Assembly (NCBI GenBank): GCA_016292545.1
Contig: JAEDIG010000001.1
Coordinates: 2,412 to 66,411 of the forward strand
Direction: 5' to 3'
Length of the DNA: 64,000 bases
Origin: Bacteroidaceae bacterium
Lineage (GTDB): Bacteria > Bacteroidota > Bacteroidia > Bacteroidales > Bacteroidaceae
Part shown: positions 1 to 64,000 of the stretch, one piece after another
How the letters are laid out: every line of letters starts with the position of its first letter
Numbering within the stretch: position 1 is the stretch's first letter
The notes under the pieces: generated by a model
The model's database searches: none
Seen by the model: the letters and a program-made list of their open reading frames with translations, nothing else
Told to the model about the DNA's origin: nothing
Position numbers and translations under genes: made by a program

Positions 1-309
1 CAGATGGCACGCGAGGCATTGGAACAGGTGGGTCTGAGCCACCGTCTGCACCATCTGCCCAGCCAGCTCAGCGGCGGACAGTGCCAGCGTGTGGCCATTG
101 CACGTGCGGTGGTGGGCAGTCCGCGCATCATCCTTGCCGATGAGCCCACGGGTAACCTGGATTCGCGCATGGGTGCCGAGGTGATGGACATCCTCCACAG
201 CCAGTCGCGCGATGCAGGCCGCACGGTGGTGATGGTGACCCACAACGAGGAGCAGGCCCGCAGCACCGACCGCATCGTGAGATTCTTCGACGGACGTCAG
301 GTAGAATAA
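1..309 (+). CDS. ABC transporter ATP-binding protein, C-terminal part (5' end outside window)
   Basis: Frame open from base 1. ABC signature [14 protein letters not shown], Walker B/D-loop [13 protein letters not shown]-loop VMVTHN. MacB/LolD-like. FtsX-type permease gene starts 12 nt downstream. Confidence 0.9.
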
Positions 310-321
310 AACCATCGGGCC

Positions 322-1596
322 ATGAATATCAAGCAATTCCTGGTGCTGCTGAGGCAGCAACGCCTTTTCAGCGGCATCTACATCCTGTGCACAGCCCTTT
401 CGGTGGCCTTCACCATGACGCTCTTTCTGGTCATCTACATCAAGTTCGGCCCCATCTATCCCGAGGAGAACCGTCCCCGGATGGCCATTCTGGGCAGGAC
501 CAACTACGTGAGCAACCAGCCGGGCAGTGGTGAAAGCTGGGGAAGCTGTGTGTCGCGGGCCTTGGGCGACTCCATCCGCCGTATGCCCGAGGTGGAATGC
601 CTCACCTGTGTGAAGGCAAGTGGTGACCATGTCCTGCTTCCCGACGGGTCGTACGCCGCTGTCAATTGTGTCGATACGGATACGGACTACTGGCGGGTGT
701 TCCGTTTCCGCTTCCTGGGCGGACGGCCTTTCAACGATACGGAGTGTGAGGCCAAGAGCCCTGTGTGTGTGGTGAGTGCATCGCTGGCACGCAAGGTGTT
801 CGGCCACACCGATGTGGTGGGGCGCGAACTGACCACCGACAACCAGACGTTGCAGATACTGGGCGTGGTGGAGGAGGCCAGCTGTGCCATGTCAAGCAGC
901 TACGCCCACCTGTGGAAACCCGTAAGCATCGAGGAATACACAGACAGCAGGGCACCCTATATGGGTCCCTTCAGGCTGTTCATGCTGTTGCGACGGGCTT
1001 CCGACATGGATGCGCTCAGGCAGCGTGTGGCCCGCATGGAGGATCGCATCAATGCGGCCAGCGTGCACGGTCCCGACGACATGGTCTTCCATCTCTGGGG
1101 CCAGCCCGACCCCTTCTGGCAGGCCCCTTTCCGCTCGAACCAGAACATCAACATGCAGGATTTCCTGCGCAAGGTGGTGTCGATGCTGTTGGCCTTTCTG
1201 CTCATTCCGGCCATGAACATGTGCAGCATGGTGTCGAGCCGTGTGAACGGGCGCATCAGCGAGATGGGCATACGGCGTGCCTATGGTGCCACACGCAGGC
1301 GGCTGCTCTGGCAGGTGCTGCAGGAGAATTTCCTGCTCACGCTCATTGCCAGCATGGGCGGCCTGCTGATAAGCTATGTGGTGATGATTGCGTGTGCCGA
1401 CTGGCTCCCCTTCCTCTTCGAGACCTATTTCTGCGAGGGTGAAAAGGTGAGCATCCATCCCGACATGCTCTTCTCGGGCTGGGTGATGGCTGCGGTGCTG
1501 GTGGTGTGTATGGTGCTGAGCCTGGTGTCGGCAGCCGTGCCCACAATGTGGGCCCTGCGCAAGCCGGTGACCGAGGAAATCAACCACAAGCGATAG
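322..1596 (+). CDS. ABC transporter permease, FtsX/MacB type (paralog A1)
   Basis: ATG at 322. N-terminal TM helix, large extracytoplasmic domain, C-terminal FtsX-like block (GRISEMGIRRAYGATRRRLLWQVLQENFLL followed by TM helices). Confidence 0.85.
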   Translation: MNIKQFLVLLRQQRLFSGIYILCTALSVAFTMTLFLVIYIKFGPIYPEENRPRMAILGRTNYVSNQPGSGESWGSCVSRALGDSIRRMPEVECLTCVKASGDHVLLPDGSYAAVNCVDTDTDYWRVFRFRFLGGRPFNDTECEAKSPVCVVSASLARKVFGHTDVVGRELTTDNQTLQILGVVEEASCAMSSSYAHLWKPVSIEEYTDSRAPYMGPFRLFMLLRRASDMDALRQRVARMEDRINAASVHGPDDMVFHLWGQPDPFWQAPFRSNQNINMQDFLRKVVSMLLAFLLIPAMNMCSMVSSRVNGRISEMGIRRAYGATRRRLLWQVLQENFLLTLIASMGGLLISYVVMIACADWLPFLFETYFCEGEKVSIHPDMLFSGWVMAAVLVVCMVLSLVSAAVPTMWALRKPVTEEINHKR

Positions 1597-1642
1597 CACT
1601 TCTGCATTTAACTGAACTCACAACAACAAAAAGAAAGAAACT

Positions 1643-2989
1643 ATGATTCGACTGATATTTCACCAGATATGGAACCAGCGCAGGCAGAACCTCTGGATAT
1701 GGCTGGAACTGATGGTGCTGAGTGTATTCATCTGGATGGTCATGGACCCGCTTTTTGCCACCATCTGCATCAAGCGCCTGCCTGCAAACTTTGACAGGGA
1801 CCATCTCTATATCGTGGACCCTGCCTATGCCCAGTCGGGGCCCGCCTACAAGCCGGAGGCCGACAACGACTCCTGCTACAAGCTGCAGCTCGACCTCCTG
1901 CTCACCCAGCTCAATGCCCATCCCATGACCGAGGCGGTGTGCATCATCCAGGACCGATGGAACTTCCCGGGCGGGGAAAGCTGGAACGGGGCCTATTTCT
2001 ACCCCGATACAACAGCAGAAAGAAAAGCAATAGAGGCTTGCGACGGGGATTACAGCAAGATGGTGGCCCCCCATGCCCAGTGGTATGTGGGCCAGTATTG
2101 CGAGGGGCTGGAGCAATGGACCGACATGCCCTACACACTGGGGCTGCGCGATGCCGCCACGGGCGAACCGCTCCATGCCCGCCCCGACGATGCCAAGCAG
2201 GGCATCTGCTACATCTCTGCCAAGACCGCACGCATGCTCTATGGCACCGAGCAGGCCAAGGGCAACAACCTCTATGCCGCGGGCAATGGCGGCAACATGC
2301 GTGTGGGCGGCGTGTATGGCGACATCAAGCACAAGGACTACGAAACGCCCTATCCCTCTGTGATATTGTCGCGGTACTACTCCTGGCGAAAGCCCAAGGA
2401 CTATACGGTGCTTGTGCGCCTGAAGCCCGATGTGGATGGCGCAGCCTTCGAGAAGGCCGTTCAGGAGGACGTGTTCCGGCAATGCCGCATAGGCAACACC
2501 CTTCGCTTTGAGCTGTCCTCGGTGCGGCAGATGACCGAACTGCTTTCCGAGGGGGCAGGTGCCAACAATCTGGTGCGGCTCCACATGGCCCTGGGAGGCT
2601 TTGGGCTGCTGTGTGCGTTTCTGGGCGTGACGGGTCTCTTCTGGGTGCGCTGCATCGGCCGCAGGCAGGACATGGGTGTGATGCGCTCCATGGGGGCTAC
2701 CCGTCTGGGTGTGGTGCGCCAGATGCTTTGCGAGAGTGTGCTGCTGTTCGTGATGGCCTTTGTGCCTGCCATGATTCTGGTGGGCATCAAGGTATATCTG
2801 AAGGGCTACGACTGTGGCATCGACGGCAGGCTCAACCTGGACTATTGGTTCCTCAGGCTTGTGCCCCATGTATCCGTGGTTACGCTGATTTCCTTCGTGC
2901 TGATGCTGCTTGCCGTCCTGCTGGCCACCTGGATTCCCGTGTACCGTGCCAGCCGTACCATCCCAAGCGATGCGCTGCGCGATGAATAG
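1643..2989 (+). CDS. ABC transporter permease, FtsX/MacB type (paralog B1)
   Basis: ATG at 1643. N-terminal TM (LWIWLELMVLSVFIWMVM), central soluble domain, FtsX block RRQDMGVMRSMGATRLGVVRQMLCESVLL plus TM helices. Confidence 0.85.
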   Translation: MIRLIFHQIWNQRRQNLWIWLELMVLSVFIWMVMDPLFATICIKRLPANFDRDHLYIVDPAYAQSGPAYKPEADNDSCYKLQLDLLLTQLNAHPMTEAVCIIQDRWNFPGGESWNGAYFYPDTTAERKAIEACDGDYSKMVAPHAQWYVGQYCEGLEQWTDMPYTLGLRDAATGEPLHARPDDAKQGICYISAKTARMLYGTEQAKGNNLYAAGNGGNMRVGGVYGDIKHKDYETPYPSVILSRYYSWRKPKDYTVLVRLKPDVDGAAFEKAVQEDVFRQCRIGNTLRFELSSVRQMTELLSEGAGANNLVRLHMALGGFGLLCAFLGVTGLFWVRCIGRRQDMGVMRSMGATRLGVVRQMLCESVLLFVMAFVPAMILVGIKVYLKGYDCGIDGRLNLDYWFLRLVPHVSVVTLISFVLMLLAVLLATWIPVYRASRTIPSDALRDE

Positions 2990-3036
2990 AAGACGGGGAA
3001 TCCGATGGATGTCAAACGAATAAATGTCATTAGAAT

Positions 3037-4314
3037 ATGAATATCAAGCAATTCCTGGTGCTGCTGAGGCAACAACATCTGTTCAACATCATCTACATCC
3101 TGTGCACAGCCCTTTCGGTGGCCTTCACCATGACGCTCTTTCTGGTCATCTACATCAAGTTCGGCCCCATCTATCCCGAGGAGAACCGTCCCCGGATGGC
3201 CATTCTGGGCAGGACCAACTACGTGAGCAACCAGCCGGGCAGTGGTGAAAGCTGGGGAAGCTGTGTGTCGCGGGCCTTGGGCGACTCCATCCGCCGTATG
3301 CCCGAGGTGGAATGCCTCACCTGCGTGAGTTCGGGAGATGCCAATGTACGCCTTCCCGACGGGTCTTTTGCCTTCGTCAAGCATGTCTCCACCGATGCCG
3401 ACTACTGGCGGGTGTTCGGTTTCCGCTTCCTTGGAGGACGGGCTTTCAGCGAGGCCGAGTGTGAGGCCAGGAGCCAGGTTTGCGTGGTGAGTGCTTCGCT
3501 GGCACGCAAGGTGTTCGGCCATACCGATGTGGTGGGCCGCGAGCTGGCCACCGAAAGCGAGACGTGGCAGATTCTGGGTGTGGTGGAGGAGGGCAGCTGT
3601 GCCATGTCCGGCAGCTACGCCCACATGTGGACACCTGTTTGCACTAAGGAGCAGATAATGAGCCAGACTCCCCTTTTGGGCAGTTTCACGCTCTTTATCC
3701 TCCTGCGGAAGCCTTCCGCCCTGGATGCGCTCAGGCAGCGTGTGGCCCGCATGGAGGATCGCATCAATGCGGCCAGCGTGCATGGTGCCGACGACATGAC
3801 CCTCCATGTCAGTGGCCAGCCCGACTATTTCTGGCAGTCTCCGTTCCGCATAAACGAAAACATCAACATGATGGAATTTGTGCGCGAGGTGGTGTCCATG
3901 CTGCTGGCCTTCCTGCTCATTCCGGCCATGAACATGTGCAGTATGGTGGCAAGCCGTGTGAACGGGCGCATCAGTGAATTTGGCATACGGCGTGCCTACG
4001 GTGCCACACGCCGCCAGCTGCTCTGGCAGGTGCTGCAGGAGAATTTCCTGCTCACGCTCATTGCCGGCATCGGCGGCTTGCTGATAAGCTATGTGATGAT
4101 GATTGCGTGTGCCGACTGGCTCCCCTTCATCTTCGAGACATTCCATTTTTCGTATGACGAGAAGGTGAGCATCCACCCCGACATGCTCTTCTCGGGCTGG
4201 GTGATGGGCGCGGTGCTTGTGGTGTGTCTGGTGCTGAATCTGGTGTCGGCAGCCGTGCCCACGCTGTGGGCTTTGCGCAAGCCTGTGACCGAGGAGATAA
4301 ACCATAGGAGGTAG
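3037..4314 (+). CDS. ABC transporter permease, FtsX/MacB type (paralog A2, duplicate of 322..1596)
   Basis: The first ~95 aa and the C-terminal TM block are almost identical to A1 at both protein and nucleotide level. The central domain has diverged. Confidence 0.85.
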   Translation: MNIKQFLVLLRQQHLFNIIYILCTALSVAFTMTLFLVIYIKFGPIYPEENRPRMAILGRTNYVSNQPGSGESWGSCVSRALGDSIRRMPEVECLTCVSSGDANVRLPDGSFAFVKHVSTDADYWRVFGFRFLGGRAFSEAECEARSQVCVVSASLARKVFGHTDVVGRELATESETWQILGVVEEGSCAMSGSYAHMWTPVCTKEQIMSQTPLLGSFTLFILLRKPSALDALRQRVARMEDRINAASVHGADDMTLHVSGQPDYFWQSPFRINENINMMEFVREVVSMLLAFLLIPAMNMCSMVASRVNGRISEFGIRRAYGATRRQLLWQVLQENFLLTLIAGIGGLLISYVMMIACADWLPFIFETFHFSYDEKVSIHPDMLFSGWVMGAVLVVCLVLNLVSAAVPTLWALRKPVTEEINHRR

Positions 4315-4367
4315 CTTAGAGAACTGAGCTTAGAGAGCTGAGCTTAGAGAATTGAGCTTAGAGCTTA
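4313..4367. repeat. 14-bp tandem repeat, ~3.6 copies (AGCTTAGAGA-NN-TG)
   Basis: Units read directly: AGCTTAGAGAACTG (4313-4326), AGCTTAGAGAGCTG (4327-4340), AGCTTAGAGAATTG (4341-4354), then partial AGCTTAGAG. Begins inside the stop codon of the A2 permease. Absent from the equivalent A1/B1 spacer (1597-1642). Confidence 0.9.
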
Positions 4368-4398
4368 AAGACAAAACGATAGCAATAACAGAAACGAT

Positions 4399-5748
4399 AT
4401 GATTCGACTGATATTTCACCAGATTTGGAACCAGCGCAGGCAGAACCTCTGGATTTGGCTGGAACTGATGGTGCTGAGTGTATTCATCTGGATGGTCATG
4501 GACCCGCTTTTCACCATGGTCTGCGTCATGCGCCTGCCTGCGAACTTCGACACGGAGCATACCTACGTTGTGTGTCCTTCCTATGCCCGGTCGGGACCCA
4601 ACTACAAGGAAGAGGCCGACAACGACTCCTGCTACAAGCTGCAGCTCGACCTTCTGCTCACCCAGCTCAATGCCCATCCCATGACCGAGGCGGTGTGCAT
4701 CATCCCGGACCGGTCGAGCTTTCCTGGCGGAGGATCCTGGAACGGGGGCTATTTCTATCCCAGCAGGGCAGCATCAGAGAAGGCAAAGGATGAAGGCCAT
4801 GGAGCTTCCGGAAAGAGCGTCAGCCTCTCTTCCCAGTTTTTTGTAGGTTTATATTGCGAGGGACTGGAACAGTGGAGCGACATGCCCTACACACTGGGGC
4901 TGCGCGATGCCGCCACGGGCGAACTGCTCCATGCCCGACCCGACGATGCCAGGCAGGGAGTCTGCTACATCTCTGCAAAGGCGGCACGCATACTTTATGG
5001 CACCGAGCAAGCCAGGGACAGCAGCTTCTATGAACCGGCTGGTGGCGTTGACATGCGTGTGGGTGGCGTGTATAAGGATGTAAAGCAGCAAAACTACCTG
5101 ATTCCTGCTCCCTCTGTGATATTGTCAAAATACGATTGTTGGCAAACTCCCAAGGATTTTGCGGTGCTTGTGCGTCTGAAGCCCGATGTGGATGCCGTTG
5201 CTTTCGAGAAAGCCATTCTGAAGGATGTGCTCCTGCAATGCCGCATAGGCAACACCCTTCGTTTTGAACTCTTCTCAGTCCGGAAAAGAGCGGAACAAAT
5301 GGCAGAGAATATGGGTGCCAACAATCTGGTGCGGATTCATCTGGCTCTGGGAGGCTTTGGGCTGCTGTGTGTGTTCCTGGGCGTGACGGGCCTCTTCTGG
5401 GTGCGCTGCATCGGCCGCAGGCAGGACATGGGTGTGATGCGCTCCATGGGGGCCACCCGCCTGGGCGTGGTGCGCCAGATGCTTTGCGAGAGTGTGCTGC
5501 TTTTCGTGCTGGCCTTTGTGCCTGCCATGATTCTGGTGGGCATCAAGGTTTATCTGAAAGGCTACAACCTTGATTTCTGGCTCAATCAGTCCGACACGGA
5601 CTTCTGGTTCCTCCGCACTGTGCCCCATGTGTCGGCAGTCACGCTGCTCTCTTTATCCTTAATGTTGCTCATAATCCTGCTGGCCACATGGATACCCGTG
5701 TACCATGCCAGCAAAACCATGCCCAGCGATGCGTTACATGATGAATAG
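4399..5748 (+). CDS. ABC transporter permease, FtsX/MacB type (paralog B2, duplicate of 1643..2989)
   Basis: N-terminal ~100 aa and C-terminal FtsX block are near-identical to B1. The central domain has diverged. Confidence 0.85.
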   Translation: MIRLIFHQIWNQRRQNLWIWLELMVLSVFIWMVMDPLFTMVCVMRLPANFDTEHTYVVCPSYARSGPNYKEEADNDSCYKLQLDLLLTQLNAHPMTEAVCIIPDRSSFPGGGSWNGGYFYPSRAASEKAKDEGHGASGKSVSLSSQFFVGLYCEGLEQWSDMPYTLGLRDAATGELLHARPDDARQGVCYISAKAARILYGTEQARDSSFYEPAGGVDMRVGGVYKDVKQQNYLIPAPSVILSKYDCWQTPKDFAVLVRLKPDVDAVAFEKAILKDVLLQCRIGNTLRFELFSVRKRAEQMAENMGANNLVRIHLALGGFGLLCVFLGVTGLFWVRCIGRRQDMGVMRSMGATRLGVVRQMLCESVLLFVLAFVPAMILVGIKVYLKGYNLDFWLNQSDTDFWFLRTVPHVSAVTLLSLSLMLLIILLATWIPVYHASKTMPSDALHDE

Positions 5749-7231
5749 TAGAAATAGAATATGGTGGTGTGCATGGCTGCTCCTGCATGCCATGGTGATG
5801 GATGCACAGGTGCGACGGATTACGCTACAGGATGCGGTCCTGCTGGCACGCACGGGCAGTGTGGAAGCACAATCGGCCCTGTCGCAGCTTCGCAGCAGTT
5901 ATTGGAGTTATCGTTCTTTTCGTGCCGACCAGCTTCCCGAGGTGTCGCTCTCTGCCACGCTGCCTTCCTACAGCCGCAGCTATTCGGCCTATCAGGAAAG
6001 CACGGGTGCCTACACCTATGTGATGAGCGACTATCTGCAGTCGACTGCCTCCATCAATGTGAGGCAGAACCTGTGGCATACGGGCGGAACCGTCACGCTC
6101 ACATCCTCGCTCGACTATCTCAACCAGCTGTCGGGACAGAGCGGGCACCGCTTTATGTCGCTGCCTCTGGCGTTGCGCCTGAGCCAGCCCCTGTGGGGCG
6201 TGAACAGCATGAAGTGGAACCACCGCATAGAGCCTGTGCGCTATGCCGAGGCCAAGGCCCGGTTCCTCACGGCCACCGAAGAGGTGACGATGCGCACCAT
6301 CCAGCTTTTCTTCTCCCTGCTTCTGGCCCGCGAGAATGTGGAGGTGGCCCGCCAGAACCTGCAAGGCATGGAGCGCCTGTATGAGGTGGGGCAGGCAAAG
6401 CGGCGCATGGGGCAGATGAGCGAAAGCGAACTGATGCAGCTGGAGCTGGAACTGCTGAACGCACGCAGCACGCTCACCACCAACGAGAGCACCTGGCGAA
6501 GCAGCATGTTTGCCCTGCGCACCCATCTGGCCGTTGAGGAGGAGGTGGAGCTGGAGGCTGTGCTCCCCGACACGCTGGCAGCCTGCACGCTCGACTATGG
6601 ACAGGTGCTCGACAAGGCACTGCTCCATCATGCCCATGCGCTGACGCTCAGGCGCAGGCAGCTGGAGGCCGACTATTCTGTGGCGCAGGCAAAGGGGAAC
6701 ATGCGGCAGATAAGCCTCTATGCACAGGTGGGATACAACGGCACCGACAGGCATCTTTCCGATGCCTACCAGCATCTCAGGGGCAGCCAGCAGGTGGAAG
6801 TGGGATTCTCCATCCCCATCCTCGACTGGGGAAAGCGCAAGGGACAGCTGCGTGTGGCGCAGGCCAGCCGCGAGGTGGTCAGGAGCCAGATAAGGCAAGA
6901 AGACCAGCAGTTCAGGCAGGACCTGTATGTGCTGGTGGAGCAATGCAACAACCAGCGCCGCCAGCTCTCCATCGCCATGGCCGCCGACACACTGGCCCAG
7001 CGACGCTATGACACGGGGATGAAGACCTTTGTGATAGGCCGCATCTCGATGCTCGACCTCAACGATGCCCGGCAGAGCAAGGACTATGCCCGCCAGGCCC
7101 GTATCTCGGAACTCTACAGGCTGTGGTACTATTATTACCAGTTGCGGAGCCTCACCCTGTGGGATTGGGAGCGGAATGAGCCGCTGGAGGCGGATTTTGA
7201 TGCCATCATTCACGGAAAAGAGAAATTTTAG
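5738..7231 (+). CDS. TolC-family outer membrane efflux protein
   Basis: ORF 5705..7231. In-frame ATGs at 5729, 5738 and 5741 precede a signal-like segment (NSRNRIWWCAWLLLHAMVMDAQ). The start LTLQDAVLLA, ~500 aa length, two-repeat coiled architecture and position after ABC permeases are typical of OEP/TolC. Exact start uncertain. Confidence 0.8.
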   Translation: MMNSRNRIWWCAWLLLHAMVMDAQVRRITLQDAVLLARTGSVEAQSALSQLRSSYWSYRSFRADQLPEVSLSATLPSYSRSYSAYQESTGAYTYVMSDYLQSTASINVRQNLWHTGGTVTLTSSLDYLNQLSGQSGHRFMSLPLALRLSQPLWGVNSMKWNHRIEPVRYAEAKARFLTATEEVTMRTIQLFFSLLLARENVEVARQNLQGMERLYEVGQAKRRMGQMSESELMQLELELLNARSTLTTNESTWRSSMFALRTHLAVEEEVELEAVLPDTLAACTLDYGQVLDKALLHHAHALTLRRRQLEADYSVAQAKGNMRQISLYAQVGYNGTDRHLSDAYQHLRGSQQVEVGFSIPILDWGKRKGQLRVAQASREVVRSQIRQEDQQFRQDLYVLVEQCNNQRRQLSIAMAADTLAQRRYDTGMKTFVIGRISMLDLNDARQSKDYARQARISELYRLWYYYYQLRSLTLWDWERNEPLEADFDAIIHGKEKF

Positions 7232-7244
7232 CTACCTTTGCAAC

Positions 7245-8588
7245 ATGATTCTGATAATAGACGATGACTTGGCCGTGCGCAAGTCGCTGGTTTATCTGCT
7301 GGACAAGGCCGGCTATGCGGCAAAGGCCGTGGAGGGTCCCCATCAGGCAGTGGCCCTCTTGCGCGCGGAGGTGCCCGAACTGATAATCATGGACATGAAC
7401 TTCTCATTGGCCACATCGGGTGAGGAAGGCTTGCGCCTGCTGGCACAGGTGAAGCGCATGGTGCCTCAAGTGCCGGTGATACTGATGACGGCATGGGGCA
7501 GCATCGACCTTGCCGTCAGGGGGATGCATGCAGGTGCCTTTGATTTCCTCACCAAGCCCTGGGACAACCTGACGCTGGTGCACCGTGTGTCCATGGCGCT
7601 GGAACTGACCGCTCCTTCGGTGCGGCATGTCCCCCGTGCGGCTGCTGCGCCGGAGGGACAGCGCATCATAGGGCAGAGCGCGGCCTTGCGCGAGGTGATG
7701 CAGACCGTGGAACGTGTGGCACCCACGCAGGCCTCGGTGCTCATCACGGGCGAGAGCGGCACGGGCAAGGAACTGGTGGCCGAGGCACTCCATGCCATGA
7801 GCCGCAGGCAGGGGAAGCCGTTTGTGAAGGTGAACCTGGGAGGCATGTCCGCCTCGCTGTTCGAGAGCGAGATGTTCGGCTATCGCAAGGGGGCTTTCAC
7901 CGGGGCCGACAGCGACAGGCTGGGACGCTTTGATGCGGCCGACGGAGGCACCATTTTCCTGGACGAGATAGGCGAACTGCCCATGTCCTTGCAGGTGAAG
8001 ATGCTGCGGGTGCTGCAGGAGCAGACCTTTGAGCCGCTGGGCGACACGCGTACCCACAGGGTGGACGTGCGGGTGGTGTGTGCCACCAATGCCAACCTGC
8101 CGCTGATGGTGCAGCAGCACACGTTCCGCGAGGACCTTCTCTATCGCATCAATCTGATAGAAGTGCATCTGCCACCCTTGCGCGAACGGCGTGAGGACAT
8201 TCCCCTGCTGGTGCGTCATTTTGCTTCTTCCCAGGGTAAGTCTGATGCCGACATCACGCCCGATGCCATGCAGTGGCTCGCCTCGCTTCCCTATCCTGGC
8301 AACATCCGCGAACTGAAGAATCTGGTGCAACGCACGCTGTTGCTGGCCGAAGCAGGAAGGCCCATCACGGCTTCCGACTTCCGCCGCCACTATGAGGCCA
8401 TGCCACGTGTAAGTGCCGCGGTGCCGGCCGAGACCGACAGCCTGCAGCTCGATGCCTTGGAGCGGCAGGCCATCCAGCGCGCCCTGGCCAGGTATTCCGG
8501 CAATCTCTCCCAGGCAGCCTTGGCCCTGGGCATATCGCGGCAGTCGCTCTATCGCCGCATGGAGAAATACCAAATACCCTTGCCATGA
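7245..8588 (+). CDS. Sigma-54-dependent response regulator (NtrC/Fis family)
   Basis: ATG at 7245 (MILIIDDDLAVRKS, REC domain). AAA+ Walker A VLITGESGTGKE, GAFTGA sigma-54 contact motif, Walker B FLDEIGEL, C-terminal Fis-type HTH LSQAALALGISRQSLYRRMEKY. Confidence 0.9.
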   Translation: MILIIDDDLAVRKSLVYLLDKAGYAAKAVEGPHQAVALLRAEVPELIIMDMNFSLATSGEEGLRLLAQVKRMVPQVPVILMTAWGSIDLAVRGMHAGAFDFLTKPWDNLTLVHRVSMALELTAPSVRHVPRAAAAPEGQRIIGQSAALREVMQTVERVAPTQASVLITGESGTGKELVAEALHAMSRRQGKPFVKVNLGGMSASLFESEMFGYRKGAFTGADSDRLGRFDAADGGTIFLDEIGELPMSLQVKMLRVLQEQTFEPLGDTRTHRVDVRVVCATNANLPLMVQQHTFREDLLYRINLIEVHLPPLRERREDIPLLVRHFASSQGKSDADITPDAMQWLASLPYPGNIRELKNLVQRTLLLAEAGRPITASDFRRHYEAMPRVSAAVPAETDSLQLDALERQAIQRALARYSGNLSQAALALGISRQSLYRRMEKYQIPLP

Positions 8589-9751
8589 TGATGACGCACA
8601 CGGGATGGTTTCTGCTGATTGTGGTGTTTGTGGCCGTGGTGGCGGTGCTGCTGTGGTGGTATGCGGTGCGTCCTCTGCGCACCATCGCCAGGGGGGTGGA
8701 CCTCTTGCGCGAGCAGGATTTTGCCAGCAGGATGGCTCCTGTGTCCAATCCGTGGGCCAACCGCATCGTGGAACTTTTCAACCGTATGATGGACCAGCTG
8801 CGCGACGAACGGTTGCGGCTGAGGGAGCAAAACCATTTCCTGGACCTGCTGGTGCAGGCATCTCCCATGGGGGTGGTGCTCATGGATCTGGACGGACACA
8901 TCACCGGCACCAATCCTGCCGCCGACACCCTGCTGGCCGACCCTTGGCTGCGCTCACGCATACTGGCTGTGCCCAGGGGAAAGACACAGGTGCTGAGGCA
9001 GGGAGGCAGGCGCATCCTGCGCCTGAGCCACCTCACCTTTCTGGACCGTGGTTTCCACCATCCTTTCCTGCTCATAGAGAGTCTGTCAGAAGAGGTGAGC
9101 AGGGCTGAGCGTGAGGCATACGGGCGTGTGATACGCATGATAAGCCATGAGGTGAACAACACGCTGGCCGGTGCGGGCAGTCTGCTCGACCTAGCCTGTC
9201 AGGATGCCGTATCGCCCGAGCAGCGCGACATGTTGCTCACCTGTGGCAGCCGCTATCGCCAGATGGCCGACTTTGTCACACGTCTGGCCGATGTGGTGCG
9301 CATCCCCGCTCCTGTGAAGGAGCAGGTGGTGGTGCAGGACTTTGTCTTGCATCAAAGCCGTTTCCTGGAAACCTTGTGCAGGCAGACGGGCGACATGCGT
9401 CTCCGCCTTTCCCTTGCCACTGATCCTCTCAGGGTGAGCATGGACACCACGCTTATGGAACAGGTGCTCATCAATGTGGTGAAGAATGCCTGCGAGAGCA
9501 GCCCTGGGGGCAGCGAGATAGTGGTGGAGGTGACCACATGCCCGGCTTCACTGATGGTGCTGGACCATGGCAGGGGCATCAGTGCCCAGGAGGAAGAACT
9601 GCTTTTCACTCCCTTCCATTCCACCAAGCCCACGGGGCAGGGCTTGGGTCTGATGCTTGTACAGGAGGTGCTTTCGCGCCATGGTTTCCCCTTTTCACTC
9701 CATACACATGACGATGGCATCACGGTGTTCCGCATCGATTTCCAGCAGTAG
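8585..9751 (+). CDS. Sensor histidine kinase (TM + HAMP + HisKA + HATPase_c)
   Basis: ATGA overlap with the regulator stop. TM helix then HAMP-like segment, H-box ISHEVNNTLAG, N-box VLINVVKNACES, G-boxes DHGRGI and GQGLGLMLV. Confidence 0.85.
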   Translation: MMMTHTGWFLLIVVFVAVVAVLLWWYAVRPLRTIARGVDLLREQDFASRMAPVSNPWANRIVELFNRMMDQLRDERLRLREQNHFLDLLVQASPMGVVLMDLDGHITGTNPAADTLLADPWLRSRILAVPRGKTQVLRQGGRRILRLSHLTFLDRGFHHPFLLIESLSEEVSRAEREAYGRVIRMISHEVNNTLAGAGSLLDLACQDAVSPEQRDMLLTCGSRYRQMADFVTRLADVVRIPAPVKEQVVVQDFVLHQSRFLETLCRQTGDMRLRLSLATDPLRVSMDTTLMEQVLINVVKNACESSPGGSEIVVEVTTCPASLMVLDHGRGISAQEEELLFTPFHSTKPTGQGLGLMLVQEVLSRHGFPFSLHTHDDGITVFRIDFQQ

Positions 9752-9864
9752 AAACTGCGAGTGGGCCCACGCGACGTGTCCCCCTTCTGCTTTATATATT
9801 TTGGTTTTATTTCAGGTTAAACTTCTCTGCCGGAATTGGCGATTCACCCTGCCATCGTCTGCTT

Positions 9865-9908
9865 TTTGCCCAAAATTGCACGGTGCATCGTGCAATTTCG
9901 TATATTTG
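9865..9908 (+). promoter_or_regulatory. Candidate promoter with palindromic operator upstream of 10027
   Basis: Perfect 8-bp inverted repeat ATTGCACG-N6-CGTGCAAT at 9875-9896. It is followed by TATATTTG at 9901-9908, which matches the Bacteroidetes -7 consensus TAnnTTTG. Confidence 0.35.
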
Positions 9909-10026
9909 CACCACAAATGAATGGAAAATATGGAACGGATGGATGTTTTTTCCTGTTTCCCTTGTCTGGCTGATAGATTTTCTCTATATTTGCGTCCATA
10001 AAATTAACATTAAAGACGAAATCGTT

Positions 10027-11055
10027 ATGAAAATAGGAGTGGTTAACCCCAGGTCACACGTGATGGGCATGTGGATGATGTGCTGCTGCATGGCTGGACT
10101 TTCGTTAGGAGCGGTAGCACAGGAACCGATGGACAAGAATCGGTTGCCCAACAGCAGGTATCAGGAAAAATGGGAAGAGTATGTCCACGAGTATTCCAAG
10201 GGAGGATACAACGACCTTCTCACTGAGCATTATTTCAAGCAGACCGTATCGGTAGATGAGATGGTGGCAGCCTTCCATGCCAACAAGGACAAGAAGTTCA
10301 CCACCTCCCCATACGCAGGCCACGATTCTGTGGTATATGCCTTGTACAGCGAGCAGGTGCTGCTCACCTCGCCCATCTCGCGCCACCCGGAAAAGAAAGT
10401 GAGAGAATGCAGGGGAGTTTGGACAGACGGAAAGCTAGGGTATATCCTTAAAGCTGTGCAGGGAAAGGACGGAAAGACGGATGAGGCCCTTACAGAAAAA
10501 GTGAAGAAAACAACTTCACTCGAATGGCGCGAGGGAGATTTCGTTGCGCTCCGCAAACCTGTCCACTACATGGGGTTCATCGTTTCCCCACGTGTGCAGC
10601 TGGAAAGCTACAACAAGGAACGGCTTGTGGGATATGAGAATAGATTTCGCAACAAGGCCGACTATTTCTCCCATGCCGCACCGGGCTGGACAATAGACGG
10701 TGACTGGGACAGCGAGATTCCATGTGGAGCCCTGTTGCTGGGCAAGATGATCTGTCTGGATAGGACCAGTCGTTATGTAGGCCCGGAACGTACATTCTCG
10801 GTGCTGCTCTATCAGAAACCCGACAGCAAGGCCTATAAGCGGGAATACACATTGCAACTGTTGCTCCCCGAGAGCCCCGACAAGGATACGGCCGAGTTGT
10901 TCTGGCAGATGAAGAATTTTGTGGAGAAGTTGCGCATCAATGCGTTCAACCCTTTGTATACTACAGATTTTCGTATCATGACAGGCCGCTACTACCGTGT
11001 GACCGTGAACAAATGCGGGTGGCTGGTGGAGGACTACATGGCCATTAATAGATGA
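10027..11055 (+). CDS. Hypothetical secreted protein
   Basis: ORF 9883..11055 trimmed to the ATG at 10027, which precedes a signal-peptide-like MKIGVVNPRSHVMGMWMMCCCMAGLSLGAVAQ. No family recognised. Confidence 0.6.
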   Translation: MKIGVVNPRSHVMGMWMMCCCMAGLSLGAVAQEPMDKNRLPNSRYQEKWEEYVHEYSKGGYNDLLTEHYFKQTVSVDEMVAAFHANKDKKFTTSPYAGHDSVVYALYSEQVLLTSPISRHPEKKVRECRGVWTDGKLGYILKAVQGKDGKTDEALTEKVKKTTSLEWREGDFVALRKPVHYMGFIVSPRVQLESYNKERLVGYENRFRNKADYFSHAAPGWTIDGDWDSEIPCGALLLGKMICLDRTSRYVGPERTFSVLLYQKPDSKAYKREYTLQLLLPESPDKDTAELFWQMKNFVEKLRINAFNPLYTTDFRIMTGRYYRVTVNKCGWLVEDYMAINR

Positions 11056-12068
11056 AGAGGCTTATGAAAATTCAGGCATTATTATTGCTCTGCTGCTCTC
11101 TGCATTTGAATGCACAGCAGCCATTCGGCGCAGAGATAGACTGTCTGCGGAACGGTTTCCATCGTCAGTACATACGCCAGGAAAAGGTGGGTGTGCTGGA
11201 TTCCTGCGATGTGTTCTACCAATGTGGAAAAGGCTCCACCGGTTCCATCGGTGACAAACAGTTGCGTATCGTATATGACGATGCCCTCCATCAGGCCGAC
11301 GGCTACCAGCTCCCGCCTTCGCGTTTCGTGGTCGTCGAGGAAGAGTTGCCCGACGGCCGTTCCCGTGCAGGCAAACTCTATTGGATGGGACCTTTGGAGA
11401 TGGCCGACAGCAAGGAAAATGTGCGTCTTGCCAAGCAGATGCGGAAACGCTATGGATGCCAGAAGTTGAGCGACAGTCTTGAATGCGTGCCGGCCCAGTG
11501 GTTTACGGGTTCATTGCATGTGCTTGCCTGGCCCTTTGCATACGGAGGGGAGGCCGTGTCTCGCCGCATGCTCACCTATCGGGTGGAGCAGGGAGTGGTT
11601 GTCCCCACGGAAAAGGGCCGTCTGTATGTGGACGACTTCACTTATCACGGAGCAGACAGGGAGGCCTCCATTTTATGCGGCATGCGGGCGGACGGCAAGA
11701 TGGATATCAGGCTGGACGGCAAGACCTCCCCTGAGGAAGATGCGCTGGAATCGCGTCGCGGGCTTCATCTGTTTGCCAGCGGTGTGAACAGCCTGATGGA
11801 CGCAAACCTGCTCCCGGCCGACCTTGAATGCGCGCTTCCCGTGATGCTTTATCTGGACACTTGGGGAAAGGCGCATCTCTATGCCCTGTCCGAACAGCTG
11901 ACCGCACAGGAGCGCCTCCTGCTGGCCCTGCTGTCGGGTGCGGTGGCATCCCAGCCAGCCAATGTGTTCCGGCCGTATTGGTGCGGAAGGGGTGCATTTC
12001 CCGCCATCTACCTTGAGGCCAGGCTGAAAAACCGGAAATGGAGTTTTGTGGACTATCGGTTCAAGTGA
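11052..12068 (+). CDS. Hypothetical secreted protein
   Basis: ATGA overlap with the preceding gene. Signal peptide MKRLMKIQALLLLCCSLHLNAQ. No family recognised. Confidence 0.6.
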   Translation: MKRLMKIQALLLLCCSLHLNAQQPFGAEIDCLRNGFHRQYIRQEKVGVLDSCDVFYQCGKGSTGSIGDKQLRIVYDDALHQADGYQLPPSRFVVVEEELPDGRSRAGKLYWMGPLEMADSKENVRLAKQMRKRYGCQKLSDSLECVPAQWFTGSLHVLAWPFAYGGEAVSRRMLTYRVEQGVVVPTEKGRLYVDDFTYHGADREASILCGMRADGKMDIRLDGKTSPEEDALESRRGLHLFASGVNSLMDANLLPADLECALPVMLYLDTWGKAHLYALSEQLTAQERLLLALLSGAVASQPANVFRPYWCGRGAFPAIYLEARLKNRKWSFVDYRFK

Positions 12069-12087
12069 CACCAGCAGTATGATGGGC

Positions 12088-13206
12088 TTATGCCAACTCT
12101 TCAAACACCAGCTCATAATTGGTGCTTCTTCCTCCGTCATCGGTTTTGCGCAGTATACCCTTATGGATAAGATCATTGATGTCTCGCGTTGCGGTGTCCT
12201 GGGAACAGTGGTTTATCTTATACCATTTGGAGGAATTGAGTTTTCCCTCGAAACCATCTAGGAGCATGTTCAGGACCTTCCGTTGCCGGTCATTGAGCGG
12301 GAGGTCCTGGTATACATCCCAGAATTTCTTCTTCATTACCACCCTTTCGGTCTTGTCCAACGCCGTTTCAACGGCCTTCTTCAGTGTTTCAAGAAACCAC
12401 ATTATCCATGCTGTCACATCCAGCCCGCCTTTCTGGGCCTCCTCCAAGTGTTGGTAATATGAGTTTCGCTTGTTCAATATCTCGGCAGAAAGGCTGTAGT
12501 ACCGTTGGGAGGAATGGTCGGCGCGCGACAGGAGAAGTTCTGTGATTGTACGACACAAGCGTCCGTTGCCATCGTCAAAAGGATGGATGGTAACAAACCA
12601 TAGATGGGCTATGGCGGCTTTCACCAGAGGGTCAATATCCTTTGAGTCATTGTCCAGCCATTGCAGGAATGCGTCCATCATCTCTGGTACAGCCTCACAG
12701 GGTGGAGCTTCGTAGTGTACTTTCTGATGTCCCAACGGCCCCGAAACCACTTGCATTGGTTCCTCCCCGCAGCGCCAGGCACCCACGTTTATCTTGTACA
12801 TTCCGCTACGACCAGTGGGAAAGAGTGCACTGTGCCATGCAAAAAGTCTCTCATCATCAATCGTCTTGTCGTGGTTGGCTGTTGCATCAACCATTATGTC
12901 CACCACTCCTTCTGTATAATGGTCAGGGACAGGCAGTCCGGCATGGCTGAGCCCCAGATGGCGTGCCACGGAGGATTGCACACTGTCGTGGTCTAATATT
13001 TCGCCTTCTATTCCTGCGGAATTGACAATCTCCATTGTCATGGAGTCGAGCACAGATTCCTCCTGCTCCTTGAAGCCGAACATGGACAACCGTCCTGCAA
13101 GTCTGCCTCTCAGCGTATTCACATTTGCCAGCAATCCGCAGAGCTGCGAGTCGTCCCAATACATCTTGGGCCATCCCTGTTTTTGCCAGATGTAGCTTTC
13201 CATCAT
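12088..13206 (-). CDS. Fic/DOC family protein (DUF4172-type N-terminus, Fic core, C-terminal wHTH-like)
   Basis: Fic active-site motif HPFDDGNGRLCR. N-terminus IWQKQGWPKMYWDD is typical of DUF4172-Fic proteins. Start taken at the internal Met pair (13206/13203) rather than the ORF start at 13263. Candidate -7 box on the minus strand (CAAAAATA on plus, 13229-13236). Confidence 0.88.
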   Translation of the reverse strand: MMESYIWQKQGWPKMYWDDSQLCGLLANVNTLRGRLAGRLSMFGFKEQEESVLDSMTMEIVNSAGIEGEILDHDSVQSSVARHLGLSHAGLPVPDHYTEGVVDIMVDATANHDKTIDDERLFAWHSALFPTGRSGMYKINVGAWRCGEEPMQVVSGPLGHQKVHYEAPPCEAVPEMMDAFLQWLDNDSKDIDPLVKAAIAHLWFVTIHPFDDGNGRLCRTITELLLSRADHSSQRYYSLSAEILNKRNSYYQHLEEAQKGGLDVTAWIMWFLETLKKAVETALDKTERVVMKKKFWDVYQDLPLNDRQRKVLNMLLDGFEGKLNSSKWYKINHCSQDTATRDINDLIHKGILRKTDDGGRSTNYELVFEELA

Positions 13207-13265
13207 ATTTACATTGGTTTTTGTGTTGCAAAAATACAATAAAATGCAGACTCTCCCAAACATTT

Positions 13266-13306
13266 GCGGAGAAAAACAGCATTATTCTCCGCATTTTTGC
13301 GGAGAA
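13266..13306. terminator. Stem-loop with competing third arm between the capA-like and fic genes
   Basis: GCGGAGAA (13266-13273) and TTCTCCGC (13285-13292) form an 8-bp stem followed by ATTTTT on the plus strand. A second GCGGAGAA at 13299-13306 can pair with the same middle arm. Confidence 0.35.
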
Positions 13307-13337
13307 AGAGCATTCTGGCCGTTTATGTGCGGGGTTG

Positions 13338-14297
13338 TCACCTTTCCCATTCCGGCCTGCAGGAGCGGATGCGGATGGGGAGGAGCGAGGCCGACAGGCT
13401 GTCGTGGCGGACAACAAGGCGGGCCACGGCACCGCGGCAGGTGGTCGGATGGTGCTGGTCGAAGGCGAAGCCTCCCAGGCTGTAATATGTGGGGATGAGG
13501 TCGTGCGGCCGCGGAGGCTGCACCACATGGGGATGGTGACCGATGATGGCATCGGCTCCTGCGTGGGCGAGCACTGTGGCCTGGCTGATTTGTGTGAGCG
13601 AGGCGTGTGGCTGGAACTCCACACCCCAGTGCAGGATGCAGACGATGTGGTGAGAGGGATGCCGGGTGCTGTAGGTGCGTATGGAGCGTGTGAGTTGGGA
13701 GAGCGAAGGCTGGATGGGGGAGAGGGCTCCAGAACGGGGCATCCAGTTTTCAAGACTCAGAAGAACCGCGGGAAACAGGGCGACATGGAGGCCGGCCTTG
13801 CTGATGACGGTGGGAGTGATGAGATGCGAGGTGTCGTTGCTTACGGTGTCGCATCCCATGGGCACAATGCCGGCACGGGAGAGGACATTGAGGGTGGATT
13901 GCAAGCCTTGGGCACCCTGGTCGTTGGAGTGGTTGTTGGCCAGTGTGGCATGTGTGATGCCTGCCCTGCGCAGCATGGAAGCCATGCAGGTGTCGCCGCG
14001 GAAGACATAGCGTTTGCCCAAAGGGGTGGACACGGAGGTGAGCGGACATTCAAGGTTGGCCACCGTGGCGTCGGCACTGCGCAGGACGGGGGCCACATCG
14101 GCAAGCAGCCAGTCGGCGGGATGAGCGGACATGGCTGTGCGTACACCCCGGTCGAGCAACAGGTCGCCCGTGAAGAGCACCACCAGGGAGTCATCGGTTT
14201 GCATGTGGGCAGAGCCTGCCTCCTGCGGTGAGGGACTGCACATGGCGAGACACACAACCGCAGGAAGCAGGCAAAGAAGGGTGCGAGGGGTCAGCAT
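13338..14297 (-). CDS. CapA-family (PGA_cap) metallophosphatase-like protein
   Basis: Motifs ANNHSNDQG, ILHWGVEFQ and GADAIIGHHPHVVQ. Start moved to MLTPRTLLCLLPAVVCLAMC (lipoprotein-like signal) at 14297. Confidence 0.8.
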   Translation of the reverse strand: MLTPRTLLCLLPAVVCLAMCSPSPQEAGSAHMQTDDSLVVLFTGDLLLDRGVRTAMSAHPADWLLADVAPVLRSADATVANLECPLTSVSTPLGKRYVFRGDTCMASMLRRAGITHATLANNHSNDQGAQGLQSTLNVLSRAGIVPMGCDTVSNDTSHLITPTVISKAGLHVALFPAVLLSLENWMPRSGALSPIQPSLSQLTRSIRTYSTRHPSHHIVCILHWGVEFQPHASLTQISQATVLAHAGADAIIGHHPHVVQPPRPHDLIPTYYSLGGFAFDQHHPTTCRGAVARLVVRHDSLSASLLPIRIRSCRPEWER

Positions 14298-16834
14298 CCT
14301 GTGCTGTAGACAAACCGTTCGTCGGCACGTGCCGGCTGGCGTGTGATGAAAGGAAGCATCCATTCGGGCATCGGAGGCACGCCCTTGCCGCTGTAGAGCA
14401 TCTCCTGCCACTGCTCGTCGGTGAGACGGTCACCCATTGGGCGCACGAACTCATAATAGCTGTAGGTGGCACCGCGTGTGAGATAGCATCTTCCGTCTAT
14501 CTCCACCACCACGTAGATTTCCATTGGCAGGCCTGCGGCCTCGTAGAGAATACCGTCCTTGCTGCAACCGGGGATGTTGCGTGTGAAAACATCGCTCACC
14601 TGTGCCACACAGCGGTCGGGACCCTTGAGATCATCCCAGGATGGATATGCGTTTTCCGTGTCTATGACGGAGAGCGTGAACCATTCGAGTGTGGCCCCGA
14701 TATGGTAAATTCCTTCGTGCTCGTTCTGGGTGAGGGACTGGCCGGACAGCTCCTTCTCGGCTATGCTGCGGCATTTTCCCACAATGTCTGCCAAGTGGGT
14801 GCTTCTGTCCTTGAGCGTTTCGGTGAGGAAACCATTGCGGCTGAGCATTTTTTCAGTGAGGGCAATGAGTGCTTCCAGTTCCTTCCAGAAGGGAAGGTTG
14901 GGCTCCACATATCCCACATTCCTCGGGTCGGGCAATCCGCCGCCTCCGCATTCGGCTGCCATGGGCTGCTCGGCATAGAGAAGGGCATCGTGCTTGAGCA
15001 GGGCCCATGAGGCGAGCGATGTATTCAGGTTCTTGCGTTTCCATGCCGTGGTTTGCATGAAGGACGGCTGGTCCTTTCTGGGCTGCTGCATGAGTTGGAG
15101 AATGTGCATCCATTTGTCGTAGAGTGTGTTGTCCCATCCCGTGAATGCCTTGCAGCGCTCTTGCTGTGCTTGCCGCAGTTTGTCATAGTCGGCCCAGGGC
15201 TGTTGCTTGTTGAGCGTGGATAGTATGGATGTGGCTTCTTCCACGCCCATCACGTCCATTACGTCGAGCCCCGAGGGATAGGCTCGCGGCGCATCCTGCA
15301 GCGGGTCGTAGAGCGTGGCCAGGATTTCACCGTCCGATGTGTACCGGCTTGGCATCAGGTTGAGCTCGTCCTCCAGTCCGTCTGTCTCCACCTTGGGGCG
15401 GATGCGGTTGGCATCCTTGAACTGTTCCTTCAGCCATTCGTCTATACGGTTCATCTGTTCTTCATCGCGCAGATTGACTGGATTGGGCATCTCGCTGCGC
15501 ATCCACACGGCAAGGTCTATGACCGACACATTGTCGGGCCGGCCCATGAGGAAGGAGATGGCCTGGTTCAGCCGGCGCAGTTCATGCTGCGCTGCCGGCG
15601 TTTCGTTGATGAGGGTGGCCAGGTTGGCAGCCGTGAACAGCTGCTGTTCGTCCTCGCGCATGAAGCATCCCTTCTGAATCCACATCATGGCGCGGAAATA
15701 GCGTGCCGTCTCCTCGCTGCGTGTATAGTGGCCGCGCGGTTTGAAAAGGGAATAGGGGAAATGGGTCTTTGTGCGGAACAGAGGTGATATTTCGTCCTGT
15801 GCATTCTCCACGAGGGCAAGCTCGCGGTTGTACAGGTCCATGCCATATTCGCCCATCCTGTGGTCAAGGTGCTGGAACATCTTCATGGGGTCGCATCCCA
15901 GCAGTTTCAGCCCCACTGCCAGATACACAGCCAGGTCTATGTCCTCGGGGTTGCGCATTTCGGGGCACATGCACAGGCGGTTGTCGTCGCACGACTTGAG
16001 CAAATGGGCCAGCGCCTTGTAGAGTGATGGGGCAAGGGCATCCTTCTCGATGCTCTTGAGCACAAAGCTGAAATACATGTGGGTGGCTTGCAGCATCACG
16101 TCGGTGGTGACGAAGCTGGGAATGCAGTGGTAGTTGTTCGCCTCATAGATGTTGAAGAGCTGCTGGCATGTGGAAGGCTGCATTGCCATGTTGTGGGTGC
16201 GGAGCAGCCGTGTGATGCAGGTGTCGGGGCGGTAGAGCTGGAAATGGTTGATGGCTATGTCGGGGTTGAGCAGGCTGATGCCCTCGGGCGAGGTGATTCC
16301 CTTGTGCCGGACAAGGGAATCCATGCGTGCGTCTATGCGGTGCACGAAGGCCTGTTCCCCGGATGTGAGAGCGATGAACTTGTATGCCAGACTTGTGTCG
16401 TCCTCCCACAGTGCCTTGAAGTAGCGTTCGGTCAGCCGTGCTTTCGCCGTGTCCTTGTAGTCATAGTTCTCCCACATGTTGTAGGTATAGTTGGAATACC
16501 AGTCGGTGTGCTTGCAGAAGAAGTTGTTCAGGTCGCCCTCCATGAACCAGTGCCCGTGGATGGCATACACATAGCTGCGCAGCAGGCGCAGTTGGCTGTA
16601 GGAGAGGCGGCCGATGTCCAGCAGAGTGTCCACCCCCTGTGGCAGGGGTTTGTCCTGTAGCATGAAGAAGAGGCTGTCGGGATGCAGGTCGCCTGCAGAT
16701 GCCGAACATTCCGTCTGGCCGGATGCAGGCTGTGAAGAATCCGTCTGTGCAGATCCTGTTCGTCTGCCACATCCACAGGTGAGAACCAGCGGAAGGACCA
16801 GGGCGAGCATACGTGTGAGCTGATGTCTGTTCAT
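14291..16834 (-). CDS. Lipoprotein with YARHG domain and DUF3160-like body
   Basis: Start at ATG 16834 (MNRHQLTRMLALVLPLVLTCGCG lipobox). LRLLRSYVYAIHGHWF resembles the YARHG motif. KPRGHYTRSEETARYFRAMMW resembles the DUF3160 core. Its stop overlaps the capA-like start by 7 nt. Confidence 0.65.
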   Translation of the reverse strand: MNRHQLTRMLALVLPLVLTCGCGRRTGSAQTDSSQPASGQTECSASAGDLHPDSLFFMLQDKPLPQGVDTLLDIGRLSYSQLRLLRSYVYAIHGHWFMEGDLNNFFCKHTDWYSNYTYNMWENYDYKDTAKARLTERYFKALWEDDTSLAYKFIALTSGEQAFVHRIDARMDSLVRHKGITSPEGISLLNPDIAINHFQLYRPDTCITRLLRTHNMAMQPSTCQQLFNIYEANNYHCIPSFVTTDVMLQATHMYFSFVLKSIEKDALAPSLYKALAHLLKSCDDNRLCMCPEMRNPEDIDLAVYLAVGLKLLGCDPMKMFQHLDHRMGEYGMDLYNRELALVENAQDEISPLFRTKTHFPYSLFKPRGHYTRSEETARYFRAMMWIQKGCFMREDEQQLFTAANLATLINETPAAQHELRRLNQAISFLMGRPDNVSVIDLAVWMRSEMPNPVNLRDEEQMNRIDEWLKEQFKDANRIRPKVETDGLEDELNLMPSRYTSDGEILATLYDPLQDAPRAYPSGLDVMDVMGVEEATSILSTLNKQQPWADYDKLRQAQQERCKAFTGWDNTLYDKWMHILQLMQQPRKDQPSFMQTTAWKRKNLNTSLASWALLKHDALLYAEQPMAAECGGGGLPDPRNVGYVEPNLPFWKELEALIALTEKMLSRNGFLTETLKDRSTHLADIVGKCRSIAEKELSGQSLTQNEHEGIYHIGATLEWFTLSVIDTENAYPSWDDLKGPDRCVAQVSDVFTRNIPGCSKDGILYEAAGLPMEIYVVVEIDGRCYLTRGATYSYYEFVRPMGDRLTDEQWQEMLYSGKGVPPMPEWMLPFITRQPARADERFVYSTGC

Positions 16835-16851
16835 AATATAATATATATGTA

Positions 16852-17370
16852 TTAATAATGTTTGCCGGGCAATTCTTTCCTGAACTGCAGGCCAAAGCCT
16901 CGCCAGAAATATTCGCGCTCTATGCTGATGCTGTCGGGGAGCATCTCTGTGGTGTGGATGCAGGCAGGCGTGGAATCCCTGCATACGCGGAAATCCATGA
17001 GGGGATGGCCCACTCTCGACCCCATCCAAAGGGGTCTTATGTAGCGGCCTTCGAAGAGGTGGAAGATGAACAGCCTGCGGGCAGGATGCCGGTGATAGCG
17101 GGTGGGTTTCACCACACCCACACATATCTCAGGAATGCCATTGCCCGTGAGGTCGCCGCAGTCGAACCGATAGACGGGCCAGGGCAGCAGAAAACTGTCC
17201 ACACACACACCGTCCACGTCCAGCCACAGGGTATGGAGTGTGTCGGCCTGTTGCTCCATTCGGATGCGCCATGCCCCATCCTCGTAGGTCTGCACAGGTG
17301 GATGGCCATGGGTGCAGGCCGCTGTCAGAAGCACGGTCAGTGTCATAGCGGCAATGTGTTTCGGTTCCAT
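16852..17370 (-). CDS. Hypothetical lipoprotein (single FG-GAP/VCBS-like motif)
   Basis: The track start at 17373 is GTG; the ATG at 17370 gives MEPKHIAAMTLTVLLTAACTHG (lipobox). DLTGNGIPEICVGV is FG-GAP-like. Lies 3 nt after the susR-like stop. Confidence 0.55.
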   Translation of the reverse strand: MEPKHIAAMTLTVLLTAACTHGHPPVQTYEDGAWRIRMEQQADTLHTLWLDVDGVCVDSFLLPWPVYRFDCGDLTGNGIPEICVGVVKPTRYHRHPARRLFIFHLFEGRYIRPLWMGSRVGHPLMDFRVCRDSTPACIHTTEMLPDSISIEREYFWRGFGLQFRKELPGKHY

Positions 17371-17373
17371 CAC

Positions 17374-19062
17374 CTACAGTTCCTTGAGCCTGCGGCGGAA
17401 TTCGTCCTTGTCGTAGAGGCTGTTGCCCCGCACCCTGGAGCTATAGTTGTAGACCGTGGGCATGGAGTAGTTGAGGATGCGTGCTATCTGCCCCATGTCG
17501 TCGACTCCCAGCCGCATGAGTGCGAAGATGCGCAGTTCCGTGCTCAGTCGTTCGCCTTTCTTGGGACGCAGTTGTGCCTCTGGTTTGAGCAGCGCATTGA
17601 ATCGTTCCACAAACTGGGGATGGATGTTGAGGAAGGCATCGTCGAAATCCTTGCACAGTTGCTGTTGGGCATCGGCCACGGTGGTGTCTGTCTTGAGCCG
17701 GTTGAGCAACTCGTCCTGATGGCCCGATTTGGCAATCTTCAGGAGCGAGCGATGGAAGGTGTCCAGTATGTCGATATACTGGCGGCAGCGTGTCAGATAG
17801 ATGGCAATGTAGTCCTCCCTGAGGCGGGAGGAATCGTTCAGCCTGCGGTTGATGTCCTCCAGTTGCTGGTTCGAGAGGGCCAGTTGCTGGTTGGTGAGTG
17901 CCAGTTCCGACCGTGTCTGTCGCAGTTTCTGGGCTTCGCGCCAGAGCGAGAGTGTGATGACGAGGATGATGAGAAGGAGGGTGGTGAGCGCACCGATGAG
18001 CGCCTTCTCCCTATGGTCCTTTCGTGTGACTACATTCTTGTAGGCCTGGTCTATGATGGGGAATATCTTGTTGATTTGCACACTGCGCAGCATGGCATTG
18101 CTGCTCGACGCATCCTCCATCGAGCAACGCAGGTAGTCATAGGCGCGGATGATGTCTCCCCTTTTGTAGAGCAGGTTGGCCAGGTGTGGCAGCGCAGTGT
18201 ATTCAGCCACTCCGTTTTTCAGGTCATTGCTCACTGTTTGTGCCAGTGCCCGCATTTGTTTGTCGGTCTGTCCCCTCAGGCGATACACCTCGGCCAGGTT
18301 GTAGAGCGTATAGGAGAGTTGGGTGCCGCTGACATGTTCCACCAGTGGAAGCAGCATCTTTTCTGCGCTGTCTATCTTGTTTTCCACAATCATCTTGTCG
18401 GCCATCACGATACATCGGCTCAGCGAGTCGCAGTCAATGCGCAGGATGGAGTCGCGGTAGCATGCTGTCCTGTGGAGGGCCTCCCTGTTGTCGAGCCCTA
18501 TGTTGCTCAGATAGTCGGCCTCCCATCCATGGATGGTTCTGCAGATGTGCATATAATCCGTGCGTTCCTTTTTCCCCAGATGGGCGACACATACTTTTCC
18601 CAATTGCCGTTTGGCTCCTTCATAGTCGCCCATGAAGGCCAGGGACAGTGCCCTGCGGCTGTGGGCATAGTTCAGCATGCAAGTGTCTGCTTTCTTCTCG
18701 GCCAGTTGGATGAGATGGTCCACATAGCGGAGAGCCGAGTCGGCCTGAAAGTCGGAGTAGGTGAGATGGATTTGCTTGTACACTTTCATGTGTTGGCTTT
18801 CGGGCAGTGCAGGAATCATGCCCACCAGACTGTCGATAGTGGACTGGCGTGCTTGCTTGAACCCCTGTTTGCCGGCAATCACCTTGTCCAGTTCACAGAG
18901 TTCCTTGTGGAGTGCAACGGCATCCTCATCTCCTGTTGCATACAGGCTCTTGCTCAGGTTCTTGTCGTGATAGACAACCCGGGCTAGCAGAATGAAACAG
19001 ATGGCAACGAGCATCAGCACGATGGCCTCGATTGCATACTGGAAGGAGAGACGTTTGTGCAT
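17374..19062 (-). CDS. susR: SusR-like membrane-anchored regulator (TPR-like repeats, second TM, coiled coil, C-terminal HTH)
   Basis: Start at ATG 19062 (MHKRLSFQYAIEAIVLMLVAICFILLA, TM helix). C-terminal HTH LSTELRIFALMRLGVDDMGQIARILNYSMPTVYNYSSRVR. Divergent from the sus-like operon, as in the Bacteroides Sus paradigm. Candidate -7 box on the minus strand (CAAAGATA on plus, 19094-19101). Confidence 0.65.
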   Translation of the reverse strand: MHKRLSFQYAIEAIVLMLVAICFILLARVVYHDKNLSKSLYATGDEDAVALHKELCELDKVIAGKQGFKQARQSTIDSLVGMIPALPESQHMKVYKQIHLTYSDFQADSALRYVDHLIQLAEKKADTCMLNYAHSRRALSLAFMGDYEGAKRQLGKVCVAHLGKKERTDYMHICRTIHGWEADYLSNIGLDNREALHRTACYRDSILRIDCDSLSRCIVMADKMIVENKIDSAEKMLLPLVEHVSGTQLSYTLYNLAEVYRLRGQTDKQMRALAQTVSNDLKNGVAEYTALPHLANLLYKRGDIIRAYDYLRCSMEDASSSNAMLRSVQINKIFPIIDQAYKNVVTRKDHREKALIGALTTLLLIILVITLSLWREAQKLRQTRSELALTNQQLALSNQQLEDINRRLNDSSRLREDYIAIYLTRCRQYIDILDTFHRSLLKIAKSGHQDELLNRLKTDTTVADAQQQLCKDFDDAFLNIHPQFVERFNALLKPEAQLRPKKGERLSTELRIFALMRLGVDDMGQIARILNYSMPTVYNYSSRVRGNSLYDKDEFRRRLKEL

Positions 19063-19266
19063 GGTTTTGTGTCTGTAGAAGGTTTTTCGTGGGCAAAGAT
19101 AAGGAATTTTGGTGAATAAACAAAGGAAATCCAGGAAAATTCGCACTTTAATTCATTTACATTTTATTTGCTCATGATGGGTATACATTTATTGTATATC
19201 AAATGATTATATTTTAATTAGACTTATATTTTTTCTTTTTGCGTATGACATGCGAATTATTTTTCC

Positions 19267-19274
19267 TAATTTTG
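19267..19274 (+). promoter_or_regulatory. Candidate -7 promoter box (TAATTTTG) of the sus-like operon
   Basis: Exact match to the Bacteroidetes TAnnTTTG consensus 50 nt upstream of ATG 19324. TTTG at 19238-19241 is a possible -33 element, though the spacing is somewhat long. Confidence 0.4.
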
Positions 19275-19323
19275 CAGCTGGAAATCTTCCGCAATCTAAC
19301 CACGAATACATCAACAACGAAAC

Positions 19324-21207
19324 ATGAATACACGGAATCTTAAAAAGGTTTTGCTCACGTTGGGGCTTTTCAATCTGCTCCCGTGGGTGTCTGTCATGGC
19401 AGGCAAGAAAGAGAAATGTGAAGTCAGTGAGATGCATCCTACCTTTTGGTGGGCAGGTATGCAGAATCCCAGATTGCAAGTGCTCATCTATGGCACGGGC
19501 CTTGATGGCATAGTGCCTGAACTCAAGGGAGCAGAGGGCATCAGCATCGATGAGGTGGTGGATGTGCCCAACAAGCACTACATCATTCTTTACCTCAACA
19601 CCAAGAATGCGCTCCCGCAGCAGTTCAGCATTCTGCTCAAGGACGGCAACAAAGTGGTGAAGACGCTCCCCTATGAACTGAGGAAAAGCAGTGTAGGCAG
19701 GGTGGAGAGCTTTGATGCCAGCGATGTGGTGTATCTGCTCATGCCCGACCGCTTTGCCACAGGCACAACCGATGCAGAGAAGAAGCAGATGTATGCCGGC
19801 ATGAAGGAAAGCAGCTGGGGACAGGAGGACATGGCCCGCCATGGAGGCGACCTCAAGGGGTTGACTGCACACCTCGACTATCTGCAGGATCTGGGAATCA
19901 CGGCTATATGGCCCACCCCCACATTGGTGAACGACATGCAGAAGGAAACATACCACGGCTATGCCATTACCAATTATTATGAAACCGACCCCCGGTTTGG
20001 CACCAACGAGGACTATTGCCGCTTTGTCAGCGAGGCACACAAGCGTGGCATCAAGGTAATCAAGGACATCGTCTTCAACCATTGCGGGTCGGAAAACTTC
20101 CTGTTCCGCGACAGACCTGCCGATGACTGGTTCTGCTACAACAGCCAGTACAATCAAACCACCTACAAGACAGGAGCTGTGGGCGATCCTCATGCCTCCG
20201 GGCACGACCGGAAGCTGGCCGTAGACGGCTGGTTTACGCAGTTCATGCCAGACTTCAACGGACGCAACCCTCTGGTGGCCGACTATCTCATCCAGGCCAG
20301 CATGTTCTGGATAGAGTATGCGGGAATCGACGGCATACGGCAGGACACCTATCCCTATAACGACTTCGACTTCATGCGCAGATGGTGTCTCGACATCGAA
20401 CGCCAATATCCCGGCTTCAACATCGTGGGTGAGACATGGATCAACAATGCCGTGGGTGTGAGCTATTGGCAGAAGGGAAGCCCGCTGGCAGCCCCCCGCA
20501 ATTCGGAACTGAAGACGGTGATGGATTTCCCGTTGATGTATATGCTCACCAGTTGTGTGGACGAGGAAAGCGACTCCTGGGACAATGGGTTTGCACGGCT
20601 GTATGAGCTTATGTCGATGGACCGTGTCTATGCCGACACGGGCCATCTGCTCACCTTCCTGGCCAATCATGACACCAACCGCTTCCAGCCCACCGAGGAG
20701 AAGGCCATGAATGTGACGCGCTACAAGCAGGCACTGACGCTGTTGCTCACGCTGCGTGGCATTCCCCAGCTTTATTATGGCGACGAGATAGGCATGTATG
20801 CCAACAAGAGTGTCAACGACGGTGCGCTCCGCCAGAACTTTCCTGGCGGATGGCCTGGTGACAAGAACAATGCCTTTACGGCCGACGGCAGAACCAAGTT
20901 GCAGGCCGAATACCATGATTTTACCCGGAAACTGCTGAACTGGCGCAAGGGAAACCGCGCGGTAGCATACGGAACACTGACTCATTTTCCTGTGCGCGAG
21001 GGTATATATGTATATGCCCGTCAGTGGGAAGGAAAGACTGTTACCGTGGTAATGAACGGTACCAAGGAACAGCAGCGCATAACCACCGACTATTATCGGG
21101 AAGTGATGCCCGCAAGCAAAGCACACGAGGTGCTGACGGGAACAGACGTGGAGATTGCAGACATGTTGCAGCTGGAGCCCAGGGAAATCATGATTCTGGA
21201 ATTCTGA
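19324..21207 (+). CDS. susA: GH13 neopullulanase/cyclomaltodextrinase-like alpha-amylase (SusA-like)
   Basis: GH13 conserved regions DIVFNHCG (I), GIDGIRQDT (II), VGETW (III), FLANHD (IV). Has a signal peptide. First gene of the sus-like operon. Confidence 0.88.
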   Translation: MNTRNLKKVLLTLGLFNLLPWVSVMAGKKEKCEVSEMHPTFWWAGMQNPRLQVLIYGTGLDGIVPELKGAEGISIDEVVDVPNKHYIILYLNTKNALPQQFSILLKDGNKVVKTLPYELRKSSVGRVESFDASDVVYLLMPDRFATGTTDAEKKQMYAGMKESSWGQEDMARHGGDLKGLTAHLDYLQDLGITAIWPTPTLVNDMQKETYHGYAITNYYETDPRFGTNEDYCRFVSEAHKRGIKVIKDIVFNHCGSENFLFRDRPADDWFCYNSQYNQTTYKTGAVGDPHASGHDRKLAVDGWFTQFMPDFNGRNPLVADYLIQASMFWIEYAGIDGIRQDTYPYNDFDFMRRWCLDIERQYPGFNIVGETWINNAVGVSYWQKGSPLAAPRNSELKTVMDFPLMYMLTSCVDEESDSWDNGFARLYELMSMDRVYADTGHLLTFLANHDTNRFQPTEEKAMNVTRYKQALTLLLTLRGIPQLYYGDEIGMYANKSVNDGALRQNFPGGWPGDKNNAFTADGRTKLQAEYHDFTRKLLNWRKGNRAVAYGTLTHFPVREGIYVYARQWEGKTVTVVMNGTKEQQRITTDYYREVMPASKAHEVLTGTDVEIADMLQLEPREIMILEF

Positions 21208-21217
21208 GTATTCATAA

Positions 21218-23377
<2,160 letters not shown>

Positions 23378-23405
23378 TTAATAAACAACTCTAAATCACA
23401 TCAAA

Positions 23406-26400
23406 ATGAAACAGAAACTCAAATTCAGGACATTGGCAACCCTGATTGCCATGTTCTTAGTGTCTGTCTCGGCATGGGCCCAGAACATCACGGTGAAGGG
23501 TCACGTGCAGGACGACATGGGTGAGCTTCCCGGTGTTGCCGTCAAGCAGAAGGGCACAAACAATGGTGTTTTCACTGACTTGAACGGGGATTTCACCCTC
23601 TCGGTTCCCAAAGGGGCCATGCTCGTAATCTCCTACATGGGCTATGTAACCCAGGAGGTTTTGGCCGCTCCCAAGATTAACGTCACCATGGTGGAGGACA
23701 CCAAGACGCTGCAGGAAACCGTGGTTATCGGTTACGGTAGCGTGAAGAAGGAGGACATGACGGGTGCTGTGGCCACCTTCAAGCCCGACGAGAAGAACCA
23801 TGGCATCATCACCAGTCCGCAGGAGCTCATCCAGGGCAAGGTGGCTGGTGTGAACGTCAACATGAGCAGCGGTGAGCCCGGTGCGGGTGCCCAGATTGTG
23901 ATTCGTGGCGGTGCTTCACTGAATGCCAGCACCAAGCCACTGATTGTCATCGACGGCATGGTGCTCGACAACAACGACATCAAGGGTATGAGCAATCCCC
24001 TGTCGCTGGTGAACCCAGCCGACATTGAGTCGTTCACCGTGCTGAAGGATGCCAGCGCCTGTGCTATCTACGGTAGCCGCGGTTCCAATGGTGTCATCCT
24101 CATCACCACCAAGAAGGGCCGCACGGGTGCTCCCGTGAAGGTGAGCTACAACGGTAGCCTGTCCTTCTCCACCAAGACAAAGACCATGGACGTGATGAAC
24201 GCCGGCGAGTATGTGTCTTTCGTGGAACGTTTCTATGGTAAGGGCAGCAATGCCTGGAACGCCCTGGGATGGAAGGAACGCGATGCCGACGGCAAGCCCA
24301 TCGAGAGCGCTGGAACATACGATACCAACTGGCAGGACGAGATTTTCCGCACGGCTGTGAGCCACGACCACAATGTGACCGTGCAGGGCGGTCTGAAGAC
24401 CAAGGATGCCAAGGTGTTTGCCATGCCCTACCGTGTGAGCCTGGGCTTCACAGGTCAGGAAGGTATCATCGAGAGCAGCGACTACAAGCGTTTCACCGCA
24501 GGCGTGAGCCTCAGCCCCGAATTCCTCGACAAGCACCTGACCTTCAACATCAACGGTAAGTTTGTGCAGAGCTGGACCAATCCTGGCAGTGCGCCCATCG
24601 GTGATGCCGTAAACATGGACCCCACACAGCCCGTCAAGAGCAGCGACCCCCGCTATGCCAACTTCGGCGGTTACTTTGAATGGCTGAAGGATGCAGGCTA
24701 CAACGATGCCAATTATCCCTATGCCACCAACGGTCCCAAGAACCCCGTGGAGCAGGTGGCCAAAGGACACAACACCTTCACCAAGGACTCCTGGGTGTTC
24801 CTCGGCAACGTGGAGGCTGCCTACAAGATTCATGGCCTGGAGGACCTGAGCCTTCACCTGAACCTGAGCGGAGAGTGGACCACGGGTAGCGAGACCACGG
24901 GTGACCTCTTCTACACCAGTGCCAACGGCACCAAGTATTATTGCCAGCCCCGCTACACCTCCTCCTGCGGCTATTATGGCTATGGAAAGTATAACACTGA
25001 GGACAAGCAGAACCAGCAGCTTCAGGCATACGCCAACTATGACCACACATGGAAGGATGCCCACCACCTGAACGTGATGGCCGGCTACGAATGGAGCAAG
25101 CTGAAGTATGACGGCTATGAGGACCACTACAGTTACCAGAACAGCGTCTACGGTGATTTCGGCACCAATCCCGGCAATTATCTCAATGCCAATGGTGAAC
25201 TGGACCTGCGCGACAGGGTGATTGACCCCTGGGGCAGTGAGAGCTACATCGTGTCGTTCTTCGGACGTGCCAACTACACTCTTCTCGATCGCTACCTCTT
25301 CACCTTCACCGGTCGTGGCGATGGTTCCAGCCGTTTTGCCAAGGGCAACAAGTGGGGCTTCTTCCCCTCAGCCGCCTTTGCATGGCGCATCAACGATGAG
25401 GCTTTCATGAAGGATGTAGATGGTGTGAGCGACATGAAACTGCGTCTGGGATGGGGTAAGACAGGTCAGCAGGACATCGGAAAGGACTTCTATTATCTGG
25501 CCACCTACACCAGCAATGTCAACGGCAACTACACCTATCCCATTGCCGGGCTGAATGGTTTCATGGCCAAGCCCAATGCCTATAACGATGAGATTCGCTG
25601 GGAGACCACCACTACCTACAACGTAGGTCTCGACCTTGGCTTCTTCAAACAGCGCCTCACTGTGGGTGTGGATGCCTATTACCGCAAGACCACCGACCTC
25701 TTCAACCTCAATACCGTGCCTACGGGCTCCAACTTCGACCGTACCGTCTACACCAATATCGGCGAGATGAGCAACCGTGGTGTGGAATTCCAGCTGACAG
25801 GCCGTCCCATCGTTACCAAGGACTGGTACTGGGAGATTGGCATGAACTTTGCCTACAACAAGAACCGTGTGGACGAACTCTATGGCGGCAACGACAAGGT
25901 AGACGGATGGGTGGACCACGAAGGTACGGTGAGCTGGCAGAAGGTGGGCAAGCCCACCAACAGCTTCTATGTGTACCAGCAAGTCTACGACGAGAAGGGA
26001 CTGCCCATCCAGGGTGTCTTTGTGGACCGCGACGGTGACGGAACCATCACCGAGAACGACAAGTATTGGTACAAGAGCATCAACCACCCCTGGAACTGTG
26101 GTCTGAGCACACGCGTGCAGTATAAGAACTGGGATCTGGGCATGAACCTGCGTGGTTCCTTCGGAGGCTACATCTACAACGATCTGGAGGCCGGACGTGT
26201 CAACTTGGCTGCCGTATGCCGCGACTACAACGGATGGTACAACCAGAATACCACGACAGACATTGAGAAGCTCAACTGGAACAGCTATCTCTATGGCCAC
26301 AGCGACTACTTCGTGCAGAATGCCAGCTATGTGCGCTGCGACAACATCACGCTGGGCTACAGCTTTGAGAACCTGTTCAAGAAGGGCAAGTACAATGGCA

Positions 26401-26546
26401 TCACAGGCCGCATCTCGGCCAGCGTGAGCAACGCCTTTGTCATCAGCAAGTACAAGGGTCTGGATCCTGAGCAGACCAGCGGTGCCGAGTCCAGCCTCTA
26501 TCCCCGTCCGCGCACCTATACCCTCAATCTGGGTCTGAATTTCTAG
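23406..26546 (+). CDS. susC: SusC-type TonB-dependent outer-membrane transporter
   Basis: 1046 aa. CarboxypepD_reg-like N-terminus (ITVKGHVQDDMGELPGVAV), plug region VVIGYGSVKKEDMTGAV, C-terminal ...YTLNLGLNF with terminal Phe. Confidence 0.95.
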   Translation: MKQKLKFRTLATLIAMFLVSVSAWAQNITVKGHVQDDMGELPGVAVKQKGTNNGVFTDLNGDFTLSVPKGAMLVISYMGYVTQEVLAAPKINVTMVEDTKTLQETVVIGYGSVKKEDMTGAVATFKPDEKNHGIITSPQELIQGKVAGVNVNMSSGEPGAGAQIVIRGGASLNASTKPLIVIDGMVLDNNDIKGMSNPLSLVNPADIESFTVLKDASACAIYGSRGSNGVILITTKKGRTGAPVKVSYNGSLSFSTKTKTMDVMNAGEYVSFVERFYGKGSNAWNALGWKERDADGKPIESAGTYDTNWQDEIFRTAVSHDHNVTVQGGLKTKDAKVFAMPYRVSLGFTGQEGIIESSDYKRFTAGVSLSPEFLDKHLTFNINGKFVQSWTNPGSAPIGDAVNMDPTQPVKSSDPRYANFGGYFEWLKDAGYNDANYPYATNGPKNPVEQVAKGHNTFTKDSWVFLGNVEAAYKIHGLEDLSLHLNLSGEWTTGSETTGDLFYTSANGTKYYCQPRYTSSCGYYGYGKYNTEDKQNQQLQAYANYDHTWKDAHHLNVMAGYEWSKLKYDGYEDHYSYQNSVYGDFGTNPGNYLNANGELDLRDRVIDPWGSESYIVSFFGRANYTLLDRYLFTFTGRGDGSSRFAKGNKWGFFPSAAFAWRINDEAFMKDVDGVSDMKLRLGWGKTGQQDIGKDFYYLATYTSNVNGNYTYPIAGLNGFMAKPNAYNDEIRWETTTTYNVGLDLGFFKQRLTVGVDAYYRKTTDLFNLNTVPTGSNFDRTVYTNIGEMSNRGVEFQLTGRPIVTKDWYWEIGMNFAYNKNRVDELYGGNDKVDGWVDHEGTVSWQKVGKPTNSFYVYQQVYDEKGLPIQGVFVDRDGDGTITENDKYWYKSINHPWNCGLSTRVQYKNWDLGMNLRGSFGGYIYNDLEAGRVNLAAVCRDYNGWYNQNTTTDIEKLNWNSYLYGHSDYFVQNASYVRCDNITLGYSFENLFKKGKYNGITGRISASVSNAFVISKYKGLDPEQTSGAESSLYPRPRTYTLNLGLNF

Positions 26547-26587
26547 GCGGAAAAGTGGTAACTAACAAATTTAAATCTTGAAACAAT

Positions 26588-28279
26588 ATGAAATTCAATA
26601 TATTCAAAACTATAGTCCCAATGGCGGCTCTCGTTGTGAGTGGTGCCTTTACCTCCTGCATAGGGGATCTGGACTTTGAGAGTGCGGCTGACACCAACGA
26701 CCCCGATATCAATCAGCCTTTCGACCCCAATCAGATGTACACCAAGTGCTATGCTTCGCTCATCATGGAAGGAAATGATGGCAATGCAGACTTCGACATT
26801 GATGACGGCGGCAAGAGTTGCCTGCTGCGCAACATCTACAATCTGGAGTGCCTGGGCACCGATGAGTCTATCTGCTGGTGGACCGATGGCGGATTGGTGA
26901 ACGTGTGCTACAACCAGTCAACCCCTGGCGATCAGGTGTTGAAGTTCATGTACTATCGCAGTATGTCCAACATCACCTATTGCAACCACTATCTCAACGA
27001 TGAGTCGTGCAAGAATCTGGGTGAAACCAAGTATGCCGAGGTCCGATGGATTCGTGCCTTCAACTACTATGTGCTGGCCAATGAGTTTGGCAATGTGCCT
27101 TTCCTGACCAAGATTTCGGGCGAGGCCGCCCCTCGTGCCACCCAGGCCGAGATGTACGATTGGCTCATCAGCGAGTTCACCGAGTGTGAGAAGAACCTGA
27201 TGGAGGCTGCCCCCAAGAAGGACAGCGACAAGGAAAGATACGGCCGTGTGGACAAAGCTGCCGCCTGGCTTATGCTGAGCCGTCTGTATCTCAATGGCAA
27301 GGTGTGGAAGGCAACTGTGGAGGATTTCGACTACGAGGCTGCACTCCAGCAATCCAAGGCATATGCCAAGAAGGTGCTGGATGCCGGCTACAAGCTGAGC
27401 GACGAAACATCTACCGTCACCGACAAACAGGCGGGCGTGATGTGTACCTATACGGGCTACGACAAGCTCTTTATGGCCGACAACGGCAGCAGCAGTGCTT
27501 ATGTGGAAGCCGTCCTGCCCCTGTTGCAGGATGCCGAGAAGACGCGTGGATGGGGTGGCACCCTGTTCTTCATGGCTGCCCATGCAGGTGCCGACCAGGA
27601 AACCGTTACGGGTCTGGACCGTGGCAATGTGGATGGCTGGCGCGGTATGCGTGTGCGCAAGCAACTGGTGGAGAAGTTCACCAATGCGCCTGAGGCATGG
27701 GAAGGCAAGACCTCCAAGGAAATCCGTGAGGTGGCAGGCGATGACCGTGCACTGTTCTGGGCCAAGGGCCACACTGTGCGCATTGCCCATAACGACAGGG
27801 ACGAGTCGTTCGACCAGGGCCTGATCATCACGAAGTTCAGCAACCGCCGCAGCGATGGTGAAATGTACAGCACAACGGGTGTGGATGGCGATTTCTTCCT
27901 GCTTCGTGCAGCAGAGGCATATCTCAACTATGCCGAGGCTGAGGCACGTCTGGCCGGTGGTACACTGGCAGCCGGCAGCGAAGGAGCCAAGTGTCTGGAC
28001 GCACTCCGTGCCCGTGCCCATTGCACCAAGAAAATTGGCACCTACACCCTCAACGACATTCTCGACGAGCGTGCCCGTGAGTTCTACTGCGAGGGCTATC
28101 GCCGCACCGACCTTATCCGCTTCGGACAGTTCGGCGGCAACGATGCCACCTATTCCTGGGACTGGAAGGGCGGTGTGGAGGCCGGGCAGGCATTCCCTGC
28201 TACACGCAACCTCTATCCAATCCCTGAGAGCGAGCTGCTGGCCAATCCTAACCTGAAGCAGAACGAGGGATACAATTAA
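26588..28279 (+). CDS. susD: SusD-family starch-binding outer-membrane lipoprotein
   Basis: Lipobox AFTSC. RAFNYYVLANEFGNVPF and the C-terminal YPIPESELLANPNLKQNEGY are typical of SusD/RagB. Lies immediately after susC. Confidence 0.9.
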   Translation: MKFNIFKTIVPMAALVVSGAFTSCIGDLDFESAADTNDPDINQPFDPNQMYTKCYASLIMEGNDGNADFDIDDGGKSCLLRNIYNLECLGTDESICWWTDGGLVNVCYNQSTPGDQVLKFMYYRSMSNITYCNHYLNDESCKNLGETKYAEVRWIRAFNYYVLANEFGNVPFLTKISGEAAPRATQAEMYDWLISEFTECEKNLMEAAPKKDSDKERYGRVDKAAAWLMLSRLYLNGKVWKATVEDFDYEAALQQSKAYAKKVLDAGYKLSDETSTVTDKQAGVMCTYTGYDKLFMADNGSSSAYVEAVLPLLQDAEKTRGWGGTLFFMAAHAGADQETVTGLDRGNVDGWRGMRVRKQLVEKFTNAPEAWEGKTSKEIREVAGDDRALFWAKGHTVRIAHNDRDESFDQGLIITKFSNRRSDGEMYSTTGVDGDFFLLRAAEAYLNYAEAEARLAGGTLAAGSEGAKCLDALRARAHCTKKIGTYTLNDILDERAREFYCEGYRRTDLIRFGQFGGNDATYSWDWKGGVEAGQAFPATRNLYPIPESELLANPNLKQNEGYN

Positions 28280-28314
28280 TTAATATATATTGTGAACACA
28301 TTGAGTCTAGAAAT

Positions 28315-29541
28315 ATGAAATTCAAGAATCTTTTATCATATATGGCCCTGGGGGCAGTGGTGGCAATGAGCAGTTGTACTGACGACAACGACTCCAACCC
28401 GACCCTCATCAAGCCTGCGGCTGGTTCGTTTGTGGTGTTCCAGCCCGAATTTGGAGAAAATGTGGTAGACCTCAGCCCGTCTGTGATGACGGCCGATGAT
28501 GGCATCACCCTGACATGGAACCAGCCCCGGTATACCGACAACGGAGCGCCCATCGGCAATCTGGCTGGTTCGGGCATCGTGTACAAGGTGTTGCTCTCGC
28601 CCTCCGGCAAGTTTACCAAGGCATACGACCCCACCAAGCTCAACGAGAAGGCCGGCAAGTATGAAGGCGATGCCGATTTCGACTATGTGACTATGGACAA
28701 CAAGTTCACGTCTACCGTCACCACCATCCTGGCCAAGGACCTCAACATGACGCTCAACCGCTGGAACCAGTTCAGCTCCCAGGCGACAACCGTATGGCAG
28801 GAAGGCGTGGACTGCGAAGCCCTCAAGGTGTATGTGAAGGTGGTGGCACGCATAGATGCCGGCATCGGAGGCACGGTGGATGGCAGCGAAGTGGAGTCGA
28901 ATGTGGTGACCATCAATGTGAAGCCCTACTACATGCTGCCTTACGACAAACCCACTCCCGAACCCATCTTCATGCCCGGCAACGGCAACGGATGGAACCA
29001 TGGTGTGTGTCCTGTGCTGGCTTGGGACGACGACAGGGATGCCCTCTGCGGCTATGCCTATATGGACGGTGAATTCAAGTTCACACCTCAGCCCAACTGG
29101 GATGCTGAGTACAATGGCAACAACTTTGAGCAGGGGCTCTGTTCGGACAACATCACGCTGAACGGTGGTGGCAACATCCAGTTCAACGGCGAACCGGGCA
29201 TGTACTTCCTTGAGGTGAATCTGGACAAGAAGTCGCTCATTGCCACTCCTTACGCATGGCATCTGGTGGGTGCTTTCAACGAGTGGAACCAGGCCGACGA
29301 CAGCCAGATTATGACCTACGACACCAGCGAGCACTGCCTGAAGTTCGAGAATGCCGGTGTGACAGCAGACGGCTGGAAGTTTGCAGCCAATGGCGGCTGG
29401 GATGTCAACCTGGGTGGTGATGTGGACAACCTGACGCAGGACGGAGCCAATCTCACTGTGGAAGGCACCACCATCCGTCTCTATCTGGAGCGTACCCAGG
29501 CAAACATGAACGATTTCAAGTACAGGTGTACCGTTGAATAA
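28315..29541 (+). CDS. SusE-like outer-membrane starch-binding lipoprotein
   Basis: Lipobox AMSSC. Position after susD. C-terminal starch-binding-module-like repeats (WHLVGAFNEWNQ...GWKFAANGGWDVNLGG). Confidence 0.7.
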   Translation: MKFKNLLSYMALGAVVAMSSCTDDNDSNPTLIKPAAGSFVVFQPEFGENVVDLSPSVMTADDGITLTWNQPRYTDNGAPIGNLAGSGIVYKVLLSPSGKFTKAYDPTKLNEKAGKYEGDADFDYVTMDNKFTSTVTTILAKDLNMTLNRWNQFSSQATTVWQEGVDCEALKVYVKVVARIDAGIGGTVDGSEVESNVVTINVKPYYMLPYDKPTPEPIFMPGNGNGWNHGVCPVLAWDDDRDALCGYAYMDGEFKFTPQPNWDAEYNGNNFEQGLCSDNITLNGGGNIQFNGEPGMYFLEVNLDKKSLIATPYAWHLVGAFNEWNQADDSQIMTYDTSEHCLKFENAGVTADGWKFAANGGWDVNLGGDVDNLTQDGANLTVEGTTIRLYLERTQANMNDFKYRCTVE

Positions 29542-29566
29542 TAACCCCTAAAACAAAGAAGACATT

Positions 29567-30655
29567 ATGAATAAGAAAATATTGTTTGTAGCTATGCTCG
29601 TTGCAGGACTCACCTCCTGCACCGAGGACTACACCGATTGGAAGCAGCCTGCGCAGAACACGCAGCAGGAGCAGAAGACCCAGGTGCTGAAGGTGACTCC
29701 CGTTGCCGAGGTGGTTGACCTGGAAACCGTTGAAACCGAAAGTGTCAAGGTGGTGGAGTTTGGTGAACTGGAAGGAGCCACCTTCGTAGAGGCCACCTTC
29801 AATGCCGTGCAGGGCGGCAAGACATTCGTTCTGCCCGTGGCCGAGGATGGAACCGTGAAGGTTGCCGACCTGAAGAAAGCCATCTCTTCCCTTTACAACC
29901 GCACCCGCGAGGTGCGCGATGTGACCGGAAAGGTGAAGGCTACGCTCAAGACGCTTCCCACCGAGGTGCAGCCCCAGGGGCTCACCGTCTATGTGGAGAC
30001 CGAGGCCGCTGTCACCTTCCGGGCCGTGTTGCCCGATGTGCCCACCTATTGCTTCCTCACGGGCAATCCCAACGGCTGGGCCACAGAGCCCAGTGTCCCC
30101 TTCATCCCAACGCTGGAGAACCAGAACGTGCAGACCCTGACCACCTATTTCAACAGTAGCTGGGACGGCAAGCTCTGGTATCGCGAGGACGTGGGCAACT
30201 GGGATGTGGCCATGGGTGCCGAGAAGGAAGAGCCCCTCACCGAGGGCAAGATCGTGTCGGAGAATGTGGGTTGTTTCTTTGCGCCCAGCGAAGGCTTCTA
30301 CACCATGACCATCGACATCAAGAACATGACCTATCGCTTCACCGAGTGTGAGGAGCAGTTCCCCGCAGAATACAGTAAGATTGGCCTCATTGGCGGCTTT
30401 AATGGTTGGGGCGGTGATTATGAACTGATTCAGGCCAACAAATCCCATGTATGGCACGCCTACGACTTCACGCTGGAAAGCGATTCCGAACTGAAGTTCC
30501 GTGCCAACGGCGGATGGGACATCAACTGGGGCAACGGCTCTGATTTCCCCTATGGAAAGGGTGTCCAGAATGGTGATAACCTCAAGGTGTCTGCCGGCAC
30601 CTACGACGTGTACTTCAACGACCTCACTGGTCAGTATCTGTTCATTGAGAAATAA
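29567..30655 (+). CDS. SusF-like outer-membrane starch-binding lipoprotein
   Basis: Lipobox GLTSC. Repeated CBM-like blocks (FLTGNPNGWA..., IGLIGGFNGWGGDY...LKFRANGGWDINWG). Confidence 0.65.
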   Translation: MNKKILFVAMLVAGLTSCTEDYTDWKQPAQNTQQEQKTQVLKVTPVAEVVDLETVETESVKVVEFGELEGATFVEATFNAVQGGKTFVLPVAEDGTVKVADLKKAISSLYNRTREVRDVTGKVKATLKTLPTEVQPQGLTVYVETEAAVTFRAVLPDVPTYCFLTGNPNGWATEPSVPFIPTLENQNVQTLTTYFNSSWDGKLWYREDVGNWDVAMGAEKEEPLTEGKIVSENVGCFFAPSEGFYTMTIDIKNMTYRFTECEEQFPAEYSKIGLIGGFNGWGGDYELIQANKSHVWHAYDFTLESDSELKFRANGGWDINWGNGSDFPYGKGVQNGDNLKVSAGTYDVYFNDLTGQYLFIEK

Positions 30656-30672
30656 GTTTTCATGGATACAGT

Positions 30673-30717
30673 CCTGCCTCGCCTTCCTTCTTTTTCCAAG
30701 GGAGGAGGGGAGGCAGG
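30673..30717 (+). terminator. Intra-operon stem-loop between the susF-like and amylase genes
   Basis: CCTGCCTC (30673-30680) pairs with GAGGCAGG (30710-30717). Further partial pairing (CCTTCC/GGGAGG) lies inside the loop. No clear U-tract. Confidence 0.4.
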
Positions 30718-30740
30718 ATGCCTATAAAACCACAACCACT

Positions 30741-32579
30741 ATGCGCAAGCGAATACTATTTTTCCTTTTAGCGATTGTTCCTGTTGTGACATTCTCCCAA
30801 GAGACATCCCGCACCTCGGCTATCGGATGGCCCGAGCAATATACGGGTGTCATGTTGCAGGGTTTCTCCTGGGACAACTACAGCCAGAGCCGTTGGTCCA
30901 GGCTCGAACGTCAGGCTGGTGAACTGGCCGGATGGTTCGACCTTGTATGGATTCCCAATTCGGGCTACTGCGCACAGCACAACAACATGGGCTATCTGCC
31001 TTTGTACTATTGGAACCAGAACTCCAGTTTCGGCACAGAAGCCGAACTGCGTTCCCTCATTCGCACTTTCCGGCAAAACGGTATTGCCACCATTGCCGAT
31101 GTGGTTATCAACCACCATAACACCAATGGATGGTTCGGATTCCCCCAGGAGACCTATCAGGGGGAGACCTATCAGTTTCTGAGCACCGACATCTGCAACA
31201 ACGATGATGGGGGAGATGCCCTCACGGAGGCTGCGGCACAGGGCGTGACCCTCTCTTCCAACAAGGATTCGGGAGAGGACTGGCCGGGTTGTCGCGACCT
31301 CGACCATCAGTCGGCCAATGTGCAGCGCATTGTGAAGGCATACGAAGACTATCTGCTCCACGACCTGGGCTATGCCGGTTTCCGCTACGATATGGTGAAG
31401 GGCTACGGTGCTCAGTACACAGCCCTCTACAACACTGCCTCGCAGCCCCGGTTCTCCGTGGGCGAGTGTTGGGATGGAAGCCAGACCATCAAGGCATGGA
31501 TCAACGGCACGAAGGTGGACGGTGTGCCCACCAGTGCTGCCTTCGACTTCCAGTTCCGCTATCGCGTTCGCGATGCCTTCAACGGAAATGACTGCCGTGC
31601 GCTTCTCAACACCTATACCGATGCCAACGGCACCGCCCTCAGCTACGATGCCGGCTACCGCCGCTGGGCCGTCACCTTTGTAGAGAACCACGACACCCAA
31701 TACCGCAGCGAGAGCGAACCGCTCGACCCGCTGAAGTGCGACACTGCTGCGGCCAATGCCTATATGCTGGCCATGCCCGGCACACCTTGTGTCTTCCTGC
31801 CCCATTGGCTGGACTACAAGGCGGATATACGCCGGCAGATTGCCCTGCGCAAGCTGGTGGGCATCCACTCGCAAAGCGCATTCCAGCATATCCAGCAGAG
31901 CGCGGGGGCTGTGGCCAATGTGGTGGACGGACTGAACGGCTCGCTCATTGTGGCCGTGGGAACGGGCGTGTCGCGCTACACACCCCGTGATTATGCCTCC
32001 ACCCATACGCTTGCCCTTGAGGGCCGTCACTACAAGTATTTCATCCCAAACGGCCTCATGGAACAGTGGCAGCAGACCGAGGCGGCCATCCGGCAGCAGG
32101 AGCAGGCCGAACGTGAGGAGGAAGACAACTTCCAGCCCTATGTGGCCACCATCTACTGCAAGGCGGATTTTGCGCCCGTCTATTTCTATGCGTGGGATTC
32201 CCAGCCGCTTCTTGGCAGCTGGCCCGGCCGGCTGATGACGGGGCAGACGCGTGTGGTGGACGGCGAGAACTGGTATTATATGGAATTCGACATTCCCACC
32301 AGAGACTATGAGTTCAACATCATCTTCAACCAGGGCAGCGGCAAGGCGCAGACCGATGACATATGCGGGCTCAGCCATACCCGCTTCTTTACGGCCACGC
32401 TGAGTGGCGGTAAGGTCGTGTATGAGGATGTCACCGATGCACATGCCAGCGGCATTGCCAGTCCGGCTCTGCCCTCTGCTGCAGCCACGACCGGGATGTT
32501 CGACCTCATGGGCCGCCGCCTGAAGGCCGTTCCTTCGCGCGGTGTCTATATCTGCAATGGCAAGAAAATCGTAAAATAA
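30741..32579 (+). CDS. GH13 alpha-amylase (SusG position) with C-terminal starch-binding module and T9SS-CTD-like tail
   Basis: Start at ATG 30741 (MRKRILFFLLAIVPVVTFSQ; no lipobox Cys). GH13 regions DVVINHH, GFRYDMVKG, VGECW, FVENHD. CBM-like YFYAWDSQPLLGSWPG. Tail MFDLMGRRLKAVPSRGVYICNGKKIVK. Confidence 0.85.
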   Translation: MRKRILFFLLAIVPVVTFSQETSRTSAIGWPEQYTGVMLQGFSWDNYSQSRWSRLERQAGELAGWFDLVWIPNSGYCAQHNNMGYLPLYYWNQNSSFGTEAELRSLIRTFRQNGIATIADVVINHHNTNGWFGFPQETYQGETYQFLSTDICNNDDGGDALTEAAAQGVTLSSNKDSGEDWPGCRDLDHQSANVQRIVKAYEDYLLHDLGYAGFRYDMVKGYGAQYTALYNTASQPRFSVGECWDGSQTIKAWINGTKVDGVPTSAAFDFQFRYRVRDAFNGNDCRALLNTYTDANGTALSYDAGYRRWAVTFVENHDTQYRSESEPLDPLKCDTAAANAYMLAMPGTPCVFLPHWLDYKADIRRQIALRKLVGIHSQSAFQHIQQSAGAVANVVDGLNGSLIVAVGTGVSRYTPRDYASTHTLALEGRHYKYFIPNGLMEQWQQTEAAIRQQEQAEREEEDNFQPYVATIYCKADFAPVYFYAWDSQPLLGSWPGRLMTGQTRVVDGENWYYMEFDIPTRDYEFNIIFNQGSGKAQTDDICGLSHTRFFTATLSGGKVVYEDVTDAHASGIASPALPSAAATTGMFDLMGRRLKAVPSRGVYICNGKKIVK

Positions 32580-32590
32580 AGCAATACATC

Positions 32591-33922
32591 ATGAAATCCT
32601 TACCAAATCTTTCCTTCTGGAAACTGTTCAACATCTCTGCCGGCTTCTTTGGCGTACAGATTGCCTACGCGCTGCAGAGTGCAAACATCTCACGCATCTT
32701 TGCCACGTTGGGAGCCGACCCCCATCAGCTGTCGTTCTTCTGGGTGCTGCCTCCCTTGATGGGCATGATCGTGCAGCCCATTATCGGTGTGCTCAGCGAC
32801 AAGACCTGGTGCCGCTTCGGGCGGCGCATCCCCTACCTGTTTGTGGGTGCTGTCATTGCCGTGGCGGTCATGCTTATGTTGCCCAATGCAGGCAGCTTCG
32901 GCCTCACCACACAGGTGGTCATGTGGGGCCTGACGGGCACCATGCTCTTCGGCCTTATGTCGCTCATGCTGCTCGACACGTCTATCAACATCGCCATGCA
33001 GCCGTTCAAGATGATGGTGGGCGACATGGTCAACGAGCAGCAGAAGAGTGTGGCCTACAGCATCCAGTCGTTTCTCTGCAATGCCGGTTCGCTGGTGGGC
33101 TATCTGTTCCCATACGTCTTCACCTATCTGGGCATTTCCAACATTGCCCCCGAGGGCGTCATTCCCAATTCGGTGATTTATTCCTTCTATGTGGGGGCTG
33201 CCATCCTCATCCTGTGTGTCATCTACACCACGCTGAATGTCAGGGAGTATTCGCCCGAACAGATGAAAGCCTATAGCGTGGAGTGCCCGTCTGCCGCTTC
33301 CGCAGCCTCCGCTGTCCGGGGCCAAAAGGTGTCCATCTCCTCTATCTTCCTCTCCATCGGCTCGGTGCAGTTCTTCTGCTGGGCCGCTTTCATGTACATG
33401 TGGACCTACACCAACGGTGCCATTGCCGCCCAGTGCTGGGGCACCACCGATGTGTATTCGGCAGGCTATCAGGAAGCGGGCAACTGGGTGGGAGTGGCCT
33501 TTGCCGTGCAGGCCATTGGTTCGGTGATATGGGCCGCCCTCATCCCCATGCTCACCCGCCTCACTTCCACCCGCATTGCCTACATGCTTTCGCTGCTGAT
33601 TGGGGCAGTGGGATTCGTCAGCACGCTCTGGGTCACCAACCAGTATGTGCTGCTGGGCAGTTTCCTGCTTGTGGGCTGTGCCTGGGCGGGCATGCTGGCT
33701 TTCCCCTTCATCCTTTTCACCAATGCCCTGCAGGGCAATCCCAAGATGGGCACCTATCTGGGCCTTTTCAACTGCACCATCTGCCTGCCCCAGATTGTGG
33801 CAGCCGTCTTCGGCGGTGCACTTCTCGGCCTGGTGGGCGGCGAGCAGGTGATGATGCTTGTCATTGCCGGTGTCTTCTTGGTTGTTGGTTCATTATGCGT
33901 TTTCACCATTAAAGAAAAATAA
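32591..33922 (+). CDS. MFS (GPH/SLC45-like) sugar:cation symporter, probable maltose/maltodextrin importer
   Basis: About 12 predicted TM helices. Motif GVLSDKTWCRFGRRIPY (D-x-x-x-x-x-GRR loop typical of GPH/SLC45). Embedded in the alpha-glucan PUL. Confidence 0.8.
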   Translation: MKSLPNLSFWKLFNISAGFFGVQIAYALQSANISRIFATLGADPHQLSFFWVLPPLMGMIVQPIIGVLSDKTWCRFGRRIPYLFVGAVIAVAVMLMLPNAGSFGLTTQVVMWGLTGTMLFGLMSLMLLDTSINIAMQPFKMMVGDMVNEQQKSVAYSIQSFLCNAGSLVGYLFPYVFTYLGISNIAPEGVIPNSVIYSFYVGAAILILCVIYTTLNVREYSPEQMKAYSVECPSAASAASAVRGQKVSISSIFLSIGSVQFFCWAAFMYMWTYTNGAIAAQCWGTTDVYSAGYQEAGNWVGVAFAVQAIGSVIWAALIPMLTRLTSTRIAYMLSLLIGAVGFVSTLWVTNQYVLLGSFLLVGCAWAGMLAFPFILFTNALQGNPKMGTYLGLFNCTICLPQIVAAVFGGALLGLVGGEQVMMLVIAGVFLVVGSLCVFTIKEK

Positions 33923-33930
33923 ATACTGTT

Positions 33931-35871
33931 ATGCGTAACATACACGAAGGATTCCGCAACGCGGGAACAGCCGTTCCAGTCTTTTCACTCCGCAGTGAAG
34001 GTAGCTTTGGCGTGGGTGATTTCGGCGATTTGCAGCGAATGACCGACTGGGTGGCCAAGACCGGCCAGCACATCCTGCAGATTCTGCCCATCAACGACAC
34101 TACCAGCACCCACACCTGGGTGGACTCTTACCCCTATTCGGCCATCAGTATCTATGCCCTTCATCCCATGTATTGCGACTTGCGCCAGCTGCCTGCGCTC
34201 AAGGACAAGGCCAAGGCTGCCCAGATGGAGGCCCGGCGCCAGCAGCTCAACAGCCTGCCGCAGGTGGACTACGAAGCGGTGAACAACTGCAAGAACGAAT
34301 ATCTCCATCTGATATTCAAGCAGGTGTCGGCCAGCGTGCGCCGCACCAAGGCCTACCGCCTGTTCCTGGAAGAAACGGCCCATTGGCTGAATGGCTATGT
34401 GGACTTCTGCTGCCAGCGCGACCAGTCGGACCAGCCCGACTATTACCGTTGGGTGCAGTTTGTGCTGGACCAGCAGATGAAGGCCACCCATGAACATGCC
34501 CGTGAGGTGGGCGTGATGCTGAAGGGCGACATACCGATTGGTGTGAACCGCCATGGCGCCGATGTCCTGCTCGACCCCCGCTATTTCAACATGAACGGAC
34601 AGGCGGGTGCGCCGCCCGACAATTTCTCGGCCAACGGCCAGAACTGGGGCTTCCCCACCTACAACTGGGACGAGATGCTCAAGGACGACTGCCAGTGGTG
34701 GGTGCGCCGCTTCCAGAACATGGCCAAGTATTTCGATGCCTACCGCATCGACCACGTGCTGGGCTTCTTCCGCATCTGGGAGATTCCCACCCATGCCGTC
34801 CATGGCCTGCTGGGCCAGTTCCAGCCGGCCCTGCCGCTTTCCAAGCAGGAGATAGAGGGCTATGGGCTTTTCCTCGACGAGGAGTTCATGACGCAGCCTT
34901 TCATTGCCGACTGGGTTGTCGACCGCCTTTTCCCCGGCCGCAGCGGGTGGGTGAAGGCTGTATGCCTCGACCATCAGCACGACGACATCTGGCAACTGAA
35001 GCCTGCATTCAGCACGCAGCGCAAGGTGGAAGCCTGGTTCAATGCCCATGAGGGCGAAACTGTGGACGCAGACGGAGCAGACCGTTTCCGGATTGACGAG
35101 TCGCTCCGCGATGGCCTTTATACCCTTGTCGGCAATGTGCTTTTTGTGCGCGACCACAAGCGTCCCGAACGCTTCCATCCCCGCATCGCTGTGCAGAACG
35201 ACCCTGTCTATGAAACACTCTGGCAGCACGACAAGGACAACTTCAACCGTCTCTACAACGACTTCTACTATCATCGCCACAACCAGTTCTGGTATGAGGA
35301 AGCCATGAAGAAGCTGCCGCGCCTCTGCGATGCCACCGAGATGATCTGTTGTGCCGAGGACCTGGGCATGGTGCCCGACTGTGTGCCCTGGGTGATGAAC
35401 CAGCTCCAGATTCTCACGCTCGAACTCCAGTCCATGCCCAAGGACCCTGCCTGCAGGTTCGGCCATCTGGAACGCAATCCCTGGCGTTCTGTGTGCACCA
35501 TCTCCAGCCATGATTCTGCCACCATGCGCATGTGGTGGGACGAGGACGAAAAGCTCACCCAGGAGTTCTACAACACCATGCTGGGACATGGCGGACCCGC
35601 TCCCCATCCCATGCCCGGATGGCTGGCTGCCGACATGGTGCAGCGCCATCTCTGCTGCCCCTCTGCCTTCTGCATCATCACCCTGCAGGACTGGCTCGCC
35701 TGCTCCGAGACGCTCCGCCTTCCCGATGCCAGTGCCGAGCGCATCAACATCCCGGCCAATCCCCGCCATTACTGGCGCTACCGCATGCACCTCACCATCG
35801 AGGAACTGATGGCTGCGGATGAACTCAATGACATGATACTCAATATGGTGAAAAATGGACAGCGTGCGTAG
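33931..35871 (+). CDS. malQ: 4-alpha-glucanotransferase (GH77, amylomaltase)
   Basis: N-terminus AGTAVPVFSLRSEGSFGVGDFGDL. Motifs GDIPIGV, YRIDHVLGFFRIWEIP, CAEDLGMVP. Confidence 0.9.
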   Translation: MRNIHEGFRNAGTAVPVFSLRSEGSFGVGDFGDLQRMTDWVAKTGQHILQILPINDTTSTHTWVDSYPYSAISIYALHPMYCDLRQLPALKDKAKAAQMEARRQQLNSLPQVDYEAVNNCKNEYLHLIFKQVSASVRRTKAYRLFLEETAHWLNGYVDFCCQRDQSDQPDYYRWVQFVLDQQMKATHEHAREVGVMLKGDIPIGVNRHGADVLLDPRYFNMNGQAGAPPDNFSANGQNWGFPTYNWDEMLKDDCQWWVRRFQNMAKYFDAYRIDHVLGFFRIWEIPTHAVHGLLGQFQPALPLSKQEIEGYGLFLDEEFMTQPFIADWVVDRLFPGRSGWVKAVCLDHQHDDIWQLKPAFSTQRKVEAWFNAHEGETVDADGADRFRIDESLRDGLYTLVGNVLFVRDHKRPERFHPRIAVQNDPVYETLWQHDKDNFNRLYNDFYYHRHNQFWYEEAMKKLPRLCDATEMICCAEDLGMVPDCVPWVMNQLQILTLELQSMPKDPACRFGHLERNPWRSVCTISSHDSATMRMWWDEDEKLTQEFYNTMLGHGGPAPHPMPGWLAADMVQRHLCCPSAFCIITLQDWLACSETLRLPDASAERINIPANPRHYWRYRMHLTIEELMAADELNDMILNMVKNGQRA

Positions 35872-37108
35872 CATTTTCATGGGGCTGCTCCTTGTGCCGC
35901 TCTCGCTCATGGGACAGACGTTCTGGCGCGGGGCAGACATCTCGTGGTACACGGAGATGGAGGCCGACGGCAGGCGCTTCTGTAACCAGCAGGGCGAGGA
36001 GCGCAGCTGCCCTGCGTTGATGAAGGAACTGGGAATGAATGCAGTCCGCCTGCGTGTGTGGGTGAATCCGTCGCTCCGCTTGTGCGACTATTGCCACACG
36101 GCCGATGTGGTGGCCAAGGCCAAGGCGGCCAGTGCTTTGGGAATGGAAGTGCTCATTGATTTCCATTACAGCGACTGGTGGGCCGACCCCGGCCGCCAGG
36201 ACATTCCTGCCGAATGGACCGACAAGTCGGTTGCAGCCCTGCAGAAAGCTGTGGACGGCCACACCAAGGCTGTGCTCACAGCCCTCAAGGATGCTGGCGT
36301 GCAGCCGCGCTGGGTGCAGGTGGGCAACGAAACCAACAGCGGCATGCTGTTGGAAACGGGCCGTGCCAGTGATGCCAGCACAGCCTATGCCCAGCTGTTC
36401 CAGTCGGGTGCCGAGGCCGCACGCGAGGTTTTTCCCAATATACAGGTGATTGCACATCTGGCCAATGGCTATGACCAGGGCTCGCTGCTCTGGAACCTGA
36501 ATCTTTTGAAGAAGGGTGGAGCCCGGTTTGATATGATAGGCCTTTCCTGCTATCCCTCGCTCTATCGCTATTGGTCGGATGGCAAGTATGTCAATGTCAG
36601 GTTCTGGTCTGAAACGGACCGTAGGGAGGTTACGTTGACCTCTGCCGCTGACTATATCCGTGCCACCTTCGAGAGCATCGATTTCCTGGCCTCCCGCTTT
36701 GGTGTGCCCGTGATGATATGCGAGACGGGGGTGCCGGTGGCAGATGTAGCTGCTGGTGCCCAGCTTGTCGCGGATCTCATGACGCGTGCCCGCAGCAATC
36801 CTCACTGCCAGGGTGTCTTCTACTGGGAACCGGAGTGCGAGCCTTCCTGGCGTCCGTCGAGCTATGAGGCCTGGGGATGGAATGCCTACGACATGGGTGC
36901 CTTCCAGAACGGCAGGCCCACAGCCATCCTCGATGCCTTCTCCCCCACCGACGACGAGCGGCTCACCGAGCCTGTCCCTGTAGTCCGGGCTTCTGCTGGC
37001 AGGGTTCCTACGTACGACCTCTGTGGCCGTCCTGTCACATCCCCCTGCGGCATCTATATCCGCGATGGCCGGATTGTTGCCCATTCCCATAAGTTCAGTA
37101 AACAATAA
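35855..37108 (+). CDS. GH53 arabinogalactan endo-beta-1,4-galactanase with T9SS-CTD-like tail
   Basis: Motifs GADISWYTEME, NAVRLRVWVNP, IDFHYSDWWADPGRQ, VQVGNETNSGML. Has a signal peptide. Tail YDLCGRPVTSPCGIYIRDGRIV. Overlaps the malQ end by 17 nt. Confidence 0.82.
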   Translation: MDSVRSIFMGLLLVPLSLMGQTFWRGADISWYTEMEADGRRFCNQQGEERSCPALMKELGMNAVRLRVWVNPSLRLCDYCHTADVVAKAKAASALGMEVLIDFHYSDWWADPGRQDIPAEWTDKSVAALQKAVDGHTKAVLTALKDAGVQPRWVQVGNETNSGMLLETGRASDASTAYAQLFQSGAEAAREVFPNIQVIAHLANGYDQGSLLWNLNLLKKGGARFDMIGLSCYPSLYRYWSDGKYVNVRFWSETDRREVTLTSAADYIRATFESIDFLASRFGVPVMICETGVPVADVAAGAQLVADLMTRARSNPHCQGVFYWEPECEPSWRPSSYEAWGWNAYDMGAFQNGRPTAILDAFSPTDDERLTEPVPVVRASAGRVPTYDLCGRPVTSPCGIYIRDGRIVAHSHKFSKQ

Positions 37109-37134
37109 AAACAAACGAAATCCTATATTAATAT

Positions 37135-39063
37135 ATGTATATCCCAAGATTCATTCCGCTCACAGCGTTTCTTCTGCTTATGATTACATCTTGTTCGCAA
37201 CCGACCGATGACCCACGTGTTTTCAATGAGATGGAGTATACTCCACAGCAAACCACCTTCTGCCTCAATGCTCCCTCCGATGCACAGGAAGTGAAGCTGC
37301 GCCTCTATGAGTCGGCCGTGGCCGGGCAGCCCGTGCGCACCGTTTCCCTCAAGCGTGTGGCCGACGACCGCTGGACGGCTGTTGTGCCGGGCGACCTGAT
37401 GGGCATGTTCTACACCTTCGATATGGGGCGTGGCGAATGTCCCGGCACCTTTGCCAAGGCCGTGGGTGTCAATGGCAAGCGTGCCGCCATCATCGACCTT
37501 TCTGCCACCGACCCCGAGGGCTGGGCCGAAGATGTGCGTCCTGCCCTGGAAACGCCTGCCGACATGGTGGTGTATGAGATGCACCATCGCGACTTCTCCA
37601 TCCATCCCAGCCGTGGCAGCCGTTATCCGGGCAAGTTTCTGGCCCTCACGGAACCCGATAACATCCGGTATCTCCAGGACCTGGGCATCAATGCCGTGCA
37701 GATTCTCCCATCCTATGATTATGCCACGGTCGATGAGAGCCGCCCCGATGTACCCCAATACAACTGGGGCTACGACCCGCTCAACTACAATGTGCCCGAG
37801 GGCTCCTATTCCACCGATGCCACGCGTCCCGAAGTGCGCATCCGCGAATTCAAGCAGATGGTGCAGGCACTCCACCGGGCGGGCATACGTGTGATTCTGG
37901 ATGTGGTGTACAATCATTGCATGAGCATTGACGGCAGCAATTTCCAGCTCACCTATCCCGACTATTACTTCCGCAAACTGGCCGACGGGAAATATTCCGA
38001 CGGATCTGGATGCGGCAACGAAACGGCTTCAGAACGTCCGCTCATGCGACAGTTCATGCTGGAGAGCGTGCGCTATTGGATTGAGGAATACCACATCGAT
38101 GGCTTCCGTTTCGACCTCATGGGCATCCACGACATTGAGACGATGAACCTCATCCGTCAGGAGGTGGACAAGATAGACCCTTCCATCACCATCTATGGCG
38201 AGGGATGGAGTGCCGGCCAGTGTGCCATCGAACAGGAGCGGCTGGCCATGAAGGCCGTCACCTACAAGATGCCGGGCATCGGTGCGTTTGCCGATGACAT
38301 GCGCGATGCCATCCGTGGCCCCTTTAGCGACGACACCAAGCCTGCTTTCCTGGCTGCCTTGCCCGGCCATGAGGAGAGCATCAAGTTCGGACTGGTGGGA
38401 GGCATCCGGCATCCGCAGGTCGACATGGAGCGCGTGAACTACAGCAAGGAACCCTGGACTGCCCAGCCCACCCAGCATGTCAGCTATGTGTCTTGCCACG
38501 ACGACATGAGCCTTGTGGACCGTCTGCGTGCGTCCTTCCCTGGCATCCAGACGGAGGAGCTCATCCGCCTGGATAAACTGGCACAGACCTTCGTCCTCAC
38601 CTCGCAGGGCATTCCATTCCTTTGGGCCGGCGAGGAAGTGCTGCGCGACAAGAAGGGTGTCCACAACTCCTATAACCAGCCGGACTCCATCAATCAGATC
38701 GACTGGACCCATCTGGAGAAGTATCAGGATGTGTTCCGTTATTACCGTGGTCTCATCCAGATGCGCCGTGCCCACAAGGCATTCCGCATGGCCGATGCCG
38801 AGCTGGTGCGCAGCCACATGCTTTTCCTCGATGCCCCCTCTTGTGTGGTGGCTTTCATGCTCGACGGGCAGGCTGTAGGTGACAGCTGGAACCACATTGT
38901 CTGCATCATGAACTCCAACCGCACGCCCCAGAGTGTCACCATTCCCCAGGGAACCTATACGGTGGTTTGCCGCGACGGTCTTGTATGCTCCGATGGCCTC
39001 GACAGCGTGCAGGGCGGCACAGTGACAGTGGGTGCCCAGCAGGCCCTCATTCTTCACGACTAG
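37135..39063 (+). CDS. pulA: Type I pullulanase (GH13), lipoprotein
   Basis: Lipobox MITSC. Type I pullulanase signature YNWGYDP. GH13 regions DVVYNHC, GFRFDLMG, YGEGW, YVSCHD. Confidence 0.9.
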   Translation: MYIPRFIPLTAFLLLMITSCSQPTDDPRVFNEMEYTPQQTTFCLNAPSDAQEVKLRLYESAVAGQPVRTVSLKRVADDRWTAVVPGDLMGMFYTFDMGRGECPGTFAKAVGVNGKRAAIIDLSATDPEGWAEDVRPALETPADMVVYEMHHRDFSIHPSRGSRYPGKFLALTEPDNIRYLQDLGINAVQILPSYDYATVDESRPDVPQYNWGYDPLNYNVPEGSYSTDATRPEVRIREFKQMVQALHRAGIRVILDVVYNHCMSIDGSNFQLTYPDYYFRKLADGKYSDGSGCGNETASERPLMRQFMLESVRYWIEEYHIDGFRFDLMGIHDIETMNLIRQEVDKIDPSITIYGEGWSAGQCAIEQERLAMKAVTYKMPGIGAFADDMRDAIRGPFSDDTKPAFLAALPGHEESIKFGLVGGIRHPQVDMERVNYSKEPWTAQPTQHVSYVSCHDDMSLVDRLRASFPGIQTEELIRLDKLAQTFVLTSQGIPFLWAGEEVLRDKKGVHNSYNQPDSINQIDWTHLEKYQDVFRYYRGLIQMRRAHKAFRMADAELVRSHMLFLDAPSCVVAFMLDGQAVGDSWNHIVCIMNSNRTPQSVTIPQGTYTVVCRDGLVCSDGLDSVQGGTVTVGAQQALILHD

Positions 39064-39086
39064 TTCAGTCCTGTGCTGTTCTGATT

Positions 39087-39127
39087 GCCCCCCCCTCAGC
39101 TCCCCTAAACGGGGGAACGAGGGGGGC
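39087..39127 (+). terminator. GC-rich nested stem-loop after the pullulanase gene
   Basis: GCCCCCCCCTC (39087-39097) pairs with GAGGGGGGC (39119-39127). An inner TCCCC/GGGGA hairpin sits at 39101-39116. No U-tract. Confidence 0.45.
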
Positions 39128-39613
39128 TGCTTGAACAAGCCGAGCGGATGCCAACCTTTACGACGGGAAGGCCTGTGGGCGAAAACATTGGCCATACAGT
39201 GCTCCACAAGGTCATTGTGGTGTATCGCGGTGTGGAAACGGTGATGTGCAAGGAGGTTCATGGGTGAAACGTTTTTTAGTGACGGCATTTATCTGTTTAT
39301 GTGTCTTCTGCAGGTGGTGCCATGCACCCTTACCGGCATTCCGACGGTGCAAAGTTACGACAAGGTTTCCGTTCCTGCAAGAGGTTTCCGACCTGGCGCC
39401 GCCTCGTTTCCGACCTGCCGTGCCGCCGGGCTGCTTCCTCGTGTGTATGCGCGCTCACATGCGTATCGCAGTGGACGCGGGACACCCGCTTCTCAAGGGC
39501 CTCTGGAGGGAGAAAATGGGGTCTCTTTTTTCCCTAACTGGAGAAATTTTGTTACCCAGTTGGGCAGCAAATTTTTTCCAGTTAGGCAGCAATGCGGCAC
39601 TGCCCGATGCCCT

Positions 39614-39865
39614 GAGCGTCCACAGTGTCCCGCGTCCACAGGAAGCGAATTGGGAGATGAAACCTGTATTCTATCTATTAATCAACCGTTCATTTATATA
39701 AACTTCAAGTCTCCATCGCGCGCGCGATATATATTAGTATTTATTAACTTGAAAAATCATTATTTTTCCCTCATAATATCCCTTCCTGGCCTCAGAACAG
39801 GGCAGCGGTGTGGGGGGGTGCAGGTGCAAATCGGTTCCAGTGGACGCGAGACACTGTGGACGCTC
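39614..39865. repeat. 26-bp near-perfect inverted repeats flanking a 200-bp AT-rich core (inverton- or MITE-like)
   Basis: The reverse complement of GAGCGTCCACAGTGTCCCGCGTCCAC (39614-39639) matches GTGGACGCGAGACACTGTGGACGCTC (39840-39865) at 25 of 26 positions. A third partial copy GTGGACGCGGGACAC lies at 39471-39485. The core contains the palindrome ATCGCGCGCGCGAT (39715-39728). Confidence 0.8.
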
Positions 39866-39971
39866 CGGCCAGTGCATCACGATGCCGCAGGAATGCATAC
39901 ATCATCACCGCCACGCCTTTGCCGGAATTCCAGCAGAAGCGTGGCGGTGATATTTTATGCGAAAAGGGGAG

Positions 39972-42512
39972 TTACTTGTCGCACTTTCTTCTGGCCTTGA
40001 TGACCGGATAGGAAAGACTGAACAGGACAAGGACAAACAGAATGCCGAAAGAGAGGTAGGCGATGCGCTCGGTGACATGGATGCTCTGGGGGTCGAAACG
40101 GAAAACAACGGTGTGCTTTCCCGGTTCCAGACGAATGGCACGCAGCACATAGTCCACACGGCCGATTTCCACTTCCTGCCCGTCAACCGTGCAGGTCCAT
40201 TCGGGATAGTAGATGTCGCTGAACACGGCAATGCCGCCCTTTTGGCTGCTGGCCTCATAGGTGAGCTCGTTGGGCTGATAGCCGGTGAGACGGACGGTTG
40301 CCGTAGAGTCGGCAACAGCCTCTCCAAGTATGTCCTTGAAGCGCATGTCGGCTATGGCCGAATGGCGTGTGTCCAGCCCGTGGAGCCCCATGATTTCGGC
40401 ATCTGCATCTGCCACATAATCCACACGGTCCACCATCCAGGCATTGCCCAATGCCCAAGGATTGGGAAGGGCCACCTTCTGCTTTCCGTCCTGACTGCCC
40501 ATGATGGCATACTTCATGTTGAGCATGCAAAGCACGGGGCAAAGGCTGTCCACCCGCACGCTGTCGAGCCTGCCGCCATAAGTGACAGCCTCTCTCCGCA
40601 GCACCTGCATCTCGTTCTGGATGTGCTCCTCGATGAGTTCCTGATAGCGGCGGAGCTTGGCTGCATGATAGCCGCCGATGCTCTTGTGGAAATAGGATGT
40701 GGTGTTGTCGTTGAAGGTGCTGACCGTGAGGTTGAGCACACGGTAATAGGGGTCGGTGTCCTGAAGGATGGACGTGTCGGCCTGGGAAGGCTGGAAGCTC
40801 TGCGATTCTGTGCGTGGTGCCACGAACATGCCATCGTTCAGGTAGCGTTTGTTGATGCCCCACATGTCGCACAGGCAAAGCACTATCAGACAGCCCACCA
40901 TCGGAACAGCCTTGATTTTGCCATAGCGCCATGCCAGCACCACGAGTGTGCCCACAGCCACAACAATGAAACTGCGCATGGCATCGGCGGTGAACATGGC
41001 CTTGCGCATTTCGCTCATGTTGGACAGGATCTGTCCCATCATCTCCTGAGGGATATAGCCGGCCTGCACATACTGGCTCATGTAATGAAGGTCGGCCTGC
41101 GACATGTACTCTCCGAAGAACACGTCCGGCATGAGCCAGAACAGCAACGACATGCCACCCGTGAGACAGAAACTGATGGTGAAATAGTGGATGCGGGGGA
41201 TATAGCGTCCCCTGCCCTGGAGGCAGTCAGGATGCTCCACCATCTGCCTGAGGCCGAGCATGGCCAGCAAGGGGATGGTGAACTCCGCAATGACCAGAAT
41301 GGAGGCCACGGTGCGGAACTTGTCATACATGGGCACATAGTCGAGGAAGAAATCGGTCATGCCCATGAAATTCTTTCCCCACGAAAGGAGGATGCTGAGG
41401 ACAGTGGCCACGAGGAGCGCCCACTTGAGGGGACCCTTGACAATGAACAGGCTGAGGAAGAAAAGCGTGAGCACAAAGGCCCCCACATACACCGGCCCGC
41501 TGGTGCCCGGCTGCTCGCCCCAATACTGGGTGAAGGCACCATAGATGGGCGCAAACATGCTGTTGGCCTTCTCCATGGCCTTAGGGCTGGCCGAAAGGGG
41601 CATGCTGGCACCGCCCTTTGTGTTGGGCACAAGCAGCGTCCATGTCTCGCCTATGCCATAGCTCCAGGCGGTGATGTAGCTGCGTTCCAGGCCGCTACTG
41701 GTCTGGTCGGCCGCATCCGTGGTCTTCTGGGTGAGCTCGCTCTTTCCGCGCATGCTTTCCTTGCTGTACTGCCATGTGTGGTAGAGATTGCTCAGGTTGA
41801 TGCACACGCCCAGCAGGCCGCCCAGGGCAAAGCACAGGCTTCCGCGCCACCATGCCTTGACGGAGCGGCTGCGAACGGCATCCGCCAGAAAGGCCACCAC
41901 CATGAGCCCCATCACAAAAAGGAAATAGTAGCTCATCTGCACATGGTTGCTCAGAATCTGCAATGCGGTGAAAAGCCCCGTGAGCACGATGCCCCACAGA
42001 TAGCGTCCGCGATAGCAGAGGGCCATGCCGGCAATAGTGGGAGGGATGAAGCTGAGGGTGAGCAGCTTCCAGATGTGTCCGGCTGCAATGATGATGAAAT
42101 AGTAGCTGCTGAAGGCCCACAGGATGGCCCCCAGGGCCGACATCCACACCCGGAAGTCGAAAGCACGCAGCATGATATAGAAGCCCAGGAGCATCATGAA
42201 CACATAGGCAGCCACAGCGGGAAGTCCCAACTGATAGACCGTCTCAATCAGGCTGAGGGTGCCCGTGCTGGGATAGGAAGGGCTCATCTGGTAGGTGGGC
42301 ATTCCGCAAAAGAGCGTGTTGGTCCAACGGGTGCGCTCCCCGTCGTGTGTCTGGCGGTACTGCTCCATCTCCTGACTGGAACCGATGGCGGCACTGTGGT
42401 CGAGCCCGGTGAGCACCAGACCATCGCGGATGGGGTTGATGAAATACAGTAGGCTGATGGCCACAAAGAACACCACAGCCAAAAGGTCGGGAATGATTTT
42501 CTTGTAATTCAT
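39972..42512 (-). CDS. YfhO-family polytopic membrane protein (putative glycosyltransferase)
   Basis: 846 aa with many TM helices in the N-terminal two thirds and a C-terminal TM. Size and topology are typical of Bacteroidota YfhO-family proteins. ATG at 42512. Confidence 0.75.
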   Translation of the reverse strand: MNYKKIIPDLLAVVFFVAISLLYFINPIRDGLVLTGLDHSAAIGSSQEMEQYRQTHDGERTRWTNTLFCGMPTYQMSPSYPSTGTLSLIETVYQLGLPAVAAYVFMMLLGFYIMLRAFDFRVWMSALGAILWAFSSYYFIIIAAGHIWKLLTLSFIPPTIAGMALCYRGRYLWGIVLTGLFTALQILSNHVQMSYYFLFVMGLMVVAFLADAVRSRSVKAWWRGSLCFALGGLLGVCINLSNLYHTWQYSKESMRGKSELTQKTTDAADQTSSGLERSYITAWSYGIGETWTLLVPNTKGGASMPLSASPKAMEKANSMFAPIYGAFTQYWGEQPGTSGPVYVGAFVLTLFFLSLFIVKGPLKWALLVATVLSILLSWGKNFMGMTDFFLDYVPMYDKFRTVASILVIAEFTIPLLAMLGLRQMVEHPDCLQGRGRYIPRIHYFTISFCLTGGMSLLFWLMPDVFFGEYMSQADLHYMSQYVQAGYIPQEMMGQILSNMSEMRKAMFTADAMRSFIVVAVGTLVVLAWRYGKIKAVPMVGCLIVLCLCDMWGINKRYLNDGMFVAPRTESQSFQPSQADTSILQDTDPYYRVLNLTVSTFNDNTTSYFHKSIGGYHAAKLRRYQELIEEHIQNEMQVLRREAVTYGGRLDSVRVDSLCPVLCMLNMKYAIMGSQDGKQKVALPNPWALGNAWMVDRVDYVADADAEIMGLHGLDTRHSAIADMRFKDILGEAVADSTATVRLTGYQPNELTYEASSQKGGIAVFSDIYYPEWTCTVDGQEVEIGRVDYVLRAIRLEPGKHTVVFRFDPQSIHVTERIAYLSFGILFVLVLFSLSYPVIKARRKCDK

Positions 42513-42547
42513 TTATAATATCTATAAGGAAGGTTTGCATAAAACGG

Positions 42548-42580
42548 AAAAAAGCCGCAACCCCCTGATGGGAATGCAGC
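42548..42580 (-). terminator. Intrinsic terminator downstream of rpsO
   Basis: Minus strand reads GCTGCA-TTCCCATCAGGGGGT-TGCGGC-TTTTTT: a 6-bp stem (one G-U pair) with inner CCC/GGG pairing, followed by a T6 run. Confidence 0.55.
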
Positions 42581-42611
42581 TTTGTCCTTCTCAGTGGGTG
42601 GGCGTAAGAGA

Positions 42612-42881
42612 TTACTTGCGCAAGCCCAAAGCCTTGACGATGGCGCGATAGCGCTCGATGTCGCGGGACTTCAGATAGTTGAGCAGGCTACGACGCTTGC
42701 CGACGAGGCCTGTGAGCGCACGCTCGGTGCTGTGGTCCTTGCGGTTCTGCTTCATGTGCTCGGTGAGGTGAGCGATGCGGCAGGTGAACAAGGCAATCTG
42801 GCTTTCTGCGCTTCCCGTGTCGGTAGCACCCTGGCCATACTTCTCAAAAATCTCAACTTTCTTTGCTGAATCCAAATACAT
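42612..42881 (-). CDS. rpsO: 30S ribosomal protein S15
   Basis: The C-terminal 89 aa of track ORF 42612..44843 read MYLDSAKKVEIFEKYGQGATDTGSAESQIALFTCRIAHLTEHMKQNRKDHSTERALTGLVGKRRSLLNYLKSRDIERYRAIVKALGLRK, a canonical S15. The rest of that ORF is antisense to typA. Confidence 0.95.
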   Translation of the reverse strand: MYLDSAKKVEIFEKYGQGATDTGSAESQIALFTCRIAHLTEHMKQNRKDHSTERALTGLVGKRRSLLNYLKSRDIERYRAIVKALGLRK

Positions 42882-43016
42882 AAATTTAAATAATTTTGGG
42901 GTTAAACTTGTTAGTCCGCGCAGCCTGCTTCCATGCGCTGGTAGCCACTGCTCTCGGAAATGCGGGTGCAAAGTTATAAATTTTTTGTGAGCTGGTGTTG
43001 CTTTATGCCTCTTTTT

Positions 43017-43047
43017 TTTGATGTTCGGGCATTTTTTTGTAATTTTG
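43017..43047 (+). promoter_or_regulatory. Candidate typA promoter (-33 TTTG, -7 TAATTTTG)
   Basis: TTTG at 43017-43020 and TAATTTTG at 43040-43047, with a 19-nt spacer. The -7 box ends 23 nt before ATG 43071. Confidence 0.45.
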
Positions 43048-43070
43048 CACCCGACTTTTAAGGTTAATTT

Positions 43071-44879
43071 ATGCAGAATATAAGAAATATTGCCATTATC
43101 GCCCATGTTGACCATGGCAAAACCACACTCGTGGACAAGATGTTGCTGGCGGGCAACCTGTTTCGCAGCAATCAGCAGACAGGGGAGCTGATGCTCGACA
43201 ACAATGAACTGGAAAGGGAACGCGGAATCACCATCCTCTCCAAAAACGTATCCATCAACTACAAGGACACCAAGATTAACATCATCGATACTCCGGGCCA
43301 CAGCGATTTCGGCGGCGAAGTGGAGCGTGTGCTCAACATGGCCGACGGATGCCTGCTGCTGGTGGATGCCTTTGAGGGTCCCATGCCCCAGACACGTTTC
43401 GTGCTGCAAAAGGCATTGCAGATAGGTCTGAAGCCCATTGTGGTAATCAACAAGGTGGACAAGCCCAACTGCAGGCCCGAAGAGGTGTATGAGATGGTGT
43501 TCGACCTCATGTGCGACCTCGACGCCACCGAGGACCAGCTCGATTTTCCCGTCATCTATGGTTCGGCCAAGAACAACTGGATGGGTGAAGACTGGAACAC
43601 CCCCACAGCAGACATTACCTATCTGCTCGATGCCATCCTCGCCCACATCCCGGCACCCCGGCAGCTGGAGGGAACACCCCAGATGCTCATCACATCGCTC
43701 GACTACAGCAACTACACAGGGCGCATTGCCGTGGGACGTGTGCACAGAGGCACCCTGCGCGAAGGCATGAACGTGACCATCGTCCACCGCAACGGCGACA
43801 AGGAAAAGACCAAGATAAAGGAACTGCACACCTTCACCGGCATGGGCAGGCAGAAAATCCAGGAAGTGTCGAGCGGCGACATCTGTGCCATCATCGGGCT
43901 GGAACGCTTTGAGATTGGCGACACCATCTGCGACTTCGAGAATCCCGAAGCCCTTCCGCCCATCAGCATCGACGAGCCCACCATGAGCATGCTCTTCACC
44001 ATCAACGACTCGCCCTTCTTCGGAAAGGAAGGCAAATTCTGCACCAGCCGCCACATCAACGACCGCCTGCAGAAGGAACTGGAGAAGAATCTGGCTCTGC
44101 GCGTGGAACTGGCCGAAGGCTACACCGACCGCTGGATTGTGAGCGGACGTGGTGTGCTCCATCTGAGCGTGCTCATCGAGACCATGCGGCGCGAAGGCTA
44201 TGAACTGCAGGTGGGCCAGCCGCAGGTCATCTACAAGGAAATCGACGGGGTGAAGTGCGAGCCCATAGAGGAACTCACCATCAATGTGCCCGAGGAATTC
44301 TCGAGCAAGATGATTGACATGGTCACCCGCCGGAAAGGCGAGATGGTGAGCATGGAAAACCAGGGAGAGCGCGTGAACATAGAATTCAACATTCCCAGCC
44401 GCGGCATCATCGGCCTGCGCACCAACATGCTTACCGCATCCCAGGGAGAGGCCATCATCGCCCACCGGTTCAAGGAATACCAGCCCTTCAAGGGCGAAAT
44501 CAGCCGTCGCACCAACGGCTCCATGATTAGCATGGAAACGGGAACGGCCTTTGCCTACAGCATCAACAACCTGCAGGACCGCGGAAAGTTCTTCATCGAC
44601 CCCCAGGAGCAGGTGTATGCCGGAGAAGTGGTGGGAGAGCATGTCCACGACAACGACCTGGTGGTGAACGTCACCAAGGCCAAGCAGCTCACCAACATGC
44701 GTGCCAGCGGCTCCGATGAAAAGGCACGCATCATCCCCGCCACTGTGTTCAGCCTGGAAGAGGCACTCGAATACATCAAGGAGGATGAATACGTAGAAGT
44801 GACGCCCAAGAGCATGCGCATGCGCAAGATTATCCTCGACCATCTGGAGCGCAAGCGTGCCAACCGCGCCGAGGCATAA
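43071..44879 (+). CDS. typA: Translational GTPase TypA/BipA
   Basis: G1 [14 protein letters not shown]3 [15 protein letters not shown]4 NKVD. 602 aa with EF-G-like domain order. Confidence 0.95.
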
Positions 44880-44938
44880 ACACCCGGCGCATTCATATCC
44901 TCAAGAAGAACAAAGAACCATACATTAAATACATAATA

Positions 44939-46846
44939 ATGACAAAGACCTTCCTCTCGTTTGGAATGGCAGCGCTCCTTGCCTGCCAGACACAAGCCCA
45001 GAACCCGAACACGGGCTATTACCAAGACCTGATGACCGACACATGGGTGGCAACCGATGCTGTAGGGCGCACCATGCCCTCCGAATCGGAATGCCCGCTG
45101 AAGACAGACAAAGAGCGCACAGTGGGAATCTTCTACATCACCTGGCACACCCCCGGGCTGCACAACGGGCAACCCTATCTGGCCGATGTGACCAAGGTGC
45201 TGACAAAGGACCCCAACGCCAGCCGCTCGGACGAAGGATGGCCCTCGTGCTCCGGCATGGGTTCCTACCACTGGGGAGAGCCCGAGGCCGGCTATTTCCT
45301 GAGTCAGGACGAATGGGTGATAAGGCGCGATATGTCGATGCTCGCGGATGCGGGAGTGGACATGATTATCCTGGATGTCACCAATGCCGTGCTGTACTGG
45401 GACGAGTGGGAGGTGCTCATGCGCACGATGGAAGCCATGAAGAAGGAGGGCAACAAGGTGCCGCAGTTCTGCTTCTGGGCCTTCAACGGCAATGTCATCA
45501 CCGTGGTGCAGCAGCTCTATGACAAGTTCTACCGCACCCCTCGCTATCAGGATCTCTGGTTCTACTGGCAGGGCAAGCCCCTGCTGCTCTACAACGCCAC
45601 ACCCAGTGTGGATGCCAATGTGGGAGGCGGGGAAAAGAACTTTTCCGACTATCCGCAGGAGATAAAGGATTTCTTTACGCTGCGCGGCATGTGGTGGGGC
45701 TATTATAAATGGGCCGGCCAACGCTATGTGGGCACCGAAGGGAACTGGAGCTTCGGACTGGACCTGGGCGACAAGAATGTGGCAGCCATGACCCCCAAGG
45801 AACTGGCCTCCAAATGGAAGGGGCGCTGCGAGGAAATGCCCGTGACGCCCGCACAGCACCCCATGTCGAACATCGGCAAGTGCTGGACACGGAAAGACAA
45901 AGAGCCTGCGCTCGACATGACGGACATGCCCATACGAGCCTATGTGCCTGCGCTGGGAGAGGAAAGGGATAACCCTGTGGAGTATGGCATCTATTTCCAG
46001 GACAGATGGAACGAAGCCCTGGAGGTGGACCCCGACTTCATATACCTCAACGACTGGAACGAATGGACCGCAGGCAAGTATGTCAGCGGCAAGGACCCCG
46101 GAGGCCATGTGCCGGGCCCAGATGGATTCCTGGACCGCAAGAACCCCTTCTATTTCGTGGACCAGTACAATGCAGAGTTCAACCGCACCATTTCCCCGAT
46201 GAAAGGCGGCTACACCGACAACTACTACATGCAGATGGTGCAGAACATACGCCGCTACAAGGGCGTGCGCCCCATTCCCGTGAACCATGGCACCGCCAGG
46301 ATTACGGTGGACGGCAAGATGGAAGATTGGGAACAGGTGGAAGTCACCTATCACGACACACGTGGCGACATTGCCCATCGCGACCACGACGGATACGGCA
46401 ACCTCCACTATGTGAACACCAGCGGGCGCAACGACATCGTGAAAAGCAAGGTGGCCTACGACGGCAAACAATTCTACTTCTATGCCGAAACAGCCAACGC
46501 GCTCACCCCGGAAACCGACCCTCGGTGGATGATGCTGTTCATCGACTCCGACCGCAACAGCCAGACGGGATGGAACGGATACGACTACATGATTGAGAAG
46601 CGGATGCTTCGCCGCTACAATGAAGCCTCTCACAGATGGGAGGATGTGTGCCCGGTCGAGATGGCCGTGGCCGACCATGCACTGGAACTGGCTGTTCCAC
46701 GCAAGCGCATCCAGGCAAAGGCCAGCGGATTCGACTTCAAATGGGCCGACAATCCTGCCGACACCGACGACATCATGTCGTTCTGCACCGATGGCGACAC
46801 CGCCCCCAACAGGCGCTTCAATTACCGCTACCTGTGGAGCGAGTGA
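44939..46846 (+). CDS. Hypothetical secreted protein (possibly glycoside-hydrolase-like)
   Basis: Signal peptide MTKTFLSFGMAALLACQTQAQ. Continuous 635-aa ORF with protein-like composition. Segments such as GIFYITWH and VDMIILDVTNAVLYWDEW suggest a TIM-barrel glycosidase-like fold, but no family was recognised with certainty. Confidence 0.55.
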   Translation: MTKTFLSFGMAALLACQTQAQNPNTGYYQDLMTDTWVATDAVGRTMPSESECPLKTDKERTVGIFYITWHTPGLHNGQPYLADVTKVLTKDPNASRSDEGWPSCSGMGSYHWGEPEAGYFLSQDEWVIRRDMSMLADAGVDMIILDVTNAVLYWDEWEVLMRTMEAMKKEGNKVPQFCFWAFNGNVITVVQQLYDKFYRTPRYQDLWFYWQGKPLLLYNATPSVDANVGGGEKNFSDYPQEIKDFFTLRGMWWGYYKWAGQRYVGTEGNWSFGLDLGDKNVAAMTPKELASKWKGRCEEMPVTPAQHPMSNIGKCWTRKDKEPALDMTDMPIRAYVPALGEERDNPVEYGIYFQDRWNEALEVDPDFIYLNDWNEWTAGKYVSGKDPGGHVPGPDGFLDRKNPFYFVDQYNAEFNRTISPMKGGYTDNYYMQMVQNIRRYKGVRPIPVNHGTARITVDGKMEDWEQVEVTYHDTRGDIAHRDHDGYGNLHYVNTSGRNDIVKSKVAYDGKQFYFYAETANALTPETDPRWMMLFIDSDRNSQTGWNGYDYMIEKRMLRRYNEASHRWEDVCPVEMAVADHALELAVPRKRIQAKASGFDFKWADNPADTDDIMSFCTDGDTAPNRRFNYRYLWSE

Positions 46847-47546
46847 GCATGCCCTTCACCTGATCGTCTGCCCGCATCACGCGCGACATCGGGTCGAGCA
46901 TCATGCTGAAGGCCGAACGTGTGGGCTCGTATATCAGGAAACTTATGTCAAGGTTGCGAAACTGTCTGTGGAAATAGGGATACCATGCCCTGCTTATGGT
47001 GAGTGTGTTCACCTGTCCGCTGGCTGCAATGCGGTGGATGCGGGTGACCACACTGTCCTTCTGCTGCTCCGAAAGGGATGAAGGCCGGGGAGCCTCCCAC
47101 GTGTATGCCGTATGCACACCCAGAAGGGTGAGCTTGCGTGTGAGGTCCCACCGGTCGGTTTCCACCACGATGCGGTCGGCCTCCACGCGACGGATGAAGG
47201 CACTCCCTATCACCCTGCGCAGGAAACTGTCACAGTTTGGCGCATCCAGGCCGTCGGCCACAATCCACACGCCACACCATTTGTGCTTTTCCATGAAGGA
47301 GAAACAGGAATCTATGTCGGCAAATCCGGCCTGCGGATCGCTCACCACCCACAGGCTGTCCCCCTCGGGGCGTACATGCATACGGAAGCCTCCGAATGCC
47401 CCTTTACCGCCCTTCTCCATCTGTATGCCAGCATAACTGTCGCACCAAAGCCACTGGACACTGCGGACCGACAGATGCCACGACCATGCCACATACGCGC
47501 CCCCAAGCAAAACAAGGGCAAAAACGAATCGTTTGAGTATTTCCAT
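46818..47546 (-). CDS. Hypothetical membrane-anchored protein
   Basis: ATG at 47546 gives MEILKRFVFALVLLGGAYVAWSW (N-terminal TM helix). No family recognised. Its 3' end overlaps the convergent gene by 29 nt. Confidence 0.45.
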   Translation of the reverse strand: MEILKRFVFALVLLGGAYVAWSWHLSVRSVQWLWCDSYAGIQMEKGGKGAFGGFRMHVRPEGDSLWVVSDPQAGFADIDSCFSFMEKHKWCGVWIVADGLDAPNCDSFLRRVIGSAFIRRVEADRIVVETDRWDLTRKLTLLGVHTAYTWEAPRPSSLSEQQKDSVVTRIHRIAASGQVNTLTISRAWYPYFHRQFRNLDISFLIYEPTRSAFSMMLDPMSRVMRADDQVKGMLTRSTGSGN

Positions 47547-47596
47547 ACTGCAAAGAAACACATTTTGACGGACATTCCCAAACCACACTCCGCATT

Positions 47597-47651
47597 CGTG
47601 CATTTTTTGTACAGAAAAATGCACGTAAATCGAAAGAAATGCCTACTTTTG
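47597..47651 (+). promoter_or_regulatory. 11-bp perfect inverted repeat plus -7 box in the divergent promoter region
   Basis: CGTGCATTTTT (47597-47607), a 7-nt spacer, then AAAAATGCACG (47615-47625). TACTTTTG (47644-47651) matches TAnnTTTG 22 nt before ATG 47673. Confidence 0.4.
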
Positions 47652-47672
47652 TACGCGAATTACATCAAAACG

Positions 47673-48389
47673 ATGAAAAAACTGCATATAATTACGCCAG
47701 TAAAGGACTCTATCCACACCACCCTGGACACCATCAAGGCCGTCATGCTGTCCAAGGTGAACATTCCCTATTTATATACGGTATACAACGACAACTCCAC
47801 GCCCGAGAACACGGCATTGCTGGAAGAAGCCAGAAAGAAATACGGTTTCCGGCTCATCCACCTGAGCGAACTCACCGACCATTCCTCGCCCAACTATCTG
47901 TTCGTGTTGCAGCATGCCCAGAAGGAGGCCATCGACAACCAGGCCGCCCTCTGCATTGTGGAGAGCGACGTGACAGTGATGAACGACACCCTGCAGCTGC
48001 TCTATGAAGGCGCATGCAGCCATGCAGAATGCGGCATTGCCGCTGCAGTGACCGTAGACGAAAGAGGCATCATCAACTACCCCTACCAGTATGCCCGGGG
48101 ATGGGAGGGCCGTGTGGTGGACAATCCCAAGCACCAGAGCTTCTGCTGCTCACTGCTCACCCTGGACCTGCTGCGGAAGTTCGATTTCAAGCAGCTCAAC
48201 CCCGAAAAGAACTGGTTCGACGTAACCATCTCTCATCAGTCGCTGGCCCAGGGATTCCACAACTACCTTTTCACCACACTCCCCGTGGTGCACCGCCCCC
48301 ACCAAAGTCGTCCGTGGAAGCAGCTCAAATACAAGAATCCCCTGCTCTACTACTGGAAAAAATTCACCAAAGGCCTTGACAAGATATGA
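47673..48389 (+). CDS. Glycosyltransferase family 2-like protein
   Basis: ORF 47112..48389 trimmed to ATG 47673 (MKKLHIITPVKDS...). Motifs YNDNSTPEN and ESD (DxD-like). First gene of an ATGA-coupled string. Confidence 0.65.
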   Translation: MKKLHIITPVKDSIHTTLDTIKAVMLSKVNIPYLYTVYNDNSTPENTALLEEARKKYGFRLIHLSELTDHSSPNYLFVLQHAQKEAIDNQAALCIVESDVTVMNDTLQLLYEGACSHAECGIAAAVTVDERGIINYPYQYARGWEGRVVDNPKHQSFCCSLLTLDLLRKFDFKQLNPEKNWFDVTISHQSLAQGFHNYLFTTLPVVHRPHQSRPWKQLKYKNPLLYYWKKFTKGLDKI

Positions 48390-49144
48390 AAGAAACCCAT
48401 TTTTCATTGTGCCATACCTCGGTGATGCAGCTTGCCGAAGGCTGCGACGACCTGCAAGGCTTTGTGGCCTCGCTGCCCGCGCGCTTCGAGCAGAGCGAGG
48501 GAAAACTCATACACGACGGACGCAACAAACTGCGCGAGATTTCATACAAGGCAAACGACTACGTAGTGAAATCCTACAAGAAGCCCAATCCCGTGAACCG
48601 GCTGGTCTATGGCCTGCTGCGGCCCTCCAAGGCCAAGCGGAGTTTCTGCAACGCACTGCTGCTGAAACAGATTTCCGTGGGCACGCCCGACCCTGTGGGC
48701 TACCTCAATGTGCGCAACGGCCTGCTCTTCACACAAAGTTTCCTCATCACACGCAAGTCGGTGTGCCGATACCGCTACGACCAGCTCTTCGACACGCACA
48801 CAGAGATGCAGGAGGCAGTGACGCGTGAGGTGGGCCGCATCACAGCTGTGCTCCATGAGAACAACCTTTCCCATCTCGACTACGGAAGAGGCAACATCCT
48901 CTTTGATTTCGACAAGCAGGGCAATGTGTTCCTGGAGCTGGTGGACCTCAACCGCATGCGGCATGGCACCGTGGACATCAAGGCGGGCTGCAAGAACCTG
49001 GAGCGGCTGCCTGCCACCGCACAGATGCACCGCTGGCTGGCCCAGGAATACGCATTGGCCAGAGACTTCGACGAGGAGGAATGCTACCGCCTCATGAGGG
49101 CCTATCGGAGCGTGCAGCCCGGCCTCATAGAAGGTGAGTTTTAA
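48386..49144 (+). CDS. Lipopolysaccharide kinase (Kdo/WaaP/InaA) family protein
   Basis: ATGA overlap with the upstream gene. Kinase-like catalytic segment LHENNLSHLDYGRGNILF...LVDLNRM. Confidence 0.7.
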   Translation: MKETHFSLCHTSVMQLAEGCDDLQGFVASLPARFEQSEGKLIHDGRNKLREISYKANDYVVKSYKKPNPVNRLVYGLLRPSKAKRSFCNALLLKQISVGTPDPVGYLNVRNGLLFTQSFLITRKSVCRYRYDQLFDTHTEMQEAVTREVGRITAVLHENNLSHLDYGRGNILFDFDKQGNVFLELVDLNRMRHGTVDIKAGCKNLERLPATAQMHRWLAQEYALARDFDEEECYRLMRAYRSVQPGLIEGEF

Positions 49145-49174
49145 AACCCTATCCATCATCCAAAAGGAAACAAA

Positions 49175-50065
49175 ATGACCGTCATTACAGTAATTGTAAC
49201 ATACAACCGCCGCCAGCTGCTCATCCAATGTGTGGAGGCCGTGCGCCGCAACCGGCCGGAGAAGATTATCGTGGTGAACAACGGAAGCACCGACGGCACA
49301 CGCGAATGGCTCGACGAGCAAACAGACCTCCACGTAATCCATCAGGAGAACGTGGGCGGATCGGGCGGATTCTGCAGGGGCATGCAGGAGGCACTCGATA
49401 TGGGTGGAGACGCCATCTGGTGTATGGACGACGACGTGCGCCCCCACGATGATTGCCTCAGCAACATGAGGCCCTATATGGACAGCTTCAATGCAGGCAT
49501 CATTGCCCCCCGGCGGCTGATGGATGGCAAGGTGTTCACCAACGACTTCTGCCGCTATAACCTCTACAATCCCATAGCCTCGCTCTATGCCGACCGCATC
49601 AAGCACAAAAGGGTGGACAATCCCATCGACATTGCCGGCACCGCCTTTGAGGGACTGTTTGTGCGTCGCGACGTGGTGGAACAGATCGGGCTGCCCAACA
49701 AGGACCTTTTCATCTTCTGCGACGACACCGACTTCTGCCTGCGTGCCTATCTCTGCGGTTACCGCATCCTGTATGTGCCCCATGCACTCATGGACAAGGC
49801 GAACCTTGCGGGCAAGGACACATGGTCGGAAAGACAGCAAAAGAAGAAGTGGAAACGGTTCTACCAGATTCGCAACTCCACCTATCTCAACCATCATTAC
49901 GGACAAAACTGGATGGTGCGCTATCTGCGCGGACTCATGACGCTTTCCGGCTATGTGCTGACGGCCCTGTTCACGGCCCCATTCTGTAGCGGCTACAGCC
50001 TGTGCGACATCCCCCGTTTCTGGAAGGCCTACAAGGATGGAATCAACGAATGGCTGGGCCGATAG
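49175..50065 (+). CDS. Glycosyltransferase family 2
   Basis: N-terminus ITVIVTYNRRQLL, then VVNNGSTDGT and the DxD motif MDDDV. Confidence 0.85.
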   Translation: MTVITVIVTYNRRQLLIQCVEAVRRNRPEKIIVVNNGSTDGTREWLDEQTDLHVIHQENVGGSGGFCRGMQEALDMGGDAIWCMDDDVRPHDDCLSNMRPYMDSFNAGIIAPRRLMDGKVFTNDFCRYNLYNPIASLYADRIKHKRVDNPIDIAGTAFEGLFVRRDVVEQIGLPNKDLFIFCDDTDFCLRAYLCGYRILYVPHALMDKANLAGKDTWSERQQKKKWKRFYQIRNSTYLNHHYGQNWMVRYLRGLMTLSGYVLTALFTAPFCSGYSLCDIPRFWKAYKDGINEWLGR

Positions 50066-52046
50066 TGGCACCAGGCTTCGGTCTGTGGTTTGTCTCTTCA
50101 TTCTATGGCTGCTTCTGGCCACACCTGTCCACAGCCAGGATTCCCTGTCGGTCTATACCTGGGAGGACTTCGTGGAAGAATACACCGACGACGAGGAACA
50201 CACCGAGGATGAAGCCTGGGAGGCCAGGCTGGAGGAACTGAGGCAGCTCCACGAGCAACCCCTCAACATCAACACGGCCACAGTGGACGAACTGCTGCAG
50301 CTTCCCTTCCTCACCGAAAGGCAAATCGAACAAATCCATGCCGACATCTATCTGAACGGAGCCATCCGCCACCTGGGGATGCTGCGGTTGCTGCGGTCGA
50401 TGGACGATGACACATGGCGCAAGCTCCTGCTCTTCGTATATGCAGGAGAGCCTCAGCCCAGAGAGGAGACACTGAAAGAAAAGCTACTGCACGGCATCCG
50501 CCACACGTTTTCCTCCCGCACCGACATTCCCCTCTATTACCGCAAAGGCTTTGTGGTGCCCGATGGATATGCCGGCGACCCGCTCTACCACCGGATGAAA
50601 TACCAGCTCTCGGGCAGCAGGCATCTGGCAGCCGGATTCCGCATTGAGAAGGATCCGGGCGAACGCTACTACGACACCTATGGGGCCTATGTAATGCTCG
50701 CCAGTCTGGGCAAGATGGACAAGATGGTGGCAGGCGACTACCGGGCCGGCTTTGGCGAGGGCATCGTGATGGGAGCCAACGGAAACGCCTGGGGCAGCAA
50801 AAGCATGCCGCCCTCCCACCAGCAGACGGGCCTCCGCCCCATGACCTCGATGGACGAGACACGCTTCCTGCGGGGAGCAGCAGCCTCTTTCCTGCTGGGC
50901 AGGCACTGGGACCTCACGCTGATAACCTCCCACAGAAGACTGGATGCCACACTCGATGAAGACGGGCATGTGCGCACACTTCTCCAGACAGGGCTCCACC
51001 GGACAGCCAGCGAGCGCGAAAGGCAACGCAATGTGTCGGCCTCTCTGGCAGGCGGCCATCTGGGCTGGAAACACGGAGGCTGGAAGGCCGGATGCACGGG
51101 TTACTACCAGCAGTTCTCGCGCCCCCTTTACCCCGGCGACCAGCTCTACAGGCGCATCTATCCGTGTGGCCGTCGCTTTGGTGTGGCAGGCCTCCACTAT
51201 GCCTATTCCTCCTACCTTATACAAGCGGCCGGAGAAACAGCCTACAGTACATCCCGCCACGGATGGGCCACCCTCAACCGTGCGGAATGGCAGTTCCACC
51301 GCAAGTGGAACGCCTGCGTATTGCAGCGTTTCTACAGCTACCGCTACCACTCCTTCCATTCGGGAGCCTTTGGCGAAAACAGCCAGAACCAGAACGAGTC
51401 GGGCCTTCTGCTTCGCCTCAAAGGGCATCCGTGGCCCCGCTGGCAGCTGCTGGCCTACGCGGATTTCTTCTATCATCCATGGCCTCGCTACCAGCTGCTG
51501 AAGAGCAGCCGTGGGGAAGACCTCTCGGGCCAGCTGCAATGGCAATGCACACCCGCCCATCTGCTGGAAGCCCGCTATCAGTACAAGCGGAAAATGTATG
51601 CCGACGGCTATCTTGCCCACCATCGCACCAAGCTCCGCTGGACAGCCACCCCACATCGTTCATGCATCTGGCAGACCACCCTCCTCTTCCATCGGGTTGA
51701 AGGCCGCAACGGCTGGGGCCTGCAACAGACAGCCCGTGCCGACATCCCGCAATGGCGACTGCGGCTGAACGCCTCTTGTGCCGCCTTCCTCACCGACGGC
51801 TACGACTGCCGACTGGCCTTCTACGACCCTCCGCTCTATGCCTCCATCTGCACAGCCACATATTTTGGCCAGGGCATCGTGCCCTCCTTCTCCTGCCGCT
51901 GGACCTCGGCAGACAGCCATTGGATGGTGGAGGCCAAATACCGCTGTTGCAGATATTTCGACCGCCATGTCCAGAGTTCTGGCCTGCAGACCATCATGGG
52001 GCCATGGAAGCAGGACACCAGCATAGGGCTGGTGGTCAGATGGTGA
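50037..52046 (+). CDS. Helix-hairpin-helix domain protein with large C-terminal (beta-barrel-like) region
   Basis: Signal-like VVCLFILWLLLATPVHSQ. ComEA-type HhH LNINTATVDELLQLPFLTERQIEQI. The remainder is rich in aromatic/Gly/Arg alternation. Confidence 0.6.
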   Translation: MESTNGWADSGTRLRSVVCLFILWLLLATPVHSQDSLSVYTWEDFVEEYTDDEEHTEDEAWEARLEELRQLHEQPLNINTATVDELLQLPFLTERQIEQIHADIYLNGAIRHLGMLRLLRSMDDDTWRKLLLFVYAGEPQPREETLKEKLLHGIRHTFSSRTDIPLYYRKGFVVPDGYAGDPLYHRMKYQLSGSRHLAAGFRIEKDPGERYYDTYGAYVMLASLGKMDKMVAGDYRAGFGEGIVMGANGNAWGSKSMPPSHQQTGLRPMTSMDETRFLRGAAASFLLGRHWDLTLITSHRRLDATLDEDGHVRTLLQTGLHRTASERERQRNVSASLAGGHLGWKHGGWKAGCTGYYQQFSRPLYPGDQLYRRIYPCGRRFGVAGLHYAYSSYLIQAAGETAYSTSRHGWATLNRAEWQFHRKWNACVLQRFYSYRYHSFHSGAFGENSQNQNESGLLLRLKGHPWPRWQLLAYADFFYHPWPRYQLLKSSRGEDLSGQLQWQCTPAHLLEARYQYKRKMYADGYLAHHRTKLRWTATPHRSCIWQTTLLFHRVEGRNGWGLQQTARADIPQWRLRLNASCAAFLTDGYDCRLAFYDPPLYASICTATYFGQGIVPSFSCRWTSADSHWMVEAKYRCCRYFDRHVQSSGLQTIMGPWKQDTSIGLVVRW

Positions 52047-53058
52047 GCCTGGAGGAGATTGCCGAAGAGATGCGGGTGAGGGGCACAGAGGCGCACCAGG
52101 ACAGCAACACCAGCATGGGATAGATAAGGAAAGGATAGCGGAAACTGTAGACAAACGGAGAGAAAAGGTAATAGGCAAAGAAGGTGTGGCAGAGCCATAG
52201 GGACGTGGACTGCCGGCCCATGGCCAAAAGAAAGGCACTGGGGCGGCGCGGTGCGATGACGCACCAGAGCAGCACGAACAGGCAGGCGAACACGGGGTTG
52301 GGCAGCACCCATCCCATCGACATGCGAAGCACACACAGCAAAAGGAGTGCAAGCCCCGCCAGCCTGCGCGACCGCAGTCCCAGACGGGCGTGCATGAAAG
52401 CCCGGAACCTGGAGGGAATGTGGTGGATGTGGCTCAATGCCCCACATAGGAACACCAGAAGCAGCTGCGCCACCTCATTGGCCAGGCTGAGCAGGGCACA
52501 ATGGTCGAACCACGGTGCATAGAGGCGGTAGGATACATCGGAAAGCAGATAAAGCAGCACAGCCATGCCCGATGTGACAGCGCATCCACGGCGGGCATAA
52601 AGGGCACGGAAAAGCAGCGGAGACACCAGAGACAACACCACATAGGGGCGCAGGAACCACCACTCGTGGTTGTAGGAGCAGCTCCATCCCACCATGTTCA
52701 GGCAGAAATCCCACACACCACCGGGATAAACCTGCGGTTTCAGCAGGCATCCCAGTGCCACAAAAGGCAACAGCACCACCCAATAATGGATGTAAAGCGG
52801 AACCAGACGGAGAGCGGCACGGGAAAAACCGAATCCCCTCTTTTCTGCACTGGCAGCCAGTCCGTAGCCACTCAGGAAGATGTAGACATACACACACCAG
52901 GCAGCCACACGGCTCATGGCATACACCAATGGCAGCCCTCCAGGAAAATGCAGCAACGTGATGCACGAGGCCACGCGCTCCGGTGTGTTGAAGAGGTGAA
53001 GGAACAGCATCATCAGAATGGCTATTCCCTTGAGCTGGAGGCTGTCGGTCCGTGTCAT
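52036..53058 (-). CDS. Acyltransferase family 3 membrane protein
   Basis: N-terminus LQLKGIAILMMLFLHLFN. About 10 TM helices across 340 aa. Confidence 0.7.
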   Translation of the reverse strand: MTRTDSLQLKGIAILMMLFLHLFNTPERVASCITLLHFPGGLPLVYAMSRVAAWCVYVYIFLSGYGLAASAEKRGFGFSRAALRLVPLYIHYWVVLLPFVALGCLLKPQVYPGGVWDFCLNMVGWSCSYNHEWWFLRPYVVLSLVSPLLFRALYARRGCAVTSGMAVLLYLLSDVSYRLYAPWFDHCALLSLANEVAQLLLVFLCGALSHIHHIPSRFRAFMHARLGLRSRRLAGLALLLLCVLRMSMGWVLPNPVFACLFVLLWCVIAPRRPSAFLLAMGRQSTSLWLCHTFFAYYLFSPFVYSFRYPFLIYPMLVLLSWCASVPLTRISSAISSRLTI

Positions 53059-53088
53059 GATCCTCTATCCCTTGCAGACGACGGTGCG

Positions 53089-55113
53089 TCAATCCTTTCC
53101 GGAAAAGTGGTTCAGGCGTGCCACATACTGACGCGCGTGGCGGTAGGTGCTCTCCACCTTGCCGTTGATTACGTGGCCGAAACCCTTCTTTGCCCCCGGA
53201 ATGAACGAGGTGTTGACTATGTGGTGGATTTCAATGCCGTTGTTGCAAGGCACCTCCACGGAATTCTCCAGCCTGATGTCGTGTATCAGCACATCATAGA
53301 TTCCTATGCCAAAAGCCCTGTGGGAGCGCACATGGTCGGCCACCTTGTATGCGGCATAACCGTTGCGTGTGCCGTTTTCACTCATGAACACACTTTGCGT
53401 GCCTGCATCGTAGGGTGTCTCGCACTGATAAAAGTAGACAAGACCGTTTTCGCCGTTCCACAGCGTCTGGTACTTCTGGAAATGTTCATTGAAGAGCCCG
53501 TAGATGGTGATGTTGTTCCCGTTGACCACCAGTCCATGGTTGGCCGTGTTCACATCCCACCCCACGGAGTTCTTCACGCCGTGGTCGGCACGCCAAATCC
53601 AGAAATGGTCCCCCACCACATCGTTGCTGTTGATTTCGAGTGCGGTGTCTACATGTGTCTTCCGGGGCACAAAGCCTCCGATGCGGAAAAACATATCGGA
53701 GAGGACAATGGGATTCTGGCTGTGTCTTCTGGTCGTGCCCTTGTCCCCCACCTTCAGGAGCGTGCGTGTGGAATGATGGGCATCAAAGAGTATGGACGCC
53801 AACCGCACGCCATCGATGTCGTCAATCTTTATGGCCACCTCCGCACCATCCGGCGGAACGATAGTAGCCCATCCCAGTCCCATGACAATGGTGCCTGGAA
53901 CCGACACGACGAGCGGCTGGTCCAGCAGATATATGCCTGGGGTCAGCAGCAGGTGCTTCCCTTTGGCAAGCGCGGCATTCATTTCGGCGGCTGTGGTGGA
54001 AGGTTTGGCCACAAGAAACGAGTCCAGCACGTCCAGCACATCGCCCTCGCCCATCGATGCGGCTGTGTACGACACGCCCTTGCTACTCTGCCGGATGGCC
54101 GGACGGAACACCTTGTAGCGGCCGTCATCACCCATGAAGAGGAACGGTTTCTCGCTGACCAGCGGGGTATAGGTCTCAAATGTCACATTCCCGCCTTTGT
54201 CCCAGTCGGAGTCCACATAAGTATCCTTCGCAGCCTGCTCACCCAGTTCCACGCCTGTGAAGACAAAGTTGTAGGCCCCCTCGGTAAATCTCCCGCGCCC
54301 CTGTCGGAGCAGGCTGTTGCGTGTAAACCATTGCTGCTGTCCGTCAGATCCCACAGGCGCGTCAAAGATGCAGTCAGCCGTAAAGCCGCCGCTCACCCAA
54401 CCGTTTTTCCATTGGTTCCTGACCGTTCGCTGCGAGTAGATTCTGCGGAACGGGGCAGCCTGCGACACTGCCCAGTTGAACATCTTGTCATGCTCATACG
54501 AAGCTTCACCCACGACAGAAAGGTTCTCCAGCGACCGCCAGAACGTGCAGGTTCCGTTGTCGTTTGCCAGATGGGGAGGTGTGTGTATGTTGTCGATCTT
54601 CACATCGAACGGCACTTTACCCAGTCCTGCCACATGGGTGTAGAACCCCACGTTGAACAATCCTGCCGATGTGTAATCACCAGGCTTGAACATCAGCGCG
54701 TAGCGCCCCGTCCCCATCTCGGCACGAAACATCTCCTTATGTATGGCAGCTATGTCCTTGCCGATGGCCTCGGGTGAATCCTGTGGGCTGTAGATATGCA
54801 CGTCATCGCCAAACAGTTCCTGTTCGGCCGACATCTGTGCCACAGTGTCGCCCTTCTCGTCGAGCACCAGATAATAATAGGAATAAGGGCTCCCCTTTGC
54901 CTTTTTGTCCACGAATTCTGTTTTCTTTGTGGTGCCTATGGCACGATATTCCGCATACCGGCCGTTCGACCGCATCACGGTGTATTTACCTGGCTTTCCG
55001 TCGAATGAGATTGTAATGCAGTTTTTACCGGGACGGACACCTGCAGATGCCGTTGTCGCCCCCATCAGCAAGGCGGCCACACAAAGGCCTGTCACATATT
55101 TCGAGCGTTTCAT
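53089..55113 (-). CDS. Secreted right-handed beta-helix (pectate-lyase-fold) protein, putative glycoside hydrolase
   Basis: Signal peptide MKRSKYVTGLCVAALLMGATTASA; an alternative ATG lies at 55125. An N-terminal small beta domain is followed by repetitive beta-helix-like segments (FWRSLENLSVVG, WAVSQAAPFRRIY). Family not assigned. Confidence 0.55.
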   Translation of the reverse strand: MKRSKYVTGLCVAALLMGATTASAGVRPGKNCITISFDGKPGKYTVMRSNGRYAEYRAIGTTKKTEFVDKKAKGSPYSYYYLVLDEKGDTVAQMSAEQELFGDDVHIYSPQDSPEAIGKDIAAIHKEMFRAEMGTGRYALMFKPGDYTSAGLFNVGFYTHVAGLGKVPFDVKIDNIHTPPHLANDNGTCTFWRSLENLSVVGEASYEHDKMFNWAVSQAAPFRRIYSQRTVRNQWKNGWVSGGFTADCIFDAPVGSDGQQQWFTRNSLLRQGRGRFTEGAYNFVFTGVELGEQAAKDTYVDSDWDKGGNVTFETYTPLVSEKPFLFMGDDGRYKVFRPAIRQSSKGVSYTAASMGEGDVLDVLDSFLVAKPSTTAAEMNAALAKGKHLLLTPGIYLLDQPLVVSVPGTIVMGLGWATIVPPDGAEVAIKIDDIDGVRLASILFDAHHSTRTLLKVGDKGTTRRHSQNPIVLSDMFFRIGGFVPRKTHVDTALEINSNDVVGDHFWIWRADHGVKNSVGWDVNTANHGLVVNGNNITIYGLFNEHFQKYQTLWNGENGLVYFYQCETPYDAGTQSVFMSENGTRNGYAAYKVADHVRSHRAFGIGIYDVLIHDIRLENSVEVPCNNGIEIHHIVNTSFIPGAKKGFGHVINGKVESTYRHARQYVARLNHFSGKD

Positions 55114-56060
55114 GTCATTGAACATATATATATTTTTTTACTTTGTAATAATCATCGGTGTTCCCACCCATCATCTTTAAGAGCATGCCTCAATCGTCAA
55201 CAAACAATGCTCCACCTGTCGTTTCTTCTTCAATTATTTGGCAAAAATAAATAAAAATAATTTATTTACCCTTATTCCGCACAACCTTTTTGCTCAAACC
55301 AGACAATCTTTTAACATTTGGCCCGGTTCTCGTAGCGTTGTCCAACGGACTGGTTGCGGAGGTTCAACGTCTGAATTGCCGTGGAGGGAAAAAGACAAGA
55401 ATTCCGAGAAACGAATTGCCATAAAACGACATTAGTTAGCAAAACAAGTCAGTTTTTGTTCCAAAATTGAGCCAAAACACCCTTTTGGCATCATTAAATT
55501 GCAGATTCTCGTCCATTTATGTGAGAGTCTACATTTATTTTTATATCTTTGTGGCCAAATACTGACAATTCTTTCTAAGAAAAGTCTATAAGGATAAGAA
55601 TGATTTCTGATGTTAGCAGTTAAAGAAAAGCATTTTAAGTCCGTTAAGACTGACGCTTCATTGTATAATGGGCAACCGACGACAAACCGAATGAAGAAGC
55701 CAAGTTCACTTGGATTATGCCGAGGTGCGAAGGAGGAAGGCAACAGCCAACCGACTGACACCGGCTCGATGTGTCACAGTGCAGAAGTTACATCCAGCAC
55801 GCCCCCCATCTTGAAATGCAAGGATGGGGTGTTGGTAGAGAATGTGCCTACAGAAAACAAGCAATGGCTTGTCCTTCGTGTGTCTTATGGTAGAATTTTC
55901 AAGGCAAAGACGTTAGTTGTAGGCAAAGGTTATAAAATTAGTAAATGGTGCATAAATACAGCATAGCCATATTTGCAAATTCTCGCCTTAATTCTGATTT
56001 CTTGAGAGTAAACATCTGAGAACTTTTGGTTAGCAAGAATGGGGAGATACAAAATTACAA

Positions 56061-59000
56061 ATGATAAATCAAAACAACGATATGATAAACAACGATACAC
56101 TCAAAAAAATATTATCCATATTTCTGTCCTTGAAAAAAGAATCATTACCTGAAAAAGGTGAAGGATGGGTTAATATGGCTAATTTTGGTTCTGCCTTGCT
56201 CAAGGCTGGCATTAACTATAAAGCGTTGGGATATGAAAAGCTTAATGAATTCGTTATGAAGTCTGATGCGTTCTTAGTACATACAGATACATCTTGCAAA
56301 GTGCCTGTAAAATATATCAAGGAGAAAGAGAAACTAACAGATATTTATAGGAAACCCAGAGCTGAACGTGCGCAATCAATATACACAGCCCCTAATGAGG
56401 TTATAAAGGTAAAGCGAAGGTTGCGTCTTGACAATAATATATTTATAGGACAGTTCGCACCTCAGAGGAATGAAGGTTGGTTTACGATAACAGATATCCG
56501 TAATACTGATTTTACAAAGATTGAAGATAAGGAACGTGGTATAAAGAATCTGTCTATCTCATTCAGAAGCAACAAGGAGTTCAACCGCTATGCATACTAC
56601 AAGTTCACTTGGGTATTGCTTGGAACCGATCCTCTCAAGTTCGGTATTGACTTGCATGAGGAAATAACACCAATTTACCCCAAAGACATTGTGAGCAGTC
56701 TTTACGAGGGCATTATGCGTTATCCTGCAGGTGCGGCAAAGAAGATTACTCGTTCGCTTGATACTCTCAAAAAGCAACTTACACAAAGCGGTAAGGAAGT
56801 ATTCATCTATGAGTTGTTGCAGAATGCTAACGACTATCCTCGTCGTACAAAAATTGATGGCAAGATTCAACCTTTGCCTGTTGATGTAGAGTTCCATATT
56901 ACCGAGAACTACTTAACATTCGAGCATACAGGTGAATATTTCAATCCGAAGAATATTGCAGCTATTTGTGATATAAATGATGGCGAGAAGTCTGACAATA
57001 TCGAAGCCATCGGCTACAAAGGTATTGGTTTTAAGACAGTTTTCCTTGACAACGACTATGTTCTCCTAAATACGGGTAAATACACATTCAGGTTCGACAA
57101 GTCTGCTACGGATGTAATCAATACACCATGGCAGATCCTGCCAATCTGGACGGAATATAATGAGATCGATCATGAAATCAAGTCTGTATTCCGTCAGCAT
57201 CCTAACGAAGAGTTTAGAGTAAAGTTCGCTCTCCAACCACGATATAAGGAAATTCTGACCGACGAAGACAGAGATGATAACTACATCGATTTGTTTACCG
57301 ATGTATTTAAATCAGAGCGCGTCATATTGTTTATCCCGAACATCAAGAAGGTTAGCATCTTTATTGATGGTCAGGATGAACCGATTGTACGTGAGAAAGA
57401 CAATAAAGATTGGTGTGTATCAGATTCTCTTGTAGATGATATTCCTGAGGACATTACAGATAAGATAAACGATGTTTTGGAAAATCCAGACTCTCTTCGT
57501 TCGGATGGTTATGAGAAAATACCTGAGAAGTACATGAACTTCCGCAAGACTGCGGTAAAGTTTGCGTGCAAGAAAGCTGAAAGAAAGTTAATGCCAGTTG
57601 ATGATGCCATGCTTTATTGCTATCTGCCAGCAAAGCGGGCTGATTGGGGTTTCAATTTCCTAATGAACACCGATATGGTGCCCAACGGACAGCGTGATGA
57701 TATTGAGGATATCGAGCTCAATCACGTTATTGCTCGTATTGCAGGTAAACAGTTCTTTTATTGGATCAAGCAGCTTATTGAAAGCAAAGAATACGACCTT
57801 GACTCTATCTTTGCACTTATCCCAGACTTTGATGAGTGCAAGAAGAGACGCGTGTATAAGACGTTTATAGAGGAGTTCCAGGAAGAATTTGAAAAACTCA
57901 TAAAAGAAGAGCCTTTTGTTCCATGCGTTGATAAGGATGGTGAACAAACCTTTGAATGCATCGACAATATTATTAACGACATGACTGGCATGACAGCGAA
58001 CGGAGTCATTTCAGACGAAGACTTCATAATTCTTATGGAGTTGGGTGACTACTCCTTGCCAGTTGACGAGTTAAGACAATCGGAGGCATTCATGGGTTTC
58101 TTGTACAAGCATTCTCCTTCGAGCCTTAATGTAAAGGTTGATGCTGTTGTAAAGAAATGTGAGGAAACTGATTTCCAGACATGGTTGACAGTTCCCGAAA
58201 ACAATACACGATTTATAAGACATTGGTTGAGTGAGGATGAACTAAACGAGTTTGCTAAGAAAAATATATTTATTGAATACGAAGGCGATTTGTTTACAGC
58301 AGGAAGTCTCTACTATGATTTTGACACGAATTGTAATGGAATAGGATTCTTGCGTAAATTTGTACCGCATCTTTGCGAGGCATCAAGAGCAAATTTTGAG
58401 GAAGATGAAAATTGGAAATCATTTGCAGACAAGTATTTCCTGTCTTTCTCTGCTGCGTCTATGATTACAGATTGCATTCTATCCAATGAGGATGCTATGG
58501 CGTTGCTTAACGTGCCAAGCAATTCTGTTGCATTCTATCGTTATCTTGCAGTAAAGGAAGTTGATTTAAAGGCGAACAAGACAAAGATTCCGTACATTAC
58601 TGAGGATGGTGGTGCAAGTACAGACTATACCAATTATCACTACTTCTTCAACGAAGATGCTCATGCCTTAACACGTGAGAAATGGTTGGGCGAGAATGTT
58701 ATCAACGTACTATCGCATATCTATTTTGATAGCCTGGCTGATGACGAGAAAGGTAATGTAACTGCAATATTTGCTAACCTTGGATTCAACGAATTTACCA
58801 AGGACTCCTTCATCACGACTGTCATAGTTGGCGATGCCGATTTCCGAGCAAAAGTAAACGCTGCCATAGAAAACAATTATGTTGCCAACAAAGCATTTGT
58901 TGAATATGTGTACGGTTGTGAAGTGCAGTTGAAGGAAAACGTTTTCAAGGATTATGTCTTGCGTTGTGTTGACATCCACAAAAATGAGGTATATCTTTGC

Positions 59001-62000
59001 AACGATGACGTGCGATACTTCAATCAGGATGCGTATGCTCAGAACAGCACCTATGCTGACAATACCAATCATGCTTGGTTGCAGGATAGCATGATGTATG
59101 CTCTATCGAATGATTATTTTGAAGGTCGTGAGAAGGAAGAGGTAAAGAAACTGGAATCGTTCTTGCGTCAGCAGTTTGGCGTTAAGACCTTCACAGACAA
59201 GTCGTTCTTCATAGATGTTGTAATCAAGAACAAGGCGGTTATCTATGCCAGTCTTGTTGACGAGGCAATTATGCTCACATTCTTGGAATACCTGAAGCGA
59301 GACGCAGACAGACTCTTTGATGATACTATGAGTTTCAACGACATCAAGGATATGCCTTTACTTGCCTACGACGGAACCATAGTAAGAGCAAGAGAACTGA
59401 ATATCCAGTATATCGAATACAACGAGGGCGCAAAGATTCTGTGCGAGAAAGCATGGTGTCCGAAGACGTATGTTGTGCTCTCACAGAAATATACCGATGA
59501 TTTCTCTCAGGATATGCGTCAGCTGTTCAAGATTGTGAAGTTTGACATCAATACCACAACTGACATCCTTGCTCAGAACGCAAACTTGCGCCAATCGGTT
59601 AATGTTATAAACAATAACGTTGATTTCTGGCGATGGGTCAAGGTAAACCAGAAGCAAATTGCATATGTTGATAAGTTCAAGACTATTCCGTTGCTTGACA
59701 ATAACAACGCGCTTATCAATTGTGCATCGCTTTACATTTCTGACACCTATCAGCAGGAACAAATTGAGGCGTTGGTAACTAAGTATGTAAAAGAGGCGCA
59801 GTTCGTGTCTTCGTCTTACATCGAAACCGCCAATGAGAACGAGAAGGTAGAGTGGATGAAATTGTTTAGGAAACTCGGTCTTAAGTCCGATAACAAGGAT
59901 ATTCTTTTCTCAGACATCTTGCCTAAGCTTTCAACTATTGAGACTGAGTCTTTGGATTCGGTTGTAGCGATGATGACCAAGCACTTTAAAGACCTGAAGG
60001 ATAAATGGGCAGAAAGGAAATACCAAATTATGCAGTTGAGAGTTCGTACTCAATATGCTGGTTATAAGACTCTTGATCAGGTAATAATCGTCAACATGGA
60101 TGAGGATTCTGTATCTGAACCATTCAAGTACATCACGCTTGCTAACGAGGTTCATCCCGATATTCTAAAGGCAAATAAGGACTTGCTTCATGCTATCTCT
60201 GAAGAGTACGGTAATCGCAATCTCATTACCACAAAGCAAATGTGGATTGACGCAAAGGTTAAGGATTATCTTGCAATGTTTGCTGCCGATGAGAATAGCG
60301 TTGCAGACATTCACATTCAGTTTGTACGTGAAGTAGCTAAGATACAGAGTGAGTATGACATAAATGACACACTTCGTAAGCAGATAAAGTATCTGGTCAA
60401 GTCAAATGAAACGACATACAAGTTTGCTCATGAACTGACACTTGGAACAGAATATTCTCCAACGTGCGACTTTGAGGCAAATCGTGTGTCTGAATTGTCG
60501 TATCTTTCTGACACTTACATATTCGAAGGCAACAAGGATATCATTAAGCAATATTTCAAAGCGGAGAACGTGCATCAAAATATGACGCGAGAGGACTTGA
60601 AGTATCTCGCAAACCGCACATTTGCTTGTTATTTCTGGTCGAAATGTTTCTCTCATCGCTTGGGCGAATATGAATCATGGGTGGAAGATGGATGTTTCAA
60701 TAACCGCGTGTGCATACCAACAGAGAATTCTGTTCAAAAGCCGGAGTTGTTGTATGCACCTCACATAGCTGGTTATGCTGTTCGTGCCAAGGTACCTCAA
60801 TGGCAAGAGAAGGTTCCTTGCAAAGCTATTGTTGACTCTATTGACAATCGTGATGCTCGTGAATTATTTGAGAAGATCAACTTCTGTAAGGCTCTCTCTT
60901 TTGAAGATTGCCTTTATTACCTTGCTCGTGTTACGCATCCAAGAGAGGAAGAAACTCATTTCCGAAGCATAGTGATTAATTGGATGCTGTCTTCGCCTGT
61001 TCCAGATGAGACTTTGGTTGACAACTATCGTAAAACGCCAACTGCAGAATGGCGTAATGGTAAGGGGCAGAAGAAGCATATTACGGAACTTTATGCTATC
61101 CATCCAGATTCGACACAGGAAAGGAATATCTTCCGTGGCGATGAGTTTGTTATGCAGACAAGTGCTTTCCCTTATGATACAGATTTGTTTGTCAAGGCCT
61201 GCAACATACTGAAGATAAAATGTCTGACAAGTTCTAATTTTGTGGCAACACCTATAGGCAAACAAGATGAAACAGCTGATATGGTTGCCATACTCAGACC
61301 TCGTCTGCTTATCTTGTCGGCTATCGAAAACCCAGATCGATTCCAAGAACTCTACGAACGCTATAATACAAAGCTGTCGCAGTATCATTTTGTTGTATGT
61401 GAAAAGATAGACCTCGGTTATGATACTATACATAATGATGTAGAGCGTATCTATAACGATGACAATCACCTTTATTATGTAAGCTCATGGAAGCATAATC
61501 GTACCTTTACAAAGTTCTGTAGTAGATTGAAGCGACTGGTAGGTTTTGACGTGTATGATAATGTATGTGAAGACGTTCTTGATGATAGCGTTTCTGTAGA
61601 AACGTGCATCGAAAAGTATTGCTCTTCGCTTGCATACGATGAAAAGTTCCGCGCTTATCTCAGATCGTTGGATTTGACCATAAACGTTGAGCCAGAGGAA
61701 GAAGGACCTATCGAAACAGGAAACGATTACTATAGCAATGCTACGAATGAACCAACAGATTCTGCTATAGAAGCAACTACAGAGACATCAACAGAAAATC
61801 AGCATGTTGACGATACGGAAACTTTTCGCGAGGATGACAATATTGGTGCACCAAATAAAGATGTAACGTCAAGACCTGTTAACGAACTTGAAGTTAGGGA
61901 AGAAGCAGAGACATCACCAAAAGAACTTATTCAAACCGCTTCGCAGCAGCCAACTTCTTACTCTCGTCCACAACAACAGTCGCAACAAGCCGAATCACCA

Positions 62001-62984
62001 GTTGGTCAAACAACGTCATCTACAGCAGAGGAAGAGTCAGAAGATGACCTTGGTCAGTATGACACATATGAACAGGTTGATGAAGAGGATATTGAAGACT
62101 ACGATGACACAGATGAAACAGACGATGTAGAAGCTGATGTTGATGAAGATGTTGACACAACGGATAATGCCAGCACAACGTCTTCTAATACTCATACGTC
62201 TAACACGTCTCACGCTTCATCAAACAAGCCTCATAAGGATTATAATCCTGACCGTAATGGGTACATGGGATCTGTTGATAAGGACAAGGATTACCAACCA
62301 GTTGGCGACAGGCCTTACAAACCTCGTACACGTAAGCATCCAAAGATTTTCACCAAAAAGGAATTAGAATGCCTTCGCTCACATGGAACGCCTCTTGAAC
62401 TGGAATCATTACCACCAACGAGGGAGGAAATAGACCTCTTAGCTCAATGTAACATCAAGCCAGAGCAGATTGCCGACACAAACTATCTTGCTCAGTTGCG
62501 TATGTACCAGAACCTTAGAAATGAGATGCACACAGAACCTGAGGAAACAATGGAGGAGTTCGTGCGTAATGCGAGTGATGTAACTTTACACAAACTTAAA
62601 GATGGCAAATACATTCATACTTGTAGTGCTGCTCGTGGCGTGATGTATGTTTCTCCTTCTGTATGGAATAAGATGGTTGATAACAAGTGGAAAATTTGCG
62701 TTTATCTTGATGGACAAGGCAAGAACTTCCATTACATTAACAACGCCAATGAATTCTTGAAACTCGTAGAAAAAGACGATGTTGTTATCAAGATTACCGG
62801 CAAGGAGAAAGTTGATGTGGTAAGGGCTCTTTATACAGGCATACTTGAAAATGCCAAAGGTACTGCATACACCTTGATTCGTGTGGCAGCTCGTACAAAT
62901 ATGGATGCCGTATTCGCTCACTATGTTGGTGCTATGGCAGAAGCGGAAGATGGTAACGATGATTATAACGATAACGACTATTGA
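56061..62984 (+). CDS. Giant (2307 aa) OST-HTH + sacsin/NO VEIN-type GHKL ATPase protein with acidic disordered tract
   Basis: Uninterrupted 6.9-kb ORF in AT-rich DNA. OST-HTH-like GWVNMANFGSALLKAGINYKALGYEKLNEFVMKS (aa ~35-68). GHKL motif I ELLQNANDY (nt 56811-56837). ATP-lid motif GYKGIGFKTVF (nt 57012-57044). Acidic/polar low-complexity tract at aa ~1876-2095. Confidence 0.9.
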   Translation: MINQNNDMINNDTLKKILSIFLSLKKESLPEKGEGWVNMANFGSALLKAGINYKALGYEKLNEFVMKSDAFLVHTDTSCKVPVKYIKEKEKLTDIYRKPRAERAQSIYTAPNEVIKVKRRLRLDNNIFIGQFAPQRNEGWFTITDIRNTDFTKIEDKERGIKNLSISFRSNKEFNRYAYYKFTWVLLGTDPLKFGIDLHEEITPIYPKDIVSSLYEGIMRYPAGAAKKITRSLDTLKKQLTQSGKEVFIYELLQNANDYPRRTKIDGKIQPLPVDVEFHITENYLTFEHTGEYFNPKNIAAICDINDGEKSDNIEAIGYKGIGFKTVFLDNDYVLLNTGKYTFRFDKSATDVINTPWQILPIWTEYNEIDHEIKSVFRQHPNEEFRVKFALQPRYKEILTDEDRDDNYIDLFTDVFKSERVILFIPNIKKVSIFIDGQDEPIVREKDNKDWCVSDSLVDDIPEDITDKINDVLENPDSLRSDGYEKIPEKYMNFRKTAVKFACKKAERKLMPVDDAMLYCYLPAKRADWGFNFLMNTDMVPNGQRDDIEDIELNHVIARIAGKQFFYWIKQLIESKEYDLDSIFALIPDFDECKKRRVYKTFIEEFQEEFEKLIKEEPFVPCVDKDGEQTFECIDNIINDMTGMTANGVISDEDFIILMELGDYSLPVDELRQSEAFMGFLYKHSPSSLNVKVDAVVKKCEETDFQTWLTVPENNTRFIRHWLSEDELNEFAKKNIFIEYEGDLFTAGSLYYDFDTNCNGIGFLRKFVPHLCEASRANFEEDENWKSFADKYFLSFSAASMITDCILSNEDAMALLNVPSNSVAFYRYLAVKEVDLKANKTKIPYITEDGGASTDYTNYHYFFNEDAHALTREKWLGENVINVLSHIYFDSLADDEKGNVTAIFANLGFNEFTKDSFITTVIVGDADFRAKVNAAIENNYVANKAFVEYVYGCEVQLKENVFKDYVLRCVDIHKNEVYLCNDDVRYFNQDAYAQNSTYADNTNHAWLQDSMMYALSNDYFEGREKEEVKKLESFLRQQFGVKTFTDKSFFIDVVIKNKAVIYASLVDEAIMLTFLEYLKRDADRLFDDTMSFNDIKDMPLLAYDGTIVRARELNIQYIEYNEGAKILCEKAWCPKTYVVLSQKYTDDFSQDMRQLFKIVKFDINTTTDILAQNANLRQSVNVINNNVDFWRWVKVNQKQIAYVDKFKTIPLLDNNNALINCASLYISDTYQQEQIEALVTKYVKEAQFVSSSYIETANENEKVEWMKLFRKLGLKSDNKDILFSDILPKLSTIETESLDSVVAMMTKHFKDLKDKWAERKYQIMQLRVRTQYAGYKTLDQVIIVNMDEDSVSEPFKYITLANEVHPDILKANKDLLHAISEEYGNRNLITTKQMWIDAKVKDYLAMFAADENSVADIHIQFVREVAKIQSEYDINDTLRKQIKYLVKSNETTYKFAHELTLGTEYSPTCDFEANRVSELSYLSDTYIFEGNKDIIKQYFKAENVHQNMTREDLKYLANRTFACYFWSKCFSHRLGEYESWVEDGCFNNRVCIPTENSVQKPELLYAPHIAGYAVRAKVPQWQEKVPCKAIVDSIDNRDARELFEKINFCKALSFEDCLYYLARVTHPREEETHFRSIVINWMLSSPVPDETLVDNYRKTPTAEWRNGKGQKKHITELYAIHPDSTQERNIFRGDEFVMQTSAFPYDTDLFVKACNILKIKCLTSSNFVATPIGKQDETADMVAILRPRLLILSAIENPDRFQELYERYNTKLSQYHFVVCEKIDLGYDTIHNDVERIYNDDNHLYYVSSWKHNRTFTKFCSRLKRLVGFDVYDNVCEDVLDDSVSVETCIEKYCSSLAYDEKFRAYLRSLDLTINVEPEEEGPIETGNDYYSNATNEPTDSAIEATTETSTENQHVDDTETFREDDNIGAPNKDVTSRPVNELEVREEAETSPKELIQTASQQPTSYSRPQQQSQQAESPVGQTTSSTAEEESEDDLGQYDTYEQVDEEDIEDYDDTDETDDVEADVDEDVDTTDNASTTSSNTHTSNTSHASSNKPHKDYNPDRNGYMGSVDKDKDYQPVGDRPYKPRTRKHPKIFTKKELECLRSHGTPLELESLPPTREEIDLLAQCNIKPEQIADTNYLAQLRMYQNLRNEMHTEPEETMEEFVRNASDVTLHKLKDGKYIHTCSAARGVMYVSPSVWNKMVDNKWKICVYLDGQGKNFHYINNANEFLKLVEKDDVVIKITGKEKVDVVRALYTGILENAKGTAYTLIRVAARTNMDAVFAHYVGAMAEAEDGNDDYNDNDY

Positions 62985-64000
62985 TGATGATTGACAATAT
63001 CAAACTTGCAAACTATAAGTCATTCTTTGCTGACCAGGTGAAGGAGGCTATCGACGAGCAACAAAAAATCAATCGCTCGCAGATGCGGAACTTATTCAAG
63101 ACAGGTGAATTATCGCTTGCTTATGTTGATTCCATTCAGCATGAGACAGGCATGATTATCCTCAAATGCCCTCGTCGTATGGCTCCACGCTTGAAAGTTC
63201 TGAAGGGCGTGTGCATAATTAAGAAAGGTGCTAAGCAAGCATTAGGTGAACACGTTACGGATTGGATTTGCCGTTGGGAGGAGTTTGTTGACAATAAGGA
63301 TTTTCATTCTCCTGGTTCTGACATGACTCCAATGTACTATGTTCATACTGGTGATTCCAACTATGACTATGTTGCATGCTCTGGATTCAGTTTTAAGTTG
63401 TACGATATCTTGTCAAAGGCGTTGGCTGATGGCAAAAGTCTTTCACTTATCGTCCATAATCCATTTCCTCCTGTAGAGTATTTCCGCAACCTTGCCAGCT
63501 ACATGGATGCATTCTCTTCAAACGAGGAATTGAACCTTGAACCGGCTATAGATTATGAGGAATGGACACCCGAGGAACTTGCGTTTGATGAACAGAAGCC
63601 AACAGGTATCTCTGACACAATCATAGACACGCTCGCTAATGAACATTGTTGTATCGTACAAGGTCCTCCGGGAACTGGTAAGAGTTACACCATTGCTTCT
63701 GTGATTTCATCGTATCTTGATGCTGGTAAAACCGTCTGCGTCACCACCATGGCGAACAAGGGCCTTATCGAGTTGATAAAGCAGAAGCCTTTGCAGAAGT
63801 ATGTGAAGGGAGGTCGTGTCAGCAAGACAAATCTCTCAATTGACGAACGCAAACAGGTGTCAGGTGTAAAAGCTGCCTCTGCCGACTTGCAGGTTCCTGG
63901 TGGCGAAATGCTCTGTGCGACAAACTATCAGTTGTCAAGCGTTTTTAGCGAAAAGAAGATGACTTTGTATGGTTTGCCACAATACGATTTAGTAGTCATA
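62984..64000 (+). CDS. SF1 (Upf1/DNA2-like, AAA_11-type) helicase, N-terminal part (3' end outside window)
   Basis: Not in the ORF track because it has no stop in the window. Hand translation from ATG 62984 (TGATG overlap with the upstream stop) is open for 339 codons: MMIDNIKLANYKSFFADQVKEAIDEQQ... Walker A VQGPPGTGKSYT at 63662-63685. Confidence 0.8.
   Translation, partial: MMIDNIKLANYKSFFADQVKEAIDEQQKINRSQMRNLFKTGELSLAYVDSIQHETGMIILKCPRRMAPRLKVLKGVCIIKKGAKQALGEHVTDWICRWEEFVDNKDFHSPGSDMTPMYYVHTGDSNYDYVACSGFSFKLYDILSKALADGKSLSLIVHNPFPPVEYFRNLASYMDAFSSNEELNLEPAIDYEEWTPEELAFDEQKPTGISDTIIDTLANEHCCIVQGPPGTGKSYTIASVISSYLDAGKTVCVTTMANKGLIELIKQKPLQKYVKGGRVSKTNLSIDERKQVSGVKAASADLQVPGGEMLCATNYQLSSVFSEKKMTLYGLPQYDLVVI

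What the first reader, a model, noticed from the sequence alone, without database searches (positions are those of the whole stretch)
39064..39971. 0.9-kb non-coding gap between convergent genes with an inverton-like 26-bp inverted repeat pair and iteron-like direct repeats
Between the pullulanase stop (39063) and the yfhO stop (39972) there is no credible ORF but a dense repeat architecture.
- A 25/26-matching inverted repeat (39614-39639 and 39840-39865) brackets exactly 200 bp of much more AT-rich DNA. Near the centre of that core is a 14-bp alternating palindrome, ATCGCGCGCGCGAT (39715-39728), followed by (AT)n.
- A third, 15-bp copy of the same repeat (39471-39485) is inverted relative to the left arm. 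This could allow alternative rearrangements.
- GTTTCCG[AT][CT]CTG occurs three times at 19-22-bp spacing (39365, 39384, 39406).
- CCAGTT[GA]GGCAGCAA occurs twice at 22-bp spacing (39556, 39578).

In Bacteroidales, short inverted repeats flanking a few hundred bp are the hallmark of invertible promoters (invertons). Here, however, both neighbouring genes point into the gap, so any promoter would drive an unannotated sRNA or antisense transcription into pulA or yfhO. Alternatives are a MITE or a relic of a mobile element.
Basis: partly seen in the sequence, partly recalled or inferred. Interest (0 to 1): 0.6.

Follow-up and report, generated by a model that had tools for sequence, protein, structure and literature searches.

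The report
Orphan copy of dispersed repeat module
The repeat-rich gap is real, but it is one gene-less copy of a roughly 620-bp non-coding module scattered through this gut Bacteroidales genome and its sister species, and no public assembly shows the flipping expected of an invertible promoter.

Summary
The gap is not a private local switch, however. Positions about 39259-39874 are one copy of a lineage-specific module. There are at least 6 copies or fragments in this genome and at least 9 in the sister species, and none in the other genus genomes searched.

In intact copies the module is the 5' region of HU-HIG genes. It carries a canonical Bacteroidetes promoter on the minus strand, outside the inverted repeat. 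The window copy has lost its gene and sits at a synteny breakpoint.

The repeat arms are mirror-image arrays of three heptamers around an AT-rich core with a conserved (CG)4(TA)n box. A third, two-heptamer array lies 139 bp away. All three arrays co-vary between two subfamilies, and one copy carries a deletion exactly between two of them.

The core holds no promoter motif. It has the same orientation in 10 paralogues and in 15 contigs from 14 samples.

An Mpi-family master invertase is encoded elsewhere in both genomes, so inversion remains possible.

Best reading: a fixed protein-docking module, here a relic. Inverton probability is about 0.2.

The parts
39085..39130 (+). G+C-rich hairpin just after the pullulanase stop; probable pulA terminator. 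Not part of the module.
   Evidence: Sequence. No homology to other module copies.
39138..39261 (-). Separate multi-copy piece. It contains a frameshifted relic of the 3' end of a PDDEXK_9/AAA-ATPase-like gene, and the first codons of a junk ORF that starts at the ATG at 39261 (minus strand).
   Evidence: BLAST to C59, C144, C84, C126, C128, C101 and C76:348-480. There are 11 copies in relative G012.
39262..39349 (-). 5' untranslated leader between the promoter and the ATG. In intact copies of the sister species this ATG starts an HU-HIG gene.
   Evidence: Alignments. HU-HIG is PF18291.
39350..39381 (-). Canonical Bacteroidetes promoter: -7 box TAACTTTG (39357..39350) and -33-like CTTG (39381..39378), with a 20-nt spacer.
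   Evidence: Present in all 6 copies scanned. This is the most conserved block of the unit, 0.99 identity. The same motif occurs in 40 of 41 genus genomes, with about 0 hits for the control.
39365..39417 (.). Three direct repeats GTTTCCG(W)(Y)CTG overlapping and just upstream of the -33 region; operator-like.
   Evidence: Conserved at 0.82-0.97.
39469..39485 (+). Site A: a two-heptamer array (CAGTGGACGCGGGACAC). It is inverted relative to arm L and direct relative to arm R.
   Evidence: A:L complementarity holds in 96.9% of cells, with 5 pairs changed on both sides; 0 of 500 shuffles reach this.
39497..39592 (+). T-run followed by a 26-nt-arm hairpin (39533-39586) built of CCAGTTGGGCAGCAA-type units. 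This is a separate REP-like family with 17 loci in the genome.
   Evidence: Conserved at 0.90-0.94.
39608..39652 (+). Arm L. Its core, 39616-39639, is GCGTCCA-CA-GTGTCCC-GCGTCCA-C: three heptamers at offsets 0, 9 and 16.
   Evidence: 100% conserved within subfamily 1.
39640..39839 (.). AT-rich core with conserved blocks, including ATCGCGCGCGCGAT+(TA)n (39715-39735) and AGTATTTATTAAC. No TAnnTTTG on either strand.
   Evidence: The same (CG)4(TA)n box occurs in an unrelated module at C150.
39827..39871 (-). Arm R, the mirror image of arm L (core 39840-39863).
   Evidence: L:R complementarity holds in 93.2% of cells, with 7 pairs changed on both sides; 0 of 500 shuffles reach this.
39866..39891 (.). 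Right edge of the unit. It is homologous to the 3' end of a 196-aa ORF that precedes the module in the sister species.
   Evidence: Alignment.
39895..39960 (.). Hairpin with 33-nt arms next to the yfhO stop; probable terminator. Not part of the module.
   Evidence: I2. Homology with the sister species resumes at about 39962.

Best explanation
Positions about 39259-39874 are an orphaned copy of a lineage-specific, duplicating non-coding module. Where the module is intact, it forms the 5' control region of HU-HIG genes.

The module has two parts.
1. A fixed canonical promoter on the minus strand, with three short direct repeats around its -33 region.
2. Further upstream, three co-evolving arrays of GYGTCC(A/C) heptamers. 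Two three-unit arrays are mirror images around an AT-rich core that is easily melted or bent and carries a central (CG)4(TA)n box. A third, two-unit array lies 139 bp away.

I read these arrays as docking sites for a sequence-specific DNA-binding protein, either an initiator or a regulator. The core would be the DNA that this protein opens or loops. On this reading the orientation is fixed and the core is not a flip-flop promoter.

**Shown:** the anatomy, the family, the promoter, the co-variation, the collinearity of all copies and the orphan status.
**Inferred:** protein docking, and what it achieves.

At this locus the module no longer controls a gene. It marks a rearrangement junction between pulA and yfhO. 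At most it drives antisense transcription into the 3' end of pulA.
For: **A family, not a one-off**
- Copies in this genome: C4:5730-6276, C76:1-480 plus the end of C83, C187, C90, C180 and C145.
- The sister species G340 (87-90% nucleotide identity in the flanking genes) has at least 9 copies in two subfamilies.
- No copies were found in 100 other genus genomes or 400 family genomes searched.

**Gene association and orphan status**
- The left end of the unit is always a start codon. In G340 C17 and C1 that codon starts HU-HIG genes.
- pulA and yfhO lie on different contigs in G340, with the break exactly at the gap.

**Promoter**
- The canonical promoter lies outside the repeat. The core has none.

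**Fixed orientation**
- All copies are collinear, as are 15 contigs from 14 samples.

**Arrays behave as a functional set**
- The heptamers change from GTCCAC/GTCCC to GTTCC at all three sites together.
- The sites are 94-100% conserved against 66-88% for most neighbouring blocks.

**The design recurs**
- The same design, with other 7-9-mers, recurs at 9 or more loci in this genome.
- One such locus abuts a primase gene.
- The only two DUF3987-plus-primase gene pairs in G340 each lie about 0.8 kb from a unit.
- Mirror-image iterons around an AT-rich centre, specific to a cognate Rep protein, are the SaPI origin design (PMC9371898).
Against: - No binding protein has been identified.
- Most copies, and all copies in this genome, have neither an HU-HIG gene nor a primase/helicase gene next to them.
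- Two array specificities coexist in G340 with no visible second cognate protein.
- The DUF3987 protein shows no sequence match to solved Rep structures or to PHROGs.
- The arms are identical over 24 nt including the spacers between heptamers, which iterons do not require.
- A precise A-by-R deletion (C90) and an Mpi-family invertase in both genomes fit recombination sites equally well.
- Consensus assemblies cannot exclude a minority flipped state. PMC11892184 reports real invertons with a near-universal preference for one orientation.
Confidence: 0.4

Rival explanations
1. The module is a three-site DNA switch (inverton family) served in trans by the Mpi-family master invertase. L-by-R recombination would flip the 200-bp core, A-by-L would flip the 139-bp hairpin segment, and A-by-R would delete both. 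The switch would modulate the downstream fixed promoter or read-through into it.
For: - The repeat length (24-26 nt) and segment size (about 200 bp) fit Bacteroidales invertons.
- The family is dispersed with shared repeats and has no local recombinase. Both genomes carry one Mpi-family invertase (NF009949, 316.9 bits against a cut-off of 272). Only 9 of 100 other genus genomes have a homologue.
- C90 is exactly the predicted A-by-R deletion product.
- The repeats are more conserved than the core, and the three sites evolve in concert.
- Contigs break inside the core at the start of C76 and the end of C83.
- B. fragilis has a precedent with more than two repeats at one invertible promoter (PMC4747536).
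Against: - The core has no promoter motif, whereas 14 of 15 B. thetaiotaomicron invertons examined in PMC11892184 carry one.
- No flip was seen among 10 paralogues or 15 contigs.
- The site is built of direct heptamers, not the dyad expected of a serine-invertase crossover site.
- No ARACGTWCGT-type repeat pairs occur in the genome (that consensus is quoted from my memory of Coyne 2003).
- Two site specificities coexist in one genome that has only one invertase.
- No site lies next to the invertase gene.
Confidence: 0.22
2. The module is a foldback-type non-autonomous mobile or duplicative element, or simply the decaying remnant of one, with no present function. On this reading the repeats are former terminal or subterminal binding arrays kept alike by gene conversion.
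For: - Copy number is lineage-specific.
- Duplications date to around or after speciation (89-92% identity between copies at non-orthologous sites).
- Sites filled in G340 are empty in this genome (C102, C71).
- Many copies lie between convergent genes and at synteny breaks.
- The right boundary is sharp, at arm R.
- Gene conversion is visible in subfamily 2, where A and R share 25 nt.
Against: - There are no target-site duplications.
- The inverted-repeat pair never occurs outside the larger unit.
- The left boundary is a start codon with variable extension, as expected for paralogous gene 5' regions.
- Filled and empty sites differ by larger, ragged indels.
- The sites are far more conserved than neutral decay predicts.
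- Nothing similar was found in phage, plasmid, viral or JGI metagenome collections.
Confidence: 0.2
3. The element works as RNA. Read-through transcripts would fold into a long L:R stem or, alternatively, an A:L stem, acting as a processing, insulating or attenuating structure upstream of the HU-HIG promoter.
For: - The fold is strong (z = -7.9).
- There are compensatory changes in both helices.
- The two arm mismatches seen (own copy; G340 C17/C1) would be G-U pairs on the minus strand.
Against: - The structure lies upstream of the only recognisable promoter.
- No Rfam family reaches its threshold; the best hits are microRNA hairpins at E of about 0.04.
- The co-variation amounts to essentially one evolutionary event.
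- Perfect 24-bp identity with no spread of G-U pairs points to constraint at the DNA level.
Confidence: 0.08

Closest known systems
Mpi-controlled invertible promoters of Bacteroides fragilis (one serine invertase, many dispersed sites)
   Same: A dispersed family of about 200-bp AT-rich segments bounded by shared repeats of about 20-26 nt. There is no local recombinase, and an Mpi-family invertase is encoded elsewhere in the genome.
   Different: The segment holds no promoter. The repeat is built of direct heptamers and does not resemble the B. fragilis consensus. No second orientation was seen. There is a third site. The downstream genes are HU-HIG genes or nothing, not capsule loci.
SaPI/PICI iteron replication origins (PMC9371898)
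   Same: Short repeats point in opposite directions on each side of an AT-rich centre. The repeat sequence differs between related elements. In the sister species, two copies lie beside a primase gene and a DUF3987 gene.
   Different: The module is not immediately downstream of a rep gene. There are only three repeats per arm plus a distant third array. Most copies have no initiator gene. The DUF3987 protein is not detectably related to SaPI Rep by sequence.
REP/BIME extragenic mosaic repeats of enterobacteria (from my own knowledge)
   Same: Extragenic position, often between convergent genes. Palindromic units in alternating orientation around a bendable centre. Many copies. A link to HU/IHF-type proteins.
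   Different: This module is far larger, carries a promoter and a gene start, and has lineage-specific arrays. A RAYT transposase was not tested for.
MITEs
   Same: Inverted terminal-like repeats, a non-coding AT-rich interior, multiple copies, and presence/absence differences between sister species.
   Different: There are no target-site duplications. The repeats are internal to a larger conserved unit. No cognate transposase was found.

Membership tests
Bacteroidales invertible promoter (inverton) | Inverted repeats of about 10-40 nt flanking about 100-800 bp | tested here: met
   25/26 match over 26 nt, bracketing 200 bp.
Bacteroidales invertible promoter (inverton) | Promoter (-7 TAnnTTTG) inside the invertible segment | tested here: not met
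   No match on either strand of the core in any of 9 copies. The only match lies outside, at 39350-39357 on the minus strand.
Bacteroidales invertible promoter (inverton) | Both orientations present in a population | tested here: inconclusive
   No flipped form among 10 paralogues and 15 assembled contigs from 14 samples. Assemblies give only the majority state.
Bacteroidales invertible promoter (inverton) | A site-specific recombinase, adjacent or global | tested here: inconclusive
   None in the window or near any copy. One Mpi-family invertase is encoded in trans. Its link to these sites is untested.
Bacteroidales invertible promoter (inverton) | A gene placed so that it can be switched | tested here: not met
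   Both neighbours converge on the gap. Other copies do face genes: HU-HIG genes, and a HlyD/ABC operon at the start of C76.
B. fragilis Mpi target sites | Repeat containing the ARACGTWCGT consensus (quoted from memory of Coyne 2003) | tested here: not met
   The arms lack it. There are no inverted pairs of it anywhere in the genome, and 11 single hits is about the chance expectation.
SaPI/PICI-type iteron origin | At least 2 iterons on each side of an AT-rich centre, pointing in opposite directions | tested here: met
   Three heptamers per arm at offsets 0, 9 and 16, in mirror image, around a core of 0.33-0.36 G+C.
SaPI/PICI-type iteron origin | Location beside the cognate initiator-helicase gene | tested here: not met
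   None in the window or near any copy in this genome. In G340, 2 of at least 9 copies lie about 0.8 kb from a DUF3987-plus-primase pair.
SaPI/PICI-type iteron origin | Initiator binds the repeats and melts the centre | not testable with these tools
   Needs gel-shift and replication assays.
MITE | Terminal inverted repeats at the element's ends, with target-site duplications | tested here: not met
   Homology continues on both sides of the repeats. No duplications appear at filled versus empty sites.
MITE | Many copies in unrelated contexts | tested here: inconclusive
   About 6 to 12 copies per genome in varied contexts, but always as part of the roughly 620-bp unit.
Known RNA families (Rfam 15) | Match reaching a family's gathering score | tested here: not met
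   The best hits are microRNA hairpin models at 25 bits, against thresholds of 80.

The most novel reading that the evidence does not exclude
The units, together with the wider class of mirror-array modules in this genome, are promoter-less recombination modules served by the Mpi-family invertase. They would flip, excise (A by R) and reinsert. In doing so they would spread promoter-plus-HU-HIG cassettes and seed chromosomal rearrangements. That would be a mobile, three-site variant of the Bacteroidales inverton.
Probability: 0.12. Interest if true: 0.75.

Novelty: new variant of a known kind. Interest (0 to 1): 0.42.

Why it matters
**For inverton calling.** Reference-only methods that look for a repeat pair around a short AT-rich stretch would call this locus, and at least 9 similar loci in this genome, as invertons. 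The comparative evidence argues that a whole class of such structures may be something else. Examples like this are needed to calibrate inverton catalogues for gut Bacteroidales.

**For HU-HIG genes.** The module ties the poorly understood, rapidly expanding HU-HIG genes to a conserved upstream architecture with co-evolving binding arrays. That gives a concrete handle for testing what these proteins, or the primase/DUF3987 islands next to them, recognise.

**For this window.** The module marks a rearrangement junction at the end of a starch-utilisation locus, and a second inverted copy lies 41 kb away on the same contig.

Tried and rejected
- **Rfam:** a permissive scan gave nothing meaningful.
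- **Exact-protein look-ups of pulA and yfhO** in other assemblies found nothing on record.
- **The 24-mer** was not found in JGI metagenomes or viral contigs. The unit was not found in plasmids or phages.
- **The tyrosine recombinase 480 bp from one sister-species copy** is housekeeping xerC, in the conserved rpsU-xerC-hpf context.
- **The 246-aa ORF through the core and the 419-aa ORF antisense to pulA** are rejected as genes.
- **B. fragilis Mpi consensus:** no pairs in the genome.
- **DUF3987 protein** against solved structures, PHROGs and NCBIfam gave no informative match. It is not significantly similar to the C135 462-aa protein.
- **Literature and supplement searches** for the repeat words found nothing relevant. 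Coyne 2003 is not held in the library.
- **Empty-site comparison for pulA-yfhO** is impossible, because the two genes are not neighbours in any relative searched.

Full report
**Observation**

- The 26-nt arms 39614-39639 and 39840-39865 match 25/26 and bracket 200 bp. With looser matching they extend to 45 nt at 87%.
- The palindrome ATCGCGCGCGCGAT lies at 39715-39728.
- A third 15-nt copy lies at 39471-39485.
- There are three GTTTCCG.. repeats and two CCAGTTRGGCAGCAA repeats.
- The core falls to 0.33-0.36 G+C, against about 0.58 outside.
- The neighbours are a pullulanase (+) and a YfhO protein (-), converging on the gap.
- The central 15-mer occurs 13 times in the genome with at most one mismatch, against 0 for the reversed control.
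- The strand folds with z of about -7.9 as RNA and -7.4 as DNA.
- Rfam gives nothing above noise.

**The gap is one copy of a family**

BLAST of the gap against the window's own 2.5-Mb, 202-contig assembly and a pattern search show other copies of about 39259-39874.
- A full copy lies at C4:5730-6276 (83% identical).
- A half copy lies at the very start of the window's own contig (C76:1-480, 92%, inverted, 41 kb away). Its other half is probably the end of C83.
- A diverged copy lies on C187.
- Fragments lie on C90, C180 and C145.

The 24-mer occurs elsewhere in the public species-representative genomes in only one Prevotellaceae MAG (CAMBDA01, handle G340) and one short, probably mis-binned contig. 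It was not found in 400 other genomes of the family. Neither the core nor the site-A region was found in 100 other genomes of the genus. JGI metagenomes, viral contigs, plasmids and phages also gave nothing. G340 is a sister species, 87-90% identical in the flanking genes. It carries four close copies and at least five copies of a second subfamily.

**What the unit is**

In every copy the left end is a start codon on the minus strand (39261 here). In G340 contigs C17 and C1 that codon begins a 188-aa HU-HIG protein (PF18291). Several other copies keep only the first 3-20 codons of such a gene.

About 90 nt upstream lies a perfect Bacteroidetes -7 box, TAACTTTG (39357..39350, minus strand). A CTTG lies 20 nt further up. 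This is the most conserved block of the unit (0.99). Its extended form occurs 1-20 times in 40 of 41 genus genomes, with essentially no hits for the control. The three GTTTCCG repeats straddle its -33 region.

The 'leader' is therefore an ordinary outward-facing promoter region, and the inverted repeat lies 260-510 bp upstream of it. HU-HIG genes are known for lineage-specific expansion, rapid divergence and loss (PMC5499826). That explains a dispersed family of their 5' regions with many gene-less copies.

**The window copy is an orphan at a rearrangement junction**

Beyond the ATG it continues into a separate multi-copy piece that contains a frameshifted relic of a PDDEXK_9 gene 3' end. It then runs into the antisense strand of pulA. 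In G340 the pulA side lies on contig C19 and the yfhO side on C8. Homology ends at 39063 and resumes at about 39962. No island gene of G340 (DUF3987, primase, the 196-aa ORF, the HU-HIG gene) has a DNA homologue in this genome.

**Anatomy of the repeats**

- Arm L reads GCGTCCA-CA-GTGTCCC-GCGTCCA-C, which is three heptamers at offsets 0, 9 and 16.
- Arm R is its mirror image.
- Site A holds the last two heptamers, in the orientation of R.
- In the second subfamily all three sites read GCGTTCC instead, at the same offsets.
- Counted on nine units, L:R is complementary in 93.2% of cells, with 7 pairs changed on both sides. A:L is complementary in 96.9%, with 5 such pairs. No shuffle out of 500 reaches either value, and slid registers give 24-56%. 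This is essentially one evolutionary event, so it shows concerted change rather than repeated compensation.
- In subfamily 2, A and R share 25 nt, a sign of gene conversion.
- The sites are 94-100% conserved within subfamily 1, while most neighbouring DNA is 66-88%.
- The core is itself conserved between subfamilies, including the (CG)4(TA)n box.

**Evidence bearing on inversion**

For:
- The geometry fits.
- Copy C90 has exactly the product of recombination between the direct repeats A and R. It keeps the leader, a single full site and the right flank, and lacks the 370 bp between.
- Contigs break inside the core at the start of C76 and the end of C83.
- Both genomes encode one small serine recombinase that NCBIfam scores as a master DNA invertase of the Mpi family (316.9 bits against a cut-off of 272). 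It lies next to a WYL-type gene. Homologues occur in only 9 of 100 other genus genomes.

Against:
- No TAnnTTTG occurs on either strand of the core in any copy.
- The core and the A-L segment have the same orientation relative to the leader in all ten full copies of both species.
- The same holds in 15 contigs assembled from 14 different samples of the G340 species, at two loci.
- The two contig-end halves are also in the standard configuration.
- No recombinase gene lies near any copy. The xerC gene beside one copy is the housekeeping gene.
- The site is made of direct heptamers, not a dyad.
- No site lies near the invertase gene.
- Two site specificities coexist with a single invertase.

Some real invertons show a near-universal preference for one orientation (PMC11892184), so assemblies cannot close the question. 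I put the switch at about 0.2.

**A wider class**

A genome-wide scan for inverted repeats 50-700 bp apart found the same design with other words.
- GGTTACC x3: C169:7681-7866 and C45:4943-5267. The C45 module also has outer arrays in the opposite orientation, like site A.
- GTTCCAGTT: C135:35035-35189.
- GTTGCAGTT x3: C95:139-406.
- ATGGTC..GATGGTCAATTGTCAT: C61:23277-23429 and C164:1651-1803.
- AAGTTAAC arrays: C150:14015-14495, C24 and C135:6000-6176.

The C150 core carries the same ATCGCGCGCGCG-TATATAT box. None of these cores has a TAnnTTTG except one weak case. The C135 module abuts a 462-aa gene followed by a CHC2 primase and an HU-HIG gene. C164 holds the genome's only DUF3987 gene. 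In G340 the only two DUF3987-plus-primase pairs each lie about 0.8 kb from a unit.

Mirror-image short repeats around an AT-rich centre, with repeat sequences matched to a cognate initiator, are the design of SaPI origins (PMC9371898). Earlier notes of this scan reached similar readings on other genomes. I treat those notes as leads, not evidence. Against a strict origin reading, the DUF3987 protein has no detectable match to solved Rep proteins or PHROGs, and most units lack any such neighbour.

**Dynamics**

- Units at non-orthologous sites are 89-92% identical, about the interspecies distance. Older paralogues are 77-81% identical, and the two subfamilies 72-75%.
- The G340 unit between rsmF and rpsU is orthologous to the end of C180 here.
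- Two subfamily-2 units of G340 have empty sites in this genome (C102, C71). The differences are ragged indels without target duplications.
- The C150 module is absent at the orthologous G340 site.
- The family therefore duplicates and is lost quickly, but not as a clean cut-and-paste element.

**Verdict**

The best-supported account is an orphaned copy of a dispersed HU-HIG 5' control module. Its inverted arms are co-evolving heptamer arrays around a meltable core, most simply protein-docking sites of fixed orientation, whether origin-like or operator-like. At this locus it has no gene to control.

Rivals are an Mpi-served three-site switch (0.22), a defunct foldback-type mobile element (0.2) and an RNA structure (0.08).

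Noticed in passing
G000 contig C171:483-2012 (outside the window); same pair in G340:C30: An Mpi-family master DNA invertase (199 aa; NF009949, above its cut-off) lies directly after a 302-aa WYL-type protein on a 2-kb contig. Its targets in this genome are unknown, and no B. fragilis-type repeat pairs exist.
   Followed up: partly
G000 contigs C169:7681-7866, C45:4943-5267, C135:35035-35189, C95:139-406, C61:23277-23429, C164:1651-1803, C150:14015-14495, C24:6251-6430, C135:6000-6176: A class of modules with mirror-image arrays of tandem 7-9-mers around AT-rich, (TA)n-rich cores, with at least five different repeat words. One abuts a primase operon. The C150 module shares the (CG)4(TA)n box of the window core and is absent at the orthologous site of the sister species.
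   Followed up: partly
G000 contig C190:7959-8687: A 59-nt inverted repeat, formed by the 5' ends of two SusC-like genes, encloses 605 bp that carry two canonical TAnnTTTG promoters. This is a better candidate for a genuine invertible promoter or shufflon than the finding itself.
   Followed up: no
window 39533-39592, and 16 other loci in the genome: A REP-like family of 55-60-nt hairpins built from CCAGTTGGGCAGCAA-type units at about 22-bp spacing. They usually sit just after a T-run at gene ends.
   Followed up: partly
window 39138-39261: A separate multi-copy piece. It contains a frameshifted relic of a PDDEXK_9/AAA-ATPase-like gene 3' end. Copies lie near several contig ends, and there are 11 copies in one relative (G012).
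   Followed up: partly
G000 contig C76:1-480 (2.4 kb before the window start): An inverted, 92%-identical copy of the unit lies 41 kb from the window copy on the same contig. Its promoter faces the HlyD/ABC/FtsX efflux operon that opens the window. The contig begins 10 nt inside the core. Recombination between the two copies would invert the whole starch-utilisation locus.
   Followed up: partly
G000 contig C171:1-55 and at least 20 other contig ends: A 55-nt repeat (TCAGGGCGTGCTCATACGCTC...GAAAGTTGAAT) lies within about 100 nt of many contig ends. It is probably the edge of a multi-copy element that fragments the assembly.
   Followed up: no
L023:5372-5551 (G340 contig C9): One sister-species copy has an insertion of about 165 bp inside the AT-rich core. 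This shows that the core tolerates large length changes.
   Followed up: no

Follow-up and report, generated by a model that had tools for sequence, protein, structure and literature searches.

A 2307-codon reading frame in a low-GC end of the Bacteroidaceae contig overlaps, at its stop codon, the start of a helicase gene, and the question that the locus raises is what such a pair is for. We consider it most likely (probability of about 0.6) that the two genes form a two-component immune system of the Tiamat/TmtA superfamily, directed against phages or mobile elements. The window, by which we mean the whole 64,000-nucleotide stretch of DNA that was analysed, ends within the second gene, and the remainder of that gene was read from the ortholog in locus L001 (L001:11072-13417, 99% identical).

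The first-pass annotation described a long coding frame translationally coupled to an SF1 helicase on a compositional island, and that description stands. An ORF scan recovered the frame at 56061-62984 on the plus strand, and no ORF in an alternative frame within it exceeds 201 aa (60864-61469, minus strand). The stop codon TGA at 62982-62984 overlaps the ATG at 62984, within TTGATGATGATT; gene calls of the helicase orthologs begin at the second ATG, 62987. Homologs of the giant protein align from M8 (56082), which is therefore its probable true start. GC content is 0.39-0.43 from approximately 55-56 kb to the end of the window versus 0.54-0.61 elsewhere in it, falling from 0.57 to 0.48 to 0.39 over 52-58 kb, and the last high-GC gene stops at 55125. 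The features of the locus are the following.

55130..56060 (no strand): left edge of the low-GC island, placed by the GC drop, and non-coding leader of the giant gene
56061..62984 (+): giant TmtA-superfamily gene, 2307 aa, from the ORF, its homologs and PADLOC TmtA PDLC03972
56082..56408 (+): swappable N-terminal cassette, here a predicted OST-HTH/LOTUS winged helix (Pfam match aa 16-77, 56106-56291)
56409..56681 (+): conserved domain between cassette and ATPase, aa 117-207 (KRRLRLxNNxFIGQF...YYKFTWVLL), from homolog alignment
56682..58037 (+): predicted sacsin-type GHKL ATPase module common to TmtA, aa 208-659 (PADLOC TmtA, NCBIfam P_loop_sacsin)
56811-56837 (+): GHKL motif I, ELLQNANDY, starting at aa 251
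57012-57044 (+): glycine lid, GYKGIGFKTVF, starting at aa 318
58038..60572 (+): family-specific middle region, aa 660-1504, conserved in homologs
60573..61562 (+): second TmtA-homologous region, aa 1505-1834 (PADLOC TmtA PDLC03972)
61671..62285 (+): acidic low-complexity linker, aa 1871-2075, from composition
62298..62981 (+): C-terminal domain, aa 2080-2285, and acidic tail, aa 2286-2307, 87-94% conserved
62984..64000 (+): 5' part of the partner gene, 339 of approximately 782 codons
62984-63601 (+): helicase N-terminal domain, within the partner gene
63662-63685 (+): helicase Walker A, GPPGTGKS, starting at aa 227 of the downstream ORF

The leader region of the window contains no HTH_3 gene, unlike loci L001-L003. 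The closest relative, in a Muribaculaceae MAG (L008), has a flank 82-95% identical to that of the window from position 55349 on, the point at which the L008 contig starts.

The two motifs that had been read as Bergerat-fold motif I and glycine lid are invariant in an alignment of the giant protein with 20 relatives of 26-46% identity (21 sequences), including residues E251, N255, D258 and G318-T326; the motif II position reads His-Thr-Gly, not the classical DxGxG. NCBIfam P_loop_sacsin scores 63.3 bits (cut-off 50), and Pfam SACS, with 25.9 bits, falls short of its gathering score of 32.8 and is matched by 16 of the 21 family members at E<=1e-3. By its motif I and lid the protein classifies as a sacsin-type GHKL ATPase of the Bergerat fold, and its GHKL module is predicted to bind ATP. 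The ELxQNAxD motif I and GxxGxGFxS/T lid are those of the sacsin, NO VEIN and paraMORC-type enzymes, but the giant lacks the HEPN, DnaJ and repeated SRR units of sacsin.

A named family had escaped the first-pass annotation. The PADLOC TmtA model PDLC03972, one of the Tiamat models PDLC03964-03972, matches aa 208-659 with E=6e-86 (profile positions 4-419 of 1302) and aa 1505-1834 with E=1.4e-14 (positions 751-1075). The score is 287.6 bits for the whole protein and 51 bits for the second region alone, and the matches cover approximately 57% of the profile and 34% of the giant, whereas canonical TmtA proteins reach 970-1220 bits over profile positions 1-1130. Judged by these profiles, the giant is an expanded, divergent branch of the TmtA (Tiamat) superfamily. 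Between the two matches, the approximately 840-aa middle region of the giant corresponds to only approximately 330 profile positions. The middle region is 77-90% conserved in close homologs and can still be aligned across relatives with 26-46% overall identity, and it has no PADLOC or Pfam match and no PDB sequence match.

For the N-terminus, which had been called OST-HTH-like, Pfam OST-HTH (PF12872) scores 25.4 bits on the first 210 aa alone, above the gathering score of 23.8, but 22.0 bits on the whole protein, slightly below it; the profile matches 5 of the 21 distant family members (best E=6.9e-8), and a homologous fragment carries a precomputed PF12872 match. The cassette thus classifies as OST-HTH, if only marginally when the full protein is scored. 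Domains of this type are predicted to bind RNA, and their bacterial versions are stereotypically fused to PIN-like RNases (PMC2848206). Alignments indicate that the cassette is hypervariable and exchanged at a fixed junction: DNA similarity of the giant to its orthologs begins only at 56405-56412, cassette identity is 35-74% where that of the body is 78-94%, and homologs either carry one of two unrelated domains of approximately 140 aa in its place (P0019 class, P0086) or have no cassette (P0105, P0102, P0120). The adjoining aa 117-207 domain, which has no Pfam match and precedes the segment matched by the TmtA profile, is almost invariant in close homologs.

Toward the C-terminus, the linker is 28% D+E and 5% K+R with a net charge of -47, identity falls within it to 58-65%, and acidity is shared by its counterparts in distant family members (net -18 to -48); the linker is probably disordered. 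The C-terminal domain that follows has an AF2 model with an overall pLDDT of 67.6, with blocks spanning residues 31-160 at 75-93. Its best Foldseek matches in PDB and BFVD are PD-(D/E)xK-fold nucleases, with E>=7e-3 and TM<=0.5, so that the modelled likeness to this fold is weak, and the domain contains no D...(D/E)xK motif and instead conserves H2186, C2188 and S2189. The acidic tail ends in an aromatic residue (...DDYNDNDY). Profile searches of the whole protein and of its parts gave no DUF3883 match.

The partner gene carries the GPPGTGKS motif where it had been reported, with the Walker A lysine at K233 in the ORF counted from 62984. The 782-aa L001 ortholog consists of an N-terminal domain, an Upf1/Sen1-like SF1B core and a PIN_4 domain. 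The core matches AAA_11 (50.5 bits), AAA_19 and AAA_12 (40.8 bits, gathering score 27), its PDB sequence matches are Sen1 (1.5e-11), IGHMBP2 and Upf1, and 37 loci conserve motifs I, II, III, V and VI, of which only motif I falls inside the window. By AAA_11 and AAA_12, the motifs and the nearest structures, the partner classifies as an Upf1-like SF1B helicase. PIN_4 (PF13638) scores 72.9 bits in the ortholog (E=4e-20, gathering score 21.9), and IIDTNV, DELD, (P/A)D(N/C) and TSDN, including their acidic residues, are conserved in 22 PIN-bearing helicases. The structure model of the helicase is of low confidence (pLDDT 54.6); Foldseek matched it to the PIN domains of SMG6, with a target-normalised TM of 0.5-0.6, and AF0591, and matched its core to Upf1. 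The effector had seemed not to be evident, with the proviso that it might lie beyond the window. The proviso was apt: in the ortholog the helicase ends in a predicted PIN_4 RNase, and the source genome should encode the same domain just past base 64000.

The first-pass annotation also suggested looking for co-occurrence of the homologs with this helicase type, and the linkage proved to be strong. The helicase is directly downstream in all 33 loci that have both the C-terminal domain of the giant and downstream DNA, in Bacteroidota, Eggerthellaceae, Anaerovoracaceae, Butyricicoccaceae and Kiritimatiellae, and in most loci the giant stop and helicase start overlap or lie a few nucleotides apart. 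In five loci, including Segatella copri and a Methanomethylophilaceae archaeon, the SF1 helicase is fused to the giant. The linkage is obligate and conserved across phyla. In L016, L020, L022, L025 and L034 the giant body is only 22-30% identical to that of the window, whereas the C-terminal domain and helicase are 58-84% identical, as is the PIN domain in four of them (the L025 contig ends inside the helicase); the C-terminal domain, helicase and PIN therefore travel as one unit. A specific pairing of the C-terminal domain with the helicase N-terminal domain was considered and is not supported, since the latter also occurs with 11 TmtA-like partners without that C-terminal domain. The C-terminal module of the helicase varies in turn, being PIN, a Swt1-type HEPN, which is another RNase fold (L040), Sel1 repeats or none. 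Helicases without a nuclease are often followed by a gene for a DruE-like helicase, directly so in L019, L024, L042, L045, L047 and L089; the L019 protein has 2,098 aa and scores 327 bits with DruE.

We propose that gene 1 would act as sensor and scaffold and gene 2 as effector. The N-terminal cassette, here OST-HTH, would be the exchangeable ligand-binding part, the sacsin-type GHKL ATPase an ATP-driven conformational or dimerisation switch, and the acidic disordered segment a long tether, with the C-terminal domain and its aromatic-tipped tail perhaps docking the helicase. Gene 2 would provide a 5'-3' SF1B helicase of the Upf1/Sen1 kind, preceded by an N-terminal domain of its own and followed by an SMG6-type PIN RNase. 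Sensing of invader nucleic acid, most likely RNA, or of invader protein by the cassette or body would switch the GHKL state and free or activate the tethered helicase-nuclease, which would move along transcripts and cut them. The outcome may be selective destruction of invader RNA or shutdown of the infected cell.

A DNA-targeting, restriction-like system is an unlikely but serious competitor. In such a system the GHKL ATPase would clamp foreign DNA as MORC and paraMORC proteins do, and a Dna2-like partner would unwind DNA with its SF1B helicase and cut flaps or single strands with a PIN-like nuclease. RNA is the likelier but not the only candidate target, in that Upf1-like helicases also act on DNA and PIN-like folds include DNA flap nucleases, and the best structural matches of the helicase include Dna2. 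The variants in which a nuclease-less helicase is followed by a DruE-like one hint in the same direction, DNA being the generally assumed target of Druantia-type systems. Canonical Tiamat is also listed with a C-terminal PD-(D/E)xK nuclease (preprint 10.1101/2024.10.26.620412), the fold to which the C-terminal domain of the giant is weakly similar, but in the giant the catalytic residues of that fold are missing. The PIN domain, moreover, belongs to the PIN_4/COG1875 group of SMG6, Swt1 and PhoH2, in which characterised members are RNases, and the PIN of SMG6 cuts single-stranded RNA but not single-stranded DNA (PMC5499597). Its alternative is a Swt1-type HEPN RNase, the cassette is a predicted RNA binder, and by sequence the helicase lies nearest to the RNA helicases Sen1, IGHMBP2 and Upf1.

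A further reading is that of a prokaryotic RNA-surveillance immune machine, in which a LOTUS/OST-HTH GHKL ATPase licenses an Upf1-like helicase with an SMG6-type PIN or Swt1-type HEPN RNase. This is speculative and improbable. PIN and core matches resemble eukaryotic SMG6 and Upf1, with Swt1-type HEPN as the alternative effector, and PhoH2 joins a PIN_4 domain of the same PIN_4/COG1875 clade to an RNA helicase. In PhoH2, however, the domain order is the reverse and the helicase is of the PhoH family, and neither PhoH2 nor Upf1 with SMG6 or Swt1 has the giant ATPase partner or the mobile, defence-type context found here. If true, the pair would be a bacterial counterpart, and possibly an evolutionary source, of eukaryotic pairings such as LOTUS-helicase and Upf1-SMG6, and it would also show how Tiamat proteins work, with the ATPase as sensor and a nuclease that is either part of the protein or contributed by a partner.

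The genomic context bears on a further alternative, that the pair is a selfish module serving integrative mobilizable elements through addiction, exclusion of competitors or control of their own RNA. In L001-L003 the pair lies amid integrase, relaxase/MobC, primase and HTH genes, in many assemblies it is alone on contigs of approximately 9.5-10 kb, and in Porphyromonas it is flanked by a duplication spaced 10.5 kb. Defence systems are routinely carried by mobile elements, so this context does not discriminate. Against the selfish reading, no mobility genes lie near the pair in the window and in L004-L007, megablast against plasmid and phage collections gave no match, and only five matches were found in 2.9 million viral contigs. 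The pair also adjoins other defence-type genes, family-locus neighbours including DruE-like helicase, AEP-TOTE/PrimPol helicase and SLFN_AlbA_2 genes, and exclusion of mobile elements would itself be a form of the immune explanation. We consider a purely selfish role improbable. The conserved linkage, swappable modules and defence-island and mobile-element contexts are instead in keeping with a conflict system, the candidate role that the first-pass annotation proposed.

Of the known systems, Tiamat is the nearest. Tiamat (TmtA) was reportedly described by Millman et al. in 2022 as a single-gene anti-phage system. Reviews and genome surveys list it among anti-phage defence systems of unknown mechanism, and family membership accordingly says little on mechanism. 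Both proteins have the N-terminal sacsin-type GHKL module and the second conserved region (profile 751-1075), and both are found in defence islands. The giant, however, is approximately 1,000 aa larger, scores 288 bits where canonical members score approximately 1,000-1,200, and adds an N-terminal cassette, an expanded middle, an acidic linker and a distinct C-terminal domain, canonical TmtA proteins carrying varied C-terminal domains of their own (e.g., caspase-like in L065). Tiamat is also by definition a single gene, unlike the giant with its obligate helicase-RNase partner. That gene 1 is an ordinary single-gene Tiamat beside an unrelated neighbour or a separate system is very hard to maintain: PADLOC and DefenseFinder do define Tiamat by TmtA alone, and an adjacent SF1 helicase is missing from most of the canonical-size TmtA loci fetched (40 loci had no helicase, in a set that includes truncated contigs), but the 33/33 adjacency, stop/start overlap, five fusions and co-inheritance of the 3' end of the giant with the helicase already contradict it. 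A canonical-size TmtA of Prevotella pallens (1184 bits) has a helicase-PIN neighbour of the same kind.

Mokosh was also considered and does not accommodate the pair. It is defined by an Upf1-like helicase and a PLD nuclease, type I having an STK domain as well, and its type II protein MkoC resembles the partner in joining a COG1112-type SF1 helicase to a nuclease in one polypeptide. The helicase core matches PADLOC MkoA (3e-23) and MkoC (7e-14) through helicase motifs only, the nuclease is PIN or HEPN rather than PLD, neither protein has a PLD domain, and Mokosh has no GHKL partner. Its authors hypothesise recognition of phage RNA. Druantia is approached by the loci with a DruE-like gene after the SF1 helicase, but the window-type module has no DruE, and DruE is the only Druantia-named model among the PADLOC matches of the proteins tested. 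The earlier statement that no named system fits thus fails for the giant, which has a named superfamily, but holds for the combination: the pairing is absent from PADLOC v2, Pfam and NCBIfam, and we found no published description of it. What is new is the two-gene system and not its main protein family. Because its parts are divided, this branch of TmtA opens the mechanism of Tiamat to testing, with the swappable cassette as candidate specificity determinant, the conserved GHKL module as putative switch and the effector on a separate, recognisable helicase-RNase that is at times fused, HEPN-swapped or accompanied by a DruE-like protein.

That the pair is a housekeeping chaperone or a machine for RNA quality control, as the sacsin-type ATPase domain and the Upf1-like helicase with SMG6-like PIN might suggest from eukaryotic sacsin and Upf1/SMG6, is scarcely credible given the patchy distribution driven by horizontal transfer, the foreign composition, carriage by mobile elements, hypervariable, swappable modules and the mere 178 clusters (at 50% identity) among 1.84 billion representatives. 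We found 1845 homologs of the giant, of which the best 120 are full-length with 73-94% identity. Human oral and gut Bacteroidota carry the module in abundance, in clusters of thousands of member sequences, and it may have consequences there for phage therapy and horizontal transfer. Experiments are feasible because the module occurs in cultured strains, among them Phocaeicola massiliensis DSM 17679, Prevotella veroralis and Porphyromonas vaginalis, and in variant form in Hallella multisaccharivorax DSM 17128, which has no PIN, and in Segatella copri, where the genes are fused.

The decisive result on the identity of the 2307-aa giant protein is its match to TmtA, the Tiamat protein. The first-pass annotation could match its architecture to no named system; instead, the PADLOC TmtA model PDLC03972 aligns residues 208-659 of the giant with profile positions 4-419 of 1302 (E = 6e-86) and, in a separate match, residues 1505-1834 with positions 751-1075 (E = 1.4e-14), which puts the giant in the TmtA superfamily. 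Canonical TmtA proteins of 1266-1661 aa, fetched from Nostoc, Chryseobacterium, Paenibacillus and Prevotella pallens, reach 970-1220 bits, with matches spanning profile positions 1-1130. Judged by sequence, the matches and this comparison place the giant on a divergent and expanded branch within the TmtA superfamily; it is not an orphan. The proposed GHKL ATPase is borne out by NCBIfam P_loop_sacsin on residues 248-332 (63.3 bits, cut-off 50), with Pfam SACS sub-threshold at 25.9 bits (threshold 32.8), and the motifs ELLQNANDY and GYKGIGFKTVF lie at residues 251 and 318 as claimed. The suggested OST-HTH domain is marginal when the whole protein is searched (22.0 bits against a threshold of 23.8) and is recovered with the N-terminal 210 aa (25.4 bits); it also occurs in five of 21 distant relatives, at best with E = 6.9e-8. 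To the TmtA core the giant adds the following.

Residues 8-116, N-terminal cassette
Residues 117-207, conserved domain without fold assignment
Residues 660-1504, about 840 residues against about 330 profile positions
Acidic linker of 205 aa, net charge -47
Conserved C-terminal domain, and acidic tail with a terminal Tyr

Residues 660-1504 have no match in Pfam, PADLOC or the PDB, and in Pfam and PADLOC the same is true of the C-terminal domain, residues 117-247 and both alternative N-terminal cassettes of homologs. A PDB sequence search with the C-terminal domain alone returned nothing meaningful, and one with the whole-family profile returned low-complexity noise only, recovering not even the sacsin and Hsp90 ATPase domains. 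Residues 1108-2307 found only 178 clusters among 1.84 billion representative proteins, and most full-length matches are giants of 2000-2750 aa, 23-43% identical; an alignment of the window giant with 20 of them shows the GHKL residues to be invariant. The best fold matches of the C-terminal domain in two libraries are weak ones to PD-(D/E)xK nucleases, and the catalytic motif is absent; the structure models of this domain and of the helicase were both built on shallow alignments. A nuclease has been reported for canonical Tiamat (preprint 10.1101/2024.10.26.620412), and the C-terminal domain of the giant may be a degenerate relic of it, with catalysis passed to the partner protein. A canonical TmtA of Paenibacillus brevis (L065:9863-14845, 969 bits) bears a caspase-like domain at its C terminus (PADLOC 'caspase', E = 3.6e-10), and C-terminal domains in TmtA proteins are therefore interchangeable.

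The gene structure read from the window sequence was correct. The giant ORF occupies 56061-62984 on the plus strand, and no ORF in the other frames inside it exceeds 201 aa, although 56082 (M8) is a likelier start than 56061, because homologs begin at this position. Its TGA overlaps the ATG of the next gene (TTGATGATGATT), the frame of which stays open up to the window end and has GPPGTGKS at residue 227. Both genes lie in a compositional island that begins at about 55-56 kb and reaches the window end; its GC content is 0.39-0.43, compared with 0.54-0.61 across the 54 kb before. A 118-aa ORF at 55610-55966 (plus strand), situated in the leader of the giant gene, is probably no gene, having a chance Bowman-Birk match only and no counterpart in other loci. 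A small HTH_3 gene lies just upstream of the giant in L001-L003 and is absent from the window.

The partnership between the giant and the SF1 helicase extends to its homologs. The pair is intact in all three contexts of close homologs. L001 is a mobilizable element carrying an integrase and a relaxase, L002/L003 represent an element of Prevotella veroralis, and in L004-L007 the pair stands alone on the Porphyromonas vaginalis chromosome between WbqC gene duplicates. A scan of species-representative genomes gave 80 loci, and HMM counts cover all 92 fetched loci. The helicase is directly downstream in 33 of 33 loci encoding the giant's C-terminal domain, Eggerthellaceae, Anaerovoracaceae, Butyricicoccaceae and Kiritimatiellae included; one further locus has this domain at a contig end and is uninformative. 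In 11 loci the same helicase family follows either giants without the C-terminal domain (L044, L091) or TmtA-like proteins that are shorter, at about 1300-1800 aa. In five others, Segatella copri and a Methanomethylophilaceae archaeon among them, an SF1 helicase is fused to the giant C terminus, replacing the linker and C-terminal domain. Of the 92 loci, 40 are without helicase; most of these have TmtA-like proteins of canonical size, and truncated contigs are also among them. At most loci the gene 1 stop and gene 2 start overlap or are a few nucleotides apart.

Five loci (L016, L020, L022, L025, L034) are mosaic: the giant body is just 22-30% identical to that of the window, whereas the C-terminal domain is 68-75% and the helicase 58-74% identical; the PIN nuclease domain of the helicase is 72-84% identical except in L025, whose contig stops inside the helicase. 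The 3' part of gene 1 thus forms one inherited block with gene 2. The contexts, the 33 of 33 loci, the fusions, the junctions and the mosaic inheritance together exclude a chance neighborhood. That the giant's C-terminal domain and the helicase N-terminal domain occur specifically together, as tblastn suggested, was rejected by HMM searches, because the latter domain also accompanies the 11 partners lacking the former. The archaeal fusion, a 2697-aa protein encoded by L038 (Candidatus Methanomethylophilaceae archaeon, a gut methanogen; ORF 416-8509), implies that the system has passed from one domain of life to another.

The first-pass annotation saw no evident effector, and the candidate effector does lie beyond the window end, as a PIN_4 RNase at the helicase C terminus. 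The window helicase fragment is 99% identical to residues 1-338 of a 782-aa protein in L001, which consists of an N-terminal domain without fold assignment (about 205 aa), an SF1B core (AAA_11, AAA_19, AAA_12) and a C-terminal PIN_4 domain (residues 652-773; 72.9 bits, E = 4e-20); from such orthologs we infer a PIN domain in the window's own genome. By sequence, the closest solved structures to the L001 protein are Sen1, IGHMBP2 and Upf1. In an AF2 model of low confidence (pLDDT 54.6), the core retrieves Sen1, IGHMBP2, Dna2 and Upf1, and the tail matches PIN domains, those of AF0591 and SMG6. Across 37 loci the helicase keeps its motifs I, II, III, V and VI, and the acidic PIN residues are conserved in 22 of 22 PIN-bearing copies. 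PADLOC recognizes the core alone, as MkoA/MkoC-like; a Mokosh identity was ruled out because there is no PLD domain.

Parts of the module have been exchanged. In comparisons of the window with its orthologs (80-97% identical), similarity at the DNA level begins no earlier than 56405-56412, some 115 codons inside the gene, and the cassette, 5' of a fixed junction (KRRLRL...), is 35-74% identical, against 78-94% for the body. Some homologs lack the cassette or have in its place either of two unrelated domains (about 140 aa each) without Pfam match; a search with the N-terminal cassette alone found short fragments of the giant's family only and no sign of sharing with other systems. The helicase C-terminal module is PIN_4 at most loci, a Swt1-type HEPN in one Kiritimatiellae genome, Sel1 repeats in one Anaerovoracaceae genome, or none. 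Nuclease-less helicases are often followed by a gene for a helicase resembling DruE of Druantia (L019, L024, L042, L045, L047, L089), exemplified by L019:18886-25179, which encodes 2,098 aa with DEAD, Helicase_C and MrfA Zn-binding domains (PADLOC DruE, 327 bits). This suggests a three-gene variant joining Tiamat-like and Druantia-like components. Variation of the cassette, the helicase C terminus and the third gene is typical of immune systems. A DruE-like gene also follows the pair of TmtA-like protein and nuclease-less SF1 helicase in L058 and L085.

Beyond the domain identities, linkage, fusions, modularity and contexts, which are observed, we infer a mechanism in which gene 1 would be sensor and scaffold and gene 2 the effector. 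Specificity probably resides in the exchangeable N-terminal cassette. In the window this is an OST-HTH, a winged helix predicted to bind RNA; bacterial OST-HTH domains are stereotypically found fused to PIN-like RNases (PMC2848206). ATP-driven switching would fall to the GHKL module. The acidic tether and C-terminal domain, which travel with the helicase and are dispensable where it is fused, probably recruit or restrain it; we take the conserved acidic tail with its aromatic tip to resemble the partner-binding tip of SSB. RNA is the favored target, because the PIN_4/COG1875 members SMG6, Swt1 and PhoH2 are RNases, the alternative effector is HEPN and the nearest relatives of the helicase are RNA helicases. 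DNA, to which Dna2 among the core matches and the DruE-linked variants point, is a less favored target.

Whether the target is RNA, as we favor, or DNA, the module appears from its sequence to work like a helicase-nuclease effector governed by a large NTPase sensor. Gene 1 encodes a TmtA-superfamily member but falls outside the single-gene definition of Tiamat, and gene 2 encodes an Upf1-like helicase but falls outside the definition of Mokosh. In public records the two proteins have generic names ('sacsin N-terminal ATP-binding-like domain-containing protein', 'PIN domain-containing protein'). Tiamat is given as mechanistically unknown in reviews and genome surveys up to 2026, and the giant-helicase module offers a route into its mechanism. 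A literature search, which covered Millman 2022 in its preprint version, found no publication tying Tiamat to a helicase and none naming both 'Tiamat' and 'TmtA'. The Millman preprint does not mention Tiamat, and neither the YprA-helicase preprint nor the domain-centric discovery paper mentions Tiamat, sacsin, GHKL or HATPase. Because PADLOC v2 is a 2023 release, newer catalogues may already name the architecture.

The DNA past base 64000 is represented by the closest relative, L008, a Muribaculaceae MAG (96% identity; exact giant sequence not on record), which has its upstream flank in common with the window from 55349. Downstream of the helicase it has the following genes.

L008:10030-11697, SLFN_AlbA_2 and HATPase_c_4 gene in continuing low-GC DNA, with its start 2 nt downstream of the helicase stop codon
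L008, between the genes listed before and after, XRE-type HTH gene
L008:12132-14975, 948-aa AEP-TOTE/PrimPol and ResIII/DEAD protein (AEP-TOTE E = 4e-98) with a weak PLD-like tail

The last is a TOTE/PrimPol-type conflict gene of the same low-GC island, and its counterpart probably lies beyond window base 64000; the surroundings of the window-type copy look like a defense island. An SLFN_AlbA_2 and HATPase_c_4 gene adjoins the pair in at least five loci, L008 among them (the others being L040:17699-19153, L041:~17825-19429, L047:~8034-9494 and, on the minus strand, L010:~6138-7733), and may be an optional third component or merely a common island neighbor.

Megablast found no match in plasmid and phage collections, IMG/VR gave only five matches, and a tRNA scan for an integration site found no tRNA gene within the window. 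In Porphyromonas vaginalis, direct repeats (L004:8593-9463 and 19095-19967; same in L005-L007) surround the two-gene module; 10.5 kb apart and 88-95% identical, they duplicate part of the WbqC gene and a gene of 112-115 aa, and no integrase is found near the module in L004-L007. A large share of giant-bearing metagenomic contigs in the homolog tables measure only about 9.3-11 kb, close to the length of the pair itself. The flanks of the pair thus tend to be breakpoints in assemblies, as would suit an insertion that varies between strains or occurs in several contexts. The high-GC host part of the window (1-55000) has many long ORFs that overlap on opposite strands, as is usual for GC-rich DNA; an example is 52501-54777 (plus strand) against 53089-55125 (minus strand), of which the latter, of 678 aa with a signal-peptide-like N terminus, is probably the real gene.
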